A stretch of 64,000 nucleotides of DNA, taken from the NCBI GenBank assembly GCA_963664815.2, contig CAXXHB010000003.1, positions 3,328,001-3,392,000 of the forward strand, given 5' to 3'. The notes beneath the pieces were generated by a model. It had not been told where the DNA came from. It saw nothing but the letters and a program-made list of their open reading frames with translations, and ran no database searches. Shown here one piece after another: positions 1-64,000 of this stretch. The stretch is from Spirochaetota bacterium (GTDB lineage: Bacteria; Spirochaetota; UBA4802; UBA5550). The position numbers and the translations under genes were made by a program. Within the stretch, counting starts at the first letter, position 1; every line of letters starts with the position of its first letter.

Positions 1-1
1 G

Positions 2-772
2 GGTGACGGAGAGTATATCGGTTCAGAAGGTTACGGTTTGGTCACGGAAGCCTCTTCGGCATGCGAGCTGATAGGTTTTATCGGCCTGAAACTCTGCAAC
101 AGGAGAGACCTGCTTAAAGCATATAATATCTCCGATCCTTTTTCCCGCAACTTCGTCCTTGCCGTTCTGTCAGGAATTATAGGCGATACAAAAATGGGGA
201 AATACCTTAAATCCAACCGTGAAAGAAAATATTACAGCATATTCAGTACAAAATATAACAACATACTGTTAAAGGAAACTACAAAAGACTCCAATTTTTC
301 CGATAAAAACCAGGTATATGATGAGCTTGAACGTCTTTCAAAAAATGAGGAAAGATGCTACAACTATATAATAAGTAAAAAAATGTTTTCCGGCTCAATC
401 GGTTATGTTGTTCTGGATCAGAACAGTATGGAATATCTTTTCAGGGAGTGCGGCAATGATACAGTAATTACAGTAACACGGACAATTGCCGACATACTCG
501 CAGAAGAAAGCGGCAAGCTGAGTCTCATTGCCTATTATGATAATCCTGAAATATCAGACCTTATCCAGTTTCGCATCAGGCGTGGAAAAAATTTCAAGAA
601 TTATGACCTCAGGGATATACTTAAGATTTTTGCTATTAAAAATGGCGGAGGGCATGAAGGCGCGATCGGATTTCGTATAACAAAAGGGAATATCAGTAAT
701 ATTGACAATTATGTATATAATCTTATTCAACGGATTGAAGAAGAAATTGCCGGGATAGATTTTTCAAAATAA
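2..772 (+). CDS. DHH/DHHA1-family phosphoesterase-like protein, 5'-truncated by the window edge
   Basis: Frame is open from position 2 (GDGEYIGSEGYGLVTEASSACELIG). Has a GIIGDT motif and a C-terminal DHHA1-type NGGGHEGAIG motif. Confidence 0.6.
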   Translation, partial: GDGEYIGSEGYGLVTEASSACELIGFIGLKLCNRRDLLKAYNISDPFSRNFVLAVLSGIIGDTKMGKYLKSNRERKYYSIFSTKYNNILLKETTKDSNFSDKNQVYDELERLSKNEERCYNYIISKKMFSGSIGYVVLDQNSMEYLFRECGNDTVITVTRTIADILAEESGKLSLIAYYDNPEISDLIQFRIRRGKNFKNYDLRDILKIFAIKNGGGHEGAIGFRITKGNISNIDNYVYNLIQRIEEEIAGIDFSK

Positions 773-773
773 C

Positions 774-1484
774 CTACTCGCCGTTCTCAACCCTGAAATA
801 AATTCTCTTCCACATATACTTGCCATCCTTATAGAAAGAAGTTATGTAAAAATCCTGATCCGTAGCCTTTTCAATAACGTTGAGACCAATCCGGTTTGAA
901 CCGTCAGCCAGCTTCAGGTTGCTGTCATGATCAAGAACAAGTTTTATATGACTATCTGAAATGAGATCATCCTTTTTCAGAACAGATTCATCAATTGAAT
1001 CGTAATTGTCAGGATTTTCATAATCTATATCTGAAAGCTTGTCGAGGTATTTATAGTAATCAAAAAAATCACCAAACTCCTCTATTGAGGCAGAAAAAAA
1101 ATCATTGCAGGGATATAATATTACATTGAAATAGCCGGCTGATTTCTTCTGCTCATTTACGTTGTGAACAATCTGTCTCAGCATTGAAAATTGCGTATTT
1201 ATAATAAGTTCATTCATTATAAAACGTATAAATTTCTTCTTTGTCCAGGGAAACTCTTCTGTAATTCTCTGTATCTCCTTATCAAATACCTTAAAATGCC
1301 TCTCCCCCAGGCCAAGAACATAAATATAAGGTTCAAATATGGTTCCGTCAGGGTAATACTTGGCGTTGTTCCTCAACTTGTTCGGCTGACTATTTAGTCT
1401 TTGCCTGTATCTGTAAGGCACAAGTTCATTAAGGTCTTCAGAGTCAGTCTGATCGCTATATTGATCACTATCGTTATTTAACAT
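774..1484 (-). CDS. Hypothetical protein, possibly a degenerate RsbW-like (HATPase_c) anti-sigma/ATP-binding fold
   Basis: 236 aa ORF. FIMNELIINT resembles an N-box and GSNRIGLNVIEKATD resembles a G2 box. Confidence 0.4.
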   Translation of the reverse strand: MLNNDSDQYSDQTDSEDLNELVPYRYRQRLNSQPNKLRNNAKYYPDGTIFEPYIYVLGLGERHFKVFDKEIQRITEEFPWTKKKFIRFIMNELIINTQFSMLRQIVHNVNEQKKSAGYFNVILYPCNDFFSASIEEFGDFFDYYKYLDKLSDIDYENPDNYDSIDESVLKKDDLISDSHIKLVLDHDSNLKLADGSNRIGLNVIEKATDQDFYITSFYKDGKYMWKRIYFRVENGE

Positions 1485-1882
1485 ATAAAAAAAACCGCCG
1501 GATATTCATATAAAACTGAAATAATTAATAAACCATTATCCCAGACCCTAATATTCCATCAACAATCTGTCAATGATTTTGCGGATACTTTATTTAACAC
1601 TAAAGTTGATGTATAAAAGGATGAGCCTACCATAGTTGAGAGCGCATTTTATTAAAACCTGATCTGAATTTTTATAATGAAGTCATTTTCAGAGTTCGTG
1701 CAGCATGCAGCTGCAGCTGATATTCATAAAAATACTTCATGAATATAATAGTAATAATTGACTTTTTTGAAGAATTATACCAAATATAAATAAGTCTTTT
1801 TAGCAGCTTGCTTTTGTGATAATATCATTTTCAGTTATAAAAATATTACTGTATAGAAATATCAGTACATTTAAAAAATTTT

Positions 1883-3193
1883 ATGATTAAAAATAATAAT
1901 TTAAAAATAACTATAATTACTTTAGCCATAGATGAAGAGGTTATCTCATGGCTGAATGAAATATGTGACATTGTTTTATACAAACCCGGAATTGAATATA
2001 AAATTAAAAACAGACCTGCTGCATTGATTATTGGATCTGATGCCCGGGATGAACATATTAAAGTGGTAACCGGGATTTATTCCGAATTACCGGTTTTATA
2101 CATCGGGAACCCTGAAAATTCACCTGCAGATATTAACGATATTATTTCACCCCCTTACAACGAAAAAAACCGCTCAGTTTTATACCAGAGATTAAAACTG
2201 CTCAATCAGTTATCAGCAGAAATTGTTTCTTTAAGACACAGGCTCCGCAACAGAGAATTATTCAATTCCATAATCGGGGAGAGCAGGCCCATGATGCAGT
2301 TTTTCTTCTCCATGGACAGGATTATCGATCTTAATGTAAATGTACTGATTATCGGCGAAAGCGGCACGGGAAAAGAGCTTATAGCCAGGGCAATTCATGA
2401 AGGGAGCAGCCACAAAGAAGGCCCTTTTGTAGCAGTGAACTGCGCAGGCATTACCCCGGATTTAGCTGACAGTCTCCTGTTCGGCCATGTCAAGGGTGCC
2501 TTTACAGGAGCAAATATTGAGCACTCAGGCTTCTTTGAACAGGCTGATAATGGTACAATTTTTCTTGATGAAATAGGGGAGCTGCATGTCGATGTACAGG
2601 CGAAGCTGCTGAGGGTAATAGAAGACGGCAAAGTAAGACGTGTCGGCGGCCGGTTCGAAAAGCTGATAAACTTCAGAATAATTTCAGCCACAAACCGTGA
2701 CCTTGAGGAAGAAGTTACAATGAAAAAATTCAGAAATGACCTCTATTTCAGACTTGAACAATTTACTCTCAAGGTACCTCCGCTTAGAGAAAGAGAAGGT
2801 GACATTAGAATACTGGCCTCTCATTTCCTGAGGGAGATCTGCTCATTTTATGAACTGGAAGAGATGACATTTTCTGAAGATGCATTGAAAAACCTTGAAT
2901 CACGCGAATGGCCGGGAAATGTCCGCGAACTCCGCTCCTGCGTTCAGAGACTTGCACTTCAGAACATGGACAGCATAATTGATAATATTGAAAATATTCA
3001 ACTGATAAGCCGGGATAACCGGATATCCGGAAAAAGTAACGATTCTGAAATCATCCCTCTCGAAGTACTTGAAAGGAGGGAGATAGAAAAAGCATTCCAT
3101 CATTTTAATGGCGAGATAGAGCGCGCTGCGCTTGCTCTGGGCACCAGCAGAGCAACATTATACAGAAAACTGAAACTTTATAAACTTATCTGA
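1883..3193 (+). CDS. Sigma54-dependent transcriptional activator (NtrC/Fis family)
   Basis: GESGTGKE Walker A, GAFTGA loop, FLDEIGEL Walker B, WPGNVREL motif, C-terminal Fis-type HTH. The N-terminal domain is a degenerate receiver-like region. Confidence 0.95.
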   Translation: MIKNNNLKITIITLAIDEEVISWLNEICDIVLYKPGIEYKIKNRPAALIIGSDARDEHIKVVTGIYSELPVLYIGNPENSPADINDIISPPYNEKNRSVLYQRLKLLNQLSAEIVSLRHRLRNRELFNSIIGESRPMMQFFFSMDRIIDLNVNVLIIGESGTGKELIARAIHEGSSHKEGPFVAVNCAGITPDLADSLLFGHVKGAFTGANIEHSGFFEQADNGTIFLDEIGELHVDVQAKLLRVIEDGKVRRVGGRFEKLINFRIISATNRDLEEEVTMKKFRNDLYFRLEQFTLKVPPLREREGDIRILASHFLREICSFYELEEMTFSEDALKNLESREWPGNVRELRSCVQRLALQNMDSIIDNIENIQLISRDNRISGKSNDSEIIPLEVLERREIEKAFHHFNGEIERAALALGTSRATLYRKLKLYKLI

Positions 3194-3202
3194 GTACAAA
3201 TC

Positions 3203-3248
3203 TGTCTCAAAATGAGATTTATTTCAAACTGAATCTTATTTTGAGACA
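3203..3248. promoter_or_regulatory. Tandem palindromic enhancer (UAS) sites, TCTCA-N3-TGAGA
   Basis: TCTCAAAATGAGA (3205-3217) and TCTTATTTTGAGA (3234-3246), about 90-130 bp upstream of a sigma54 promoter. Confidence 0.65.
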
Positions 3249-3337
3249 GGCACCTCCCTTAATTGTTAAATTATCCTTTAATTCTGCGCTTTTACCTTCA
3301 TTTCAGCTGTTTTGAAACCTTTTTTAAATACAATAAC

Positions 3338-3352
3338 TGGCATGGAACCTGC
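3338..3352 (+). promoter_or_regulatory. Sigma54 -24/-12 promoter
   Basis: TGGCATGGAACCTGC fits the TGGCAC-N5-TTGC spacing. It lies downstream of the activator gene and upstream of ATG 3405. Confidence 0.7.
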
Positions 3353-3404
3353 GTTATAAGTGTGTATAGCAGTAAAAAACTTAAAATTAAAATGGAGAGA
3401 CAAA

Positions 3405-4136
3405 ATGAAATCAAGAATATTATATTTAGCAGCAGGCGCAGTCATAATGTTGGTTATTCCTGTTTTTTCAGCAAGTCTGGATGATCTTCAGATCAGAAAA
3501 CTTACAGAGGACAGGATTAAGCTTTTCCCGGTTCCTTCGGATAATATCAACTATATTTTTCTGCAATCCATTGAGAATGATACGGCAATAGCTATAGGTG
3601 ATTTTTCCGGCCTGGAGAAAAAAATAATACTGATAATTGATAAGAACAGCGACAACATCATAGATTCAGTAATTGAATACTACCCCCTGACAGGTGATCT
3701 GAAAAAGAAAACTGATTCGCAATCAAAGTTTTTCACAAAAGATATTGCGAAACTGAAAAAAGATATTATTGAAGGATCTGTCTATAAAGGGAACTATACG
3801 GATAGTATGAAATCACTAAGGACACTGGAGAGCATATTAAACAGTCCTGATACAAATTCGTTATATGCGGAGGTGTATGGATTTAATATCAAGTTTTTTG
3901 AATCTGATGAAAGGCAGAAGAATTCGGCTCTGTTTTCATACGGGAAAAATGCAGGTGGATATTATCTTCAGTTTAAAACAGAGTATTACAGAAAAGACTT
4001 CAGCACTGTACAGAAACCTGTTTTTAAATATTCCGTATACTGCAGAGAATCGAACGATCCTGTTGTAAAGGAAACCGTTGAAAACCTTTTCAAAGTGAAA
4101 CAGCCTGGCGTTAATACGGCAAAAGCAGGGAAATAG
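3405..4136 (+). CDS. Secreted hypothetical protein
   Basis: GGAGAG RBS before ATG 3405 and an N-terminal signal peptide (MKSRILYLAAGAVIMLVIPVFSA). Confidence 0.75.
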   Translation: MKSRILYLAAGAVIMLVIPVFSASLDDLQIRKLTEDRIKLFPVPSDNINYIFLQSIENDTAIAIGDFSGLEKKIILIIDKNSDNIIDSVIEYYPLTGDLKKKTDSQSKFFTKDIAKLKKDIIEGSVYKGNYTDSMKSLRTLESILNSPDTNSLYAEVYGFNIKFFESDERQKNSALFSYGKNAGGYYLQFKTEYYRKDFSTVQKPVFKYSVYCRESNDPVVKETVENLFKVKQPGVNTAKAGK

Positions 4137-4147
4137 CCGGACATGAG

Positions 4148-4195
4148 AGTCTGTTATAATTTTTTAATTCAAGAGAAAATAGTTATAACAGGCTT
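4148..4195. terminator. Hairpin between convergent genes
   Basis: Imperfect inverted repeat AGTCTGTTATAA...TTATAACAGGCT. Confidence 0.4.
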
Positions 4196-4201
4196 TTCTA
4201 T

Positions 4202-5116
4202 TTAAATCCAGTCATTTATTGATAAACCCAAACCTATACTGTTTTCAAGGTATGTATACTCCAGCATGCTTTGCCCGTACCCGTGAAAATATGTAAAATA
4301 TAATCTTAACCTGTCAATGACAGGATAGCTCCATCCAAGCCTGACAGATGGACGTTTAAAATAACTTTCAATAAAATTATATGATTCCAGAGAAAACACA
4401 TTTTCTTTTATTTTATAAGCTATAATAATATTACCATATCCGAGGTATTCAGCTATATCCGGATTAGTTCTTTCTTTTTTAGCATTTAGCTGGTACCAAA
4501 AATTCAGGGTAGTCATCCAGCTGCTGCCTGAAAAAATAAATCTGGTATAAACCCGGTTCCATGAACGTTCTGTCTGTCCACCCCGCCCATTGGACTGGTG
4601 TACAGCTCCTAATGATGAGTAAAAATTTGAGCTGAATTTACGCTCCAGAAATATTTCCGGCTGATAATTTGTTTCCCTGAAATAAGGGTCGTTAGTGTAA
4701 TACTGCCAGAATGAAAGCTGTGTATATGCAATCTTCAGATTAGTTTCTGAATCAAAAATATCCATGAAAACCGGAATACTGAAACTTATCTGAAACTTAA
4801 CTTCAGAGGAATTTAATGGTCTTTTACTGTTTTCAGGTATTAACTTATTCTGCGAATAATAATCACTGTACGGTTTGAATGTATAATGGAAAGGCATCAG
4901 GTAATTCGGGTAATATAAAGCAACCCCGAACAGGTTCTGATCCGTCTGCTGCTGAAATTGAGAACGGGTGTCATAAGCTGACTGATTCTCTTTTTTATCA
5001 GGTATATTCACATCCTCAGAATATATATCTGCTTTAAAAAATAAAGATATTGATAATACAAACATCAAACATAGGAACCACATCTCCGGTTCTTTTTTCA
5101 AAGTATTATTTCTCAT
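4202..5116 (-). CDS. pldA: Outer membrane phospholipase A (OMPLA)
   Basis: EVKFQISF, YTQLSFWQ, FRETNYQPE, the catalytic HQSNG...RSWNR motif, GYGQSMLEY, C-terminal NDWI. Confidence 0.92.
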   Translation of the reverse strand: MRNNTLKKEPEMWFLCLMFVLSISLFFKADIYSEDVNIPDKKENQSAYDTRSQFQQQTDQNLFGVALYYPNYLMPFHYTFKPYSDYYSQNKLIPENSKRPLNSSEVKFQISFSIPVFMDIFDSETNLKIAYTQLSFWQYYTNDPYFRETNYQPEIFLERKFSSNFYSSLGAVHQSNGRGGQTERSWNRVYTRFIFSGSSWMTTLNFWYQLNAKKERTNPDIAEYLGYGNIIIAYKIKENVFSLESYNFIESYFKRPSVRLGWSYPVIDRLRLYFTYFHGYGQSMLEYTYLENSIGLGLSINDWI

Positions 5117-5338
5117 CTATACCCTCAGAAATTTTTTAACATAAAAAACTCTATTCACTCCAAAACCTCTGGCAGAAGAGATATATAAAGAGATATATAA
5201 TAGTTATTTTTTATCCTGAAAACTACGTTAAGGAATTATTACCGATTTTTTATCAATTAAAACTACATAAAAATATTTATAAAAATCAGCCGACATTCAT
5301 AAGATATAAAAGAATTTTGCCATCAGCAAATATTTTTT

Positions 5339-6358
5339 TCAATAAGACACTGAAAGTCCTGCGGATATTAAGCTTTTATCAGAATACTGTGTTGAGGACC
5401 TTCCTGTAACAGTATTTTTTGTCTTTGAAGGGAAATTACTGTATGTATAATCAGCAAATAATTTATAGTAATCAAAAAATTTAAACCGAACTCCAGTATT
5501 AAACCCATACAAGGCATTCTGTTTATCATCAAGCCCAACATTGAATCCCAGTGAGACTTTAAATACTTTTAAAGGTTTATAATCAACACTGCCGCCGATT
5601 GTCGTGTCACCGGCATTTTTGCTCTTTTTTTTATTTATGTAAGTATAATTTTTCCTGTTTAAAGAGAGGCCCAGTTCAATTTCCCTGTTCAGTGAATAAT
5701 CTGATCCAAAATTCAACCCGTAACTCCGGTTTTCTACAGAAGATTTTATTAAATATTTTTCTGTGTTATAATCTATTCCGCCGGTAAATGATAATGGATC
5801 CAGATCACAGGTAATATCTGCAGATGCATCGTTTGATTTATAAGAACTCCCTCCAAAGAGATAATTATATTCAACATCTATATCGAGATTATCTTCAGGA
5901 TGAAGAGTCAGAATTAAACCCTGTGAATAAATTGAATTATTAGTCGTGTTATTTGAATTATCCTTAAGCTGATAATCCCGTATATAAGTATACTCAGGAT
6001 CTGCTTCAATAAAACCAAAATCGAGGTTCAGATCCGTATTCAGTTTCTTATAAGTTGAACCTTCTGAACCGGAGGATCTGTCTATTTCAACACCGGCAGT
6101 AAATGTCCAGATTTTATCCTCTTCATCGATATTGCTGCCCTGAATGTCTCTATTGTTGCCATCTGCCGGTAGTGGAGTAAGAATAACTGCAATTAACAAA
6201 AAAAGATAAAATAATTTTATCATCATCCACCAGTATTCATACTGCTTTTTATTGATCTCCTGCTGATTCATTACAACATTCTCTTTCTCTTTATTACTTT
6301 TTCTTGATGATCTATTACTATAACTCTTTCTTTGCATTATCATAACAGGGTTTACCAA
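5339..6358 (-). CDS. Putative outer-membrane beta-barrel protein (true start probably downstream, near MMMIKLF)
   Basis: Signal-peptide-like segment, alternating beta-strand pattern, C-terminal aromatic residue (GLSVSY). Confidence 0.55.
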   Translation of the reverse strand: MVNPVMIMQRKSYSNRSSRKSNKEKENVVMNQQEINKKQYEYWWMMIKLFYLFLLIAVILTPLPADGNNRDIQGSNIDEEDKIWTFTAGVEIDRSSGSEGSTYKKLNTDLNLDFGFIEADPEYTYIRDYQLKDNSNNTTNNSIYSQGLILTLHPEDNLDIDVEYNYLFGGSSYKSNDASADITCDLDPLSFTGGIDYNTEKYLIKSSVENRSYGLNFGSDYSLNREIELGLSLNRKNYTYINKKKSKNAGDTTIGGSVDYKPLKVFKVSLGFNVGLDDKQNALYGFNTGVRFKFFDYYKLFADYTYSNFPSKTKNTVTGRSSTQYSDKSLISAGLSVSY

Positions 6359-6686
6359 TGATTGAACCTGCTTTTTGATATATCCTGAGTATAATTAATA
6401 TCGCCGGGAAGCAGAGTCATTAACTTGAATTAAATATTTTATACTATTTCTAAATATATATGAATGCAGATTGTAATTCAATAAATTTATGGATGTCTCA
6501 CTTCAAATCGATTTGGATTATTCAGGGATTAAAGCAGACATGAGAACAGGACTTCGAAGCATTAAGTGATTGCTTTTTTAATTATTATTTAGTAAAATAA
6601 TAATATATGGGGCTGTAAGATTTTTATATTCACTGTTGTTTTTTATATTTTTAATATTATATATTTTCGCACCGGAGTAATTATAT

Positions 6687-7886
6687 TTGAAAAAGTCAGT
6701 CATTATAGCAGCTGTTTGCCTTTTTATATCATTTATCTTTGCCGGTAATTTTGTTCACGCAAAACCTCCCTTACCGCCGTCTGACAGTACTGATATTGTT
6801 GATGTTCAGAAGAATGAGGCTGCCGGCACACAGGACAAATCGGTCGAGGCCTTTCCAGATGGAGAAACCCTTACCCTTTTGTTTATAGGCGATATCATGG
6901 GGCACATAAGTCAGATACGCTCAGCCATGCAACCCGACGGTGCAACGTACGATTACGCCTCATGTTTTGATTATATCAGGGATGATATCTCGGCTGCGGA
7001 TCTGGCCATCGCCAATCTGGAAGTGACTCTGGCCGGCCCGCCATACACAGGTTATCCTGTATTCAGTTCACCTGATGCACTTGCCTCTGCATGCAAAGAT
7101 GCAGGTATAGATGTGCTGGTTACTGCCAACAACCATTGTGTCGACAGAGGGAAAAAAGGTCTTGAGCGAACCATTGAAATCCTGGACAGCTTAGATATTC
7201 CCCATACCGGTACATTTTTATCCTCTGCCGACAAAAAAAATAAAACACCGCTCATTATCGAAAAGAACAACTTCAAAATTGCCCTGGTCAGCTACACATC
7301 TGAAACCAACGATATTCCTGTACCCAGATCATCTTTTGTTAACATCATCAAAGTCAAAAGGCTTAAGGCCGATATTGCCAGAGCTAAACAAGCAAAACCT
7401 GATGCTGTAATTCTGTTTTTTCATTGGGGCGTAGAAATGCAGAACAAACCTGACGCCGGTCAGACGGCATTAGCCGATTTATGCTTTAATGCCGGCGCAG
7501 ACATCATTATCGGCTCTCACCCTCACGTAGTCCAGAAAAGCATCTGGGTAAACAAACACGGCAGCAGGCGGTTTGTGGCTTATTCGCTTGGAAACTTTAT
7601 TTCAAATCAAACGACACCGAAAACTGACGGAGGCCAGATGATTCAACTTACACTGTCAAAAAAAAACGGGATTACAACGGTTTCGAAAGCGAACTATATG
7701 CTCACCTGGGTTTATAGCCCTGATGTTGACTTTAAAAAACAGTTTTATATTCTTCCGTGCAGAGATTTTGAAAACCGTCCGGAGTTTTTTATAGCCCGCG
7801 AGTATTATGACCGGATGAAAAATTTTATCAGCGAATCAAGAAAACTGCTGGATGAGCAGAATGAAAATGTTGAAGAGATAAAATAA
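6687..7886 (+). CDS. CapA/PGA_cap family metallophosphoesterase
   Basis: GDIMGH, NLEVT, ANNHCVD, HWGVE, GSHPHV and YSLGNF motifs, plus a signal peptide. Confidence 0.9.
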   Translation: MKKSVIIAAVCLFISFIFAGNFVHAKPPLPPSDSTDIVDVQKNEAAGTQDKSVEAFPDGETLTLLFIGDIMGHISQIRSAMQPDGATYDYASCFDYIRDDISAADLAIANLEVTLAGPPYTGYPVFSSPDALASACKDAGIDVLVTANNHCVDRGKKGLERTIEILDSLDIPHTGTFLSSADKKNKTPLIIEKNNFKIALVSYTSETNDIPVPRSSFVNIIKVKRLKADIARAKQAKPDAVILFFHWGVEMQNKPDAGQTALADLCFNAGADIIIGSHPHVVQKSIWVNKHGSRRFVAYSLGNFISNQTTPKTDGGQMIQLTLSKKNGITTVSKANYMLTWVYSPDVDFKKQFYILPCRDFENRPEFFIAREYYDRMKNFISESRKLLDEQNENVEEIK

Positions 7887-7893
7887 TCCGCTA

Positions 7894-9105
7894 TTAATCA
7901 AACTTTATTTTCGGGAAAAGAGAGATCAGTTCCGGCCTGTATTCAAAATGCATTGTGTCATATCTGTCCCAGTGACCGCCCCAGATAAATCCCTCTTCAC
8001 GAAAAATCTTCACTACCGGATCCGGCGGCGTCCAGAGACTGTTTTGAGGAATGAGCATCCAGTCCCTGTTTTTCTCCTGTTCCCATGACCAGTAGATTGT
8101 TTTTTTATGATACTTTTTAGGAAGTATATCAATAGCTATTCCGTAGGAGTGATTGCTCATGCGCTCGGCTCCTGCAATTGTTCGCCAGCTGAAAGCCTCT
8201 ACGCTCCCTATGTTTTTTAAAAAACTTCGGACTTCGGAGTCAGTCTTTGCAAGCTGTTTTATCTTTGAATCTATTAATCTTATTTTCTCTGTGAGTTTAT
8301 GATTTACGGTTATGTAATGTCCCGACAGTTTTACTTCATCAAGCTGTTTCTTTGCACTCTTTTTTGTTGTAATTGCAAACAGTTCCCTGTAAAACCCACC
8401 CTCTACACCCGGGACAATTTTTCTCTTTTTGACAGGGTGTTTTTTTACACGCAGCTTTTCAATCTTTTCTTCGGTATATGATTCAGGGGATCGTCCATTC
8501 ATATTATACGGACTTATCGAATAAGTGATATATTTATCAGACTTCGTCAACTCCGATTCAGGAAGTATTTTACCACCCGCCCAGTAATAAATATGTCCGT
8601 TTGCAAATTTTACAATCCAGTCGCTCTCCCCCCTGTACACATCAGTTATCAGATCAGGGTATGCCTCTTTATATGCATTTAGTATAGTTTCAGGATAATC
8701 AAATATATCTTCAGCCTTTATGTGAGGCTCCACTTTTTTATCCGGAGTACTGTCTTCATTTTTAATTCCGGGATCGTTCTTGTCTGTATTTTCCGGAGTA
8801 ATTCCCATTGGACTTTTGGATGCGTCACTCTTTTTATCCGTGGCACTCTTTTCAACTTCAGCCCCCGCAGTATCCTGATCTTTGATAACAGGTTTAACTT
8901 CAATCGAAGTTGTGAGTGCATCATTCTTTTCATCTGTGGGATTTTTTTTCTCTGCAACAGGAGTTTTTTCATCAGTAACTGCAATTTTATCTGTTTTTGT
9001 TTTGGCGCTGAGTCTGTCACGATTGTTTAAACCTGCGGTAATTATAATAATAAGAATAAAGGCCGCTATCCTGAGGATAAATATTTTATCTTTTCTATTA
9101 CTCAT
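7894..9105 (-). CDS. M15-family peptidoglycan peptidase
   Basis: R...SNHSYGIAID, WGGHW and DTMHFEYRPE motifs, with a signal/anchor and a low-complexity linker. Confidence 0.85.
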   Translation of the reverse strand: MSNRKDKIFILRIAAFILIIIITAGLNNRDRLSAKTKTDKIAVTDEKTPVAEKKNPTDEKNDALTTSIEVKPVIKDQDTAGAEVEKSATDKKSDASKSPMGITPENTDKNDPGIKNEDSTPDKKVEPHIKAEDIFDYPETILNAYKEAYPDLITDVYRGESDWIVKFANGHIYYWAGGKILPESELTKSDKYITYSISPYNMNGRSPESYTEEKIEKLRVKKHPVKKRKIVPGVEGGFYRELFAITTKKSAKKQLDEVKLSGHYITVNHKLTEKIRLIDSKIKQLAKTDSEVRSFLKNIGSVEAFSWRTIAGAERMSNHSYGIAIDILPKKYHKKTIYWSWEQEKNRDWMLIPQNSLWTPPDPVVKIFREEGFIWGGHWDRYDTMHFEYRPELISLFPKIKFD

Positions 9106-9720
9106 AAATTGTTCTGTAAGTTCCCCTGAAAATTCAAATCTTCATTGCCATAAAGAAATATGAAACTGTAAATAATCACTCCGGCGATTCCGGCAGGACA
9201 TCATCTGCACAATGAGTGTGTATCCCTATGGAATATCCGGTATCAACTTCTGCACTTCTTATCATCGTACTGTCTTTTGTCAGCAGATTTTTTAAAGAAA
9301 AAAATATTACTGATACTTATAATTCGAGATTAATTTCAAAAGGATCAATTATATTTTTAAATCCTGATTATTTTTTTAAATACCGGATTTCCCTATAATT
9401 AATATTCAGCATAATGGCTTATGGAGAATGTTGACCGATCAAAGCTTTTTAATACAATTTTGAACTTTTCATTCACAGTAAATGTTCGTCAAGCCTTCCC
9501 GCTCATCTTAATCACCCGCAAATTCCGGACATTGGAAAGACAAAGCTGAATTAGCAAATAAGGCCTCTGAATTTCTGACAATCATCATGTAAATATTTCT
9601 GCAGATTCACACTCTAACGCCTGCAGCAAATATTAACTCAATGTTAAATATTGTCCTGTGCGGGATTTTCTGTTTGCCTCATCATCATACGTATGTATGC
9701 ATACCACCATGGGGTGATGT

Positions 9721-10419
9721 ATGAAAAGAATTCATGTTTTCCAGCATGTACCATTTGAAACTCCGGGCTGTATCATCAACTGGGCCAATGATATGGGGTA
9801 TCCTATCACATATACCCGCTTTTATAACAAAGAACCTCTCCCCGGGATGGATGATATAGACTGGCTTGTAGTTATGGGGGGGCCAATGTCTGTCCATGAC
9901 ACTTCAATCTACCAATGGATGGCAGATGAAAAAAAATTTATTGCATCTGCCATAGCTTCATCAAAAAGAGTTCTCGGAATCTGTCTCGGTTCACAACTTA
10001 TAGCGGATGTTCTTGGCGGCAGGGTAACAAAAAATAACGGGAAGGAAATAGGATGGCACAGAATATTCAGGACCGATGAAGTTTCAGAAGGCAGTATTTT
10101 CGATAAAATACCTGACGGAATGCACGTTTTTCACTGGCATGGAGAAACCTTTGATATTCCCCCCGGTTCTGTTCATGGATTGACCTCTGACTGCTGCAGG
10201 AACCAGGCTTTCGTGTTTAAAGACAGAGTGGTAGGCCTTCAGTTTCACACTGAAATTACACCGCATCTTCTTCATAACATGATCGACAACTGCCGGGATG
10301 AACTTATCCCGTCTGAATTTGTTCAGAGTGAAGAGCAGATAATAAACGGCATGAATCACATAAGGGAAAACAACAACATCATGTATTCTATACTCGATGA
10401 ACTGGATACAGTCGTGTAG
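9721..10419 (+). CDS. Type 1 glutamine amidotransferase-like protein
   Basis: QHVPFE, MGGPMS, GICLGSQL nucleophile elbow and QFHTE. Confidence 0.9.
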   Translation: MKRIHVFQHVPFETPGCIINWANDMGYPITYTRFYNKEPLPGMDDIDWLVVMGGPMSVHDTSIYQWMADEKKFIASAIASSKRVLGICLGSQLIADVLGGRVTKNNGKEIGWHRIFRTDEVSEGSIFDKIPDGMHVFHWHGETFDIPPGSVHGLTSDCCRNQAFVFKDRVVGLQFHTEITPHLLHNMIDNCRDELIPSEFVQSEEQIINGMNHIRENNNIMYSILDELDTVV

Positions 10420-10486
10420 AATAATATTTTACTCCACCTCTTCAGCAAAGAGCAGCTCCCGCTGACAGAAGATTTATAAACCTGCA

Positions 10487-10744
10487 ATGATTATGACACT
10501 AATAAAAGAGATCGGAGACGTTTCAAAACTGGTGGAAGCAAACCGGTCAAGGGTTTCCAGTGGTGTATATATTTCACATGATATTGAAATAATGTCCGAG
10601 GAGATAATTGAACTGATAAAAAAGGGGAAGGAAAATATAGCTTCTGTATACGATTCAGCACATACTCAGAAACACACGATGTCTGAACTTTCTGATATGA
10701 GTCACCATATGACTGATTCATCATTTTATGTTATAAAAAATTAA
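10487..10744 (+). pseudogene. Probable methyl-accepting chemotaxis protein C-terminal remnant
   Basis: 85 aa heptad-like sequence (IKEIGDVSKLVEANRSRVSSG) resembling the post-hairpin MCP helix. No N-terminal part is present. Confidence 0.35.
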
Positions 10745-10855
10745 GGAATAATTATTGAAATTATTTATATATTTTTACAGAAAGTACCCGATTTTAATTG
10801 CATTTAATCAACTGAATTTAAAATATGAAAATCAATAAAATTAAAGGATAATATT

Positions 10856-11653
10856 ATGAGCCAGTATCTTATTTCAGTCATCCTCGGAATTGTAGAGGGG
10901 ATTACTGAATTCTTACCTATATCATCAACAGGGCATCTTATAATTGTAAATAAATTTGTCGATTTCACAGGCGATTTCGCCGTAATGTTCGATGTTGTCA
11001 TACAACTCGGAGCAATACTCTCTGTTGTAGTTGTATTCTGGGACAGGTTATTCCCTTTTAAAAAAGGGAGGACATCAGAAGAGGTAAAAGGTGTTTTCAG
11101 CATATGGTATAAAGTCTGCGTCGGGGTGTTGCCGGCGCTTGTAATCGGGGCTCTGTTCGGTTCAGTTATTAAAAAACACCTGTTTAATCCTGTAACTGTA
11201 TCCATTGCGCTTGTAATCGGAGGAATCATACTAATCATTATCGAAAACAGAAAAAGGGAAAGTATTGTAAATTCAATTTCTGACCTGACATACAGGACAG
11301 CCTTTTTTATCGGTATGATACAGTGTCTCGGGATGATTCCGGGGACATCACGTTCAGCCGCAACAATCATCGGGGCAATGCTTCTTGGACTATCAAGAGT
11401 AGCCGCGGCGGAATTCTCATTTTTTCTTGCCATACCAACCATGGCAGCAGCATCAGTCTATTCAGTAATGAAACTCGGACGGATGCTCACTCCGCTGGAA
11501 ATAGAGCTTTCCGCCATCGGTTTTTTTGTATCATTCATTGTGGCATGGCTGGTCATAAAGGTTTTTATAAAATATATATCACTTCATGACTTCAAACCAT
11601 TCGGATATTACAGAATTATAATTGGAATACTCATTATTCTTCTTTACATTTAA
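10856..11653 (+). CDS. uppP: Undecaprenyl-diphosphate phosphatase
   Basis: GIVEGITEFLPISSTGH, IPGTSRSAATI and AAEFSFFLAIP motifs. Confidence 0.97.
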   Translation: MSQYLISVILGIVEGITEFLPISSTGHLIIVNKFVDFTGDFAVMFDVVIQLGAILSVVVVFWDRLFPFKKGRTSEEVKGVFSIWYKVCVGVLPALVIGALFGSVIKKHLFNPVTVSIALVIGGIILIIIENRKRESIVNSISDLTYRTAFFIGMIQCLGMIPGTSRSAATIIGAMLLGLSRVAAAEFSFFLAIPTMAAASVYSVMKLGRMLTPLEIELSAIGFFVSFIVAWLVIKVFIKYISLHDFKPFGYYRIIIGILIILLYI

Positions 11654-11815
11654 AAGCTGACCTGCATGATCCATGCCGCTGACCATAAAGCAGACTGTTC
11701 ACTATATATGCGCAGTCTGACATAAATTCTCTGCATCTCCCGAAGAATCAGCAGGATGGAATTTTCAGGAAGATGACTGACCACTGGCAAAGAATTTGGT
11801 TTCAAAAAGTGATTA

Positions 11816-11835
11816 CGTGCGTCATATGACGCACG
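11816..11835. repeat. Perfect 20-bp palindrome between convergent genes
   Basis: CGTGCGTCATATGACGCACG. Confidence 0.7.
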
Positions 11836-11874
11836 CGCTTGGACAGATTTATCTGCTTGTTATATTATTCAGTT

Positions 11875-13830
11875 TCAGCGATATATACTATCTATTTCAC
11901 CTGCAAAATTCTTCCCAACAACCTTTCCTTTCAGTTTCTGCGTTGCCGTGAGTTCATCCCTGCTCTGAAGAAACTTTCTCCGGAGGATCACATATTTCTT
12001 TACCTGTTCAAAATCAGCGAGCTGTTTATTCGCTTTACCAATCACTTCATCAACAATTTGCTTTACTGCCGGATGATTTACAAGATCATCTCCAACTTCA
12101 TAACATGAGTTCAATCCGTTAATAATGTCGTATTTTAATTCATTCTCATCGAACAAAATTCCCTTTGATTTAAATACAGGGATAAGCGCATCCCAGTAAG
12201 GAACAATAAGCGCTGAAATAAATTTTCTGCCATCTCCAATTACTATCGCCTGCTCTATTCTGAGATCACTGAGTATAAAGGATTCCACTTTTGCTGATGC
12301 CACATTTTTACCTGTATCCATTACGATGATACCTTTTTTCCTGTCAACGACACGTGCTATGCCGATGTTATTTATTTCGAGGATGTCTCCTGTTTTAAAA
12401 AAACCGTCAGGTGTAAAAGATGAAGCGGTAGATTCCGGGTCTTTATAGTATTCCCTGATTATCCCCGGCCCTTTGACAAGACATTCACCGTCTTCTGCTA
12501 TTTTGAATTCCATTCCTGGATTCGGCACTGCATTCCAGCCTATGATTATATCATTCTGGTGCCCCACACATACGCCGCACTGAGTTTCAGTAAGACCATA
12601 TCCGTTGGGAACATAGAAGCCCATCCCTGTCCATGGAATATGAAGTTCGGGAAGAAGTGCCCCTCCCCCGCAGGCAAACATCCTCATTCTTCCTCCAAGA
12701 GCTGCATGAACTTTGTCAAATATTGCTCCCTTCGCCTTCAGATACTCATCTCTCAGATCGCCTGTCAGTACATCCTCATGCTTTTTAGTCATATCAATTG
12801 TCCCGTCATGGCCCTTCCTGGCCTCAACTACTTTTGCAGCCACACTCATCCCCCACTCCCATGCCTGTTTTCCTTCGGGGGTTTCAGAAAATTTCATTCC
12901 TATCCCTTTCAATACACGATCAAGCATCCTTGGTACAACAACAGTAACTGTTGGTTTGAATGCCTGAAAATCCTCCATAACAAACTGAGGTCCCCTCCCG
13001 AAAGCGATGGCGGCCCCCCTGGGAATCATACAGTAATAACCGTACGTCCTTTCCATTACATGGGCAAATGGCATAATTGAGGCATATATATCGGTATTCA
13101 TCCACATAAAATTTCCATTAAGCTGCCCCTGCTGCGATCTCCAGATACCACCAATCCAGTCGGCATGAGTATACCTGGCTGCCTTAAGTTTACCGGTCGT
13201 TCCGGATGTATAAATTGTATTAACAGGATCTCCTGTTTTTATTTCTAATATACGCTCTTTCAATTTTGCCGGGTTTTTTTCAGCATACTTTTGGCCAGTT
13301 ATGCGGAAAGCATCAAGGTTCCATGTTTTAATACCATCCCCTTTATACTCCTTTTCAAAGCAGATGCATCCTTTCAGCGATGGGATTTCATTCCACAGCA
13401 GTTCAATCTTTCTCTGGAGATCAACATTACCGGTGAATACATAACTTACTTCCGAATGGTTCATAATGAATTTTATCTCATCATCACTTAGTGACGGGAA
13501 AACGGACACAGTGCATCCCCCGCAGATGGTAATGGCAATATCAGCCCATGCCCACTCAACCCTGGTCGGGGATATGATGCAGATATCAGTACTTTTTTTG
13601 ATACCGAGGTTCATCAGGCCGTTAGCTATCTCTTCCGAAATAATACGCCATTCATCAAAAGAGGCATATTTCCACCCCTTTCCATCATAGTATATATTAG
13701 CTGTCTTATCTTTATATTCAGCCACGGTGTTATAAAACATCAATGCAAGATTGGCTGTATTATCACGCCATTCTTTAAGCTCTTTTTCATACTCATGCCA
13801 CTGCGGCATCATCTGCCCTTCTTTATACAT
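11875..13830 (-). CDS. Long-chain fatty acid--CoA ligase (AMP-binding)
   Basis: YTSGTTG, GYGLTET and GFFKTGD motifs. 651 aa, FAA1-like. Confidence 0.9.
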   Translation of the reverse strand: MYKEGQMMPQWHEYEKELKEWRDNTANLALMFYNTVAEYKDKTANIYYDGKGWKYASFDEWRIISEEIANGLMNLGIKKSTDICIISPTRVEWAWADIAITICGGCTVSVFPSLSDDEIKFIMNHSEVSYVFTGNVDLQRKIELLWNEIPSLKGCICFEKEYKGDGIKTWNLDAFRITGQKYAEKNPAKLKERILEIKTGDPVNTIYTSGTTGKLKAARYTHADWIGGIWRSQQGQLNGNFMWMNTDIYASIMPFAHVMERTYGYYCMIPRGAAIAFGRGPQFVMEDFQAFKPTVTVVVPRMLDRVLKGIGMKFSETPEGKQAWEWGMSVAAKVVEARKGHDGTIDMTKKHEDVLTGDLRDEYLKAKGAIFDKVHAALGGRMRMFACGGGALLPELHIPWTGMGFYVPNGYGLTETQCGVCVGHQNDIIIGWNAVPNPGMEFKIAEDGECLVKGPGIIREYYKDPESTASSFTPDGFFKTGDILEINNIGIARVVDRKKGIIVMDTGKNVASAKVESFILSDLRIEQAIVIGDGRKFISALIVPYWDALIPVFKSKGILFDENELKYDIINGLNSCYEVGDDLVNHPAVKQIVDEVIGKANKQLADFEQVKKYVILRRKFLQSRDELTATQKLKGKVVGKNFAGEIDSIYR

Positions 13831-13873
13831 AAAATCTCTCCTTCAAAGTTTTATATTGCAGTCTGCACAGGCT

Positions 13874-15514
13874 TTATTTCATTTCACTTATCATTTTACG
13901 CAGAAGAACCTTGTCGATTTTACCAATAAAATTGTGAGGGACAGCCGGGATAAATTTGTACCCATCAGGTAAATCCGGAATCCACCACTTTTCGATCTTT
14001 CCATCTTCAGCATATCGCAGCAGGTGGTTTCTTATGTCCTCAGCTGTTGCAGATTGCCCCGGTTTCAGAGCTATGCACGCACATGGACGTTCATCCCATC
14101 TGGCGTCAGGAATTCCAACAACAGCACATTCAAGAACCGACGGGTGAATACTGACAGCGTCCTCAATAATCAGAGTGGATATCCACTCCCCGCCCGATTT
14201 TATCGCATCCTTGACACGATCGGTTACCATCAGGTAGCCCTCCTTATCCAGATAACCGACATCGCCTGTATTCAGCCATCCGTTCTCCCAGAGTTTTTCA
14301 GTATTCTCAGGATCAGCAAGGTATTCATGGGTACACCATGGAGTCCTCACCTGTATAGCTCCAACGGTTTTACCATCGGCAGGTACTTCCTTCATCGAAT
14401 CATCAACAACCCTTCTCCTGCCGAAAACCCATGGGATACCACTCCTGATTATATAACCTATCTGGTCATCAAACGGCAGATCATTCTTGTCAACCCTCGG
14501 CTGACCAAGAGCCATTGCCGGGCATGTTTCTGTCATTCCGTAGCATGATATTGTTTTAATTCCAAGCTTCCACGCACGCTCGGCAAGCTGCCTTGTTTCC
14601 TTTGCGCCTCCAAGACCCACACGCCAGTTGCTCAGATCATATTTCTCGGCGTCTGGATGAAAAACCAGCATATGAAGAATAGTAGTTACGCAATGGCTTA
14701 CATCAACTTTCTCTTCATGGATCCATCGAAGCAGCTTATCCGGTTCATACTTCCCCGGCAGTATATACCTGCACCCCATCATAAATGCGAAGTACGGCAC
14801 ACCCCATCCCTGTACATGGAACAGCGGTGTAAGCGGCATATATGTCTGACCGGCATGGAAATTCAGCGGAGGGAATATCCCCCACTGTATACAAACCGCT
14901 ATTGCGTGCATTACTAGCTCCCGATGGGTAAATACGACACCTTTGGGATTTCCCGTTGTTCCCGAAGTATAGCAGAGAGCTGCCCTGCTGTTTTCAGAGA
15001 TTTCAGGAAACTCATATATGTCGGACTGACCTGAAAGAAGTTCCTCGTATGCTACAGCATCAGGCAGGGTTACACCCGGGACTTTTCCGTCCGGACGATC
15101 TGTCATTATCACATATTTCTTAACAGTTGGAAGTTTATCTTTCATACCCTGAATTAATGGAAGAAAATCCTCGCTTACAAACAGCACTTTATCCTTCGCA
15201 TTATTAATACAGTACTCAATCTGTTCCGGGGACATTCTGACATTGACCGTATGAAACATACAGCCGCTTAAAGGGATGGCCCAGTGTGCCTCAAGGTAGC
15301 GATATGTATCCCATTCCAGCATTCCCACAGCATCACCTTCTTTAATGCCAAAGGACTTAAGGGCATTGCACAATTTTTTCACCCGCCTGTAATGATCAGT
15401 ATAGGTGTACTGAAATTCATCCCTGTATTTTATTATCTGGTCCGGAGCATAATTAATCCCATGCTCCAGAAACATCCTGAGAGTCAATTGATACTGATAA
15501 CCATAGCTTTCCAT
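13874..15514 (-). CDS. Fatty acid--CoA ligase (AlkK/FadD-like)
   Basis: YTSGTTGNPKG, YGMTET, GWLNTGD and DRVKDAIKSGGEWIS motifs. Confidence 0.92.
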   Translation of the reverse strand: MESYGYQYQLTLRMFLEHGINYAPDQIIKYRDEFQYTYTDHYRRVKKLCNALKSFGIKEGDAVGMLEWDTYRYLEAHWAIPLSGCMFHTVNVRMSPEQIEYCINNAKDKVLFVSEDFLPLIQGMKDKLPTVKKYVIMTDRPDGKVPGVTLPDAVAYEELLSGQSDIYEFPEISENSRAALCYTSGTTGNPKGVVFTHRELVMHAIAVCIQWGIFPPLNFHAGQTYMPLTPLFHVQGWGVPYFAFMMGCRYILPGKYEPDKLLRWIHEEKVDVSHCVTTILHMLVFHPDAEKYDLSNWRVGLGGAKETRQLAERAWKLGIKTISCYGMTETCPAMALGQPRVDKNDLPFDDQIGYIIRSGIPWVFGRRRVVDDSMKEVPADGKTVGAIQVRTPWCTHEYLADPENTEKLWENGWLNTGDVGYLDKEGYLMVTDRVKDAIKSGGEWISTLIIEDAVSIHPSVLECAVVGIPDARWDERPCACIALKPGQSATAEDIRNHLLRYAEDGKIEKWWIPDLPDGYKFIPAVPHNFIGKIDKVLLRKMISEMK

Positions 15515-15590
15515 AAACTTCCTCCGGATTAAAATTTTAAATTAACGCACATCAGTAAATCTGAGATTCTACTTTATTAAAAATATAAAA

Positions 15591-15695
15591 TAAAACAGTA
15601 ATAATCCTAAAAATATATTCTAATATAAAATAAACGACTATATCTCTCCGCCGCTTTCGGCGGCGGAGAGAACAGAGCATTTTATGTTATAAAAA
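15591..15695. repeat. Dispersed hairpin-containing repeat, copy A
   Basis: 12-bp stem TCTCTCCGCCGC-tttcg-GCGGCGGAGAGA (15643-15671). AT-rich flanks align with the reverse complement of about 51855-51968 and partly with 54520-54578. Confidence 0.75.
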
Positions 15696-15769
15696 AATTA
15701 AGCAATAATTATTGAAAATAAAACTTTAAATATCAAATTATTTATCGCAAGGACATACAGATATATTTT

Positions 15770-17488
15770 TCAATCCCATTTGCCGGCAGATTTAAGTTTT
15801 TCAACAACCGGTTCTGCTTCCTTAATCATTGCAGGAACGTCTATCTTCCCAACACGGTTTACATGAAAGCTTTTATCCTCCGGCCAGAATTCAACATGAA
15901 GAGGTCTTTTATATCCTGCAAGGCCTTTACAGTATTCCATAATCTCATCAGCTGACACCTTCATTCCAGGCCTTGTTTTCACATAGGCAAATACTCCATC
16001 AACATTTGTCCTGTGCGGTATCCCCACAACAAGAGCCTGGGCTACGCCGGGATGCTTTGTTATGAAATCACTGACCTCATCCGGAAACACAAGGTAGCCC
16101 TTAGGCTTTATAACAAACTTTCTTCTCCCGGCAAACTTGAGTCCCTTATACGCGCCGAAATCGTGAAAATACCCCATATCCCCCGTGTAAAGGATTCCTT
16201 CCTTTGAAATCATCTTTGAAGTTGCCTCCGGATCATTATAATAACCGGGAAATACGATAGGGCCGTGAACACAGATATCCCCCACCTCCCCCTGCGGTAA
16301 TTCTTGCCCTGCCGTGCCGTCTTCATTCATAGGCATTCTTATTGTCACAGGGGCAAGTTCAGGGAATACCTGCCCTACCTGACCTGACATCTCTTCAATT
16401 GGTATGGCCTTTGGTGTTGCGGTGAAATATCCGGCGCACTCGGTCATTCCCAGTGCAGTACCGAATGATGGAGCCATCTTCTGCATATCCTTAAGAAAAG
16501 CAGTGTCAACAGCGCTCCCTCCGTAAAGCACATACAACAGACTGCTCAGATCGTAGTCTTTATATGCAGGCATCTGCCAGATCATATGGAACATTGTCGG
16601 CACTCCGCCCCACCATGTCGGCCTGTACTTCTGGACAGATTTAAGGATCATTTCAGGCTGGTAAACGTTTACAGATATAACAGTTCCGCCTGTAAACCAG
16701 ACAGTCATAGGCCCCTGGCATGTCCCGGCAACATGACTTGTGGGCATTGAATTAAGATACCTGTTTGCCGTGCCCCACAGCCCCACCTCGCGTGAGAATA
16801 CCGCGTTGTTTGTAATTGTATTTTCATTGCAGATCAGCGCAGGTTTAGGCAGCCCGGTTGTCCCTGTTGTGAAAATAATAATATGAGGGTCTCTTTTATC
16901 AAGAGTCCGGTATTCTCTCATGAGAGCGGAGGTAAGTGCAGTATTATCTGCAAGAGAGGCGAGCTTATCCTTCGTAAAGAGATCATCGAATTTTTTAACG
17001 CCGCTCCCGACAAGCTCTTCAGGAACGCCCGGTGTATGCTGAATTATATGATTAAGGGATCTCACTCCCCCCGCCACAGCCGAAGATACCTCTGTAAAAT
17101 CCCGGAGTGGAGTTTTACCCATGCAGAAGAAAACCACTGGTGAAATCTTATTCATATCCCTTATCATTTCACCTGTCTGAAGTCTTATATCAAGCGGTGA
17201 GATTATTGCGCCAATGGTCGCACAGGCATATGTGAGCATAAAAAACTCAGGGCTTGAAAGCCATTGTACTGCTAAAACATCACCCTTTTTAATACCCATA
17301 TCCATAAGCCGCAGAGCATAAAGTGTAATCATCTCATCAAACTCGCGGTAAGTGTAGCTTGCACCGCTGTCTGCGCTCATAAGTGCAATATTGTCCGGTG
17401 TAATATCAGCCCACTTCTTTACATAATCAGCCACAAGCGGCAGTTTCCATTTATCCTTCAATGATTCATCAAGCTTTATAGAAAACAT
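15770..17488 (-). CDS. Class I adenylate-forming acyl-CoA synthetase
   Basis: FTTGTTGLPK, LGMTEC and LYTGDMG motifs. Confidence 0.88.
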   Translation of the reverse strand: MFSIKLDESLKDKWKLPLVADYVKKWADITPDNIALMSADSGASYTYREFDEMITLYALRLMDMGIKKGDVLAVQWLSSPEFFMLTYACATIGAIISPLDIRLQTGEMIRDMNKISPVVFFCMGKTPLRDFTEVSSAVAGGVRSLNHIIQHTPGVPEELVGSGVKKFDDLFTKDKLASLADNTALTSALMREYRTLDKRDPHIIIFTTGTTGLPKPALICNENTITNNAVFSREVGLWGTANRYLNSMPTSHVAGTCQGPMTVWFTGGTVISVNVYQPEMILKSVQKYRPTWWGGVPTMFHMIWQMPAYKDYDLSSLLYVLYGGSAVDTAFLKDMQKMAPSFGTALGMTECAGYFTATPKAIPIEEMSGQVGQVFPELAPVTIRMPMNEDGTAGQELPQGEVGDICVHGPIVFPGYYNDPEATSKMISKEGILYTGDMGYFHDFGAYKGLKFAGRRKFVIKPKGYLVFPDEVSDFITKHPGVAQALVVGIPHRTNVDGVFAYVKTRPGMKVSADEIMEYCKGLAGYKRPLHVEFWPEDKSFHVNRVGKIDVPAMIKEAEPVVEKLKSAGKWD

Positions 17489-17543
17489 TCAGTCCTCCTC
17501 ATAATTTATTGTGAGGAGAGTATAGCATGCAGATCTTCCGTTG

Positions 17544-17595
17544 TCTTATAAATCTATATTTTTGAAAATCCGGTTTCTTATAAATCTATATTTTT
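17544..17595. promoter_or_regulatory. Perfect 20-bp direct repeat, probable AraC-family operator
   Basis: TCTTATAAATCTATATTTTT at 17544 and 17576 (32-bp period), between the divergent ligase and AraC genes. Confidence 0.7.
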
Positions 17596-17740
17596 ATAAC
17601 TGACCTGTCTCTTGACTATAACCTGGCGTGGAAAACAAATATCTGTTGATCTTTATTATACTCCCTGTTAGACTGTTTCTGAATTTAAGCAGAACCATGT
17701 CTGCGATGATCAATAAAAAGGAAGTCAGAATGGCAGTTAT

Positions 17741-18868
17741 ATGTCACTAATTCATCAGCATCTTATCTTTATTGGAGCATACTTTTCACTTATAATAGGC
17801 ATAGGGCAGTTTATACAGAAAAACAAGCAGGGAGCCGGGTATATCTACGGCATCTCTTTTGTCAGTATGGGATTATGGATATTCCATATATGTTCATATT
17901 CAACCGGGCTTCTGGATAATACCTTCATGGTAAACCTGTTTCTTATTCCCTTCGGATTTATATCTGCACCGGCCATGGCGCTGCGATACCGCTGGCTTCT
18001 GAGCCAGTCCACACCGGACAGAAAGATTATGTTTATACTGCTTGTTCCTGCCATTGTCTCACTGATTATCATCTCTTTTCCCTTTTTAGATAACTCAATT
18101 ATCCTTAAACCTGAATACTTCAGAAGCGTCCCCCTGTTTTCAGCGGGGTTTCCTGCACTTACCACATATTTCAAAATAATACAGGCACTCTATTTTCTTC
18201 CGAAACTCTATCTTGTAATATTCATGTTTTTTGTTCTTAAAAGTATGAAAGGGATCATGAAAGGCATACTGGAGGGGAGAAAGAGTGATTCTAAAAACAT
18301 TGTATCAAGGGCCGCTTATATATTCGCCCTTAACATACTCCTTTCAACTGCAATTACGGGAGCCGGGGATCTTTTTTCCACGGAGCTTATTACATGGTCT
18401 GTACTATATGTAAACGGGACATTCATATCTGTTTTCCTTTTCGGGCAGAGAAACCCCGATTACAACAAGGTTATCAGAACTGATATTATAAAGCGGCACT
18501 ATATTAAATCAAAGATCATGGATCTCGATATTGACAATGTAATGAATAATTTAAGGCAGATGATGGAGAACGAGAAGGCCTTTGCCTCCGAAGATATATC
18601 ACTGAAATCAGTGGCGGAGGAACTTGATATTTCACCTCACCAGCTCTCTGAAATAATAAATAAAAACTTCAATAAAAATTTCAACACCTATTTAAATGAT
18701 TTCCGAATAGAAGAAGCAAAAAAAATGCTTATTGACGAACCAGACCGCACTATCACTTCAATTGCAGTCGCAGTCGGTTTCAATACAAACACTGCATTCA
18801 GCTCTGTTTTCTCCAGGTCTGAAGGGATTAGCCCCAAACTCTACAGGCGGAATTTTAAAAAGTGCTGA
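17741..18868 (+). CDS. Membrane-anchored AraC-family transcriptional regulator
   Basis: N-terminal multi-TM domain and a C-terminal AraC HTH (NFNTYLNDFRIEEAK...IAVAVGFNT...F). Confidence 0.9.
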   Translation: MSLIHQHLIFIGAYFSLIIGIGQFIQKNKQGAGYIYGISFVSMGLWIFHICSYSTGLLDNTFMVNLFLIPFGFISAPAMALRYRWLLSQSTPDRKIMFILLVPAIVSLIIISFPFLDNSIILKPEYFRSVPLFSAGFPALTTYFKIIQALYFLPKLYLVIFMFFVLKSMKGIMKGILEGRKSDSKNIVSRAAYIFALNILLSTAITGAGDLFSTELITWSVLYVNGTFISVFLFGQRNPDYNKVIRTDIIKRHYIKSKIMDLDIDNVMNNLRQMMENEKAFASEDISLKSVAEELDISPHQLSEIINKNFNKNFNTYLNDFRIEEAKKMLIDEPDRTITSIAVAVGFNTNTAFSSVFSRSEGISPKLYRRNFKKC

Positions 18869-19136
18869 TACCTTTCTGACCTTCAGCCAGACGATTTAAA
18901 AAAGATGGTTTTGGACACCTTTGATAATTTCGTATAAGATCGAATATTTCCCGGGATTTTTAACTTAAAATTTACTCTAATGAATTACACTTTTTTAATT
19001 TTTCCGGGTAAAAGTATTGACTTAAAACATAACGATGCGTTATAATATAAAAATTAGTATATCCGATAAACAGAATTGAGTATGATGGAAACTCTTTGAA
19101 ATTTTATCGCTGTTTACTAAAACAAAAAAAGAAAGG

Positions 19137-19904
19137 ATGAAGCAGATGAAAAAAATTTTTAGAAACGCGGGATTTCTGGTTTTAGGATGCCTCTTTCTGG
19201 GGTATCTTCCAGTGTATTCCACTCCGGAGACCGACCTTGCAGAATTAACCAGATTAAGTAGTGAAGTCTGCCCGGCTTTGAAACAGGTGATTTCGGATGA
19301 GCTCAACACGGCAAAAAAGGTGGTAGAATGGCAGCAGGTGCCAACCAGCGGTAACGCCATTCCTCTTTATAATGCAGAGGGTAAGCTCATATCATTTCAG
19401 ATTAATTATCAGAGTAATGAAACAAAACCGGTATGGGAGCGTATGGGGAATTTTGCCCATGAAATTATGCATGCTGTTGTTCTGGATTCATATAACCGCG
19501 ATTTTATCAACTATACCAATGCAGCCGACAAGCCGCTTCCTGAGCCCGTGTTTAAAAAGTACAAGGGTCTTACATTCGTCATGACAAATCAGGCAGACCG
19601 CCAGTTTAAACAGGCAAACCGGAAAGCCGATGAAAAGATCGGTAAAAATGCCGAGGAACTTCTGAGTCTGGTTTCAAAATCCGGGCTTCCTGCCGACAAG
19701 CAGAAAATGCTGAACGATAAAATCAATTACATCAGGCAATGGCCGGCCAGGGAATATGAAACATGTCTGGTTCAGATGATGATCTGGTGTCATTACTGGA
19801 AGGCTGATACTAAAAGCAGTTTTTATCTCAAGCTCAATGATCTTCTCGAAAATGCCAATTATCGAAGGAAGACCCAGTCAAATTTTGTTGTAGTTTTGAA
19901 GTAG
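19137..19904 (+). CDS. Secreted hypothetical protein with a HEXXH motif
   Basis: Signal peptide and NFAHEIMH zincin motif. Confidence 0.6.
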   Translation: MKQMKKIFRNAGFLVLGCLFLGYLPVYSTPETDLAELTRLSSEVCPALKQVISDELNTAKKVVEWQQVPTSGNAIPLYNAEGKLISFQINYQSNETKPVWERMGNFAHEIMHAVVLDSYNRDFINYTNAADKPLPEPVFKKYKGLTFVMTNQADRQFKQANRKADEKIGKNAEELLSLVSKSGLPADKQKMLNDKINYIRQWPAREYETCLVQMMIWCHYWKADTKSSFYLKLNDLLENANYRRKTQSNFVVVLK

Positions 19905-19951
19905 ACCTCAAATGATACAGTTGACCCCGGCGTTGTAACCGGTCCGGTGAT

Positions 19952-19991
19952 TTTCATAAACAGCATAAAAAATTACATGCTGTTTATGAAA
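19952..19991. terminator. Probable bidirectional terminator
   Basis: 15-bp stem TTTCATAAACAGCAT...ATGCTGTTTATGAAA between convergent genes. Confidence 0.65.
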
Positions 19992-20014
19992 TAATCCGAA
20001 TTTATTGAAAAATA

Positions 20015-20905
20015 CTAAAGCCAGTCATTTAGGCTCAGCCCTATTCCGATGCTATCAGTTTTATGATTGTATTCGATAAGACTCTGTCCATAACCATGGA
20101 AATATTGCACATATAAACTATAATTGCTGAATAATTTATAACTCCAGGTTAAGCCTGAAGATTCCCTTTTAAAACAACTCTCTATAAAATTTTGTAATTG
20201 TAGAGATATAACATTGTTATTCAGCTTATATACAAGAATTATCTGGCCATATCCTGTATAATTATAAATATCTTTATTCAGACTTTCATCACTACGGAAT
20301 ACAGGCAACCATCCTGTGGTATGAATCATCCAGTTTTCACCGGAAAAGGTCATTCTTAAATATGCTCTGTTCCAGGCACGCTCGGTGTCTCCACCTTTGC
20401 CATTTGATTGATGTACAATCCCTAAAGAAGAACCGAATTCGGAGAAAAATTTGTGAAAAATAAATATTTCAGGTTCATAATCAACTTCACGGAAAAATGA
20501 TGAATTCTGATAAAGCTGCCAATACCCAAGCTGTGTATAAGCAAATAGTAACCCACTATTCGTGTCAAATATTCTCTCCCAAAATGGCATAATTAGACTG
20601 AGTTGAAATTTGAAATCTGTATGAGAAAGTTTCTGATTATCTGGAGTATTATTCCTGTATACATCATCATAAGTATGTAAAGAATAATATGCAGGAATAA
20701 AATAATTTGGTTTGTAAAGCCCAATACCAAAAGGGTTTTTCATTGAATCTCTCATCTGATGATGCCTTTTTTCATGCGCATTTGTATATCTATCTTCTGA
20801 ATCCTCTTTCAGAATTTCAGCATCGTCGGTTTCTGGAAATACCGGAGAGTTCATTATAACAGTGCAGAGTAAAAATAATAATGTTATTTTATTTTTCAAA
20901 ATCAT
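20015..20905 (-). CDS. pldA: Outer membrane phospholipase A (OMPLA), second paralog
   Basis: KFQLSL, YTQLGYWQ, HQSNGKGG...RAWNR, GYGQSLIEY and C-terminal NDWL. Confidence 0.9.
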   Translation of the reverse strand: MILKNKITLLFLLCTVIMNSPVFPETDDAEILKEDSEDRYTNAHEKRHHQMRDSMKNPFGIGLYKPNYFIPAYYSLHTYDDVYRNNTPDNQKLSHTDFKFQLSLIMPFWERIFDTNSGLLFAYTQLGYWQLYQNSSFFREVDYEPEIFIFHKFFSEFGSSLGIVHQSNGKGGDTERAWNRAYLRMTFSGENWMIHTTGWLPVFRSDESLNKDIYNYTGYGQIILVYKLNNNVISLQLQNFIESCFKRESSGLTWSYKLFSNYSLYVQYFHGYGQSLIEYNHKTDSIGIGLSLNDWL

Positions 20906-20908
20906 TAC

Positions 20909-21199
20909 TCATTTATAACTAAATTTTTCTGATCTATTATGATAAATTGCTGTATCAGGATAATTCCATGATATTGCTCCATTCGGACATTTTTCAATGC
21001 AGTCACCACATGAATCACATAAACTGTAATTAAACATAATATATTCAGGATGACAGGGTACGACAAGGGAAATACAATATTTTATACATTTTGCACAGCA
21101 GATGTTTGAGATAATGGAAATCGTTTTTGTATGGCATATCTCAACGCAGGTATTACATTTCGAACATTTCAACTGGTCAGCAACTGGTACTTTTTTCAT
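20909..21199 (-). CDS. 4Fe-4S ferredoxin-like protein
   Basis: CSKCNTCVEIC and CDSCGDCIEKCP motifs plus an extra Cys-rich insert. Confidence 0.85.
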   Translation of the reverse strand: MKKVPVADQLKCSKCNTCVEICHTKTISIISNICCAKCIKYCISLVVPCHPEYIMFNYSLCDSCGDCIEKCPNGAISWNYPDTAIYHNRSEKFSYK

Positions 21200-21251
21200 A
21201 AATCTACCCCGGATTATGAGCATTTAAACAAGCCTGTTTTAAAATGACTAT

Positions 21252-21542
21252 TTACTGAGTCTGAATATTTTTAACTGTTACTACGGGTTTTCCATTCCCA
21301 TTTCTTTCAAGAATACACTCCGCATCGATGATCCCTGCCAGCCGTTCATCTGATGCCCGGAGTGTATTAAAGTCTGTATTTTCAAGAAATTCCTTCAATA
21401 ATTCAAGCTGTTCCGCTAAAACCGGAAGTATATCATTATCGGCAGAATCCAGAATTATCCGGGTAATCCGCCGGAACTCATCTTTCGCTGCACTCTGAAT
21501 ACAATGGCCGCCTGTTGTAAGCAGAACTGAAGTTTTCCCCAT
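21252..21542 (-). CDS. Hypothetical protein in the Fe-S operon
   Basis: 96 aa ORF co-oriented and closely spaced within the operon. Confidence 0.65.
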   Translation of the reverse strand: MGKTSVLLTTGGHCIQSAAKDEFRRITRIILDSADNDILPVLAEQLELLKEFLENTDFNTLRASDERLAGIIDAECILERNGNGKPVVTVKNIQTQ

Positions 21543-21561
21543 TTATATCGATGACCCTTTG

Positions 21562-21921
21562 CTATTCATGGCATCCATGTTCATGTTGTGTACATGAAAT
21601 TCCTGAATCTATTAATGCTCCGCTCAGCCAGTTCTCCGCCACCATTCTTACTTCACCGGAACATCCCCTTAATACATCTATTCCATTGCTGCCAAGAACG
21701 TTAACAGCTCCTTCTCCCATATTCCCGGCAAGAATCATCCTGACACCCATTTGTGACAGTGTCTGGGCTATGTTTGATTTGCATCCGCACCCTGCCGGTG
21801 ATAGAACAATCTCATCAGAAATTATCTGTTTATTTTCATTAACAGTAAAGACAGTAAATGCCTCACAGTGACCAAAATGGTCATCTACCTTACTTCCTGC
21901 TGTTGGTATCGCTATTTTCAT
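21562..21921 (-). CDS. NifB/NifX (MTH1175/ORP-like) family protein
   Basis: MKIAIP, DHFGHCEAF, GCGC and GNMGEGA motifs, His/Cys-rich tail. Confidence 0.9.
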   Translation of the reverse strand: MKIAIPTAGSKVDDHFGHCEAFTVFTVNENKQIISDEIVLSPAGCGCKSNIAQTLSQMGVRMILAGNMGEGAVNVLGSNGIDVLRGCSGEVRMVAENWLSGALIDSGISCTQHEHGCHE

Positions 21922-22784
21922 ACTTTATCTCCTTTTATTATTAATTCCACTATTTCGCTGAATTTCCCGACTGCTATCGCCTTACTATCCGGCATCATCG
22001 TTGAAAACGGATTTCCGCTGTCTCCGCTGTGGACTATATGAGTTTCAATTGGAATTTTTCCCAGGAATTTTACACCCATATCCTCAGCCATAGCCGCTCC
22101 ACCTCCTGACTTGAATATATCTGTAGCCTCACCGCAATGGGGACATACAAAGGTACTCATATTCTCAATTACACCGATTACATTCATTTTAAGCTGATGA
22201 CAGAATGTAACTGATTTTCTCACATCGGCAAGGGCCACATCCTGAGGTGTAGTGACAATAACTGCACCATCAGGGTTTTCAATCAGCTGACAGACAGACA
22301 GAGGCTCATCACCTGTCCCGGGAGGTGAATCGACTATAAGATAATCAAGATCACCCCAGACTACATCTGAAAGAAACTGCTTAATAATTCCGTATTTCAG
22401 AGGGCCTCGCCAGACAACGGCCTGATCTGCATCCTCCATCAAAAATCCCACAGACATAACTATAAGATTATCACTGTATTTCACCGGATAAATTGTTTTA
22501 TCTCCCCCTCCGAGAGCCATTACACCTTCAAGCCCCAGGAGTTTAGGGACACTCGGCCCATGAATATCAACATCAAGAAGACCTACTTTCTGACCTTTTG
22601 CGGCAAGAGATACCGCAAGATTTACCGCAACTGTGCTTTTCCCCACACCCCCTTTCCCTGAAAGGACAACTATCTTATGTTTGATTTTATTCATATTGTT
22701 TTTTAAGATCTGATCGCTCTGATCCCCGCCGGGATCACTGCCGTGCGAGCAGGCTGATGGTTTACTGCCGTTTTTGTCATTCAT
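21918..22784 (-). CDS. mrp: Mrp/NBP35 Fe-S cluster carrier ATPase
   Basis: SGKGGVGKST, DVDIHGPS, WRGP, DSPPGTGDE, TTPQ and ENMS..CPHC motifs. Confidence 0.95.
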   Translation of the reverse strand: MNDKNGSKPSACSHGSDPGGDQSDQILKNNMNKIKHKIVVLSGKGGVGKSTVAVNLAVSLAAKGQKVGLLDVDIHGPSVPKLLGLEGVMALGGGDKTIYPVKYSDNLIVMSVGFLMEDADQAVVWRGPLKYGIIKQFLSDVVWGDLDYLIVDSPPGTGDEPLSVCQLIENPDGAVIVTTPQDVALADVRKSVTFCHQLKMNVIGVIENMSTFVCPHCGEATDIFKSGGGAAMAEDMGVKFLGKIPIETHIVHSGDSGNPFSTMMPDSKAIAVGKFSEIVELIIKGDKV

Positions 22785-22792
22785 ACTCTGTT

Positions 22793-23668
22793 TTAAACTC
22801 CTTCTGTTAAAATTTCTTTCTCAATTTTATACCACATATCTTTAATAGCCTCCGATGCCGGACCGCTTGAATATCCGACTATACTCTTTCCTGAAATCTG
22901 GGCTTTGGTTACGTCATCATCGTATGGGATCTCTCCAAATAGATGGACACCTTTCTCACGGCAGAACTCTGCAATTTCATCCGACTTTTCGTAGTTAATG
23001 TCATACCTGTTTATGCATACAGCAGACTTCACTTTAAAATGCTCAATCAGGGCATATACTCTCTTAAGATCATGAATACCCGAAACTGTTGGTTCTGTGA
23101 CAATAAGCACAAATGAACAACCCGTTACGGTTGCTATTACCGGGCACCCTGTTCCGGGTGAACCATCGACAATTATAAGATCATATTTATTTTCCAGAGC
23201 AATCTCTCTGGCTCTCTTCCTGAGAATTGTAACAAGTTTTCCGGAATTACTCTCGGCAATACCGAGTCTCGCGTGAACCATGGGACCAAACCTTGTTTGA
23301 GATTCAAACCACCTGCCAGACTGGTGAGGTTTCATCTCAATAGCATCAACAGGGCAGAAAGCGGCACATACACCGCACCCTTCACATGAAAGCGTATCCA
23401 CAACCAGAGATTTGCCAATAGCGTCAAAACGGCAAAGCACCGCGCACTTACCACATATAGTGCAGGCTTTGCGGTTTATAAAAGCCTTGCTCCCACCGGT
23501 AAACATCTCTTCCTTAATTACCTCTGGTTTAATAATAAGATGGAGATCCGCAGCATCAACATCACAGTCAGCCATAACTTTATTCTCGGCAAGTGAAGCA
23601 AACGAAGCTGCAACACTTGTTTTACCGGTCCCCCCCTTCCCGCTTAGAATTACCAGTTCCTTAATCAT
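22793..23668 (-). CDS. MinD-superfamily P-loop ATPase with inserted ferredoxin domain
   Basis: SGKGGTGKT, DCDVDA, two CxxCxxCxxxC motifs and DGSPGTGCP. Confidence 0.93.
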   Translation of the reverse strand: MIKELVILSGKGGTGKTSVAASFASLAENKVMADCDVDAADLHLIIKPEVIKEEMFTGGSKAFINRKACTICGKCAVLCRFDAIGKSLVVDTLSCEGCGVCAAFCPVDAIEMKPHQSGRWFESQTRFGPMVHARLGIAESNSGKLVTILRKRAREIALENKYDLIIVDGSPGTGCPVIATVTGCSFVLIVTEPTVSGIHDLKRVYALIEHFKVKSAVCINRYDINYEKSDEIAEFCREKGVHLFGEIPYDDDVTKAQISGKSIVGYSSGPASEAIKDMWYKIEKEILTEGV

Positions 23669-24522
23669 ATTGTACCGCCATTAACCTCTCTGCTGATATG
23701 CTCTGCGATCTTTTCCAGTTCACTGCTGAAGTGCTCTTTAATATACGAAACAGAATCCCCCCGTGAATATCGTACTGCTATCTCCCTTGTATCTGGTATA
23801 GATGCAAACAGCAGTATAGATTCATTCTTGCAGAATTCACTTAACCGGTAATTTCCCTGCGAAGCCCTGTTTTCAACCACGCCGAAAGGTATCTGCATTG
23901 CACGGGCCATCTCAGCCGCAAGTTTAAGGTCATTCAATCCGAATGGTGTCGGTTCAGAAACAAGAACAAGAAAATCACAGTCTCTTGCAGATTCTATTAC
24001 CGGACAGGATGTACCGGGTGGGGAATCCATAATGCGTATCTCCGCTTCAGGGTAATATTTTTTAACATCCTTGATCAGCGGCGGTGACATAGCCTCCCCG
24101 ATATTAAGCCTCCCTCCGGCATATTTAACACCATTAATCTCACCCAGTTCAATAATACCTGTTGTCCTTTTAACTTCACTTATTGCTTTTTCCGGGCATA
24201 CTAGAAAGCATCCTCCGCATGAGTGGCACATCTCCTTTAAAACAAGGGGCTTCCCTTTAATCAGCACTATGGCACTGTACCGGCATATTTCACCGCATTT
24301 CCCGCATCCTGTACAAAGCTCCTTATCGACAGAGGGTATTAGAACAGTTGTCTGCACCTCTTCACCTACGGGAGCCTGTAAAAAGAGATTAACATTAGGT
24401 TCCTCAACATCGCAGTCCAGCAGTGCAATAGAAATATTTTTATCCGCATAATATGAGGCAAGTGTCATGGAAATTGTTGTCTTCCCTGTTCCACCCTTAC
24501 CGCTTGCAATCGCTATGTCCAT
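23665..24522 (-). CDS. MinD-superfamily P-loop ATPase with inserted ferredoxin domain (partner paralog)
   Basis: SGKGGTGKTT, DCDVEEPN, two 4Fe-4S motifs, DSPPGTSCP and EPTPFG. Confidence 0.93.
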   Translation of the reverse strand: MDIAIASGKGGTGKTTISMTLASYYADKNISIALLDCDVEEPNVNLFLQAPVGEEVQTTVLIPSVDKELCTGCGKCGEICRYSAIVLIKGKPLVLKEMCHSCGGCFLVCPEKAISEVKRTTGIIELGEINGVKYAGGRLNIGEAMSPPLIKDVKKYYPEAEIRIMDSPPGTSCPVIESARDCDFLVLVSEPTPFGLNDLKLAAEMARAMQIPFGVVENRASQGNYRLSEFCKNESILLFASIPDTREIAVRYSRGDSVSYIKEHFSSELEKIAEHISREVNGGTI

Positions 24523-25666
24523 CTATCAGCTCCCCTACTACCCCTATATCATACATCGCCTTGCAGACCATGCATCCCCTGTACGCAACGGAAACCTTTG
24601 ATGAAGGGCTGTATAGCTCCTCAAGTTTTTTCAATGTTTCAGGACATAGATCCTTTTTATGCTCATCCACTGCTGTCAGTATCCCGCTTGTACGGATGCA
24701 GTTAAGCAGACCCGCATTATCCAGAAAATCAGGTATGGTCCCCTCTCTCATCTCTCCAATACCGCAGAGATCAAACCTTGCATCCTCTTTAAACGGCAGG
24801 CAGTAGTGCCATTTATCATCAATAAACGGGCTCATTCCGCAATGGGTGTGCAGCGATAATCTGTCAATAATCGCGGCGTTCGGCATTCTGTCGAATTCCT
24901 TCCCCGAAACTTTAAGTTTTTTCATTACATCCTTTTTGTAATACGGGTAAAATGATCCAAGCGCGTCTTTGTTGTTGCCAGACAGGGAGAGTGACGGGGA
25001 CATATCTTTCATGTCAGAGGCGTCACCAAGCGGCGCAAGCGGCGTTACTCTCTGAAATACGCCGGGATATATTTTACTGAGTCTTTTGTCTGTATCATCA
25101 TCAACTGAAAGCGTAACAAGTATCACAGGGAGTATCTTCATCCCCGGTTCCTGACTAAGGCGGATCAGATTATCCATTGCTATATATCCCGACTCACTTA
25201 AATTCTCCTGGTATTCAGCGATGCTGATCCCCACTATCATTTTCTTCTCTATCTGTGAGGACAGTCTTTTGAAAAAATCCCTGGCAAAATCCATGTTTTC
25301 AAACACCTTTCCATTGCTCGGCATAGAAATTGTTTTAATCAGGTTCATTTCGAAGAGTGATGCGAGTATATCGACAATGTCTTTACCCTGGCTTTTCCAT
25401 ATTGTAGGCTCACCCCCTGTGACAAACTGATATTCAAGGCTGTAAGATTCCGCGAGATTCCTTAGATCCACCAGGTATTTTTCGAAAACATCATACTCAA
25501 CTTTCGCTACACTTGAATTGGCCGAACGGAGACAGGCCTTGCACTGTTTATTGCATCCATTTGTCATCTGAATTGCAGGGTAAAGATTATGTGGTATAAT
25601 CACTCTCCCCGCCTGTGAGGCTTTCCATTTTTTCATCTGTATATAATTCTGAAAACCTGCCAACAT
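24497..25666 (-). CDS. Radical SAM protein
   Basis: CNKQCKAC (CxxxCxxC), TGGEP and a C-terminal Cys cluster. Confidence 0.85.
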   Translation of the reverse strand: MLAGFQNYIQMKKWKASQAGRVIIPHNLYPAIQMTNGCNKQCKACLRSANSSVAKVEYDVFEKYLVDLRNLAESYSLEYQFVTGGEPTIWKSQGKDIVDILASLFEMNLIKTISMPSNGKVFENMDFARDFFKRLSSQIEKKMIVGISIAEYQENLSESGYIAMDNLIRLSQEPGMKILPVILVTLSVDDDTDKRLSKIYPGVFQRVTPLAPLGDASDMKDMSPSLSLSGNNKDALGSFYPYYKKDVMKKLKVSGKEFDRMPNAAIIDRLSLHTHCGMSPFIDDKWHYCLPFKEDARFDLCGIGEMREGTIPDFLDNAGLLNCIRTSGILTAVDEHKKDLCPETLKKLEELYSPSSKVSVAYRGCMVCKAMYDIGVVGELIDGHSDCKR

Positions 25667-25781
25667 TATTTTTTAATCCTCCTCTTTGTGTTCTATATGT
25701 TTACTAAATGCCATCAACCGCTCGACGCTATCGCGCGATCACCCTCGCCCGGGCAAAGCCGTGGAGAAAGCATTTCATTTG

Positions 25782-26621
25782 TTAAAAATCAAAAACCCTC
25801 CCTACTGAAGCGTTAACAAATTTATACCCGAACTCCGAAGCAAACCGGCAGGCTATCTTAAAGCCGGTGCAGTGTGAAACGGCAATTTTATCGACGTCAT
25901 ATCTTTTTACAGCATCAATGGCCTTCAAGACGTACTCTTCCGGTGCGCTGTCAAGATGAGTGCCGCCGATTACCGCATGAAATTTTTTAACTCCCGTACT
26001 CTCAGAAAACTGATCAAGTATCTCAACCATACCTGCATGAGCACATCCAAGAAGCACAACAGGTCCGGAAGCAGTTTCAAGAAGGAGCGACAGATCATCG
26101 ATGAACAGATCATCATTCACTCCTGTCTCAGATCTTACTTTCAGCATTTTATCCCAGGGCTTCCAGCAAGATTCATGTTTAACACCGCTGAGAGATGTAA
26201 TTGAATCGATAATTCTGCATTTGCCTTCTATTACTTCAAAAAATTCTGCACCGTTCTCTTCATAGACTTCTCTTGTCTGTTTCATCCCTATCGGGACAGT
26301 TGCACCCGATGGCAGAAGAGCTACTTTTTCATTAAATGCCGCACCGTTAAGATAAACAGGAAGAGTCCTGCCATGTTCTTTCAGAACCGGCAGTAATCCC
26401 CCGGTATGATCGTAGTGTCCGTGACTTAAAATCACCCTTCTTATTGCCGGAATATTTTTACCCAGAGTTTTAAGATTATGTACAACTCCCAGTCCCTGCC
26501 CCGTGTCAAAAAGAGTTATATCCTCACCATCCTCAATGAGAAAAGATAATCCATGTTCTGCTATCAGAGGGAATGGTACCTGTACGCTGTTTTCACATAT
26601 AACCGTTACTTTTTTTATCAT
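25782..26621 (-). CDS. MBL-fold metallo-hydrolase (COG1237-like)
   Basis: EHGLS, FDTGQ, SHGHYDHTGG, GCAHAG, GGTH and HCTG motifs. Confidence 0.9.
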   Translation of the reverse strand: MIKKVTVICENSVQVPFPLIAEHGLSFLIEDGEDITLFDTGQGLGVVHNLKTLGKNIPAIRRVILSHGHYDHTGGLLPVLKEHGRTLPVYLNGAAFNEKVALLPSGATVPIGMKQTREVYEENGAEFFEVIEGKCRIIDSITSLSGVKHESCWKPWDKMLKVRSETGVNDDLFIDDLSLLLETASGPVVLLGCAHAGMVEILDQFSESTGVKKFHAVIGGTHLDSAPEEYVLKAIDAVKRYDVDKIAVSHCTGFKIACRFASEFGYKFVNASVGRVFDF

Positions 26622-26735
26622 TGTCTTCCTCTTAAATTTAAACTCAAAATTTCGGCCGGGTACCCCATTCCATTTTCTGACATGAAATACCCGACCAGGA
26701 GTTTTATGGGATAGAAAGAAAGCTTGATAATTTTG

Positions 26736-27095
26736 TTACCAGTGCCCCTCAACATTTGCAGTTGATGTAAGTTCCAGTTCACCTTTACTGTATTTATCAA
26801 GGGCTGTACCGACAGTTCCATCCTTAAACAGGTAAATTTTTACACCGGCGGCATTGAGCGTTGCAAATGCCTTCGGGCCGACATTCCCTGTAATTACCGC
26901 ATCCGCCCCCGCGTCAATTACAGTTTTTGCAGACTGAATACCCGCTCCCTGTGCCGCTTCGAGATTCTGTTTATTGTCAACATATACCGATTCATTTGAA
27001 TCCATGTCATAGATCAGAAAACCTTTCGCCCGCCCGAATCTCTGGTCAACTATTGCCGCAAGGTCCTTTTTATCTGTTGATACTGCTATTTTCAT
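26736..27095 (-). CDS. NifB/NifX (ORP-like) family protein
   Basis: MKIAVS, RFGRA, GAGIQ and GNVGPKA motifs, C-terminal ANVEGHW. Confidence 0.92.
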   Translation of the reverse strand: MKIAVSTDKKDLAAIVDQRFGRAKGFLIYDMDSNESVYVDNKQNLEAAQGAGIQSAKTVIDAGADAVITGNVGPKAFATLNAAGVKIYLFKDGTVGTALDKYSKGELELTSTANVEGHW

Positions 27096-27517
27096 ATAGC
27101 CTCCTTTTTATCATTTTCTGAGGTTTCCTTACCGCATACTGCACCTGAAATGAGTTTTCTTTTTCTCATCATCCCACCGCAGCTCCCTTTTTCGGGAAGA
27201 ACAGATTGCAGAGTATTGTTAAGGTACGATTTAATTACCTCGTCAACCGGGCCGCTGATCCATGGAATATGCTTTATACCTGTTTCGCTGATAATGTAGG
27301 ATAGATACCTGCTCACCGCACCGCTGATAATTACAGCGACACCTATCTCTTTCAGTTTCTGAATCCTCATTCTATCAGAATCTGCATTCAGATTGATCAC
27401 AATTCTCTGTGTGACCGCATTACCCTTAACCTCAAAGAGTACAAACCTCTCCGATACATCAAGCAGAGGGGATATACGTTCTTCAAATACCGGTATTGCA
27501 ATAAGTTTACTTTTCAT
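27092..27517 (-). CDS. NifB/NifX-like protein
   Basis: IAIPVFEERISPLLD, ISGAVS and WISGPVDEVI motifs. Confidence 0.8.
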   Translation of the reverse strand: MKSKLIAIPVFEERISPLLDVSERFVLFEVKGNAVTQRIVINLNADSDRMRIQKLKEIGVAVIISGAVSRYLSYIISETGIKHIPWISGPVDEVIKSYLNNTLQSVLPEKGSCGGMMRKRKLISGAVCGKETSENDKKEAI

Positions 27518-27530
27518 ACAATACTAATAA

Positions 27531-27545
27531 GCACATTCCGTGCCA
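27531..27545 (-). promoter_or_regulatory. Sigma54 -24/-12 promoter of the Fe-S operon
   Basis: The minus strand reads TGGCACGGAATGTGC, immediately upstream of ATG 27517. Confidence 0.85.
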
Positions 27546-27694
27546 TAAACAGGGATTACTTCCGGGATGATACGTTAATCATGTTTTGTATGAAAAATAT
27601 GCACTGTTCTGTTATTCTACCGGTTTTTTAGATCAATCAGGAAGTTTGAAATATTGAAGAAGATAACGAGATGAGATAACCTGACAGCATATCA

Positions 27695-28050
27695 TTGCAT
27701 AGTGCAACATGTTGCGTGATTATTTAAATCCTTTAAAAAATAAATGATGAAATAACAAAACACTGGAATACCGGTGTACATGCTATCGCATATTATTTGA
27801 GAGAAAACAGGGGTTTAAGAATAAATATTTTCAACTGCTTTTCCGTATCATCCGTAAACACGCTTCCGGTTGAATATATCTCTGCGTTTCTGACAAAGGT
27901 GTTCAATCTCCCTTAAACAATTGCTCATCTCTGCGAAGTGTTCAGATATATGCATGTCTGTCTCCAGACAGGTATGTTTTAATAATTTTGGAGTGGAATT
28001 TCATTGCATTCTGCAATTGGAATAATAGTAAAAGATTGCATAATGCAATC
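27695..28050. promoter_or_regulatory. Three palindromic TTGCA-N3-TGCAA enhancer sites
   Basis: TTGCATAGTGCAA (27695), ATTGCATTCTGCAAT (28003) and GATTGCATAATGCAATC (28034). Confidence 0.7.
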
Positions 28051-28082
28051 TTTTACATGTCCAACGGGCGGCACAGCACGGT

Positions 28083-29393
28083 CTATTCTATATTAAGCTT
28101 TTTTATTTTTCTCCACAGAGTTGATGAATCTATACCAAGCTCTTCCGATGCCTTTGATTTACTTCCGCTGTTTTTTTCAAGTGCCCTGATAATATAAACT
28201 CTCTCCATTTCAGCAAGTGTGAGGTTTTCACTGAAAACTGTTTCAGAATGCCTCAGATGATTGGGGAGATTGTTTACCCCAATGTATGCCTCTCTGCACA
28301 GAACAAAAGTATGCTCAATAATATTCTCAAGCTCCCGGACATTCCCCGGATAGCTGTAATCCATAAGAATATTCATAACCTCATCGGTAACACCCTCAAT
28401 ATTTTTCCCTTTTATAATATTGAATTTTCTTATAAAATGATTAACAAGAAGCGGAATGTCCTCTCTCCTTGATGCAAGAGTAGGAAGGGTTATATTAATA
28501 ACGTTAATCCGGTAATAAAGATCCTCTCTGAACCTTCCGTTTTTCACTTCAGTCATAAGATGCTTGTTAGTAGCTGATATTATTCTTACATCAGACTTCA
28601 GAGGCGTTGTCCCGCCTAAAGGCTCATACTCCCTCCCCTGAATAAATCTCAGGAGTTTAGCCTGAATTGCAGGAGATACCTCACCAATCTCATCGAGGAA
28701 AAGAGTACCCCCCTCTGCAAGTGAAACCTTCCCTGGTTTATCCTTTCTTGCATCTGTAAATGCTCCAGCTTTATATCCAAATAGCTCTGATTCAAGGAGA
28801 TTGTCAGGTACTGCAGCACAATTTATTGTAACTACAGGTTTTTTACTCCGGTTACTCAGGTGATGAATTCCCCGTGCAACAAGCTCCTTTCCGGTACCGC
28901 TCGGCCCCTCTATAAGAACCGTACTGTCGCTGGTTGCTATATCCGGAAGTATCGTAAAAAGGTCTTTGAAATATTTACTTTTACTCACTATATCTTCTAT
29001 GGTATAATTTGATTCGATCTCTTTGCGGAGAACTTCCATATCGGACATGTCTCTGAAAGTTTCCACTCCCCCTATGATATTTCCATCTTTATCCTTTAGC
29101 AGAGCTGTACTGACGGTAATAGGAATTTTATCGCCAAGGGAATTTACCACATAGACAGTTTTATTTATAATGTTTCTTCCTGTTGCAAGAGTCTCTTTCA
29201 ATGCGCATGAGTGTTCACATATACTCGCGTGAAAAACCTCAAAGCAAAGTTTACCGGTGGCATCTCTTTCATCTATTTTCAGAATTTCAGCAGCTGCCCT
29301 GTTTATGGATGTTATTCTGAAATCCATATCGACAGTGAATACACCGTCAGCAATGCTGTTGAGAATAATATTTTTTTCTTCCTGTTCAATCAT
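28083..29393 (-). CDS. PAS-domain sigma54 activator (OrpR-like)
   Basis: PAS domain with C-x8-C-x3-C, GPSGTGKE, GAFTDA, FLDEIGE and a Fis HTH. Confidence 0.92.
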   Translation of the reverse strand: MIEQEEKNIILNSIADGVFTVDMDFRITSINRAAAEILKIDERDATGKLCFEVFHASICEHSCALKETLATGRNIINKTVYVVNSLGDKIPITVSTALLKDKDGNIIGGVETFRDMSDMEVLRKEIESNYTIEDIVSKSKYFKDLFTILPDIATSDSTVLIEGPSGTGKELVARGIHHLSNRSKKPVVTINCAAVPDNLLESELFGYKAGAFTDARKDKPGKVSLAEGGTLFLDEIGEVSPAIQAKLLRFIQGREYEPLGGTTPLKSDVRIISATNKHLMTEVKNGRFREDLYYRINVINITLPTLASRREDIPLLVNHFIRKFNIIKGKNIEGVTDEVMNILMDYSYPGNVRELENIIEHTFVLCREAYIGVNNLPNHLRHSETVFSENLTLAEMERVYIIRALEKNSGSKSKASEELGIDSSTLWRKIKKLNIE

Positions 29394-29940
29394 AGGTCAT
29401 CATAAAATAATTATCATTAAAAATGCAATAAAAAACAGATATACGATATTATCGTAAAAATATAACGCCGGATGCATATTTATCATAATTTTATGTTTGC
29501 CGGATATAGATTTATTATGGATTTCAAAGAGTATTTCAAGCCAGAAAGGAATTCATTCCGGAAAAACAGCAGTGTTTTCATTGGGTCTGACCTATACAAT
29601 ATTCACTTTTATGTTTCTGATTTTTCAGATTTATTCAGCTCCAGGAAATCGATCTGACTTATAAAACATCCTTCAATCCCGGGGAAAGACCCCGTCTGAC
29701 TGCCGTTGTCAACTACGCATTTTACGCCTTCAATTTCATACCGCAGTTTTTCCTGTTAAGCACAATACTTTTCTTCCTGCGGTCAGCGCTGTTGACACAT
29801 CAAATCAGTCATATTACGATCTTGATAAATTTGATGAGGTTTAACGCTCTTTCCTTGAAAGAAGAGAAAATAAAAAATTTATTGACAGGTCTGTTTTTTA
29901 TATCATTGAATTAATAAAATTATTTATAAGGGTGTTTTTT

Positions 29941-30288
29941 ATGAAAAAAATTCTCATATTACTGATGCTGATAACGGTCTCATCTGCTGTTTTTGCCGAC
30001 AGTAAAACGATACAATTTGTAAAAACCTCATCGCGGCTTCAAGGCGGTTTCTATACTATTATAGACCTGAAGCTGGAAGTGATTTGCGGTGACTATGGAG
30101 TTAATAGTATAAAGGTACTTGGATACAGGAACAATAAGTCCTGGTCATCCGGAAATGTTTATACCCCATGTAACGAAGGTGATTGTCAGGTATCTCCTGA
30201 AGAGGAAGAAAAAGCGGGAGGCGGCGGTACTGTAAGGGGTTATTCAATATACTGGGCCGGCCAGAAACTGTATTTTAAGTTGAACTGA
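29941..30288 (+). CDS. Small secreted hypothetical protein
   Basis: Signal peptide MKKILILLMLITVSSAVFA, preceded by TTGACA. Confidence 0.7.
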   Translation: MKKILILLMLITVSSAVFADSKTIQFVKTSSRLQGGFYTIIDLKLEVICGDYGVNSIKVLGYRNNKSWSSGNVYTPCNEGDCQVSPEEEEKAGGGGTVRGYSIYWAGQKLYFKLN

Positions 30289-30436
30289 GATCCGGATTTC
30301 ATAACAGGCGAGAATTATATGTCCCGTGGTTTGTCAGCGGGACACAACAATAAGAATAAACTCCGGAGGTCTGCAGTAATAATCTCTGATGTTTAACGAA
30401 GTTTACTGTAAAGATAATAAAAAACTGATCCGGTTT

Positions 30437-30613
30437 TTATTGACGAAATCGGCCCGATTGAACTTGAAGGTAAAGGGCGTCAAGCTGCACAGTCTCCTTC
30501 CCCTTCTCAATATCGAATACAACAATCTTGCCGACTCCTGCAAGCTGTGCCAGACCCTTCTGCTTTAAGCCGCTTTTTTTTCTGTGAAACAGAACCATTT
30601 CACCTATTTCCAT
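30437..30613 (-). pseudogene. XRE/HipB-like HTH protein, truncated (not in ORF track)
   Basis: My translation is MEIGEMVLFHRKKSGLKQKGLAQLAGVGKIVVFDIEKGKETVQLDAL..., 58 aa. The C-terminus is replaced by unrelated sequence. Confidence 0.65.
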
Positions 30614-30689
30614 TGTTGTTATAAATTACTGCTATAGCAGTAAATATTAATCTCCGGTAACTCTTGCTGATATTTTTATTGAAAAATTC

Positions 30690-30920
30690 CGGAAAATATA
30701 GGGAGATATATCTGAAAGATTATAAAGACGCTTCTTGTACGGTCAGGGAAATCGGCTCATATATAATGAAATACAGCGAGAAAAGACCTCATAGTTATCC
30801 TGATGGTAAAACACCGGAAAAGATATATAATGAGAGTATTTTGGTTCAAAAAAGAAATTGTAAAAACACATAAAAAACCTAGATTGATTGAATTTCCGGT
30901 CTGATAACAGGATCCGCTTA
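30690..30920 (+). mobile_element. IS3-family transposase 3' remnant
   Basis: REIYLKDY...IGSYIMKYSEKRPHSYPDGKTPEKIY matches the IS3 integrase C-terminal pattern YNxxRPHxxLxxxTP. Confidence 0.7.
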
Positions 30921-31222
30921 ATCTTTGGAATATTGTTGATAAACAAAAGGAGATATTCCGGTGAAAAATAATTTATTTATAAAAGTGATCATAATACAAT
31001 CCGTAATATTGTGAATCGCATGATGAAAGGATCAGCATGATTTAGCAAAATTAAAATTATCACATCTCAGATATCACCCGGCTCCCTTTTATTTAAATGA
31101 TGGAGCTGCCCTCTGTCGGGTGTGGAGGTTTTGATTTTCAGATAAACAATATTTACCAAAAAATCTAAGCCAATTGTCACTTTCGATAATTTCTTATTAA
31201 TTCTATATTCAACAATAAAATT

Positions 31223-31468
31223 TTAAAGAATTTGTTGAAATATTTTTTCTTTAACCGTTTCAATCGAAAAATCTGTATAATAATGTCCATTTTTTGTTTT
31301 TTCCAGATATATAAATTTTGTATCACAATCTACCCGCATTATTTCTGTCCTTGATTCATGTTTAAACCTATGATTGATAATTGTTATTTTATCTTTACCC
31401 AAAACATCAGTATCTGAATCTATCATATTTCTTAGAGCATCTGCATAATTCTTGTCAATTTCCATCAT
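31223..31468 (-). CDS. Hypothetical protein
   Basis: 81 aa ORF with an AGGGAG RBS. An upstream TTGAAA-N16-TATAAT promoter is embedded in a hairpin at about 31517-31557. Confidence 0.65.
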   Translation of the reverse strand: MMEIDKNYADALRNMIDSDTDVLGKDKITIINHRFKHESRTEIMRVDCDTKFIYLEKTKNGHYYTDFSIETVKEKIFQQIL

Positions 31469-31566
31469 TGAGAACTCCCTTTATATTTATAATATTGTTT
31501 CTATAAATGCCATTATATACCCGGATTCAGTTTTTTCAAGTACCTGAACCCGGGTATGTTTAAATA

Positions 31567-31725
31567 TTATGATCTTGTTTTTTCATTAACTACAGTGCCG
31601 CATCTTGAGCATGTGTATGTATGACAGCTGTTGCAGGTTGTATAACCGCATTTTTTGCACCTGTAAACAAACTGTGTACTTGTGTTGAATTCTTTACCGC
31701 ATGAATCACAATATGCTTTTGCCAT
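31567..31725 (-). CDS. Small 4xCxxC zinc-finger protein (52 aa, not in ORF track)
   Basis: MAKAYCDSCGKEFNTSTQFVYRCKKCGYTTCNSCHTYTCSRCGTVVNEKTRS, with an AAGGAG RBS. Paralog at 40396. Confidence 0.8.
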   Translation of the reverse strand: MAKAYCDSCGKEFNTSTQFVYRCKKCGYTTCNSCHTYTCSRCGTVVNEKTRS

Positions 31726-31800
31726 AATATTCAGTTCTCCTTGTGTGTTAGTTGTTATTAAGTCTTAACGTGATCAGACAGCTTTACCTCCTTATGCAAG

Positions 31801-31830
31801 TAAAGAGCGCGGAAGTGAGGATTAATATCG
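31801..31830 (-). promoter_or_regulatory. Putative ECF-type promoter motif, copy 4
   Basis: Minus strand CGATATTAAT-cctcacttccgc-GCTCTTTA followed by AAGGAGG. Confidence 0.7.
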
Positions 31831-31952
31831 GGATTTTAAATTTTTTTATCAGAAGTGAAAATTTTTTGAGAAAATTACAACGACTAGGTGTCGTGATTCT
31901 GAAAATGTTATATTATCTAATAGTGACTTTAAATTTAATTTACGAGGTGCTG

Positions 31953-32162
31953 ATGAGCCAACAGTTTAAAACTCTAATGAATTATCAAAACGAAATGGAA
32001 CATATTGTTGGAAAAGTATTTGAAGCAAGAATTAACCGGTTTTGCCAAAAGCGTATTAGAGAAATTTATGATTACTGTAATACAGTAAGGGAGACAGCTT
32101 CTCCGAAAAATATCATGATAATTGATCAAATTGAAGGTATGATCTTTGATGTGATGCTTTAA
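31953..32162 (+). CDS. Small hypothetical protein (69 aa)
   Basis: GAGGTG RBS before ATG 31953. Convergent with the CHAT gene. Confidence 0.55.
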   Translation: MSQQFKTLMNYQNEMEHIVGKVFEARINRFCQKRIREIYDYCNTVRETASPKNIMIIDQIEGMIFDVML

Positions 32163-32164
32163 CC

Positions 32165-35119
32165 TTATTCATACAGCACAAATCCGGCCCAGTAATAAGG
32201 GTCGGATTTTTTAGTAATAAACTCATCTTTAGTCCTTTTAACAGCTTCACGGTATGAACATTTATCTTTCTGGACTTTACTATACATGCTTACCATAAAT
32301 TTCTTTGTGGCTTCATCATCAACTTCCCACAGGGTCACAAGTACACTGTTTGCCCCTGCAACCTGGAATCCCCGTGTTAATCCTGTAATCCCGTCCCCGC
32401 TTACAAATTTACCCATTCCTGTATTGCAGGCCGAAAGTACAACTATTTCAGCCTTAATATTGAGAACAGAAGCATCCTCAACTGTAAGATAACCGTCCTC
32501 TTCGCTGTCATTGATTAAGCCGGAAACTTCAGAGAACACAAGAGCAGAGTATAATGGATATTCCGGATTAAAGTACCCGTGACATGAAAAGTGTATAGAT
32601 TTATAATCAAGCAGTCTACCTTCAGCAGAAAGCTGCTTTAACTTCTTCTCTGTAACATCATGACCTGTGTATATATCGACACCGGAATTATTGAATATTT
32701 CTTTACCTATCTGTATTACTTCATCACCGGTTCCTGAAATATTATTCCATTTAAAACCGCACTCACTGAAATATTCAGAAGGCTTATTGAAACACCTCTC
32801 AGCAATTCGTTTATTATCTTCCTGTGGTAATAAATGATTACGGTATCTCCCTTTTGTCTCACCCTTTTTATCATCTTTGTCAGAATAAATGCCTCCGCCA
32901 AATGCCAGAAATTTCTTATCAATTGTGTAGTTACGATCGCGGATCATCACTGATACGGAAATAGATGGTGTGAAAGTGATTAACTTTTTATTAAGATAAT
33001 TACCATCTGCATCGCGAAGAGCATCAAAGGGTAGAAATGCCAGTGGACCGTCAGGAACGATTATCAGGTGGTTTTTATTTTTGATGTATTGCTGTACGGG
33101 ATTGATTAATGTATTGTAAAGATCTATTGAAAGCTTCTTAACAGTAAGTTCACTATAATCATAGCATGTGGTAATATCACTTGGATTGCATTTAGTAATC
33201 TCTTTTCTGAAATCATCAATTTTATCAGAATATAGATACTCCTTATCCAGCTCTATAACTTCTGTATCTTCCGCAGAGATTATAAGTATATACGGATTAA
33301 GATACTCCCCTTTTTGAGGTGGAATAATATATTCAAGTATTATACCATCGGTACCACAGAGTTCTTTTGCCTGTTCAATAGTTGCGATATCCGGATTACG
33401 CAGCTGCCTGTACTTTTCATTCGACATGAGGGAATTATCGAGGGCGATGAAATCGGATTCAGCCTGTGCGAGTTGGGATGATAAATTAGAGAGTCTTTTT
33501 TCATGATAATTTCTTTCTTCATCAGTCATTTCAAATATTGGTAATGATATAATTTTTTGCCTGATGGTTGATAGATGCTCAATATTATCTCGAAGATTCT
33601 GAAATTGCATAATGATGTCATTACTTATACCACAAGCATGAGCTGCTGATTTTATTGATAATCTTTCAGAATAACCCATTGAGCGCATGCGTTCTGAAAT
33701 ATTAAAAAATGTTCGTAAATCCTCAATTTCCTTAAATACGGTTAAAGTGTAATAAAAAGAAATAATATTACGTGTTATAAATAGAATTCCACCGGAAACA
33801 TCTGTTTTACGATTTTTTTCAATAACTTCAACAGCAGTTAGTATTATTGGCAAAGATTTATTGTAATACTTTTTATTAAGGTAGTTTGAACATATAATAT
33901 TTGAAATATTGATTATATCTTGATAAGCTGATGTTTCTTTTATTATTGTAAAGGATTTGTTTAAATATTCTAATCCTTTGTCAGTTGCTTCTATATCAAG
34001 GTATAACAATCCAAGCTGTAAAATAACATTAGCTGTTTCGGGATGATTATTACCGAATACTTTTTTATGTTTTTCTAAAGATTTTAAATAATAGTTTTCA
34101 GCCGTTTCATAGTTTTTCAGATTATAATAAGCACTACCTAAATAGAAATCGCTTCTGGATGTTTCTGGATGATATGCTTCATCCATTATTGTATTTACCT
34201 GTGAGCATAATTCGATTGTTTTATTAAAATCCATTTTTTCACAATATGCAAGACCAAGATTATTATAGATTTTAGATTTTAAATACTTTTTAAAATCCAA
34301 TTTGTTATTATCAATAATTTTGAGAGCTTCAGAATAAAATTCTATAGAATCAGTTATTTTCCCATTTTTATAAAAAGCAGCACCTAAGTTATTATAGCTT
34401 TTCACTAAAGGACTTAAATCTTTATCTGATCTTTTCTTTTTTATAGATAAGGCTTTATAAAAAAAATAAATTGACTGTTCTATGTTTCCTTCATCCTGAT
34501 ATATTGCACCTAATAAATCATAGATCCTATAATGAAGTATGCTATTTGAAATTTTTTTGCACTCAAGTTCTTTCAAAGCTTTCAGACAAAAATCAATAGA
34601 ACGGGATAAATTTGCCTTATTATAATAAACCAATCCTATATAATAATAACACGGTGCTTTTTTACTAATTTCATCATCATGTAAGCAATCTTCACAATGT
34701 AAGATTACATCTTCCCATAGCGATAGCGCTAATGAAATTTGACCAGTTTTATCTGCTTGATCAGCTAAATCTAATTTTTCATCAACCATATCACCATTAA
34801 ACTTTATAAAACTGGGTAAAGGAAAAACGGAATAATCATCATCGTCATAATATAGATATTTTGCTTTAACTTGATCTTTAGTTTCTTTAGTAAACTCAGC
34901 AATTGATTTGCTAAAAAATTTATTCAAAGCATCAGGTATAGGCATATTCGCTTTCTTAAAATGTTCATGTATAACTTTTTCAACAACCAATTTTATTGTC
35001 TCTCTTACTTCTCTATCACCGGATTCTTCAGCGGCTTGTATTATTTTTTTTAATTCATCTGAATCATTAATTTCATCAGATGAATTATGAGGATTATCGG
35101 GAGGATTATTCTGTGTCAT
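32165..35119 (-). CDS. TPR-CHAT (caspase-like) protease
   Basis: Multiple TPRs, IVPDGPLAFLPFDAL, catalytic His in IHFSCHG and Cys in VLSACNTG, TLWEVDD and PYYWAGFVLY. No signal peptide. Confidence 0.93.
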   Translation of the reverse strand: MTQNNPPDNPHNSSDEINDSDELKKIIQAAEESGDREVRETIKLVVEKVIHEHFKKANMPIPDALNKFFSKSIAEFTKETKDQVKAKYLYYDDDDYSVFPLPSFIKFNGDMVDEKLDLADQADKTGQISLALSLWEDVILHCEDCLHDDEISKKAPCYYYIGLVYYNKANLSRSIDFCLKALKELECKKISNSILHYRIYDLLGAIYQDEGNIEQSIYFFYKALSIKKKRSDKDLSPLVKSYNNLGAAFYKNGKITDSIEFYSEALKIIDNNKLDFKKYLKSKIYNNLGLAYCEKMDFNKTIELCSQVNTIMDEAYHPETSRSDFYLGSAYYNLKNYETAENYYLKSLEKHKKVFGNNHPETANVILQLGLLYLDIEATDKGLEYLNKSFTIIKETSAYQDIINISNIICSNYLNKKYYNKSLPIILTAVEVIEKNRKTDVSGGILFITRNIISFYYTLTVFKEIEDLRTFFNISERMRSMGYSERLSIKSAAHACGISNDIIMQFQNLRDNIEHLSTIRQKIISLPIFEMTDEERNYHEKRLSNLSSQLAQAESDFIALDNSLMSNEKYRQLRNPDIATIEQAKELCGTDGIILEYIIPPQKGEYLNPYILIISAEDTEVIELDKEYLYSDKIDDFRKEITKCNPSDITTCYDYSELTVKKLSIDLYNTLINPVQQYIKNKNHLIIVPDGPLAFLPFDALRDADGNYLNKKLITFTPSISVSVMIRDRNYTIDKKFLAFGGGIYSDKDDKKGETKGRYRNHLLPQEDNKRIAERCFNKPSEYFSECGFKWNNISGTGDEVIQIGKEIFNNSGVDIYTGHDVTEKKLKQLSAEGRLLDYKSIHFSCHGYFNPEYPLYSALVFSEVSGLINDSEEDGYLTVEDASVLNIKAEIVVLSACNTGMGKFVSGDGITGLTRGFQVAGANSVLVTLWEVDDEATKKFMVSMYSKVQKDKCSYREAVKRTKDEFITKKSDPYYWAGFVLYE

Positions 35120-35143
35120 TGAAGCGTATTAATCTTAAAGAAG

Positions 35144-35854
35144 TTAATTCAATGAAATAGCCCGGAAATATTCACCATCTGCAGAAAGAATATACTCCCC
35201 TTTATCCGGTACCTTGAATTCAATAGAACCATTGACCGGATTACCCGATTGAGCATAACCGTTGCCAGTTATAAAGAATTCTTTCAACTGGTCATCACAT
35301 TGTATAATAATTTTAATCGATTCATCTTCATGTTTTATAATACAATTATATTCTTTATCCCCTGCGGCAAATTTAAATGGAATTTCTTTATAAGTTTTAT
35401 CCTTGGCAACACCACCTTTTGTAGTTCCTGCCGCAACACCGATCAACCCTTCTGGTGATGATAAAAGATTTATTATTTTTAATGTATTAACCAGGTCTTC
35501 CTTAACCGATGCAAGAACACCCTGTACACCCTTTTCAGTGGATTCAATTATCTCTTTAATGGATGGTTTAGAAGCAACAAGCTCCTTCAGTCGAGCAAAT
35601 GCGGCTTTACTCTTTCTGTTTTTTTCAGCTATCTCTGCAACCAGTGGAGCAAATCTCTCTGCTGCTTTCTTTGCAAATTCAGCACCCTCTTCACTTTCGA
35701 ACCAGGGGATATCTTCGATCTTATGTTCTTTCAAGTATTTGTCGAGTTTTTCATAATCATCACTATACATTTCGGCAGCGGACTCACCAAAATATTTTAC
35801 TATTACAAGATCAGCAGAAGTCAGTTTATTTTTATTAGTCATTGGTTTCTCCAT
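35144..35854 (-). CDS. Putative cytoplasmic anti-sigma factor / protease substrate
   Basis: Lies between the sigma and CHAT genes. Helical N-terminal half, flexible GVAAGTTKGG linker and small beta-rich C-domain. The function is a positional inference. Confidence 0.5.
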   Translation of the reverse strand: MEKPMTNKNKLTSADLVIVKYFGESAAEMYSDDYEKLDKYLKEHKIEDIPWFESEEGAEFAKKAAERFAPLVAEIAEKNRKSKAAFARLKELVASKPSIKEIIESTEKGVQGVLASVKEDLVNTLKIINLLSSPEGLIGVAAGTTKGGVAKDKTYKEIPFKFAAGDKEYNCIIKHEDESIKIIIQCDDQLKEFFITGNGYAQSGNPVNGSIEFKVPDKGEYILSADGEYFRAISLN

Positions 35855-35862
35855 AATTTATC

Positions 35863-36507
35863 TTACACAAGATCTTCTTTTTTAATACCTTTATTCTCAA
35901 GACAGGCTTTAACTAATTTTTTGCCTAAGCTGCGGCCGTCTTTTACAAGTTCTGTTTCAACATTTAATTGCTGGGCAATAATTGCCGGACGGACACCACG
36001 CATTATTTCTGCCATAATATATGAAAGATCTATATTGTTATCTTTTGGCAAACGCTCAATACAATCTATCAACGATTCTTTGAGTTCTGCTTCGGGATGG
36101 TTGCCGTTTGTTTTCTCCAAAGCATCATGTACTTCTTTTTCGTTTTCATCTTTTATTTCATCAGAATTATGCAAAGGTTCATTTTTATTAATATGTTTTC
36201 GTAACTCGCTTCTTAAAACAAGATATAAATAGTTTACAGCCTGGCCTTCATGTTCCCCTGTAAAATTGGTTCTAAGCATTTTGAGAAAAACTTCTATTGT
36301 ACTGAAGATAACATCGTCAATGTCGTCCGGATTAAAATAAGTAATATCAAACTCTCTTAAAGATTTTATCAATTTTGCCTTTAATAAACCGTAAGATTTA
36401 TTATAAAACTTTTCACCTGCTTTTCTATCAGGATTTTCACCGTTACGCAATTTTAAACAGTATTGAATAATCTCCATTGACTTATCCCCATATTTTAATT
36501 TCTCCAT
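35863..36507 (-). CDS. ECF-like sigma70 factor (true start possibly 36477)
   Basis: Region 2-like DDIDDVIFSTIEVFLK...NYLYLVLRS and region 4-like CIERLP...IIAQQLNVETELVKDGRSLGKKLVKACL. Confidence 0.75.
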   Translation of the reverse strand: MEKLKYGDKSMEIIQYCLKLRNGENPDRKAGEKFYNKSYGLLKAKLIKSLREFDITYFNPDDIDDVIFSTIEVFLKMLRTNFTGEHEGQAVNYLYLVLRSELRKHINKNEPLHNSDEIKDENEKEVHDALEKTNGNHPEAELKESLIDCIERLPKDNNIDLSYIMAEIMRGVRPAIIAQQLNVETELVKDGRSLGKKLVKACLENKGIKKEDLV

Positions 36508-36594
36508 TAAAATAGATAATATTCAATAAAAGTCAAGGCTTTAACTTCCTCTCTCTTGTTATTTTGGAAAACAGAAAAGTAAATTTAAAAAATC

Positions 36595-36623
36595 TGATAT
36601 TAATATCCTCTTCCAGCTCTCCT
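36595..36623 (+). promoter_or_regulatory. Putative ECF-type promoter motif, copy 1
   Basis: TGATATTAAT-N11-GCTCTCCT, then AAGGAGG and ATG 36647. Confidence 0.7.
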
Positions 36624-36646
36624 CAATTAAAGAAAAGGAGGATACC

Positions 36647-36802
36647 ATGGAAAACTTAATCAGAAACTTCACTACGAAAAAAGTAGAACGTGCAGACATT
36701 ATTCTCGCACAACTTGCCGAAATATACTCTGCAGTCGATTCATGCAATCTATCAAACGGTAAAATTATCTGCCGCAGGCTCGAAATAATAAAAAAATTAT
36801 AA
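36647..36802 (+). CDS. Small hypothetical protein (51 aa, not in ORF track), paralog of the C-terminal half of the 36864 protein
   Basis: MENLIRNFTTKKVERADIILAQLAEIYSAVDSCNLSNGKIICRRLEIIKKL, with a strong RBS. Confidence 0.7.
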   Translation: MENLIRNFTTKKVERADIILAQLAEIYSAVDSCNLSNGKIICRRLEIIKKL

Positions 36803-36808
36803 TTTCGG

Positions 36809-36838
36809 TGATATTAATCCGGGGCAAAACGCTCTCTT
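36809..36838 (+). promoter_or_regulatory. Putative ECF-type promoter motif, copy 2
   Basis: TGATATTAAT-N12-GCTCTCTT upstream of ATG 36864. Confidence 0.72.
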
Positions 36839-36863
36839 CTAATAAAAGGAAAAGAAGAATAAT

Positions 36864-37160
36864 ATGAAAAAGTTAATCTATTCTTTTGAAGGTAACGATC
36901 TAAGACATTATGCCGGTGTGGCCAAACAATACGATTTTCTTGATGAAAGGTCAAGGCATTTTCTCTATAACATAGGTTCTCTTCTTTATCTCAAGGAGAA
37001 TGGAGAATCAATTAATTTATCAAATAAACAGGAAAACTGGACAGATTCACTTCTTACTCAACTCACCTCGGAATTTTCAATAGTCGATAGCTGCTGTCTT
37101 TCAAAAAGCAAGGCTCACTGCAGCAGATGCGAAAAATTAAAAAATATTTCAGCGTTGTGA
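36864..37160 (+). CDS. Hypothetical protein with a C-terminal Cys cluster
   Basis: 98 aa with VDSCCLSKSKAHCSRC. Confidence 0.7.
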   Translation: MKKLIYSFEGNDLRHYAGVAKQYDFLDERSRHFLYNIGSLLYLKENGESINLSNKQENWTDSLLTQLTSEFSIVDSCCLSKSKAHCSRCEKLKNISAL

Positions 37161-37187
37161 TATTAATTCGCGATTAATTGCTCTCTT
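37158..37187 (+). promoter_or_regulatory. Putative ECF-type promoter motif, copy 3
   Basis: TGATATTAAT-N12-GCTCTCTT, then AGGAGG and ATG 37209. Confidence 0.72.
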
Positions 37188-37208
37188 AAAAGTAAAGAGG
37201 AGGATGAC

Positions 37209-37544
37209 ATGATAAACAACTTCAACAGCATCAACCGTAAACCCCGGTTTGCTTTTGCTTTAGCAAAAAAATACAATCGCCTAAGCAATGGGGCAGGCTG
37301 CCTGCTTTATGACAGAGTAAAGTATCTTCATGAAGATCTGAAGAACCAGCCTCTCATCTTTAAAGAAATACATCTCAACGCGGCAGCAAAGCTTGACCTT
37401 ATCAGTGAAAGCGAAGGGTTCCTTATCTTTTACAGTGCGATGTTTATGTATGAGGAAGATAAATATCATCCAGTGTTCAGGCCATTGCCTTTAAACGGGA
37501 GAAGATCCTTTATGCTCGACCCTGATTATTTCAATCAGAAATGA
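37209..37544 (+). CDS. Hypothetical protein
   Basis: 111 aa with an AGGAGG RBS. Confidence 0.7.
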   Translation: MINNFNSINRKPRFAFALAKKYNRLSNGAGCLLYDRVKYLHEDLKNQPLIFKEIHLNAAAKLDLISESEGFLIFYSAMFMYEEDKYHPVFRPLPLNGRRSFMLDPDYFNQK

Positions 37545-37572
37545 CACCATAAAATTATAAGGAGGCAGGTAT

Positions 37573-37884
37573 ATGAAGCATAATTCAAAATCCGGTCTTT
37601 ATTCAATACACGGTTTTGAAAGATCGATTGAGCGTGAGATAAGCGATAATGAGATACACTTTGTATTGAGGTATGGTGAAGTATATGAAACCAGATGCGG
37701 ACGCCTGGCGTTCTGGTTTAACAAAGATTCTGCTGACAGGTGCCCGCTGCCATGGTCAGCTAAAAAGAATGCATTTTATGTTGCAGTGATACAGGCCTCA
37801 GACGGCGTTGTAGTTACTACAATGTTCACCCCTGTTAAAAAGCAGGAGTGGCAATCACCTTCAGATTTATACAGGATAGCATAA
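37573..37884 (+). CDS. DUF4258-like (BrnT/RelE-like) putative RNase toxin
   Basis: SIHGFERSIEREISDNEIHFVLRYGE...VVVTTM matches the H-x2-ER-x2-ER-x-I...GE...VVT pattern. Confidence 0.6.
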   Translation: MKHNSKSGLYSIHGFERSIEREISDNEIHFVLRYGEVYETRCGRLAFWFNKDSADRCPLPWSAKKNAFYVAVIQASDGVVVTTMFTPVKKQEWQSPSDLYRIA

Positions 37885-38174
37885 TGCAGATAAATAATAA
37901 ATCGATAAAAGCAGATAGCAATTCCATTGATGATGACGGCTACTCACCTTCGGAGAAGCTTGATCACATCGCAGGTGTTTTTCATGAGCAGATTGATGAT
38001 ATAGTCATGCAGTTAAATCAGAATATGATGGTTGATGAAGACCTTTTACCCTTCAACCTGCTCAGGAGGGTCATACTTATGACAATCAATGTTTATGGAT
38101 TTGAAGATGTAAATATTGCAATAGATACGTTTCTCGAAGAGGCTCTCTCTTACGCAGAGCAGACAATACAATAA
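37884..38174 (+). CDS. Acidic hypothetical protein, paralog of the 42698 protein
   Basis: Its ATG overlaps the upstream TAA (translational coupling). Shares an LPF..L...D...I.T block with 42698. Confidence 0.65.
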   Translation: MQINNKSIKADSNSIDDDGYSPSEKLDHIAGVFHEQIDDIVMQLNQNMMVDEDLLPFNLLRRVILMTINVYGFEDVNIAIDTFLEEALSYAEQTIQ

Positions 38175-38187
38175 CAGGAGTTAAAGC

Positions 38188-38955
38188 ATGAGTAAAAAAG
38201 ACGAAATTTACACAGGCGAAACAAAAAAAGGTAAACGCAATGGCTTCGGCAGGTGTGATTATGCCGACGGCTCATGGTATGCCGGAGAGTGGAAGAATGG
38301 TAAAAAACATGGTCAGGGTTGTGAGATAAACAAAAGCGGCATAAGCTATATGGGAAGATATACTGATGGCGAGTACGACAGCTTCGGCACGCTTTTCCCT
38401 GTTCCGGGGAATAAAGATCAGGTACTTACATCCGGTCAATTCAGTAAAGAAGCTTTTAATGGTATAGGCCTGGTCTTAAACGAGCATGGCGGGCCGTCAT
38501 ACGCAGGACAGCTTATAGAATCAGGAATGTCAGGAATCGGGTGCTGGTATCATCCGAACGGAACTGTCATAGCTGGTGAAAATAAAGACACAAAAAGCAC
38601 TGCTGTTTCCCTCGAAATATATGCCGATGGTTCGCACAGCCTGCGTCATTATCTCAACGGCATATTGCATGGCGATGTAATTAACTGGTCCCCTGACGGC
38701 ACAAGGACAGTCTGTAAGTTTGCCGAAGGTGAGCAACAGGGACCGTGCGAGATATTCAAGCACGACGGTACAATAATTGTCGCATTGTCAGACCATAAAG
38801 GTTTTCAGGGAGAGGTCATGTTTATTTACAGCGACGGTTACAACGTGAAAAAGAACTATAAAGACGACAGGCCCTTCGGTGATGTTATTGTTACCGGACC
38901 TGATGGCACTTCGGTTACAATCAGTCAGAAAGAGGCAAAAAGGAGGGGAATATGA
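38188..38955 (+). CDS. MORN-repeat protein
   Basis: YTGETKKGKRNGFG, YAGEWKNGKKHGQG and further degenerate repeats. Confidence 0.88.
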   Translation: MSKKDEIYTGETKKGKRNGFGRCDYADGSWYAGEWKNGKKHGQGCEINKSGISYMGRYTDGEYDSFGTLFPVPGNKDQVLTSGQFSKEAFNGIGLVLNEHGGPSYAGQLIESGMSGIGCWYHPNGTVIAGENKDTKSTAVSLEIYADGSHSLRHYLNGILHGDVINWSPDGTRTVCKFAEGEQQGPCEIFKHDGTIIVALSDHKGFQGEVMFIYSDGYNVKKNYKDDRPFGDVIVTGPDGTSVTISQKEAKRRGI

Positions 38956-40373
38956 ACCTTATTCAGAAACTTATAAGAAAAAAGCCAGAAAAGTGGTACA
39001 ACAGGGAGAATATACCTGCAATTGAAAATGCGCTGAACACTGCAATTGACAGGTATTACGATCTTGACTTCCATTTCAGAAATCCCCTGACGCCAATGAG
39101 TGAACACTTCCTGGGCTGCGGATACTACGATTTCTATGTTCTTGGAGCGACTTTCCCAAAAGAAGTGGATATATTTCTGGCCCGTATTTTTGAAAAGATA
39201 ATTAAGAAGAATTACACGCCATGCAATGAAGAGATCATGAAATATCTGAAAGGTAAAATAGGTCAAACCGGTTTTACAAAAACGTTCTCTGATTACATTA
39301 ACAAGATGATCGGGTTTAACTATAAGTGTTTCAGTTCAGATCAGGGTGAACTGACTGATTATATCGGTTCAGGTAATTTTTTTATAAAGAACAGCAGGGG
39401 AGATAAAATTGTAATCTCGATCATGAATAATCAAATCCCTGATAATCAGAACAGGGGTGGTGTGCTGAATATAAATCTTACAGCTAACAGCTCGGTAGAA
39501 GGTGCACGCGAGGCATGCTGCGAGTTTATAGATCTTGTAAACAGGGAGCTTGGTACAGAGATACAAGGGAGCCAATATGCCATGGGCGCAAGAGGCTATC
39601 CTGTTCGTGTCGGTTTCCAGTCCTGGGATGATATTAAAATACCCGAAGAACTGAAAAAAATGTTAAGATTCCATATTACAGATTTTATTTCTCATATCGA
39701 CAGATTTAAAGATGCAGGAATAAGACCCTCAAGAGGGATTATAATTTCCGGATCTCCCGGAACCGGCAAAACAATGCTCGGCAGAGTGTTATGCTCAAAT
39801 ATCAATATACCCTTTTTCTATGCCGTTGCCGGAGATTTCCAGCAGACGTTCGGCGGCCCGAAGATTGAAGAGTTGTATAATACAGCTTCTATTTATGCTC
39901 CTTCAATTGTATTTATTGAAGATGCGGACATATTTCTTCAGAAACGGCTCTTCAATAATAACAGCGGTACACTGACAGATTTTTTAAATATTATCGACGG
40001 TTTAAAAGAAAATAAGGGTGTGATAACAATCCTCACATGCAACAATCCAGAACTTATCGATGAGGCAGTAAAAAACAGACCGAAACGTTTCGATGTAATC
40101 ATCGAATTTCCCAACCCTGCACTTGAACAAAGAGTAGATATTCTCATGTCAAAACTTGAAAAACATATAGAAAGTACAGATGTTTTACATCTTGTGGATG
40201 CCGCTGTTAAGATGGAGGGGTTTTCCGGAGCCCATCTTGCAGAGTTTGCAGAGCGGCTTATCATGTCAAAGATATATGCGGATAAACCGTTTATAGATTG
40301 GGAGATCATATTCACAGAGCTTGAAAGTTTCGGATTCAGGAAACCTACAGCGCAACAGATCGGTATCAGGTAA
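38952..40373 (+). CDS. AAA+ ATPase
   Basis: GSPGTGKT Walker A, VFIEDAD Walker B (ED order) and TCNNPELIDEAVKNRPKRFD second region of homology. Confidence 0.9.
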   Translation: MNLIQKLIRKKPEKWYNRENIPAIENALNTAIDRYYDLDFHFRNPLTPMSEHFLGCGYYDFYVLGATFPKEVDIFLARIFEKIIKKNYTPCNEEIMKYLKGKIGQTGFTKTFSDYINKMIGFNYKCFSSDQGELTDYIGSGNFFIKNSRGDKIVISIMNNQIPDNQNRGGVLNINLTANSSVEGAREACCEFIDLVNRELGTEIQGSQYAMGARGYPVRVGFQSWDDIKIPEELKKMLRFHITDFISHIDRFKDAGIRPSRGIIISGSPGTGKTMLGRVLCSNINIPFFYAVAGDFQQTFGGPKIEELYNTASIYAPSIVFIEDADIFLQKRLFNNNSGTLTDFLNIIDGLKENKGVITILTCNNPELIDEAVKNRPKRFDVIIEFPNPALEQRVDILMSKLEKHIESTDVLHLVDAAVKMEGFSGAHLAEFAERLIMSKIYADKPFIDWEIIFTELESFGFRKPTAQQIGIR

Positions 40374-40395
40374 AAAATAAAATGAGGATAATATT

Positions 40396-40563
40396 ATGAA
40401 TAAAAATAAAATGATATGCAGCAAATGCGGTGATAAATGCGGTACACATGCTTTCGCATACTTTTGTCCTGAATGCGGCAAACAGTTGTGCGGTTCATGC
40501 CATACAAATGCATTTTGTACCGACTGTTGGCCAGTCGGTGTAAAAATGATCAAAGTAAGCTAA
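40396..40563 (+). CDS. Small 4xCxxC zinc-finger protein (55 aa, not in ORF track)
   Basis: MNKNKMICSKCGDKCGTHAFAYFCPECGKQLCGSCHTNAFCTDCWPVGVKMIKVS, with a GAGGA RBS. Its stop codon abuts the next RBS. Confidence 0.8.
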   Translation: MNKNKMICSKCGDKCGTHAFAYFCPECGKQLCGSCHTNAFCTDCWPVGVKMIKVS

Positions 40564-40574
40564 AGGAGGATTGG

Positions 40575-41993
40575 ATGAATTTTAAAACGAAAATGAAATC
40601 ATGGAACAGCAATATCCTTCAGGCAGAGAAATTACCGGCTGTCGATAATGCCTTAAAGAAAGCCGTGGAACATAATTATGACTTATTTGAATATCTTTTT
40701 ACAACTGATACAAGACTGTTCCAATACTATCTTGGATGCGCATCACATGAGATATATATACTCGATGTAGAGATTGAAAAAGGTACTGATATAATTTTTG
40801 CATCATTGATAGATGAAGTCATTAAAGAAAACTACAAATGCAATAACAATCTTGTAAAAGAGCACCTGGAGTCATGGATTGGTACAGAGGGATTCCAGAG
40901 ATATGATTATGACAGGTACCTGAAGAATATAGGTTTCAATCATTCAAGCCTGTCGTCAGGTGATGGTGAGTTTATACATTACATTTCTGCCGGCAACTGT
41001 TTTCTTGAAGATTCTAATGGTACAAGATTTGGAATTCATATACCGAAGTTTCAAATGACATTCGGTATTATGGGTTGCGGTTTTAAAATGTCGATTCTTG
41101 CAGATGGAAATACTCCTGATGTCCGGGTTTTATGTTCGGAATTTATAAGCAGTTTATACGTCCATCTGAATAATATTATTAAAAAGAAATCCTATGCCCT
41201 TAATCCGAAATGTATTTCAGTTCCGATTGAATCTATTTCATGGGATAAACTTAAAATACCGGCAGAACTCAAGAGAGACATAGATTTTCATATTACCAGT
41301 TTCATCTCGCATATTAATGAATTCAAAAAAGCAGGCATCAGGGCATCGCGTGGCATAATCATAGTGGGCCCTCCGGGAAACGGTAAAACTATGCTTACAA
41401 AAATTCTGTGTACTAATATTGAAGTTGCATTCTTTTATGCCAAACCAAATGACTTCTCGAATAATTATGGTGAACCCGGCATTGAAGATCTCTACAGAAC
41501 TGCTTCGAAGAATACACCTGCAATTGTTCTCATTGAAGATGCGGATATTTATCTGCAGAGCCGCACATTCAATTCCAATGGGGGGAAATTAAGCGAGTTC
41601 CTTAATATAATAGACGGTATCAACGATAACAACGGGATTATAACGATCCTCACATGCAACAATCCGGAACTCCTTGATGAAGCAGTCAGAAACAGGCCCA
41701 AGAGGTTCGATGTGATCATTGAGTTCCCGAATCCAGCGCTGGAACAGCGGAAAGAGATACTCTTTGATAAACTGAAGAAGCATCTTTCTACAGGTGACAT
41801 ATCCCTTATAGATGAAGCCGCTGAAAAGTTTGAGGGATTCTCCGGAGCACATATATGCGAGTTTGCGGAAAGACTTATCATGTCCAGGATCTACAGTGGC
41901 AAGAAGTGTATAGATCGTGATATATTCGACGAAGAAATCGAAAAATTCGGCTTTTCACCATCCGGAAAGAAAGGGAAAGCCGGTATCAGTTAA
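40575..41993 (+). CDS. AAA+ ATPase, tandem paralog
   Basis: AAGGAGG before ATG 40575 gives 472 aa, matching the 473 aa paralog. GPPGNGKT, VLIEDAD and NRPKRFD motifs. Confidence 0.9.
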   Translation: MNFKTKMKSWNSNILQAEKLPAVDNALKKAVEHNYDLFEYLFTTDTRLFQYYLGCASHEIYILDVEIEKGTDIIFASLIDEVIKENYKCNNNLVKEHLESWIGTEGFQRYDYDRYLKNIGFNHSSLSSGDGEFIHYISAGNCFLEDSNGTRFGIHIPKFQMTFGIMGCGFKMSILADGNTPDVRVLCSEFISSLYVHLNNIIKKKSYALNPKCISVPIESISWDKLKIPAELKRDIDFHITSFISHINEFKKAGIRASRGIIIVGPPGNGKTMLTKILCTNIEVAFFYAKPNDFSNNYGEPGIEDLYRTASKNTPAIVLIEDADIYLQSRTFNSNGGKLSEFLNIIDGINDNNGIITILTCNNPELLDEAVRNRPKRFDVIIEFPNPALEQRKEILFDKLKKHLSTGDISLIDEAAEKFEGFSGAHICEFAERLIMSRIYSGKKCIDRDIFDEEIEKFGFSPSGKKGKAGIS

Positions 41994-42087
41994 TTAACAG
42001 CTTCACCCGCTGAGCCTGGCACATTAACAATCTGTAAAAAACCGGGAATAGATATAACTTTAAAAAATTATTTATAAGGAGAATAAA

Positions 42088-42405
42088 ATGAAACACCTGA
42101 TGAGCATAACAGCAGCAGTAATCTTATCACTCCCGCTTTACGCGGAAACGTTACACGGCATTTCTGTATATACACGTAATGGATGCAGCAGATGCGTGTA
42201 CACGATAAATTATCTTAAAAATCATAATATCCCACATGTGGAATATCCGATTGAAGAAGAGAAAAATTACAACAGCCTGTGTGAAATAATAAGCAGATCG
42301 GGAAAACAAACTAATGGGATAATCAGTACACCTGTAATAATCAAAGATGGTGCTGTTTATTTTAACATAGAAAATCTTGAAACATTCCTTGAATCATTGA
42401 AGTAA
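42088..42405 (+). CDS. Exported glutaredoxin-like protein
   Basis: Signal peptide, YTRNGCSRC (CxxC) and the cis-Pro motif STPVI. Confidence 0.8.
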   Translation: MKHLMSITAAVILSLPLYAETLHGISVYTRNGCSRCVYTINYLKNHNIPHVEYPIEEEKNYNSLCEIISRSGKQTNGIISTPVIIKDGAVYFNIENLETFLESLK

Positions 42406-42450
42406 AGAACAGAGTTCTTTAAAAATAAACCGGTTAAAAGGAAGTACAGG

Positions 42451-42624
42451 ATGAATACCAAACGGATAATTATTGAACAGATCGAAGGTGAAAAAAGCAG
42501 CCCTGAAAAATCAAATTTTGATTCGTTCAGTGACGGATTTTCCCGGGGATTCTCACTGAAGAGTGCGGTATTTATGGCTCTTGTTATGATGATGATTGTT
42601 TTACTGCTGGTTATGATTTTGTGA
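42451..42624 (+). CDS. Small tail-anchored membrane protein (57 aa, not in ORF track)
   Basis: MNTKRIIIEQ...AVFMALVMMMIVLLLVMIL with an upstream purine-rich RBS-like stretch. Confidence 0.55.
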   Translation: MNTKRIIIEQIEGEKSSPEKSNFDSFSDGFSRGFSLKSAVFMALVMMMIVLLLVMIL

Positions 42625-42697
42625 AGACCGGCAGATAAGTATTTATTGCAGGGACTATGTTCACCATGAATTTAAAAACAGCTAAAAGGAGATTGCT

Positions 42698-43000
42698 ATG
42701 AATAAAAATTACTACAGTCTTGAAGGAAAGTGCATAACAGAAAGGAAGGAACTGTTTGAATCGGATCCTAAGACATATATATACAGTGCTCTGCATGAAA
42801 TCATTAACAGTTCGTTTGAACTTGTGGAGGCTCATGAGGATGAACTTGATGTTGCTTTTTATGAAGCTTTGCCTTTTGAGGTTCTCACACAGCTGTTGAA
42901 CTATATGTCGGGGATATTTGACCTCAATGATATATTTGATCATATCGAGACCATGGAAAAGCTGCTGCGGGAACAGGTGCAGTTAAGAAAAATTCAGTAA
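42698..43000 (+). CDS. Acidic hypothetical protein, paralog of the 37884 protein
   Basis: AAGGAG RBS, 100 aa. Confidence 0.7.
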   Translation: MNKNYYSLEGKCITERKELFESDPKTYIYSALHEIINSSFELVEAHEDELDVAFYEALPFEVLTQLLNYMSGIFDLNDIFDHIETMEKLLREQVQLRKIQ

Positions 43001-43016
43001 TACAGGTTAACCAGTA

Positions 43017-43154
43017 ATGAGAACTAACAGACCGGATATAGCAAAAGCGGCAGGTATGATCACAGGAGCAATAATTTTTTTCTTTGTTGTGAAATTTATT
43101 GCCATCTTTTCCGGAATTCTGGTTCTGCTGATCCTTTTTCTGAAAAGAATCTAG
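43017..43154 (+). CDS. Small hydrophobic protein (45 aa, not in ORF track)
   Basis: MRTNRPDIAKAAGMITGAIIFFFVVKFIAIFSGILVLLILFLKRI. Confidence 0.5.
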   Translation: MRTNRPDIAKAAGMITGAIIFFFVVKFIAIFSGILVLLILFLKRI

Positions 43155-43184
43155 GGATAAAAAATATTATTAGGGAAGTACAGA

Positions 43185-43439
43185 ATGGATGATAAATTCA
43201 AAATTAAATACCATGATTCACTGAGAGAATATTATAACAATGATGAAAAGCGCCTGACACATGAAAAGGCTGATAAACGTGCAAGGATATCTAACAGCAT
43301 GGGTTATTTTACGGGTAAGTTTATTTCAGGGTACATTATAGGTTATATTATAGGGATCATACTCGCTTTCTTGTTTATTTGGTACTGTATTGTAAATCCA
43401 TTGATCATTCCAATTGTTAAAATAATCTTTGGAAGGTGA
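43185..43439 (+). CDS. Small membrane protein
   Basis: C-terminal GxxxG-rich TM segment (GYFTGKFISGYIIGYIIGII). Confidence 0.65.
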   Translation: MDDKFKIKYHDSLREYYNNDEKRLTHEKADKRARISNSMGYFTGKFISGYIIGYIIGIILAFLFIWYCIVNPLIIPIVKIIFGR

Positions 43440-43702
43440 TTATGTGCAGAACAATAAAGGAATTTCTGTCTTTTACGGTAAAACTTCTGGTTGTTGTTTT
43501 CATCTTTGCATGGCTTGAGGAAATACTTAACAGGCTGATCAACTTCATTGTGAGAATATGGAAAACGAGAGGGCATGATCCGCGTGAACTTAAAGCGGAA
43601 AATATGGAAAAGTATTATATGAAACATGGAGTCCAGTGCAGCAGCTGTCTGTATTGGATTCCTGAAGGACTTGATACATGCCCCGTATGCGGGAATAAGT
43701 AA
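43436..43702 (+). CDS. Small membrane protein with a C-terminal zinc ribbon
   Basis: TM segment plus CSSC...CPVCG. Confidence 0.65.
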   Translation: MIMCRTIKEFLSFTVKLLVVVFIFAWLEEILNRLINFIVRIWKTRGHDPRELKAENMEKYYMKHGVQCSSCLYWIPEGLDTCPVCGNK

Positions 43703-43823
43703 ATATTGAGAAGAGTATGGAAAAAGCAGAAAATGTACCTGGTGACAATTTAAAACCAGATGTGTAATTGAAGCCGGAATCGCCGGTTTTCCGGCATCCT
43801 GTTACTGATCAGCTGCCGAATAA

Positions 43824-43850
43824 AAAACCCCTGAAAATTTCAGGGGTTTT
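43824..43850. terminator. Bidirectional intrinsic terminator after tRNA-Trp
   Basis: AAAACCCCTGAAA-A-TTTCAGGGGTTTT. Confidence 0.8.
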
Positions 43851-43853
43851 ATG

Positions 43854-43926
43854 CAGGCCACGAAGGACTCGAACCTTCAACACTCGGTTTTGGAGACCGA
43901 TGCTCTACCAATTGAACTAGTGACCT
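43854..43926 (-). tRNA. trnW: tRNA-Trp (CCA); 3' CCA end not encoded
   Basis: Cloverleaf with AGGTCAC/GTGGCCT acceptor stem, TCGGT-CTCCAAA-ACCGA anticodon arm and GAAGG-TTCGAGT-CCTTC T arm. Confidence 0.97.
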
Positions 43927-44174
43927 ATTTCCTGACACAAAATATCAGCACATAAAAAACGTCAAGTATTTTAATACACCCTTCTCCCTGAATCAGCCAT
44001 GTATATTTTATACGGCACCTCTGAAGCAGTGCCCCGGTTTTCTTAAAATCCCCCTGCCATCGGCCACCCCTTTTGATAAAAAATGGGACGCTGGCCAGAC
44101 AAAACGGGGCAATTTACATCTATTTTAACTATAAGCAGCTTTGATATCCGGCGTCTCATTACATGGTTATAAAA

Positions 44175-45632
44175 CTAATAATATAACCCGTTCCCTTCAT
44201 CAAACTGAAATTTAAGATTATCCTCGTTGTCATTAACGTCATCCAGCCTGCAGGGATAATATCCGTCAAAACAGGCTGTACAGAATTTTTGAGACGGCGA
44301 ATCAACGGCTTTTATCAGCGTATCTGTTGTCAGGTAGCTGATTGAATCAACCCTTAGGTATTTACGTATCTCTTCTATTGTATGAGTTGCGGCTATAAGT
44401 TCACTGTGCGTAGGAATATCTATTCCGTAATAACATGGAAATTTTGTAGGCGGCGCTGATATCCGCACATGAATTTCTTTTGCCCCGGCATTGCGGAACA
44501 TCTTGATGATCTTCCTCATAGTAGTTCCGCGCATAATCGAATCGTCAACAACCACAACCCTTTTATCCTTGACTGCCGAGGCAACTACGTTAAATTTAAG
44601 CTTCGCCCCCAGATCCCGGATCTTCTGGGTGGGTTCAATGAACGTCCTCCCTATATAATGGCTCCTGATCATTGCAAGTTCAAAAGGCAATCCCGACTCC
44701 TTGGAAAAACCGAGCGCGGCGCAGTTTGACGAATCGGGAATAGGCACAACAATATCTGCTTCAACCGGCGACTGTTTTGCGAGCATCCTGCCGAGCTTTA
44801 TTCTCATATCATAGACAGACTCGCCGAATATCCTGCTGTCGGGACGGGAAAAGTATATATATTCAAATATACACAATGATTCTTCCTGTTTTTCAAAAGG
44901 GAAGAAAGACCTGATGCCGCCGGAGGTTATCTCGATAAGTTCACCCGGTTTTACATCTCTCTCGTATTCTGCGCCTATTATATCGAAGGCGCATGTCTCC
45001 GAGGCAACGACCCATCCGCCGTCAATTTTCCCAAGGCTCAGCGGCCTGAACCCGTGAGGGTCTCTCACCGCGAAGATTCTCTCCCTGTTCATAACAAGCA
45101 GCGAATATGCCCCCCTGATCTGCCTGAGTGAATATATCAGCGCATCCATAATATCATCCTGCTCGGAACGCGCCATCAGGTGAACTATAACCTCTGAATC
45201 AATTGTTGTCTGGAAGATGTGCCCTTTCTTTTCAAGTTCATGCCTTATCTTTCCCGCATTGGTAAGGTTCCCGTTATGAGACAGGACGATAGGGCCCAGA
45301 ACTGACGTTGCCCTGAAAGGCTGCGCATTTCTAAGGTATGATGACCCGGTCGTTGAATACCTGTTATGGCCGATTGCCATAGTACCCGCAAGGTTGTCTA
45401 TATGTTCCTGGGTGAATACATCGTTAACCTCACCCATCCCTGCATATCTGTAAATATGTTCACCGTCAGAGGAAGCAATTCCGGCAGACTCCTGCCCTCT
45501 GTGCTGAAGGGAATAGAGTCCGAGATAGGTCAGGTTTGAAGCATGAGGATGTCCGTAAATTCCGAATATACCACACTCCTCTTTTGGTCTGTAGTTTTCA
45601 TCACAGGAAACAGGCAAATCATTAAGATTCAT
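44175..45632 (-). CDS. purF: Amidophosphoribosyltransferase
   Basis: EECGIFG, LQHRGQESAG, GHNRYSTTG, VDDSIMRGTT and PCYYGID motifs. Confidence 0.98.
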   Translation of the reverse strand: MNLNDLPVSCDENYRPKEECGIFGIYGHPHASNLTYLGLYSLQHRGQESAGIASSDGEHIYRYAGMGEVNDVFTQEHIDNLAGTMAIGHNRYSTTGSSYLRNAQPFRATSVLGPIVLSHNGNLTNAGKIRHELEKKGHIFQTTIDSEVIVHLMARSEQDDIMDALIYSLRQIRGAYSLLVMNRERIFAVRDPHGFRPLSLGKIDGGWVVASETCAFDIIGAEYERDVKPGELIEITSGGIRSFFPFEKQEESLCIFEYIYFSRPDSRIFGESVYDMRIKLGRMLAKQSPVEADIVVPIPDSSNCAALGFSKESGLPFELAMIRSHYIGRTFIEPTQKIRDLGAKLKFNVVASAVKDKRVVVVDDSIMRGTTMRKIIKMFRNAGAKEIHVRISAPPTKFPCYYGIDIPTHSELIAATHTIEEIRKYLRVDSISYLTTDTLIKAVDSPSQKFCTACFDGYYPCRLDDVNDNEDNLKFQFDEGNGLYY

Positions 45633-45823
45633 ACATTATCCGTTATTTAATCATTATTTAATCATTAGATAACCATTTTCCAACTGTTATCTAACTAATT
45701 CAATCATTATCGCTGTTTGCCAGTCATTATTTTGCCAGACATTCCCGGTTAAATACAATGTAAAGTATATATTTTCCGGCATTGGGGTAAAATAAATTTT
45801 GTTACATATTTGAAACAAATACT

Positions 45824-46399
45824 CTAGCCGGGGAGATCCCCCCTGAAATTGATATTTCTGAACATTCTCAAGGGATCGTCATAAAAACCTATTTCATCCT
45901 CTTTTACGGCACGGATATTATATCCATCGTAAAACCCGCTTATCCGGTAATCTTTAAGTCCAATGTTTTTTTTTATACCTTCAGCGCACTTTTTTGAATA
46001 GATTGCATGAAGTGGCTGGTACCTGCCGTTAACCTCAGGCACAACAATGTCATAACAGCCGGGGATTTCAATCATATACTTAATAAATTCCGTGTTCAGA
46101 AACGGCATGTCGCAGGGAAAGACAAATACCCTCTCAATATCCATAAACTCAACGGCTGTATATATTCCGCCGATAGGCCCAAGACCAGGAATAATATCAG
46201 GAATAATTTTCGCATCAAGGAAGGAGAATTTTTCTCCATTGGATGCAATTATATATATTTCGCTGAAAACCGGTTTTACAGCATCATAGGTATGTGCTAT
46301 CATAGGTTTACCCTCAAGCAGGTGAAGAGATTTGTCACTGCCGAAGCGTCCGCTTTTCCCCCCAGCTATGATGCAGCACTTAATGTTTTCAACACTCAT
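45824..46399 (-). CDS. mobA: Molybdenum cofactor guanylyltransferase
   Basis: IAGGKSGRFGSDK, GPIGG, CDMPF and NIN motifs. Confidence 0.93.
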   Translation of the reverse strand: MSVENIKCCIIAGGKSGRFGSDKSLHLLEGKPMIAHTYDAVKPVFSEIYIIASNGEKFSFLDAKIIPDIIPGLGPIGGIYTAVEFMDIERVFVFPCDMPFLNTEFIKYMIEIPGCYDIVVPEVNGRYQPLHAIYSKKCAEGIKKNIGLKDYRISGFYDGYNIRAVKEDEIGFYDDPLRMFRNINFRGDLPG

Positions 46400-46417
46400 A
46401 ATTACTCTATTCCGGAA

Positions 46418-47212
46418 TTAGATTCTATATCCGATAAAAAAAAGCCTTTTAAACGGGAACAAAACCTTACCGTCTTTCTGTTCCGGGTAATGCTTCTTAA
46501 TCTCAGCCAATACCTCATTTTCAAAATCCTTCCTCTCTTTTTCATCACCGATGCAGTCCAGGTATGGTTTCAATCCTGTGCTTCTGATCCATTCGAGAAT
46601 AGACATGTGAGAATCCATCACATGGATATAGTCAGTTTCCCATATATCTACTGTCTTCATCCTCCCGGCAAGAAGGTCGTAATAATAACTGAAATTATTA
46701 TAAGTAAATAAATCCGCACATCCATCCATTGCAGCCCGCCATCGCTCCCTCTGAGAAAGAGAATCTATCAATCTGCCGAGGACCATTTCACGAAATTCCG
46801 GGATCTGAACTGCAATAATCCCGTTATCCGCAAGCAGGGTGAAGAGCTTTTCAAATAATTTTTTATGATCCGGAATCCACTGGATTGCCGCGTTTGAAAA
46901 AATAATATCAAATTTTTCGTCCGGTTCAAAATTATAAATATCGGACAACACCCACTCCTGGCGGGGATAATCGGTTTTTGCCTTATCTATCATTGCCGGA
47001 GAGTTGTCTACACCGGTAAGTCCAGCCCCCGGCCAGCGGTTAAGCAATACCATGCTGCTGTTGCCCGGACCGCATCCGGCATCCAGAATGCGCGCGGGTT
47101 TAAAATCAATCCTGATTCTGTTTACCAGATCGTCAGACGGACGGGTTCTTTCATCCATGAATTTAAGGTAAAGATCCGGATTCCAGTCGCTCTGCTTATT
47201 CATCTTTATCAC
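46418..47212 (-). CDS. tam: Trans-aconitate 2-methyltransferase-like SAM methyltransferase
   Basis: WNPDLYLKF..ERTRP, DAGCGPGNS, SNAAIQW and FPFKRLF motifs. Confidence 0.88.
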   Translation of the reverse strand: MIKMNKQSDWNPDLYLKFMDERTRPSDDLVNRIRIDFKPARILDAGCGPGNSSMVLLNRWPGAGLTGVDNSPAMIDKAKTDYPRQEWVLSDIYNFEPDEKFDIIFSNAAIQWIPDHKKLFEKLFTLLADNGIIAVQIPEFREMVLGRLIDSLSQRERWRAAMDGCADLFTYNNFSYYYDLLAGRMKTVDIWETDYIHVMDSHMSILEWIRSTGLKPYLDCIGDEKERKDFENEVLAEIKKHYPEQKDGKVLFPFKRLFFIGYRI

Positions 47213-47430
47213 CCTTCACATCCGGATAGTGTATTCATGACGTTAAATATTCAAGGATTTTTCTATGCCGGTAAAGTTAATTTGAAATAGTTTATATCCT
47301 GAAAACAGCATTCACCGCCTTAATATATATACGTCAATATCAAAGCGTATATGCTGCAAAATTTAATGATTAAAGATTTATACTTGTAATAGTATTGGTA
47401 CGGTTTATTTTTATGCATGAGGTGAGTTTC

Positions 47431-47922
47431 ATGAAACAGCAGGTCATTTCTGTAACCGGACGATCCTGTTCCGGTAAAACAACATTGATTGAAAAGCTTA
47501 TAGTTCACTATAAAAATCTTGGCAAAAAAGTTTCTGTCGTAAAGAGCATGAGGCATGAATTTGATACTGATCCGGCTGGCAAGGATACTTACAGGTACAG
47601 GGAGTCCGGAGCATTTGCATCGATTATTACCAATGGTAAAAAGTTTGCCCTCATTTCACAGATTGACAGAGAAGAAACGCCCCACGATCTCGCCGTAAAA
47701 TATTTCACTGACTCAGATATAGTAATAATCGAAGGTTTTAAAGAAGGTGATATCGGAAAGATTGAGGTCATAGGTGACTCAACCGAATCACCTCTTTTTC
47801 CAGAGGATAAGAACATAAAGTTTCTTGTAACTGACAGGTCCTTTGATACAGAACTACCTGTTTATAAAAGGGATGATATAAACGGGATTGTCAAAGCAAT
47901 AGAAAAGATTTTTGGAGAGTAA
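47431..47922 (+). CDS. mobB: Molybdopterin-guanine dinucleotide biosynthesis protein B
   Basis: GRSCSGKTT, GKDTYRY and IIEGFK motifs. Confidence 0.9.
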   Translation: MKQQVISVTGRSCSGKTTLIEKLIVHYKNLGKKVSVVKSMRHEFDTDPAGKDTYRYRESGAFASIITNGKKFALISQIDREETPHDLAVKYFTDSDIVIIEGFKEGDIGKIEVIGDSTESPLFPEDKNIKFLVTDRSFDTELPVYKRDDINGIVKAIEKIFGE

Positions 47923-48170
47923 TACACCCTCCATGACTCACTTTTTCCGGCATTTCTAAACCGGGAAGATCACTGCGAATAACCAGTTTCATACTTAAAC
48001 CTGTTATATATAATTCCGGACACGATTTCAGGATTAATGGATTAACGGGATTTATTGCCAATACACTAACCGTACACGAGCTTACTCTGCATCGTGCATC
48101 AAGTGATTATATACAATTCCAGGGCAGATTTATGACAAAAGCCCGACTCTCTTTATATAAAAGTCAGTTT

Positions 48171-48311
48171 CGCCTACATTTCGCTTCAAATACGCCTCAA
48201 ACACGCTACCTACAGCCTTAAACGTGCGTTTTTCTCTGCCGGTAACGGTATTGAAACGGTATTGAAACGGTTTTCAACAGGGTTTACATACTGCTTAAAT
48301 CCCGCTTTAAC
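48171..48311. repeat. Degenerate tandem repeat with 11-bp period
   Basis: CGCCTACATTT/CGCTTCAAATA/CGCCTCAAACA, then CGGTATTGAAA twice and CGGTTTTCAAC. Confidence 0.6.
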
Positions 48312-48755
48312 AGATGCACATCTGTCTTTTACCGCATTAAAATTACTCTGTCCACCTGCTGATCTGCTGTTTTCTGAATAGTAACATGTATATTCTGCAG
48401 CTTCACCGGAGGCGGATACAACAACTGCATCCCCTGTTCCGCCGCCTCCCGATGGAATTACAGGCGAACCTGGAGCAATGCCGCGAAGGTATTCCGACAT
48501 AAAAAGATTGTACCCTGATTTTTTCTTCCTCTTTGCCCTGCTTCTGTAGAGAGCCTTCTCCTCTTCCGGAAGAACCTGCCAGGCCTTTACGCTGCCGCCG
48601 AAATTACCTCTGCATTTCATCTGAGGCTCTGTCCTGGGATTAGCAGGAATTGTACGTGCTTTAATGTAGATTTTACCATAACGTCTGTAAAGCACAAGAC
48701 CTTCCAGACCTCCATGCGCAGTTCTTAAATAGGGATGAAGCTTAACTTTTGCCAT
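48210..48755 (-). CDS. Basic hypothetical protein (DUF6266-like, putative nucleic-acid binding)
   Basis: AAGGAG RBS before MAKV. Contains PANPRTEPQ...F...WQVLPEEEKALY...SGYNLFMSEYL. Confidence 0.55.
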   Translation of the reverse strand: MAKVKLHPYLRTAHGGLEGLVLYRRYGKIYIKARTIPANPRTEPQMKCRGNFGGSVKAWQVLPEEEKALYRSRAKRKKKSGYNLFMSEYLRGIAPGSPVIPSGGGGTGDAVVVSASGEAAEYTCYYSENSRSAGGQSNFNAVKDRCASVKAGFKQYVNPVENRFNTVSIPLPAEKNARLRL

Positions 48756-48924
48756 ACATTTACTCTCCTTATTTATTATTATTTTTATCGTTATATCGAA
48801 GCTTATGTCTCTATATAACCAGTGCGGAAAAGCAAATGACATGGCGCAAGCAGAATTTTTAAAAATTTTATATATTAATAAGCCAGGTTTATCAAAGAAG
48901 ATATTTTGCCTTGCCACCTCCGGG

Positions 48925-49054
48925 GGTGCGGGGGCTTAGGAATACAGGTTGCTGTAAGTATACTTATACAGACAGTTCGGCTTTGCCCCTTCCGGGCGCC
49001 CGAGCGCAGCGACAGAGTACCCCTGGGGTAGGTGCGGGGGCTTATGGTACAGGT
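48925..49054. repeat. GC-rich intergenic direct repeat / REP-like element
   Basis: GGTGCGGGGGCTTA..TACAGGT at 48925 and 49031. The internal CGGCTTTGCCC also occurs inverted near 25750. Confidence 0.55.
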
Positions 49055-49135
49055 AAATTTACCAGATGATGTACCCGACAGACCGAAGTGTGCAGGGGCT
49101 GTTAAGTCCAGTTTGATAAATGTATATCTGCCCGG

Positions 49136-49651
49136 TCACTCCACCTCTCCAGTTTCATTATCTGATTCCATATACTCCCTGATTTTTTTAAGCTCCATAT
49201 TCTCAGGGTTTTCCGATGACAGCTTTCTGATAAAAGAAAATATCCGTTTTCTGTTAAATCTCTTTTCGCTGTATTCACTGTCAGCCTTTTTCGATTTAAG
49301 GTAATAGCTGTATGATTCGCCATACCTACCAAGATGGAACAGTGTTACAGACATATTCGACAAAGCCCTGGCATAGTTGCTGTCAAGTTTAAGGGATATC
49401 ATCAGCTGTTCCTCAGCCTTTGCATATTCCCCCATTCTTATATATGCTGCCGCAAGATTGTTGTAGTAGTGTTTCCGGTCAGGATCAATTGAAATGGCCT
49501 GTTTAAAATATTCCGCCGCCCTGGCAGGACTGTTTCCGCGCAATTCATCCATCCCCTTCTGGTTATAGTATGACGAATCCTCAGCAGAAACAGGTAACGA
49601 CATTACAAGGACAGCAGTAAGAAAGATTAAGAAGCGCATCAGTAATTTCAT
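49136..49651 (-). CDS. Secreted TPR protein
   Basis: Signal peptide and three TPR-like repeats. Confidence 0.85.
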   Translation of the reverse strand: MKLLMRFLIFLTAVLVMSLPVSAEDSSYYNQKGMDELRGNSPARAAEYFKQAISIDPDRKHYYNNLAAAYIRMGEYAKAEEQLMISLKLDSNYARALSNMSVTLFHLGRYGESYSYYLKSKKADSEYSEKRFNRKRIFSFIRKLSSENPENMELKKIREYMESDNETGEVE

Positions 49652-49666
49652 ATAATCTGTTATTCA

Positions 49667-51325
49667 TCACCTTTTTAATTTAACAAGAGACGGAAGATAG
49701 TCTTCCGGCGCATCATATCCAAGCATGTTAAGAAGCGTTGCTGCCACATTACCCAAACCGGGATCTTTGACCTCTTTGTCAAGCTCATACTCACCATTAA
49801 ACTGCGGATCATATATAATAAAAGGAACAGGATTAAGCGTATGTGAGGTTTTATTCTTTAATTTCCCGGTTTGAGCATCCTTTTCAAATGCACCGGTCTT
49901 TGCATTTATTTCAAACATCTCGTCAAGATTGCCATGATCCGCGGTTATAATAGCCATGCCTCCGTTTTTTTCAACAACCTCCAGAAGCCTTTTCAATGAC
50001 AGGTCAACAGTTTCAGCAGCTATTACAGCCGCTTCCAGGTCACCGGTATGGCCTACCATATCTCCATTGGGGTAATTCAACCTGATAAATTCAAAACCTC
50101 CGGTTTCAATTACTTCAATCACCTTGTCTGTAATCTCAGCAGCCTTCATCCAGGGCCTTTCATTAAACTCCACCCTGTCTGACGGCACTTCAAAGTAAGT
50201 CTCCATTTCCGGATTAAACTTTTCAGTCCTGTTGCCGTTCCAGAAATATGTTACATGCCCGAACTTCTGAGTCTCGGAAATGGCATACTGTTTAACGCCC
50301 GATCCGGCAAGATATTCACTCACTGTCCTGTCTATATGCGGAGGGAACACAAGAAATTTTTCCGGTATCCTGAGATCGCCGTCATACTGCATCATCCCGG
50401 CAAAAACTACATCGGGCCGTCTTTCCCTGTCGAAGAACCTGAAGTCCTTCTTTTCGAAAGCCTTGGTAATCTCTATTGCCCTGTCCCCGCGGAAATTAAA
50501 AAATATCACGGAATCACCGTCATCGATTGTACCGACAGGTCCATTGTCCCCGGTGATCGTGAATGACGGCAGGTACTGGTCTGTTATACCATGTTCCTCT
50601 TTCCGGAATGTTTCAATTGCTTCTGTTGCAGATTTAAAGGGCCTCGCCTTGCCGAGCACATGGGCATCCCAGCCTCTTTTTACTATCTCCCAGTCAGCCT
50701 CGTACCTGTCCATGGTGGTAACCATTCTACCCCCTCCGGATGCTACGCGGAAATTCAGTCCCTTCGACCGGAAGGTATCAAGAAAATCCTCAAGCTGTTT
50801 TACATAGACAAGGGCTGAAGTTTCGGGAACATCACGTCCGTCAAGCAGGATGTGCAGCATAAGATTTTTAACTCCATCCTCCCCGGCTTTTGCTATGACT
50901 TTAAAAAGCTGTTCCACATGTGAATGGACATTTCCATCTGAAAGAAGGCCGATAAAATGAAGTTTTTTCCCCTCATTCACAGGTTTAGACATAAGTTCTT
51001 TCCAGATTGGGGTAGTGAAAACTTCTCCGGAGGCAATAGCTCCCGTGACAAGTTTTGACCCCTGGTCAAATATTCTTCCCGCGCCCAGCGCATTATGGCC
51101 CACTTCGGAATTACCCATATCAGCGTCGCTTGGAAGCCCTACAGCCGTGCCGTGCGCCTTTAAAATTGTATAAGGGAAGGTTTTTATAAGCGTGCTGAGG
51201 TTAGGAGTCCTTGCAAGAAAAAAAGCATTCCCCTCGTTTTCCTTCCCGATTCCCACGCCATCCATAATTACCAGGACAAGAGGGCCTTTACGTTTAACTA
51301 TATCATTTTTAACAAGCGTATTCAT
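49667..51325 (-). CDS. gpmI: 2,3-bisphosphoglycerate-independent phosphoglycerate mutase
   Basis: MGNSEVGH, SDGNVHS, LDGRD, NFRGDR, DMVGHTG, TADHGN and TSHT motifs. Confidence 0.97.
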   Translation of the reverse strand: MNTLVKNDIVKRKGPLVLVIMDGVGIGKENEGNAFFLARTPNLSTLIKTFPYTILKAHGTAVGLPSDADMGNSEVGHNALGAGRIFDQGSKLVTGAIASGEVFTTPIWKELMSKPVNEGKKLHFIGLLSDGNVHSHVEQLFKVIAKAGEDGVKNLMLHILLDGRDVPETSALVYVKQLEDFLDTFRSKGLNFRVASGGGRMVTTMDRYEADWEIVKRGWDAHVLGKARPFKSATEAIETFRKEEHGITDQYLPSFTITGDNGPVGTIDDGDSVIFFNFRGDRAIEITKAFEKKDFRFFDRERRPDVVFAGMMQYDGDLRIPEKFLVFPPHIDRTVSEYLAGSGVKQYAISETQKFGHVTYFWNGNRTEKFNPEMETYFEVPSDRVEFNERPWMKAAEITDKVIEVIETGGFEFIRLNYPNGDMVGHTGDLEAAVIAAETVDLSLKRLLEVVEKNGGMAIITADHGNLDEMFEINAKTGAFEKDAQTGKLKNKTSHTLNPVPFIIYDPQFNGEYELDKEVKDPGLGNVAATLLNMLGYDAPEDYLPSLVKLKR

Positions 51326-51496
51326 ACTATTCTCCTTTTGAAGCTGAATATAACTGTGCATTTATTGATTTGCCCGCCAGGGGTGTGCCGCTGTCTGTAT
51401 TAAGCCTGTCGAAATGAACCAATTGCACAAATCCTGCAGAAATGCCGGAGTTGTGCAATAGAGCTGACGGAAATATGAAGCGGAAATTATAACAGC

Positions 51497-51793
51497 TCAG
51501 CCGAGAAGAAAGTCATCAAGCCCCGCAAGCTCTATGACCCTGAGAATGCTCTCATTGTAATTTACAAGCTTCATATCACGCCCTGCAGCTTTCAGATTTC
51601 TTTTAAATCTTATGAATGCCGCCAGGGATGTTGAATCCAGCATACCAAGCTCATTCAAATCAAGTACCAGATCACGCCCATCGCTTTTAATAAAATCGTT
51701 AACCTTCTGTTCAAGTAAATTAATCTGCGAACTATCTCCTTTTTTCTTGATTATAATTAGCCTTTCATTGTCAGAATCTTTTATTTCAAACAT
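51497..51793 (-). CDS. STAS-domain anti-anti-sigma factor
   Basis: LVLDLNELGMLDSTSLAAF...VIELAGL. Confidence 0.85.
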   Translation of the reverse strand: MFEIKDSDNERLIIIKKKGDSSQINLLEQKVNDFIKSDGRDLVLDLNELGMLDSTSLAAFIRFKRNLKAAGRDMKLVNYNESILRVIELAGLDDFLLG

Positions 51794-51854
51794 AAATCCT
51801 CAATTTAGCTTTATATTAGCTTTATATTAACTTTCAATAATAATTCCTGAACTT

Positions 51855-51968
51855 TTTATTTATATAAAATTTTCTATTTTCCCCGCCGCCGAAAGCGGCA
51901 GTGAAAATTAATCGTTTATTTTATACAAAATATATGTTAAGAATTTTATGTTGATTAATTTTATATTC
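51855..51968. repeat. Dispersed hairpin-containing repeat, copy B (inverted relative to copy A)
   Basis: The reverse complement reads TATAAAATAAACGATTAATTTTCACTGCCGCTTTCGGCGGCGGGGAAAATAGA. Confidence 0.7.
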
Positions 51969-52109
51969 TGTCTGCTCAAATTTCCTGCCAACTTTCTTTA
52001 ATTATCGACTTTCTGCAATCAGGATAACATTAACTCACTACAACATTCCATAGAGTTAACACTTTTATAATATCGCAAATCAAGTCAAATAAATATTTTT
52101 TTTCTTGAC

Positions 52110-52161
52110 ATTAAGCCTTAATAATTTAATTAACCAGTTAATTAAATTATTAAGGCTTAAT
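52110..52161. promoter_or_regulatory. Perfect inverted repeat with 25-bp arms (probable TetR operator) next to TTGACA
   Basis: ATTAAGCCTTAATAATTTAATTAAC-CA-GTTAATTAAATTATTAAGGCTTAAT, directly before the tetR ATG. Confidence 0.8.
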
Positions 52162-52162
52162 T

Positions 52163-52894
52163 ATGACTAAACAAACTAAAGACAGTGAAGAGACAAAAAG
52201 GAAAATAATCCATGCCGCCAAAAGTGAGTTTGCCGATAAGGGATTCAGCGGCGCAAGGATGAGCTCAATAGCGTCAATCGCAGGGGTAAATCAGGCTCTG
52301 CTTCACTATCATTTTGAAAGTAAAGAAAATCTCTACGTCAGTATCTTCCATTATTTCGCAGGTGACTCATCCACCAAATATGCCGAATTAATTAATGCTG
52401 AAATTGATTCATGGAATGTCACACTTGATGAGAAGCTTGCTGCAATTATATACCTGCTGATAGGGATCCATCTTGAAACTCATGATGATGATCTTAACAA
52501 GATCTTTGCGAGAGAAATTGCAGAGGGGAGCGGAATTTTACATGAATTCGTAAAAAAGTATATGCTCCCCCGTTTGTCCATAATAGAAGAAATAATACAG
52601 GAAGGTATAGTCAGGGGTTTTTTTGAAATATCCAATACAAAATTGTTTACACTTAATATACTCTGCTTTATTACTGATTTTATTCATGGTGAGGAGTTTC
52701 TGAAAGGAACTGAATGGCACGACAGGCTTTACCTTAACAGGAAAGAGACTCTTTATAATTATATGCTGGAGCAATCATTCAAAACTCTTCGCCCGGCAAA
52801 CAAAGAACTTAAAATTCCGCAGCTTGATAATGAAAAGATGAGCAGGATGGATTTTTATGTTAAATTGATAAATGATTACATGTCACATATATAA
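52163..52894 (+). CDS. TetR/AcrR family regulator
   Basis: AAKSEFADKGFSGARMSSIASIAGVNQALLHYHFESKENL. Confidence 0.93.
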   Translation: MTKQTKDSEETKRKIIHAAKSEFADKGFSGARMSSIASIAGVNQALLHYHFESKENLYVSIFHYFAGDSSTKYAELINAEIDSWNVTLDEKLAAIIYLLIGIHLETHDDDLNKIFAREIAEGSGILHEFVKKYMLPRLSIIEEIIQEGIVRGFFEISNTKLFTLNILCFITDFIHGEEFLKGTEWHDRLYLNRKETLYNYMLEQSFKTLRPANKELKIPQLDNEKMSRMDFYVKLINDYMSHI

Positions 52895-52909
52895 GGGAAG
52901 GGGATAAAA

Positions 52910-54481
52910 ATGAGAATTAAAAAAATTTTAGTGCTTATAACGGCAATTTCATTGCTGACATCTTCCATGGGATTCTCTCAGGAAAATGTCTCCAAAATCA
53001 GCAACAAGCCTATAGACATTGAACTTTCTGACGAAGCCGCAATAGTAATCGGCGGATTCCGCATTACTCTTGCCGAGGCGATAAAAAAAGCTATTGAGAA
53101 TAACCATGACATTCTCTCCGGAAAATATGACGTTGCTATGAGCGACACCTACTACGAAAAATTTCAGTCAAAATACACAACATATTTCAGCGCAGGCGGC
53201 GGAGTATCATCAACTGACTATCCTGAGATGATGCAAAGCACCAGCACCCCGAAGAATAAAAAAGAGGTGGATCTTTCAGCCTCACTGACAAAATCTTTTT
53301 CTACAGGAACTACCGTCACAGGGGGGGTGACAAACACAAAGAGTAAATACACCGGGTTAAAGATATCCAGTACTTCAGACTACAGGATTGATGTAGATGC
53401 AAATAATCCTGTAGCTTTCGTATCACTGGAGCAGGAGCTTCTTAAAAATTCTTTCGGGTACAGCGACAGGAAGCAGGAACAGATTTTAAAAAACACGGCG
53501 CAGATGCAGAAAGATGAAATTATCTACGGCTTGTCTCTTGTAGTGGTGGGTGTAATTGTCGATTACTGGAATGTAATTGTTACCAAGACCCAGCTTGACA
53601 ATTCAGCGCTGATGCTCCAGGAAACGCGAAAGGTAAGGCGAATCATAGCGGACAACGTAAATCTCGGACTTGCCGAACAGTTTGAACTGAACTACTGGAA
53701 TTCACTCATTGCATCATCCGAAGCGGCAGTAACACAGTCTGAACAGCAGTACAGGGATGCCCTGAGAAAATTTCTTCAGACTGTTAATATGGCGGGGGAA
53801 ATTACAATGCAGGAGAAGGCAATTCTGCAGAATAAAGTCCCTGAAATCAACAGTGAAGAAGCAATAAAGAAGGCTTATGCAAAAAGGGCTGATTACCTCA
53901 ACGCGGTTAAAACCCTTGAAAATGCCAGGCTTCAGCTTGACATAGACGGCAACGGCGCTCTTCCTTCACTCAAGGGGAGCCTTACTGTTTCCTCAATGGA
54001 TTATAATGATAAATCCGGCGAGTCGTATTCAAATACTGCAAAGGGAAAATACCCTTCATATGAAGCTCAGGTAAAACTCACATATCCCCTTGATGACAGC
54101 GGCCAGAAAGTAAGTGAAAGGAACTCAAGATGGAAAGTCGAACAGGCCAAATTTCAGCTTGAAAAATATGGAAGAATTGTAAAAGATGATGTCACTTCCA
54201 AGATCGAAAAGATCAATACAAACTACAAGCTTTACCAGAAGGCCAGGGAAGCGAGAATACAGGCAGAAATATACTACGGGAAAATGCTTATAAATCTCCG
54301 CAGGGGACGTTTAACTGCGGCTGTAGTCCGAAATTCCCTTGATGCGCTGGTTAACAGCAGGGAACAGGAACTTAAGGTTCTTGTATTGTTTAACGCATCA
54401 CTTCTTGAATTTGAAGTGGCCAAAAATGAACTTTTCGATACTTATAAAATCGATGTGGACAAATATATACCCAAAAAGTAA
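52910..54481 (+). CDS. TolC-family outer membrane efflux protein
   Basis: Signal peptide, ITLAEAIKKAIENN and two OEP-like repeats. Confidence 0.85.
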   Translation: MRIKKILVLITAISLLTSSMGFSQENVSKISNKPIDIELSDEAAIVIGGFRITLAEAIKKAIENNHDILSGKYDVAMSDTYYEKFQSKYTTYFSAGGGVSSTDYPEMMQSTSTPKNKKEVDLSASLTKSFSTGTTVTGGVTNTKSKYTGLKISSTSDYRIDVDANNPVAFVSLEQELLKNSFGYSDRKQEQILKNTAQMQKDEIIYGLSLVVVGVIVDYWNVIVTKTQLDNSALMLQETRKVRRIIADNVNLGLAEQFELNYWNSLIASSEAAVTQSEQQYRDALRKFLQTVNMAGEITMQEKAILQNKVPEINSEEAIKKAYAKRADYLNAVKTLENARLQLDIDGNGALPSLKGSLTVSSMDYNDKSGESYSNTAKGKYPSYEAQVKLTYPLDDSGQKVSERNSRWKVEQAKFQLEKYGRIVKDDVTSKIEKINTNYKLYQKAREARIQAEIYYGKMLINLRRGRLTAAVVRNSLDALVNSREQELKVLVLFNASLLEFEVAKNELFDTYKIDVDKYIPKK

Positions 54482-54519
54482 AAAACTGCGTTAAAAAAGA
54501 TCACCGGTGTTAAATTTCA

Positions 54520-54578
54520 GACTAAAACAGACAAAGATATCTCCCCACCGCTGAAGGCGGTGGGGAGAATAGAGTGCT
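54520..54578. repeat. Dispersed hairpin-containing repeat, copy C
   Basis: TCTCCCCACCGC-tgaag-GCGGTGGGGAGA (54540-54568), with compensatory changes relative to copy A. Confidence 0.7.
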
Positions 54579-54583
54579 TCTTA

Positions 54584-54850
54584 GTAACTGCATATGATGT
54601 GAAGGGTAAAGATCTTTTTCTTGCAGAGCTTATGGATAATCATAACAGGGAAGTGATTGGGAAAGCGGTGTCTGATAAAAAAGATACAGCTCTTGTGCTA
54701 AGCGTTCTAGAAGACGCAAATCGCAATTGAGATTTAAAAGGCTGCATTCATCATACCGATGCCGATGCACGTTATTCTCCAAAAGCTTGCATCGACCGGC
54801 TTGATGACATTGGAATGAAAATCTCGATGTGCGTTGGCAATGCCTATTAA
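54584..54850 (+). pseudogene. IS3-family integrase core fragment
   Basis: My translation is ...FLAELMDNHNREVIG...*DLKGCIHHTDADARY...ISMCVGNAY*, with an in-frame TGA at 54728. Confidence 0.7.
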
Positions 54851-55184
54851 ATGTTCAGGTACATTGAGGTTTATAATAATTACAGACCCCATTTTTCTAT
54901 CGTAAATATGACTCAAGTGGGATATAGAATGGCTCTTGAAGGTAACAAAAATAATAAAAATAACTTTACATTTTTAAGTTGAGATGGTAATAGAGGCTTT
55001 ACTGATTAAGATTACTTTCTTTCAACAGTTTTCTTCTGGAATACCAAAGAAAGCAGTAAACATATCCTCCCCTGATTTATAATTCTTTTTTGCATATGGA
55101 ACCTTTTACAAAATTCCTGGGTCTAAAACTTGTTGCTATTAGTGTTTGTTTTTAAAATCAACAAAATAGATACAGGAGAAAAAT

Positions 55185-56108
55185 ATGAAAAAGTTTATGC
55201 CGGTATTGATATGTTTTACTCTTATTATGATTTTATCCTCCCCAGAAGGCGGACTTTCCGCAAAGATTGTAGATTCCTCCGGTCATGCTCCAAACCTGTT
55301 TTTGACACCTCCAATTCCGCTTTGGCATGAAGAATATTCCGGTGGAAGTTCTATGCCACTTACTGCCGGATATGTGATGACAGACGGTGACGGCATATCT
55401 TTAAAGGGGGGAATGTTTTCTTTTGGTGGCGGAGGAGGAATTAGTAAATATATCGGCATGAATTTCGGATTCGGGATGCTGTTTGAAAAGGGTGATGCGG
55501 CTCCATACCTGTATGATGTAACTGTCTGGAGCATACCATTTCAGCTATGTCTCACGGCCCAATTGGTCAGAGTAAAATATTTATCATTGATGATGTTTGG
55601 AGGCGGTAACTTGGGTTTCGGTGGTGTCTCTGCGGAACGCGTGGTAATGAGCGGAAATACATATGGCGGCAGCGAAGATAAAACAGATAACAGTGATTTC
55701 AGTGATGGCAATGGATTTGGCGGTTACATAGGTGGTATACAGGGCAGCCTCAAGGTTGCTGGCGTGGCATTAACACCGTTTTTTATGATGCAGCATGAAT
55801 ACCCGATATCTGGTCAGAAGGGTAACAATATAGTAGGTGATTCAAATACAGAGGATAGTGATTCAACCCAAAATGTGAATATTGCAGTTTCTTCACTGGT
55901 TAATAAATATTATGGACTGCGCTTAACGATAATCCCTGCACAGCTTGCTTTAAATGCCATGGTTCAGTCTGTCCCGGCAAATGGTGAAGTACCTTCATAT
56001 AAAACCACTTTCTTTTATATGACATATTATATCGGACAGTCCGAAAGCGATTATGTTCCTCCTGCGCCAAAAGAGAGATTGAATCCCGATGATTATCGTT
56101 CATTATAA
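55185..56108 (+). CDS. Exported Gly-rich hypothetical protein (possible beta-barrel)
   Basis: Signal peptide, AGGAG RBS and Gly/aromatic strands. Confidence 0.6.
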   Translation: MKKFMPVLICFTLIMILSSPEGGLSAKIVDSSGHAPNLFLTPPIPLWHEEYSGGSSMPLTAGYVMTDGDGISLKGGMFSFGGGGGISKYIGMNFGFGMLFEKGDAAPYLYDVTVWSIPFQLCLTAQLVRVKYLSLMMFGGGNLGFGGVSAERVVMSGNTYGGSEDKTDNSDFSDGNGFGGYIGGIQGSLKVAGVALTPFFMMQHEYPISGQKGNNIVGDSNTEDSDSTQNVNIAVSSLVNKYYGLRLTIIPAQLALNAMVQSVPANGEVPSYKTTFFYMTYYIGQSESDYVPPAPKERLNPDDYRSL

Positions 56109-56140
56109 ATTACATAATAATAACAACAGGAGAGATTAAA

Positions 56141-57046
56141 GTGAAAAAAAGAATATTAACCATAATGATATTTTCAGCTGTCTGTTTATTCCTTACAGGG
56201 TGTGTTTCTTCTCCGGATAAGGCTCCTGATAAGAAAAAGATATGGCCCTCCATGCTGGAAGATGACAGTACTTTTTATATGCCGCCCGCAAACCTTTACT
56301 CCCGTGAGAAGGCGGATGCTGTAATAAAAAACATGCTGCCCCAGATAAAAACTCTTATAAACGGCGACCAGGTTGCCCAGGCTGATTCCGTGGTTGTGGA
56401 TGGTGAATCTGTAAAGATAAGCTGGAAGTGGAACGAAACAGTTTCAGATACGACATACAGTACTGTGGAAGGCGGTGGCTACTCCTATGGGTATAACAGC
56501 GGATTGATATTTAATAAAAATACTGATAATGTCAGATCGGACACGTACAGAAAGGTGGAAAAGGGGGGTTTTACCATAATACAATTTGAGGATCTAGCAG
56601 CAATGTATTCGAAAAAGGCTTCTATCTGGTTTTCCATGAAGGGCGGTGATACTTATATGGTAATAATAGATAATGACTATAATCGCAAAAAATGGATGGA
56701 TGCCGTTTACTCGGCGACAAGGTCGCGCAACTATGATACAAGGGTAAGCTGGGGCATGACATACCAGACAGTGGACCTTACGGATGATCAGAAAGCTGAT
56801 TCGACAGTTGACAGTGGTGTTGTTATAACTTTCGTACAGAAAGGGAGCCCCGTCGATGCGGCATCACTTCAATATCTTGACATAATACAATCAGTAGATG
56901 GGAAGGAAGTGAATACAGTGAATGATTTTCAGAGATGCGTGAAGAACCTGAAAAGGGATAAAGTTTATTCTGTTGAAGCAGTGCGCTGGAAACGTAATGG
57001 AGAGAATGTAAAGAAGAGAAAAGTAAAAGTAAATATTGTACTCTGA
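56141..57046 (+). CDS. Lipoprotein with a C-terminal PDZ domain
   Basis: Lipobox LTGC and GVVITFVQKGSPVDAASLQYLDIIQSVDG. Confidence 0.8.
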   Translation: MKKRILTIMIFSAVCLFLTGCVSSPDKAPDKKKIWPSMLEDDSTFYMPPANLYSREKADAVIKNMLPQIKTLINGDQVAQADSVVVDGESVKISWKWNETVSDTTYSTVEGGGYSYGYNSGLIFNKNTDNVRSDTYRKVEKGGFTIIQFEDLAAMYSKKASIWFSMKGGDTYMVIIDNDYNRKKWMDAVYSATRSRNYDTRVSWGMTYQTVDLTDDQKADSTVDSGVVITFVQKGSPVDAASLQYLDIIQSVDGKEVNTVNDFQRCVKNLKRDKVYSVEAVRWKRNGENVKKRKVKVNIVL

Positions 57047-57185
57047 TATGGTTCTTGTAAAAAGAACTCCGTCGGTGTTTTACCATATCAGCAACTTTCA
57101 AGGGTGAGACCTTTTTTATAATCATATCGGACTGTATCGGAGGGTAATGTCAGATCTCTGTCGAGGCTGTAAATAAAGATTAATG

Positions 57186-58398
57186 GTAACTACTCCGCTA
57201 TAAAAAAAGGGGGGAATAATTTTTTACTATTAATTTAAGGATCATTTACAGTATGTTTCATGAAATAAGAAGATGCTGAAAAAATATATGATCTCAGCAA
57301 AGATGCGGTTGTTGACTTAATTCTACAGTTAGTTGACAGGATTGAAAAACTTGAGAGCCAAATAGAAAAGCTTGAAAGTAAATTGGTAAAGAATAGCCGT
57401 AACAGCAGCAAGCCGCTATCAAGCGATGGATTGAATAAAAAAACAGGACAAAGAGCCAGAGAAAAAAATCAGGCAGGAAAACCGGAGGGCAAAGGGAACT
57501 TTCCGGCCGGAATAACTCATAAGATTCAATATGGCAATTATCTGCGCGCGATTGCGATATATTTTAGAAATTATGAGTTGATACCAGTTGAGCGATCTGC
57601 TGAAATGTTTGAAGATATATTTTCAATTCCATTGAGTGATGGAACTATAGTTAATGCGACAAAAAAATGTGCTCAATCATTAGCGGGATTCCAGCGGTGG
57701 ATAAAAATAAACTAATTTGTTCAGAGATAGCATGTTTTGATGAAACTGGCGTAAACATTGAAAGGAAACTTCATTGGCTTCATAGTGCAGGAACTCCTTA
57801 GTTGACATCGTGTTTTGTTCATAAAAAGAGGGGGTCGGAAGCCTTTGTTTCTATGGGTATTATCCCGGAGTTTAATGGAATGGAAATAAATGATCGCAGT
57901 CATATTTCAAATATGACTGCGATCATTCACTATGTAATGCCCATCATTTGAGAGAATTAACCTTTGTATATGAACATCATTACCAGCTATGGGCAAAAAG
58001 TATGATTGGTTTTCTCTGTGAGGTCAAATGTAAAGTTGATGAGGTAGCCATATGGGAAAAACTAAAAGAACTGTCTTCGATGGAAAAATTCGAGAAAAGG
58101 TATAAACGCATTTTGAATGAAGGATTTAAGGAGAATCCACCTCCTGAACCGGAGAAGATAATAAGTCGTGGCAGAAAGAGGAAAGGAAAAGTATTGTGTT
58201 TATTGGAAAGATTGAGAGATTACCAAAAAGAAACATTACTTTTCAGATCATTTCGTGGTGCAGAACAATTTTGTCTTATAAGAAGTTTTATCTCCACTGT
58301 TAAAAAACAGGGCTTCAGTGTGATTGATGCTCTGGAAAGAATTCCGGAAGGAGAGCGGGCGTATCTTAATTTTTCCTTCCAAATAGCTGAGTAGTTAC
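57186..58398 (+). mobile_element. Degenerate IS66-family element
   Basis: Terminal inverted repeats GTAACTACTCCGCTAT / ATAGCTGAGTAGTTAC (15/16 match). Transposase fragments (KNSRNSSKPLSSD, FDETG, CNAHHLREL, FRSFRGAEQFC) carry stops, frameshifts and deletions. No 8-bp target duplication remains. Confidence 0.88.
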
Positions 58399-58519
58399 AT
58401 TTTCTATTATAAAACAGTACTGGGATTATTATTGAAAATTAATACTTGTCATACTATCCACTGCTTTATATATTCATAGCATATTAAAAATTCAGACACT
58501 CTTCCAGGATTTATTTTAT

Positions 58520-60064
58520 ATGAAATTTATTAACTCTTTTTTACTCAGATATGACAGCAATGAATACCTGCTTTATACCCGCGCCAGGCTGCTCTTAATA
58601 TTCCAGCTTATTCTTTTCATCGCAGTGGTTCTTCTCCAGTTCAGCATGCTCCTCGCAGGCTGGGAGGATTTCATTAAAACTCTTTTTATTACACCTTTCA
58701 TTTTTTTCGGCATGATTATCGGTATGACCCTTTTAAAAAAAGGAAATTACAATGCGGCATCAAAGCTTGTAATATCTGTCAGTTCCCTGGCTGTCATCGG
58801 CGGATTGATTCGTGAACCTTTCATGAATCCCGAGTTTGCCCTTTCAAGCTATATATTCTTTATCTACCCCTGCCTTGCCCTGTGTGTCGTATTCAGCACA
58901 ACAAGATTTCTGGCTGTAATTTGCGGGGCTTTCATTGCCACAGTTATTTCTATCTTCTTTATAATGAAGTCAATAGTTCCAGGCGTAAACATGAAACAGA
59001 TTATAATTTTCGCCAATAATACAACATTTTCTGTTATAATATTCTTTATAATTGCGCGCCTTATCTCAAAAATATTCACCCGCAACTTTGAGATTGCCGA
59101 GCTCGAGGCTGAAAAAAATATAAGAAATTATAACTTCATAAAAAAAGTTCTGGGGGATAACTCCTCTGCAATCATCTCTTCCATGGAAAAGATGTCATCA
59201 AAAAGCGATCTCTTCTCCAGAAATACACAGAACCTGGCTTCATCAATCGAGGAAATTACAGCTAACATTGAACAGATATCTGCCGGAATAGACAATGTTT
59301 CCTCTACTGCCGAGGTACAGAAAGGTGATGTCTCCTCGATGAGGGAAAAACTATCAGAACTTTCAGGCGTTATTTTACAGATGGGTAATATTATAAATGA
59401 TTCACTCACTGTCACAAAAGATATAACCGTCAAGGCGCGGGACGGAGAGAACTCCCTTAAAACAATGGAGAAGAATGTTGCTAAAATAAGGGAAAGTTCA
59501 CAGGAGATGACTACAATTGTCGGAATTATTAATGACATTTCAGACCAGATAAACCTTCTGTCTCTTAACGCGGCCATTGAAGCGGCCAGGGCAGGAGATG
59601 CGGGGAGAGGTTTTGCCGTTGTTGCCGACGAGATTTCAAAACTGGCCGACAGGACGGCATCAAGTATTAAAGATATAAAAATGCTGATTAATACAAATGA
59701 GAATGAAACACAGAAGGGGATGGATGTTATAAAGGAAACGGTCGTAATAATCAGCGCCATTGTCAGCGGTGTAAATGCAATAAACAGCAGAATTTCAAAC
59801 CTTGTCCAGTTCAGTGACAGGCAGAATGAAACAAATCTCTCTGTTACCGGGAGTGTCGGCAGCCTTGAAGAAAGATCAGGCCTCATTGCCTCTGCAGCCT
59901 TTGAACAGAAAAACGGAATCGATGAAATACTTCGGCATATATCTGAAATAAATGAAATCTCGATCTCAAATACAGCAGGTGCAGGAGAGCTCCATCTCGA
60001 TTCCGAAGAACTGGTTTCCCGGATGAACGGTTTTCAGAATATTATAGATGAATATAAGGGATAA
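58520..60064 (+). CDS. Methyl-accepting chemotaxis protein
   Basis: Multi-TM N-terminus and [34 protein letters not shown]. Confidence 0.95.
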
Positions 60065-60262
60065 ACTTTATTCATATTCAGACCTGAACCCGCTTTACCA
60101 GATGGAGTGGCTGACAGGGCAGGGATTTTATGCCTATGTTATATCAGGTTAAATTCAGTAATAACGGCTACATGAAGGGTACTGAAATTTGACTTTATTA
60201 AAAAATACAACTAATTTATATTCAATAAATAACATCCATTACGTCTTTATTGAGAGGCACTC

Positions 60263-61087
60263 ATGTTTAAAAGAATAAACACCTTCATTATTATATCGGT
60301 CACCTTTATAATTTATACTTACCCTCAGGCAGCACATGCAGATACAGATCTCAGCGCCAATGCTGCTGAATACATCTGTACGAAGGCAAAGGAGGGAAAA
60401 AAAACACGGCTTGCAATTTATACATTCACAAACGACACTGGTGATACATCACCCGAATCAAAAGTTTACTCTACAAAGATTATGGCAATAATACTTGATA
60501 AAAAAGAGTTCAAAGTCATTGATCCTGAAAAAATACCTGAAGTTGTAAACGAACAGGAAAAAGGTTTAACCGGACTTATTGATCCGGAAACTGCCGCGGA
60601 AACGGGAAAACTGATCGGAGCTGATGCCCTGGTTTTCGGAGTTTCAGGCAAAGGCTCATTACAGGTTAGAATTATTGATGCCGCAACAGGTGAAGTACTC
60701 GGCGCAAAGCTTGAAGAAAACGGCGGTAAACCCACAATCAGCAATGAAGACTTCAAATCCCCTGAGGCAAAGAAAAAATTCATTGCCTTCGAGTTTGAGA
60801 GAGATCTTACCCAGTTATACCGCAAACGCCCGATGCTCTACCTGTATGTGACAGCTGATGAGAAGGAACTATCCGAACTGGAGGAAAATTTTCCGGAAGC
60901 GATTGAAAAACTAAAACTCCGTATCAATGAAAAAGATCCGAAAAAGAATGCAAAATTTGAAAGAAGGAAAAGGAATCTTTCAGGTTTCCGGAAGGAAAAT
61001 CCGGGTTTTGACAAACGTATCCGCAATTCCCGTAAAAGCCTTTTTGATCAACTCAAAAAGGAAAAAAACGGAAGAAGTCTTAAATAA
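60263..61087 (+). CDS. CsgG/FlgO-like exported protein
   Basis: Signal peptide, RLAIYTF...GLIDPETAAETGKLIGADALVFG...VRIIDAATGEV. Confidence 0.7.
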   Translation: MFKRINTFIIISVTFIIYTYPQAAHADTDLSANAAEYICTKAKEGKKTRLAIYTFTNDTGDTSPESKVYSTKIMAIILDKKEFKVIDPEKIPEVVNEQEKGLTGLIDPETAAETGKLIGADALVFGVSGKGSLQVRIIDAATGEVLGAKLEENGGKPTISNEDFKSPEAKKKFIAFEFERDLTQLYRKRPMLYLYVTADEKELSELEENFPEAIEKLKLRINEKDPKKNAKFERRKRNLSGFRKENPGFDKRIRNSRKSLFDQLKKEKNGRSLK

Positions 61088-61220
61088 GTATAAAACATAT
61101 ACTCTCTTTTAAATTGGTTTATGTTTTTGTCTGTCTGTCATATATTCATTGACAGAATAGATCAATATTTATTACTCTATGTTCAGTCTGCACAAATAAT
61201 CTTAAATCAAAGAGACCATT

Positions 61221-61412
61221 ATGATGACACCAAACAGCCTTCCTCAGAATTTTAACCATGTTATTGAACTTGACCGCAAACTGCGCAAGGATATAACAGA
61301 ATACTACTTTTCACTTATCAAGCTGAATGATCCTGCCAAGGCGATTGAACTGCTTGCCGGTCATGTGGCTATTATGGTAGAGATGATTAATGACCTGAAA
61401 AAAGGGAAATAG
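61221..61412 (+). CDS. Small hypothetical protein
   Basis: 63 aa ORF with an upstream TTGACA...TACTCT promoter-like sequence. Confidence 0.5.
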   Translation: MMTPNSLPQNFNHVIELDRKLRKDITEYYFSLIKLNDPAKAIELLAGHVAIMVEMINDLKKGK

Positions 61413-61442
61413 ATTCCGGAAAGCACATACGAGTAAATGACT

Positions 61443-64000
61443 TCATTCTCTGCCGAACGGAATATAAATCGTGAATACAGCACCCTCACCCGGCGTCGAA
61501 TTAACTGAAATTTTACCTCTATGCTGAACAATTATGGAATGGCAAATTGCCAGGCCAAGCCCCTGCCCCTTTTGTTTACCTGTCTGTTTTGTGCTGAAAT
61601 ATGGATCAAATATTTTATCTATTATTGATTCAGGAATACCGGATCCGTTGTCCTTTACTGAAATCGCCATGTATCTGCCCGGTTCAAGCTCAAACATGTT
61701 CCCGTCATCCAGTTTAATCTCAGATGTAACTATATCGATGACTCCTTCCTCGCGCATCGCTTCTTTTGCGTTCTCAACAAGATTAATTACAACCTGCCTT
61801 ATCTGCCTTGCATCAATCATTACAGATGTATCCTGGCTTTCATTTGAATAATGTATTTCAATCCTTTCTCCCCATTTGCCTGATTCAATTGCTTCATTGA
61901 CAACATCAGCAATATTCTCCCGCTGAAGTACCGGCGCACCACCCTGTGCAAATGTAATGAGGCGAGTTGTAAGCTCTGTTGCCGCAAAACATGATTTTTC
62001 AGCATGCTCAAGCCAGTACAGACACTTTTCATTATGTACCCCGGCATACCTCATCACAGACAGCGATCCGGATATTTCCATCAGAAGATTATTGAAATCA
62101 TGAGCTATGCCTGAAGCAAGTATGCCTACCGACTCAAGCTTCTGTATTTTAAACATCTCATCCCTGAATATTTTCTGTTCAGTTATATCTTCATATGTGC
62201 CAAGCAGCCCGATAATTTCCCCGTCATTGCCTGTAAGAGGCACTTTCGATTTCCTAAATATTATTACCCTGCCTGTACTGTAATGCACCTCTTCTTCATA
62301 ATTCAGTTTCGGATATCCCGAGTCGAGAACCTCACGATCTGTTTTATTATACATTTCTGCAAGATTACTATCAAACATCTCAACATCCTTTTTCCCTACA
62401 ACCTGTTCCGGGAATTCAACACCTATTAGTTTTGCACATGCATTATTGCACCCGATATAAGTCAGATCCATGTCCTTCCAGAATACCCCGACCGGAATTG
62501 TATCCAGCACAATCTGAAGCATTTTTCTGGATCTTATAATATCACTCTCTATCTTTTTCAGCTGTGTAACATCCGTTGCAGTACCTATTATGCGGGTAGC
62601 TCTGCCTTCGGGAAGCCTTTCCACTGTCTTCCCACGGGAAAGAACCCATCTGTATGTACCATCATTTACAATAACGCGATGCAGGCACTCATAAACAGGA
62701 ATTATCCCCTTCAGATGCGCAGTCATAACCTTGACAACATTCTGTATATCTTCCGGGTGGATATCCTTTATCCGCTCACCGAGATCGTCCAGTGTCTCCT
62801 CATTATTCAGCCACAGGGGATCATTCCATTTACGCGATGTGAAAATTTTATTGCTCTGAAGGTTCCAGTCCCATACAATCTGCCCTGATACATCAAGATA
62901 AAATTTCCATTTCGCCTCACTTTCAGCCAGCTCACCGGTTCTCTTAATGACATTTTTTTTAAGTCTCCTGCCGTTATAAATGAGGACGATTATCACATAG
63001 AACAGAGACAGGATAAACAGCCCGGCAGCAATTACCGGCCTTTTATACTCTTCAAAAAAAGAGGGGGGTCTGTTAATAACCAGACTACCCTCGGGAAGCA
63101 CAGATAACGGTATGTTGAATCTTACAAGTTCATTATAGTCAAAACAATATATGTTGGGACTTTTGTTTACATTACGTATTTCCCTCAATGGTTTTCCCCG
63201 GAAATAGTTCATCACCAGAAGTGCAGCCTCTCTCCCCTGTTCACTATGACGGATGAGCTTGCCTCCGAAAACGCCATTTCCCATACCATGTTCCCACAAG
63301 TGGAATACCGGGACATGACTGTTATGATATATCTCAGAGAACTCATCGTGGAAAAGTCTCGTTGAGCCGGTACAGTCGGTATAAGCGGAAAGCAGCAGAA
63401 TTGTATAATTATTCTCAAGTTCCCGTAACCTCAAATTCAGCTGGCTAAAGGTAAGATTCTGAATTGTGAGTATATCAGTGTCAAATGGAAAGTTTTTAAC
63501 AACTGTGATAAAGTTTTTCAGATCAGCCAGTCCGGAGATTGTCCCGTCAGCAATAACAGCTATTTTTTTTCTTTCCGGAAATATATCCCTTATAAGCTGA
63601 AGAGTCTCTTTCATTGATACCTCTTCAACTATCCCTCTTATTTCTGTTCTTTGTTCAATCTTTTCAGCCATGGCAAGATCATTTACACCGCAAAAAAACA
63701 GAGGTATATTCTTAAAAAGAGCTGAACTTTGAGCAACTGCATACCGGAAGGCAGCATCATCTGCAACTATAACCGCATTATATTCCGTAAAATGTGCTAA
63801 TTTATAAGTCAGCAGATTATGAAAATAACGGATATTTTCCCTTTCGGGAAACCGCTTCGTGTCCATAAATTCTATATCCAGAAGAACATCCTCTTTGTCA
63901 AAAACCGACTTTATCCCATCCACCTGCTGATTAAATGTGGGGAAAGAGGGATTATAAGAGCTTATATACAGGACATGCTTACCGCCATGTGAGGCGGAAA
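61443..64000 (-). CDS. PAS-domain sensor histidine kinase with a periplasmic ABC-substrate-binding-like domain, 5'-truncated
   Basis: Frame is open to the window end (KHVLYISSYNPSFP). Has a TM segment, two PAS domains, H-box GIAHDFNN, N-box NLVENA, DNGSG and GLGL. Confidence 0.92.
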   Translation of the reverse strand, partial: SASHGGKHVLYISSYNPSFPTFNQQVDGIKSVFDKEDVLLDIEFMDTKRFPERENIRYFHNLLTYKLAHFTEYNAVIVADDAAFRYAVAQSSALFKNIPLFFCGVNDLAMAEKIEQRTEIRGIVEEVSMKETLQLIRDIFPERKKIAVIADGTISGLADLKNFITVVKNFPFDTDILTIQNLTFSQLNLRLRELENNYTILLLSAYTDCTGSTRLFHDEFSEIYHNSHVPVFHLWEHGMGNGVFGGKLIRHSEQGREAALLVMNYFRGKPLREIRNVNKSPNIYCFDYNELVRFNIPLSVLPEGSLVINRPPSFFEEYKRPVIAAGLFILSLFYVIIVLIYNGRRLKKNVIKRTGELAESEAKWKFYLDVSGQIVWDWNLQSNKIFTSRKWNDPLWLNNEETLDDLGERIKDIHPEDIQNVVKVMTAHLKGIIPVYECLHRVIVNDGTYRWVLSRGKTVERLPEGRATRIIGTATDVTQLKKIESDIIRSRKMLQIVLDTIPVGVFWKDMDLTYIGCNNACAKLIGVEFPEQVVGKKDVEMFDSNLAEMYNKTDREVLDSGYPKLNYEEEVHYSTGRVIIFRKSKVPLTGNDGEIIGLLGTYEDITEQKIFRDEMFKIQKLESVGILASGIAHDFNNLLMEISGSLSVMRYAGVHNEKCLYWLEHAEKSCFAATELTTRLITFAQGGAPVLQRENIADVVNEAIESGKWGERIEIHYSNESQDTSVMIDARQIRQVVINLVENAKEAMREEGVIDIVTSEIKLDDGNMFELEPGRYMAISVKDNGSGIPESIIDKIFDPYFSTKQTGKQKGQGLGLAICHSIIVQHRGKISVNSTPGEGAVFTIYIPFGRE

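Follow-up and report, generated by a model that had tools for sequence, protein, structure and literature searches.

A candidate CRISPR-independent TPR-CHAT protease, anti-sigma and ECF-type sigma switch with a local motif-headed gene set in a Spirochaetota genome

The DNA analysed here (the window, 64,000 nucleotides of a Spirochaetota genome, in which all positions below are counted) carries a compact minus-strand operon for a divergent ECF-type sigma factor, a candidate soluble anti-sigma factor and a TPR-CHAT protease. Four copies of a bipartite motif, GATATTAAT-N11-12-GCTCT, are present in the window, each ahead of a flanking transcription unit. Sequence and comparison with related loci show these components, how they are linked, and the motif. 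We lean, by a modest measure, towards a Craspase-like switch that works independently of CRISPR: the protease would cut the anti-sigma factor and set a private sigma factor free. Such a cascade was the subject of the original prediction. Its architecture (sigma, anti-sigma, cytoplasmic TPR-CHAT, motif, local genes, no CRISPR) was upheld by comparison with related loci, while for its mechanistic core we infer the sigma/anti-sigma binding, the cleavage, the signal, the dependence of the promoters on the sigma and the biological role.

In the proposed mechanism, the operon would probably be expressed constitutively from a housekeeping-type promoter, and the helical N-terminal part of the anti-sigma candidate (232 aa) would keep the private ECF-type sigma inactive. 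The C-terminal beta-sandwich and the conserved linker of the same protein would provide the TPR-CHAT protease with a handle and a cut site. Through its TPR/middle region, the protease would sense a signal, most plausibly a protein and possibly one from phage, which would activate the His847/Cys898 site. Cutting of the anti-sigma would release the sigma, and RNA polymerase carrying it would initiate at the four GATATTAAT-N11-12-GCTCT promoters, leading to expression of about 20 local genes. The induced set would comprise Cys-rich microproteins, a DUF4258-like protein with its partner, a MORN protein, two AAA+ ATPases, a glutaredoxin-like protein and four small membrane proteins.

The release of sigma factors by proteases (Craspase, CalpL) is emerging as an output of CRISPR type III immunity, and the target regulons of these sigmas are mostly unknown. 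To our knowledge, all the studied cases depend on CRISPR or cyclic nucleotides. The window would offer a compact case, with a stand-alone TPR-CHAT, a small soluble anti-sigma candidate with a handle domain, a near-orphan sigma, four promoter-like motifs and about 20 genes. Sister loci carry CARF where the window has TPR, and together they amount to a natural set of domain swaps, suited to asking how CHAT proteases are activated and which genes such sigmas switch on. If the proposal is true, the locus would be a portable, orthogonal protease-gated transcription switch.

The operon occupies positions 32165-36507 of the minus strand and has the following elements:

36509..36536, minus strand: sigma-70-like promoter candidate TTGACT-16-TATTTT ahead of the sigma operon (weak, 9/12 positions matched)
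35863..36507, minus strand: divergent ECF-type sigma, ORF of 214 aa, start probably Met11 at 36477, giving 204 aa (fold and sub-threshold profiles)
35144..35854, minus strand: candidate soluble anti-sigma, ORF of 236 aa, start probably at 35842, giving 232 aa (gene order, C-terminal domain shared with zf-HC2/ZAS proteins)
32165..35119, minus strand: TPR-CHAT caspase-like protease, predicted cytoplasmic, 984 aa, with His847 and Cys898 (PF12770, TPR families, conserved motifs)

The ORFs were confirmed at the positions claimed originally, and the description as a tight operon was found to be apt. The gap from the sigma stop to the start of the 236 aa ORF is 8 nt, or 20 nt with the start at Met5, where homologues begin; 24 nt separate the stop of this ORF from the CHAT start.

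The CHAT family (PF12770) matched residues 666-983 of the 984 aa protein with E=2.4e-56 (191.7 bits against a cut-off of 24), and several TPR families of Pfam also matched it. The motifs IHFSCHG, containing His847, and LSAC, containing Cys898, are conserved in the two closest relatives and so are invariant in 3/3 aligned proteins; the two residues are presumably the catalytic dyad of the CHAT protease. No TM-like or signal-like segment was found in any of the three operon products, all predicted to be soluble, and the N-terminus of the CHAT protein is strongly hydrophilic. The TPR-CHAT claimed at the outset, predicted to be cytoplasmic and with His and Cys of the presumed dyad in place, was thus recovered. 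A phmmer search of PDB sequences with the protein matched only TPR proteins. It belongs to a very common type, as 710 TPR-CHAT proteins scored E<=1e-20 among 8000 scored, which counts against the switch.

The promoter scan which gave TTGACT-16-TATTTT was not enriched over shuffles; in the related locus L008 (a single locus from a metagenome scan), TTGACT was read by eye at the same place. No copy of the bipartite motif stands ahead of the sigma operon, which counts against the switch. Autoregulation is common among ECF sigmas.

Identification of the 214 aa protein as a sigma required extra support because Pfam gave no match even at E<=10, another point against the switch. NCBIfam TIGR02937 matched with E=6.4e-7 (29.1 bits, under the cut-off of 42.9) and PHROG 1740, 'RNA polymerase sigma factor', with E=5e-6. 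For the AF2 model (pLDDT 74), the top Foldseek and VIA matches were sigma factors, with ECF sigmas heading the Foldseek list. Superposition of residues 1-106 on region 2 of sigmaE gave Z 10.5 and rmsd 2.9 (91/91 residues), and that of residues 127-200 on region 4 gave Z 9.7 and rmsd 2.0 (68/69 residues), values of Z that helical models reach easily. The model has the two-domain sigma2 and sigma4 fold, without region 1 or 3. The original assignment as ECF-like is therefore carried by the fold and by the sub-threshold NCBIfam and PHROG hits, while Pfam is silent and the sequence stays below the curated sigma-70/ECF thresholds. Among profile-linked relatives, that of L022 passes PF07638 (29.3 bits against a cut-off of 21.1) and that of L043 passes the curated Sigma70_r2 and r4_2 thresholds. 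On the strength of the fold and the sub-threshold profile hits, the 214 aa protein is predicted to be a very divergent ECF-type sigma. Its homologues begin at Met11, and the lineage is nearly an orphan one: of 1.84 billion representatives, 3 are real relatives. The same search also hit P0010, a repeat protein of 894 aa, and reading its sequence showed this match to be spurious.

The middle protein is helical in its N-terminal part and ends in a beta-sandwich; the linker between the two is disordered and contains a conserved xGL(I/V) island. No curated family matched it. In its AF2 model the N-terminal half stays under pLDDT 50, which counts against the switch, and Foldseek returned generic beta-sandwiches only (best CBM56, E=7e-3). 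The case for an anti-sigma factor comes from gene order and from the C-terminal domain. The sigma profile was positive in 10 loci, and in 10/10 the gene that follows encodes a protein related to the 236 aa one; the pairing is present in every related locus examined. The C-terminal beta domain is common to this protein and the classical zinc anti-sigma factors (zf-HC2/ZAS). In an alignment of 15 members, the zinc anti-sigma motif C...HxxxCxxC precedes the same beta domain in 11/15, and PF13490 exceeds its cut-off in the anti-sigma of L019. The HxxxCxxC motif is absent from the proteins of the window, L008, L020 and L017a, which for the window protein counts against the switch. The anti-sigma of L018 combines the zinc motif with the long helical insert typical of the clade of the window. 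Judging from these sequences, the middle protein is a candidate member of an order-restricted family of soluble anti-sigma factors, of which the clade of the window would have lost the zinc motif. An Atlas look-up gave only leads: hypothetical proteins of Spirochaetota and, at 0.87, a zf-HC2 cluster. Prediction of the complex of the sigma with the 232 aa protein scored 0.58, against 0.48 for a single control, and weighs neither way on binding.

Profile and repeat searches of the window turned up no cas gene and no CRISPR-like array of repeats, as had been claimed. In the genome of the window (96% complete), no RAMP (PF03787), no Cas10 above cut-off and no cyclase were detected, and its sole Cas1 lies 2.3 Mb from the locus. 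The gene content of its own genome, in which type III CRISPR genes are lacking, supports a CRISPR-independent locus. In the literature searched, mostly open-access, no soluble TPR-CHAT/anti-sigma/sigma module was described outside CRISPR, and the term 'CARF-CHAT' did not occur.

The closest parallel in logic is type III-E Craspase (Csx29/Csx30/CASP-sigma/Csx31), in which Csx30 binds and inhibits CASP-sigma and Csx29 cuts Csx30 in a loop (PMC10028731). A soluble cytoplasmic TPR-CHAT, a soluble inhibitor, an ECF-type sigma and in-locus promoters are described there and are predicted from the genes in the window. For Craspase, the N-terminal part of the inhibitor holds the sigma and the cut falls in a loop before the C-terminal domain (PMC10028731); for the window this is a proposal. 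In contrast to Craspase, the genome of the window has no Cas7-11/RAMP, no CRISPR nearby and no Csx31, and target RNA on Cas7-11 is excluded as the activating signal. The Csx29 model NF041237 reached 25.4 bits against a cut-off of 300, a match confined to the C-terminal CHAT part, and the window sigma was not hit by the type III-E sigma model. The inhibitor candidate has 232 aa whereas Csx30 has 565 aa, and a search of PDB sequences with the sigma-family and 232 aa-family profiles gave 0 matches, the latter profile at E<=10. The likeness is therefore one of logic and not of membership, because the window proteins stayed below every family threshold tested.

Other systems share single features. 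CalpL-CalpT-CalpS has the same three parts, a sensor-protease, an anti-sigma (putative in the window) and an ECF-like sigma; it employs a Lon protease with a SAVED sensor for cA4, whereas the window has CHAT with TPR in a genome without cyclase or Cas10 (10.1101/2024.05.08.593097). DdvA-DdvS of Myxococcus xanthus combines an ECF sigma, a zinc-type anti-sigma domain (in our case found only in relatives), a TPR-CHAT and a local defence regulon, but DdvA is described as one transmembrane protein with a periplasmic TPR-CHAT and an incomplete active site (PMC11506125). In the window, the protease and the anti-sigma candidate are separate, soluble and free of TM segments, and the regulon contains no CBASS or CRISPR genes. 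In Haliangium ochraceum, the SAVED-CHAT/PCaspase/PCc-sigma/PCi locus likewise places a sensor-bearing CHAT-family protease beside a sigma in a defence context; there, SAVED-CHAT cuts a second caspase, which cuts the sigma and the inhibitor, whereas no second caspase, kinase or SAVED is present in the window (10.1101/2023.06.23.546230). ECF sigmas of the ECF54 group are genetically linked to CHAT-domain proteins and are described as having no anti-sigma (PMC8999054). The window locus differs in having a candidate anti-sigma and in the predicted cytoplasmic location of all three parts.

The flanking genes are as follows:

31223..31468, minus strand: 81 aa protein, no family, in one unit with the Zn-ribbon gene (ORF list, Pfam)
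31567..31725, minus strand: 52 aa Cys-rich zinc-ribbon microprotein (weak Zn-ribbon/C1 matches only)
36647..36802, plus strand: 51 aa protein, resembling the C-terminal half of the 98 aa protein family (locus comparison)
36864..37160, plus strand: 98 aa Cys-rich protein, kept in L008 (69%) and L020 (59%) (locus comparison)
37209..37544, plus strand: 111 aa protein, no family (ORF list, Pfam)
37573..37884, plus strand: DUF4258-like 103 aa protein (sub-threshold, 23.2 bits, cut-off 25)
37848..38174, plus strand: partner ORF of the DUF4258-like gene, ~96-108 aa (64% identity in L020)
38188..38955, plus strand: MORN-repeat protein, 255 aa (37.5 bits, cut-off 22.5)
38952..40373, plus strand: classic-clade AAA+ ATPase 1, 473 aa, N-terminal half without family (PF00004; FtsH/PAN/CDC48-like core)
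40473..41993, plus strand: classic-clade AAA+ ATPase 2, 506 aa, paralogue of ATPase 1 (PF00004)
42088..42405, plus strand: glutaredoxin-like protein with a hydrophobic N-terminus (25.8 bits, cut-off 22.9)
42451..43702, plus strand: five small genes of 57 aa (TM), 100 aa, 45 aa (TM), 84 aa (TM) and 88 aa (TM), order kept in L008

Of the products named originally, the MORN protein, the two AAA ATPases, the glutaredoxin and the small TM proteins (four with TM segments) were retrieved, while DUF4258 stayed under its cut-off. The 88 aa TM protein has a C-terminal CxxC...CxxC. In L008, a homologue of the Zn-ribbon microprotein sits between the two AAA genes. An Atlas look-up with the N-terminal half of ATPase 1 gave nothing above 0.9.

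Defence or abortive infection is the role that we favour, with a chance a little short of even. A comparison with known defence systems, proposed along with the prediction, did not lend it support, as PADLOC-DB 2.0 recognised none in 18 locus proteins; it matched only the TPR part and the two AAA ATPases (IetA/TRIP13-like, E about 1e-19 to 1e-7; the IetA model on ATPase 1, E=7e-19), the AAA matches being generic. A rather doubtful extension of the defence role would make the TPR-CHAT an innate sensor that works without CRISPR and detects a protein of an invader or of damage. It would have no task but to cut the anti-sigma and so to switch on an abortive-infection regulon with a DUF4258-like toxin, small membrane proteins, a MORN protein and two AAA+ unfoldases. 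On this reading the same chassis, present in sister genomes with a CARF sensor within type III CRISPR loci, would take heads for cyclic oligoadenylate or for protein interchangeably, and so would bridge adaptive (CRISPR-signalled) and innate transcriptional immunity.

The same mechanism might instead respond to cytoplasmic stress or protein damage, or act as a switch in development, which we regard as unlikely, if by no means negligible. The largest regulon products, FtsH/PAN/CDC48-like AAA+ ATPases, and the glutaredoxin-like protein would suit it, as would the outcome with PADLOC, the empty scan of viral contigs for relatives and the lack of an integrase at the region. Against such a non-defence role, sister loci of the same anti-sigma family have CARF-CHAT among cas genes; the CARF-CHAT locus L040 sits among cas1, two cas2, csx20 and a TM1812-type CARF gene. 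DUF4258-like genes (again in L018, L019 and L020) and small membrane proteins recur in several such regulons. The distribution also argues against it, being patchy (1/7 other genomes of the genus, 5/36 in the family), together with the low G+C of the region (0.32-0.36 against about 0.40-0.44 nearby) and its edges, a tRNA-Trp gene at one and a transposase remnant at the other. No copy of at least 13 nt of the tRNA-Trp region was found at the left flank. Since the congeneric complete genome G006 has only a sigma-54 activator gene in common over the 20 kb compared, no clean insertion site can be demonstrated.

Conservation of the neighbourhood had been named as a check, and the sigma/anti-sigma pairing, the motif, the gene order and the CHAT linkage do recur in related loci. 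Motif and gene order were found again in one metagenome contig and one congeneric genome; L008 keeps the sigma, the anti-sigma, the start of a TPR gene, MORN, both AAA genes and the five small genes at 52-71% identity. Pattern-based scans of genome contigs with the anti-sigma and sigma alignments gave no confirmed relative. In the sequence around the loci, a CHAT-family gene is present at 10/15 loci with a beta-domain anti-sigma, in differing orders and orientations, and at 0/4 loci whose anti-sigma is without this domain. Of the five beta-domain loci at which it was not seen, four end at contig ends and L008 includes only the start of a TPR gene. Within a single CHAT clade, whose protease parts are 37-41% identical, the fusion partner is CARF at five loci and TPR at two.

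These linkages bear on a second rival, to which we assign a low probability, roughly one that would be right in a small minority of such cases. Here the sigma/anti-sigma pair and the regulon would be real and the TPR-CHAT would be a co-expressed effector or scaffold cutting other substrates, such as proteins of the regulon or of an invader, release of the sigma being by redox or partner-switching; CHAT co-location could then mean a co-regulated effector. No CHAT was seen at the beta-domain loci L019, L020, L039 and L042, and relatives retain the zinc anti-sigma motif, a type that is redox-sensitive in other systems according to PMC11506125. Moreover, the Haliangium SAVED-CHAT cuts a second protease and not the sigma or inhibitor directly (10.1101/2023.06.23.546230). 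What weighs for the protease as trigger is that two CHAT clades with two kinds of sensor adjoin the anti-sigma family, in varied orders, and are absent where the beta domain is lacking. In addition, the zinc ligands are lost in the clade of the window, and therefore the obvious alternative input would be gone.

The four copies of the motif were located by pattern scan:

31803..31829, minus strand: P1, 77 nt ahead of the Zn-ribbon gene
36596..36621, plus strand: P2, 25 nt ahead of the 51 aa gene
36810..36836, plus strand: P3, 27 nt ahead of the 98 aa gene
37159..37185, plus strand: P4, 23 nt ahead of the 111 aa gene, heading a 13-gene run

They head four units (Zn-ribbon with 81 aa, 51 aa, 98 aa and the 13-gene run). 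The claim that the flanking units all begin with the motif is correct for these four, with the qualification that the run at 37209-43702 has one copy, at its head only. The pattern GATATTAAT-N{10,16}-GCTCTY gave 4 matches in the window against 0.00 expected (100 shuffles). In the whole genome (5.2 Mb), 5 exact matches were found, 4 of them here, and none with the reversed-pattern control; with one mismatch allowed there were 8, again 4 here, and 2 for the control. No convincing copy was found elsewhere in the 5.2 Mb. Each copy is followed by a start codon with a Shine-Dalgarno sequence at 23-27 nt (77 nt for P1). An A-rich stretch lies 5' of the motif, the spacing is fixed and the orientation always matches the downstream gene.

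Ahead of orthologous genes, 2 copies are kept in L008 and 1 in L020, with the motif unchanged at a sigma identity of only 34% between the window and L008. This counts against the switch, and a divergent sigma with an unchanged motif would be compatible only if the DNA-contact residues are those conserved; in the family alignment, the invariant sigma columns concentrate at residues 77-98 and 150-172. L017 and L019 were searched for motifs in common, which yielded nothing convincing, and a loose motif count over all loci was set aside as too permissive. It is very improbable that the motif is an operator of another DNA-binding protein or a transcript element, with the 214 aa protein not its reader or no working sigma: the divergence at constant motif and a sigma call built on sub-threshold profiles and a predicted helical fold, of a kind that easily reaches middling Z, would allow it, but the bipartite form, fixed spacing, A-rich 5' stretch, promoter distance and gene orientation, and the near confinement to the surroundings of the sigma gene, speak for a promoter, as does a related motif beside the sigma-like gene of a related locus. 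In the distant L018, this motif, GATAWT...GTCT, occurs in 3 copies around the sigma-like gene, its pattern being derived from the same three sequences.

A region flanked by a sigma-54 activator gene (28083-29393) on one side and tRNA-Trp/purF (43853-45632) on the other has a G+C content of 0.32-0.36, against about 0.40-0.44 nearby, in a genome of 5.2 Mb (3 contigs, 96% complete). At the centre of this low-G+C stretch, three minus-strand genes form the tight operon of the original prediction, with gaps of 8-24 nt:

35863-36507, minus strand: sigma ORF, 214 aa (ORF call)
35144-35854, minus strand: candidate anti-sigma ORF, 236 aa (ORF call)
32165-35119, minus strand: TPR-CHAT ORF, 984 aa (PF12770 and TPR families)

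The setting of the stretch looks island-like; no att-type repeat was found there, nor did a congeneric genome show a clean empty site. An HTH regulator fragment (30437-30613) and a 69 aa transposase remnant (30664-30873) lie at its left edge and tRNA-Trp (43853-43926) at its right edge. Another ORF of 69 aa (31953-32162, plus strand), situated between the protease gene, to which it is convergent, and promoter motif P1, and preceded by an SD-like GAGGTG, has no family match and is a candidate gene.

The ECF-like label given earlier to the 214 aa protein called for checking, because Pfam returned no match to it even at E<=10. NCBIfam TIGR02937 (sigma70-ECF) covers residues 63-190 with E=6.4e-7, though at 29.1 bits this is below the cut-off of 42.9; a further match is to PHROG 1740 ('RNA polymerase sigma factor'; E=5e-6). 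The AlphaFold model, obtained from a 5-row alignment (pLDDT 74), has two helical domains joined by a disordered linker (residues 101-127). ECF sigma factors head the Foldseek list for this model, the best being sigmaE/RseA 1or7_A (E=3.6e-3, probability 1.00), with no match at E<=0.001. Residues 1-106 superimpose on sigmaE region 2 (4lup_A; Z 10.5, rmsd 2.9, 91/91) and residues 127-200 on region 4 (2h27_D; Z 9.7, rmsd 2.0, 68/69), Z values which helical models easily reach. The protein is nearly an orphan: a word search of 5.8 billion proteins found two close relatives, and 1.84 billion representatives yielded four matches at E<=0.001. P0010, one of these four, was dropped as a sigma relative, its sequence being that of a repeat protein. 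A family profile led to sigma-like genes at ten other loci, of which that of L022 passes the Pfam ECF model (29.3 bits vs 21.1) and that of L043 passes Sigma70_r2 and r4_2. On the below-cut-off profile matches, the Foldseek list and these relatives, we read the protein as an ECF-type sigma that has diverged strongly. Its true start is probably at 36477, because Met11 is the start in homologues.

The 236 aa protein has no match in any family library searched. Homologue starts correspond to its Met5, giving a form of 232 aa. The model of this form is poor overall (pLDDT 50); its N-terminal half is helical, residues 125-150 are disordered, and residues 152-230 form a confident beta-sandwich (block means 66 to 88) with structural resemblance to generic folds only. 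Comparison between loci gives the stronger evidence. A relative lies directly downstream of the sigma-like gene in all ten loci found by the sigma profile. Fifteen members, all with the C-terminal beta domain, were aligned, and 11 of them carry near the N-terminus the Cys...HxxxCxxC signature of zinc anti-sigmas (ZAS); PF13490 zf-HC2 is above its cut-off in the L019 member. The zinc ligands are missing from the window protein and those of L008 (a metagenome contig), L020 (a congeneric genome) and L017a, which instead contain a longer helical insert. The L018 member, in which motif and insert occur together, is by its sequence an intermediate form. At L021, L022, L047 and L048, the sigma is paired with a protein of 146-178 aa that has N-terminal homology only and no beta domain. 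The 232 aa protein is best read as a soluble anti-sigma, with the N-terminal part as the putative sigma-binding module and the C-terminal sandwich as an added module. The sole conserved island of the predicted disordered region is the linker xGL(I/V), around residues 128-136 of the 232 aa form, whose one Gly is invariant in the eight members of a closer alignment; we propose that it may be a cut or recognition site.

The 984 aa protein matches PF12770 over residues 666-983 (E=2.4e-56) and TPR families at about residues 150-400. Its HFSCHG (His847) and LSAC (Cys898) motifs are invariant between it and its two nearest relatives, which agrees with the intact His/Cys pair noted before, and we take these residues to be the catalytic dyad of CHAT proteases. 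No TM-like or signal-like stretch was found in the sigma, the 232 aa protein or the TPR-CHAT, and the N-terminus of the latter is strongly hydrophilic; the three-protein module is therefore cytoplasmic. TPR-CHAT proteins in general are very common, 710 having E<=1e-20 among 8000 scored. A distant relative of the protease, P0053 (1594 aa), unites MORN repeats, TPR and CHAT in one chain and is a fused form of proteins encoded separately at the window locus.

Conserved neighbourhoods, proposed earlier as a check, were found: besides the sigma/anti-sigma pairing in 10/10 profile loci, a CHAT-family gene occurs in 10 of the 15 beta-domain loci within the DNA fetched (the window, L017a, L017b (L046 with L017 51-2873), L018, L041, L043, L044, L038, L040 and L045). 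For the others, the third gene of L008 begins with TPR repeats before the contig ends, the contigs of L020, L039 and L042 stop no more than a few hundred bases from the sigma/anti-sigma pair, and at L019 CHAT is absent from 9 kb on one side, the other side ending 0.85 kb past the sigma. BLASTP with six CHAT queries found no CHAT in the four loci whose anti-sigma is without the beta domain. What these loci carry instead is an AAA_5 ATPase together with a protein of 850 to about 1240 aa. They form a second conserved module on the same sigma family, in which the sigma and short anti-sigma are divergent from both the ATPase and that protein:

L021, 7241-10260
L022, 9814-15519
L047, 148-7196
L048, 9707-16407

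The ATPase of this second module is MoxR/McrB-like (554-591 aa), and its unannotated partner has about 1220-1240 aa (850 aa in L022).

The CHAT genes of the beta-domain loci fall into two clades. One holds the window protein with those of L017 (12293-15169) and L018, which are 32-37% identical to it. In the other, the protease part is 37-41% identical between TPR-fused members (L017 51-2873 and L041) and members with an N-terminal CARF domain, which are proteins of 528-566 aa:

L040, 7176-8780, minus strand: CARF-CHAT
L038, 3648-5234, plus strand: CARF-CHAT
L043, 1473-3173, minus strand: CARF-CHAT
L044, 6006-7616, plus strand: CARF-CHAT
L045, 9818-11443, plus strand: CARF-CHAT

Among the CARF proteins, that of L043 alone passes Pfam CHAT (33.8 bits); the others were called CHAT-like from homology along their whole length (31-74% to the L043 protein) and from GH and SxC motifs that are conserved. 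Their genes adjoin those of an ECF sigma and of a zinc anti-sigma that has this beta domain too. At L040 the CARF-CHAT, an ECF sigma (TIGR02937, 90 bits) and the anti-sigma lie amid cas1, two cas2, csx20 and a TM1812-type CARF gene, and the neighbourhood of L038 is similar (cas1, cas2, csx20, TM1812-type CARF gene). The CARF-CHAT loci have the look of a CHAT/anti-sigma/sigma switch gated by cOA. Taken together, one anti-sigma family recurs beside CHAT proteases varying in gene order, clade and sensor, a pattern to be expected of a functional protease/substrate pair, though not proof of one. L041 encodes, in this order, TPR-CHAT, sigma, anti-sigma and a protein of 916 aa (3544-6294, minus strand) whose M20/M28-type metallopeptidase domain makes it a second protease within that operon.

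The shared bipartite motif claimed to head the flanking units was confirmed. The pattern GATATTAAT-N{10,16}-GCTCTY has 4 matches in the window vs 0.00 expected, and 5 exact matches in the whole genome vs 0 for the reversed control; the fifth, with a longer spacer, sits at the junction of two ORFs. With one mismatch allowed, there are 8 matches in the genome, 4 of them at the locus, and 2 for the control. Outside the locus, the fifth exact site and three of the four mismatch sites were inspected (C2:656309 was left out): two of the latter are inside ORFs or at an ORF junction, and C3:619311 lies between genes and is followed on its strand by no ORF of at least 80 aa. Neither the GATATTAAT block nor the GCTCT block varies among the window copies, two L008 copies and one L020 copy. 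Aligned copies have an A-rich stretch upstream and a Shine-Dalgarno sequence and start codon downstream, the latter 23-27 nt from the motif for P2-P4 and 77 nt for P1. The four units encode the predicted DUF4258-like, MORN, AAA, zinc-ribbon, glutaredoxin-like and small membrane proteins:

P1 unit: 52 aa zinc-ribbon protein and 81 aa protein, downstream of the protease gene
P2 unit: 51 aa protein
P3 unit: 98 aa Cys-rich protein
P4 unit: 13-gene run
P4 run, first products: 111 aa protein, DUF4258-like protein and partner ORF, MORN protein, two paralogous classic-clade AAA+ ATPases
P4 run, later products: glutaredoxin-like protein with hydrophobic N-terminus, three small TM proteins, 100 aa soluble protein
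P4 run, further product: TM protein with C-terminal zinc-ribbon-like CxxC pair

L008 keeps nearly the whole regulon in order (52-71% identity), and L020 keeps whatever its short contig covers. Downstream of its sigma/anti-sigma pair, L019 has DUF4258-like genes as well as relatives of both the 84 aa and the 88 aa membrane protein, and L018 has a DUF4258-like gene divergent from the pair. In the distant TPR-CHAT locus L018 (9299-9873), a bipartite element related to the window motif, CCGATAWT-N14-18-GTCTW, occurs three times within 600 bp, a count that is illustrative only, as the pattern was derived from the same sequences. The copies surround the sigma-like gene and, divergent from it, the DUF4258-like gene; the sigma-like gene has its own copy, suggesting that it is autoregulated, unlike the window sigma. 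Ahead of the window sigma operon there is no motif copy, and a weak sigma-70-like TTGACT-16-TATTTT is present, its TTGACT also occurring in L008; we infer from this that the sensor module is constitutively expressed.

The absence of cas genes and a CRISPR array from the window was borne out by cas and repeat searches, which found neither a cas gene nor an array-like repeat there. In the whole genome, RAMP (PF03787) had no match, no Cas10 model was above its cut-off, and the sole cas1 is 2.3 Mb from the locus. Counting the window's own genome, the anti-sigma family was found in 9 of 61 related genomes; with that genome set aside, the figures are 1/7 for the genus and 5/36 for the family. Phylum-wide it was found in 15 of 401 sampled genomes, all of one order, and both the Atlas and the names of homologue sources indicate Spirochaetota.

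The locus is best read as a new form of the protease-gated anti-sigma/sigma switch, which is a known type. In Csx29/Csx30/CASP-sigma (PMC10028731), the N-terminal domain of Csx30 binds sigma, full-length Csx30 blocks CASP-sigma, and Csx29 cuts a loop. This system and CalpL/CalpT/CalpS (10.1101/2024.05.08.593097) share the logic of the window locus. The locus belongs to neither family on any feature tested: the protease scores 25.4 bits vs the 300 required for Csx29, Cas7-11 is absent from the genome, and there is no Lon-SAVED protease. DdvA/DdvS resembles it in combining a zinc anti-sigma with TPR-CHAT and differs in that DdvA is one transmembrane protein with a periplasmic protease (PMC11506125). 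CHAT-domain genes have been noted near ECF54 sigmas (PMC8999054). As a wholly cytoplasmic form whose anti-sigma is soluble, the window locus comes closer to Craspase than a membrane anti-sigma with an exported TPR-CHAT would. In the literature covered, which is incomplete, no description was found of the soluble module or of the CARF-CHAT proteins.

In the proposed mechanism, the sensor module would be made constitutively and the anti-sigma would hold the sigma. A signal acting via the TPR/middle region would activate the CHAT domain, which would cut the anti-sigma in the linker, and the sigma, once free, would start transcription at P1-P4, with start sites predicted some 6-10 nt beyond GCTCT. 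For the CRISPR-independent sigma switch of the original prediction, the architecture is well supported, its parts, linkage and motif being visible in the sequences; the mechanism is one that, in every biochemical step, we infer from precedents and gene neighbourhoods. A role in defence or abortive infection is favoured on four grounds: CRISPR-embedded sister loci, a patchy distribution, an island-like setting and toxin-like cargo that includes small membrane proteins. PADLOC, suggested as a check of the defence link, recognised no known system at the locus, which is counted against this role. The locus matters as a compact, testable member of a natural sensor-swap series.

Elsewhere, the window holds two phospholipase A1 (PF02253) paralogues (4202-5116 and 20015-20905, both minus strand) and two sigma-54 activator paralogues (1883-3193, plus strand; 28083-29393, minus strand), the latter about 40-42% identical by translated comparison. 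A minus-strand cluster at 20909-27517 encodes two Nitro_FeMo-Co (NifX/NifB-type) domain proteins, three ParA/CbiA-type P-loop proteins with 4Fe-4S motifs, a radical-SAM protein and a metallo-beta-lactamase-fold protein.
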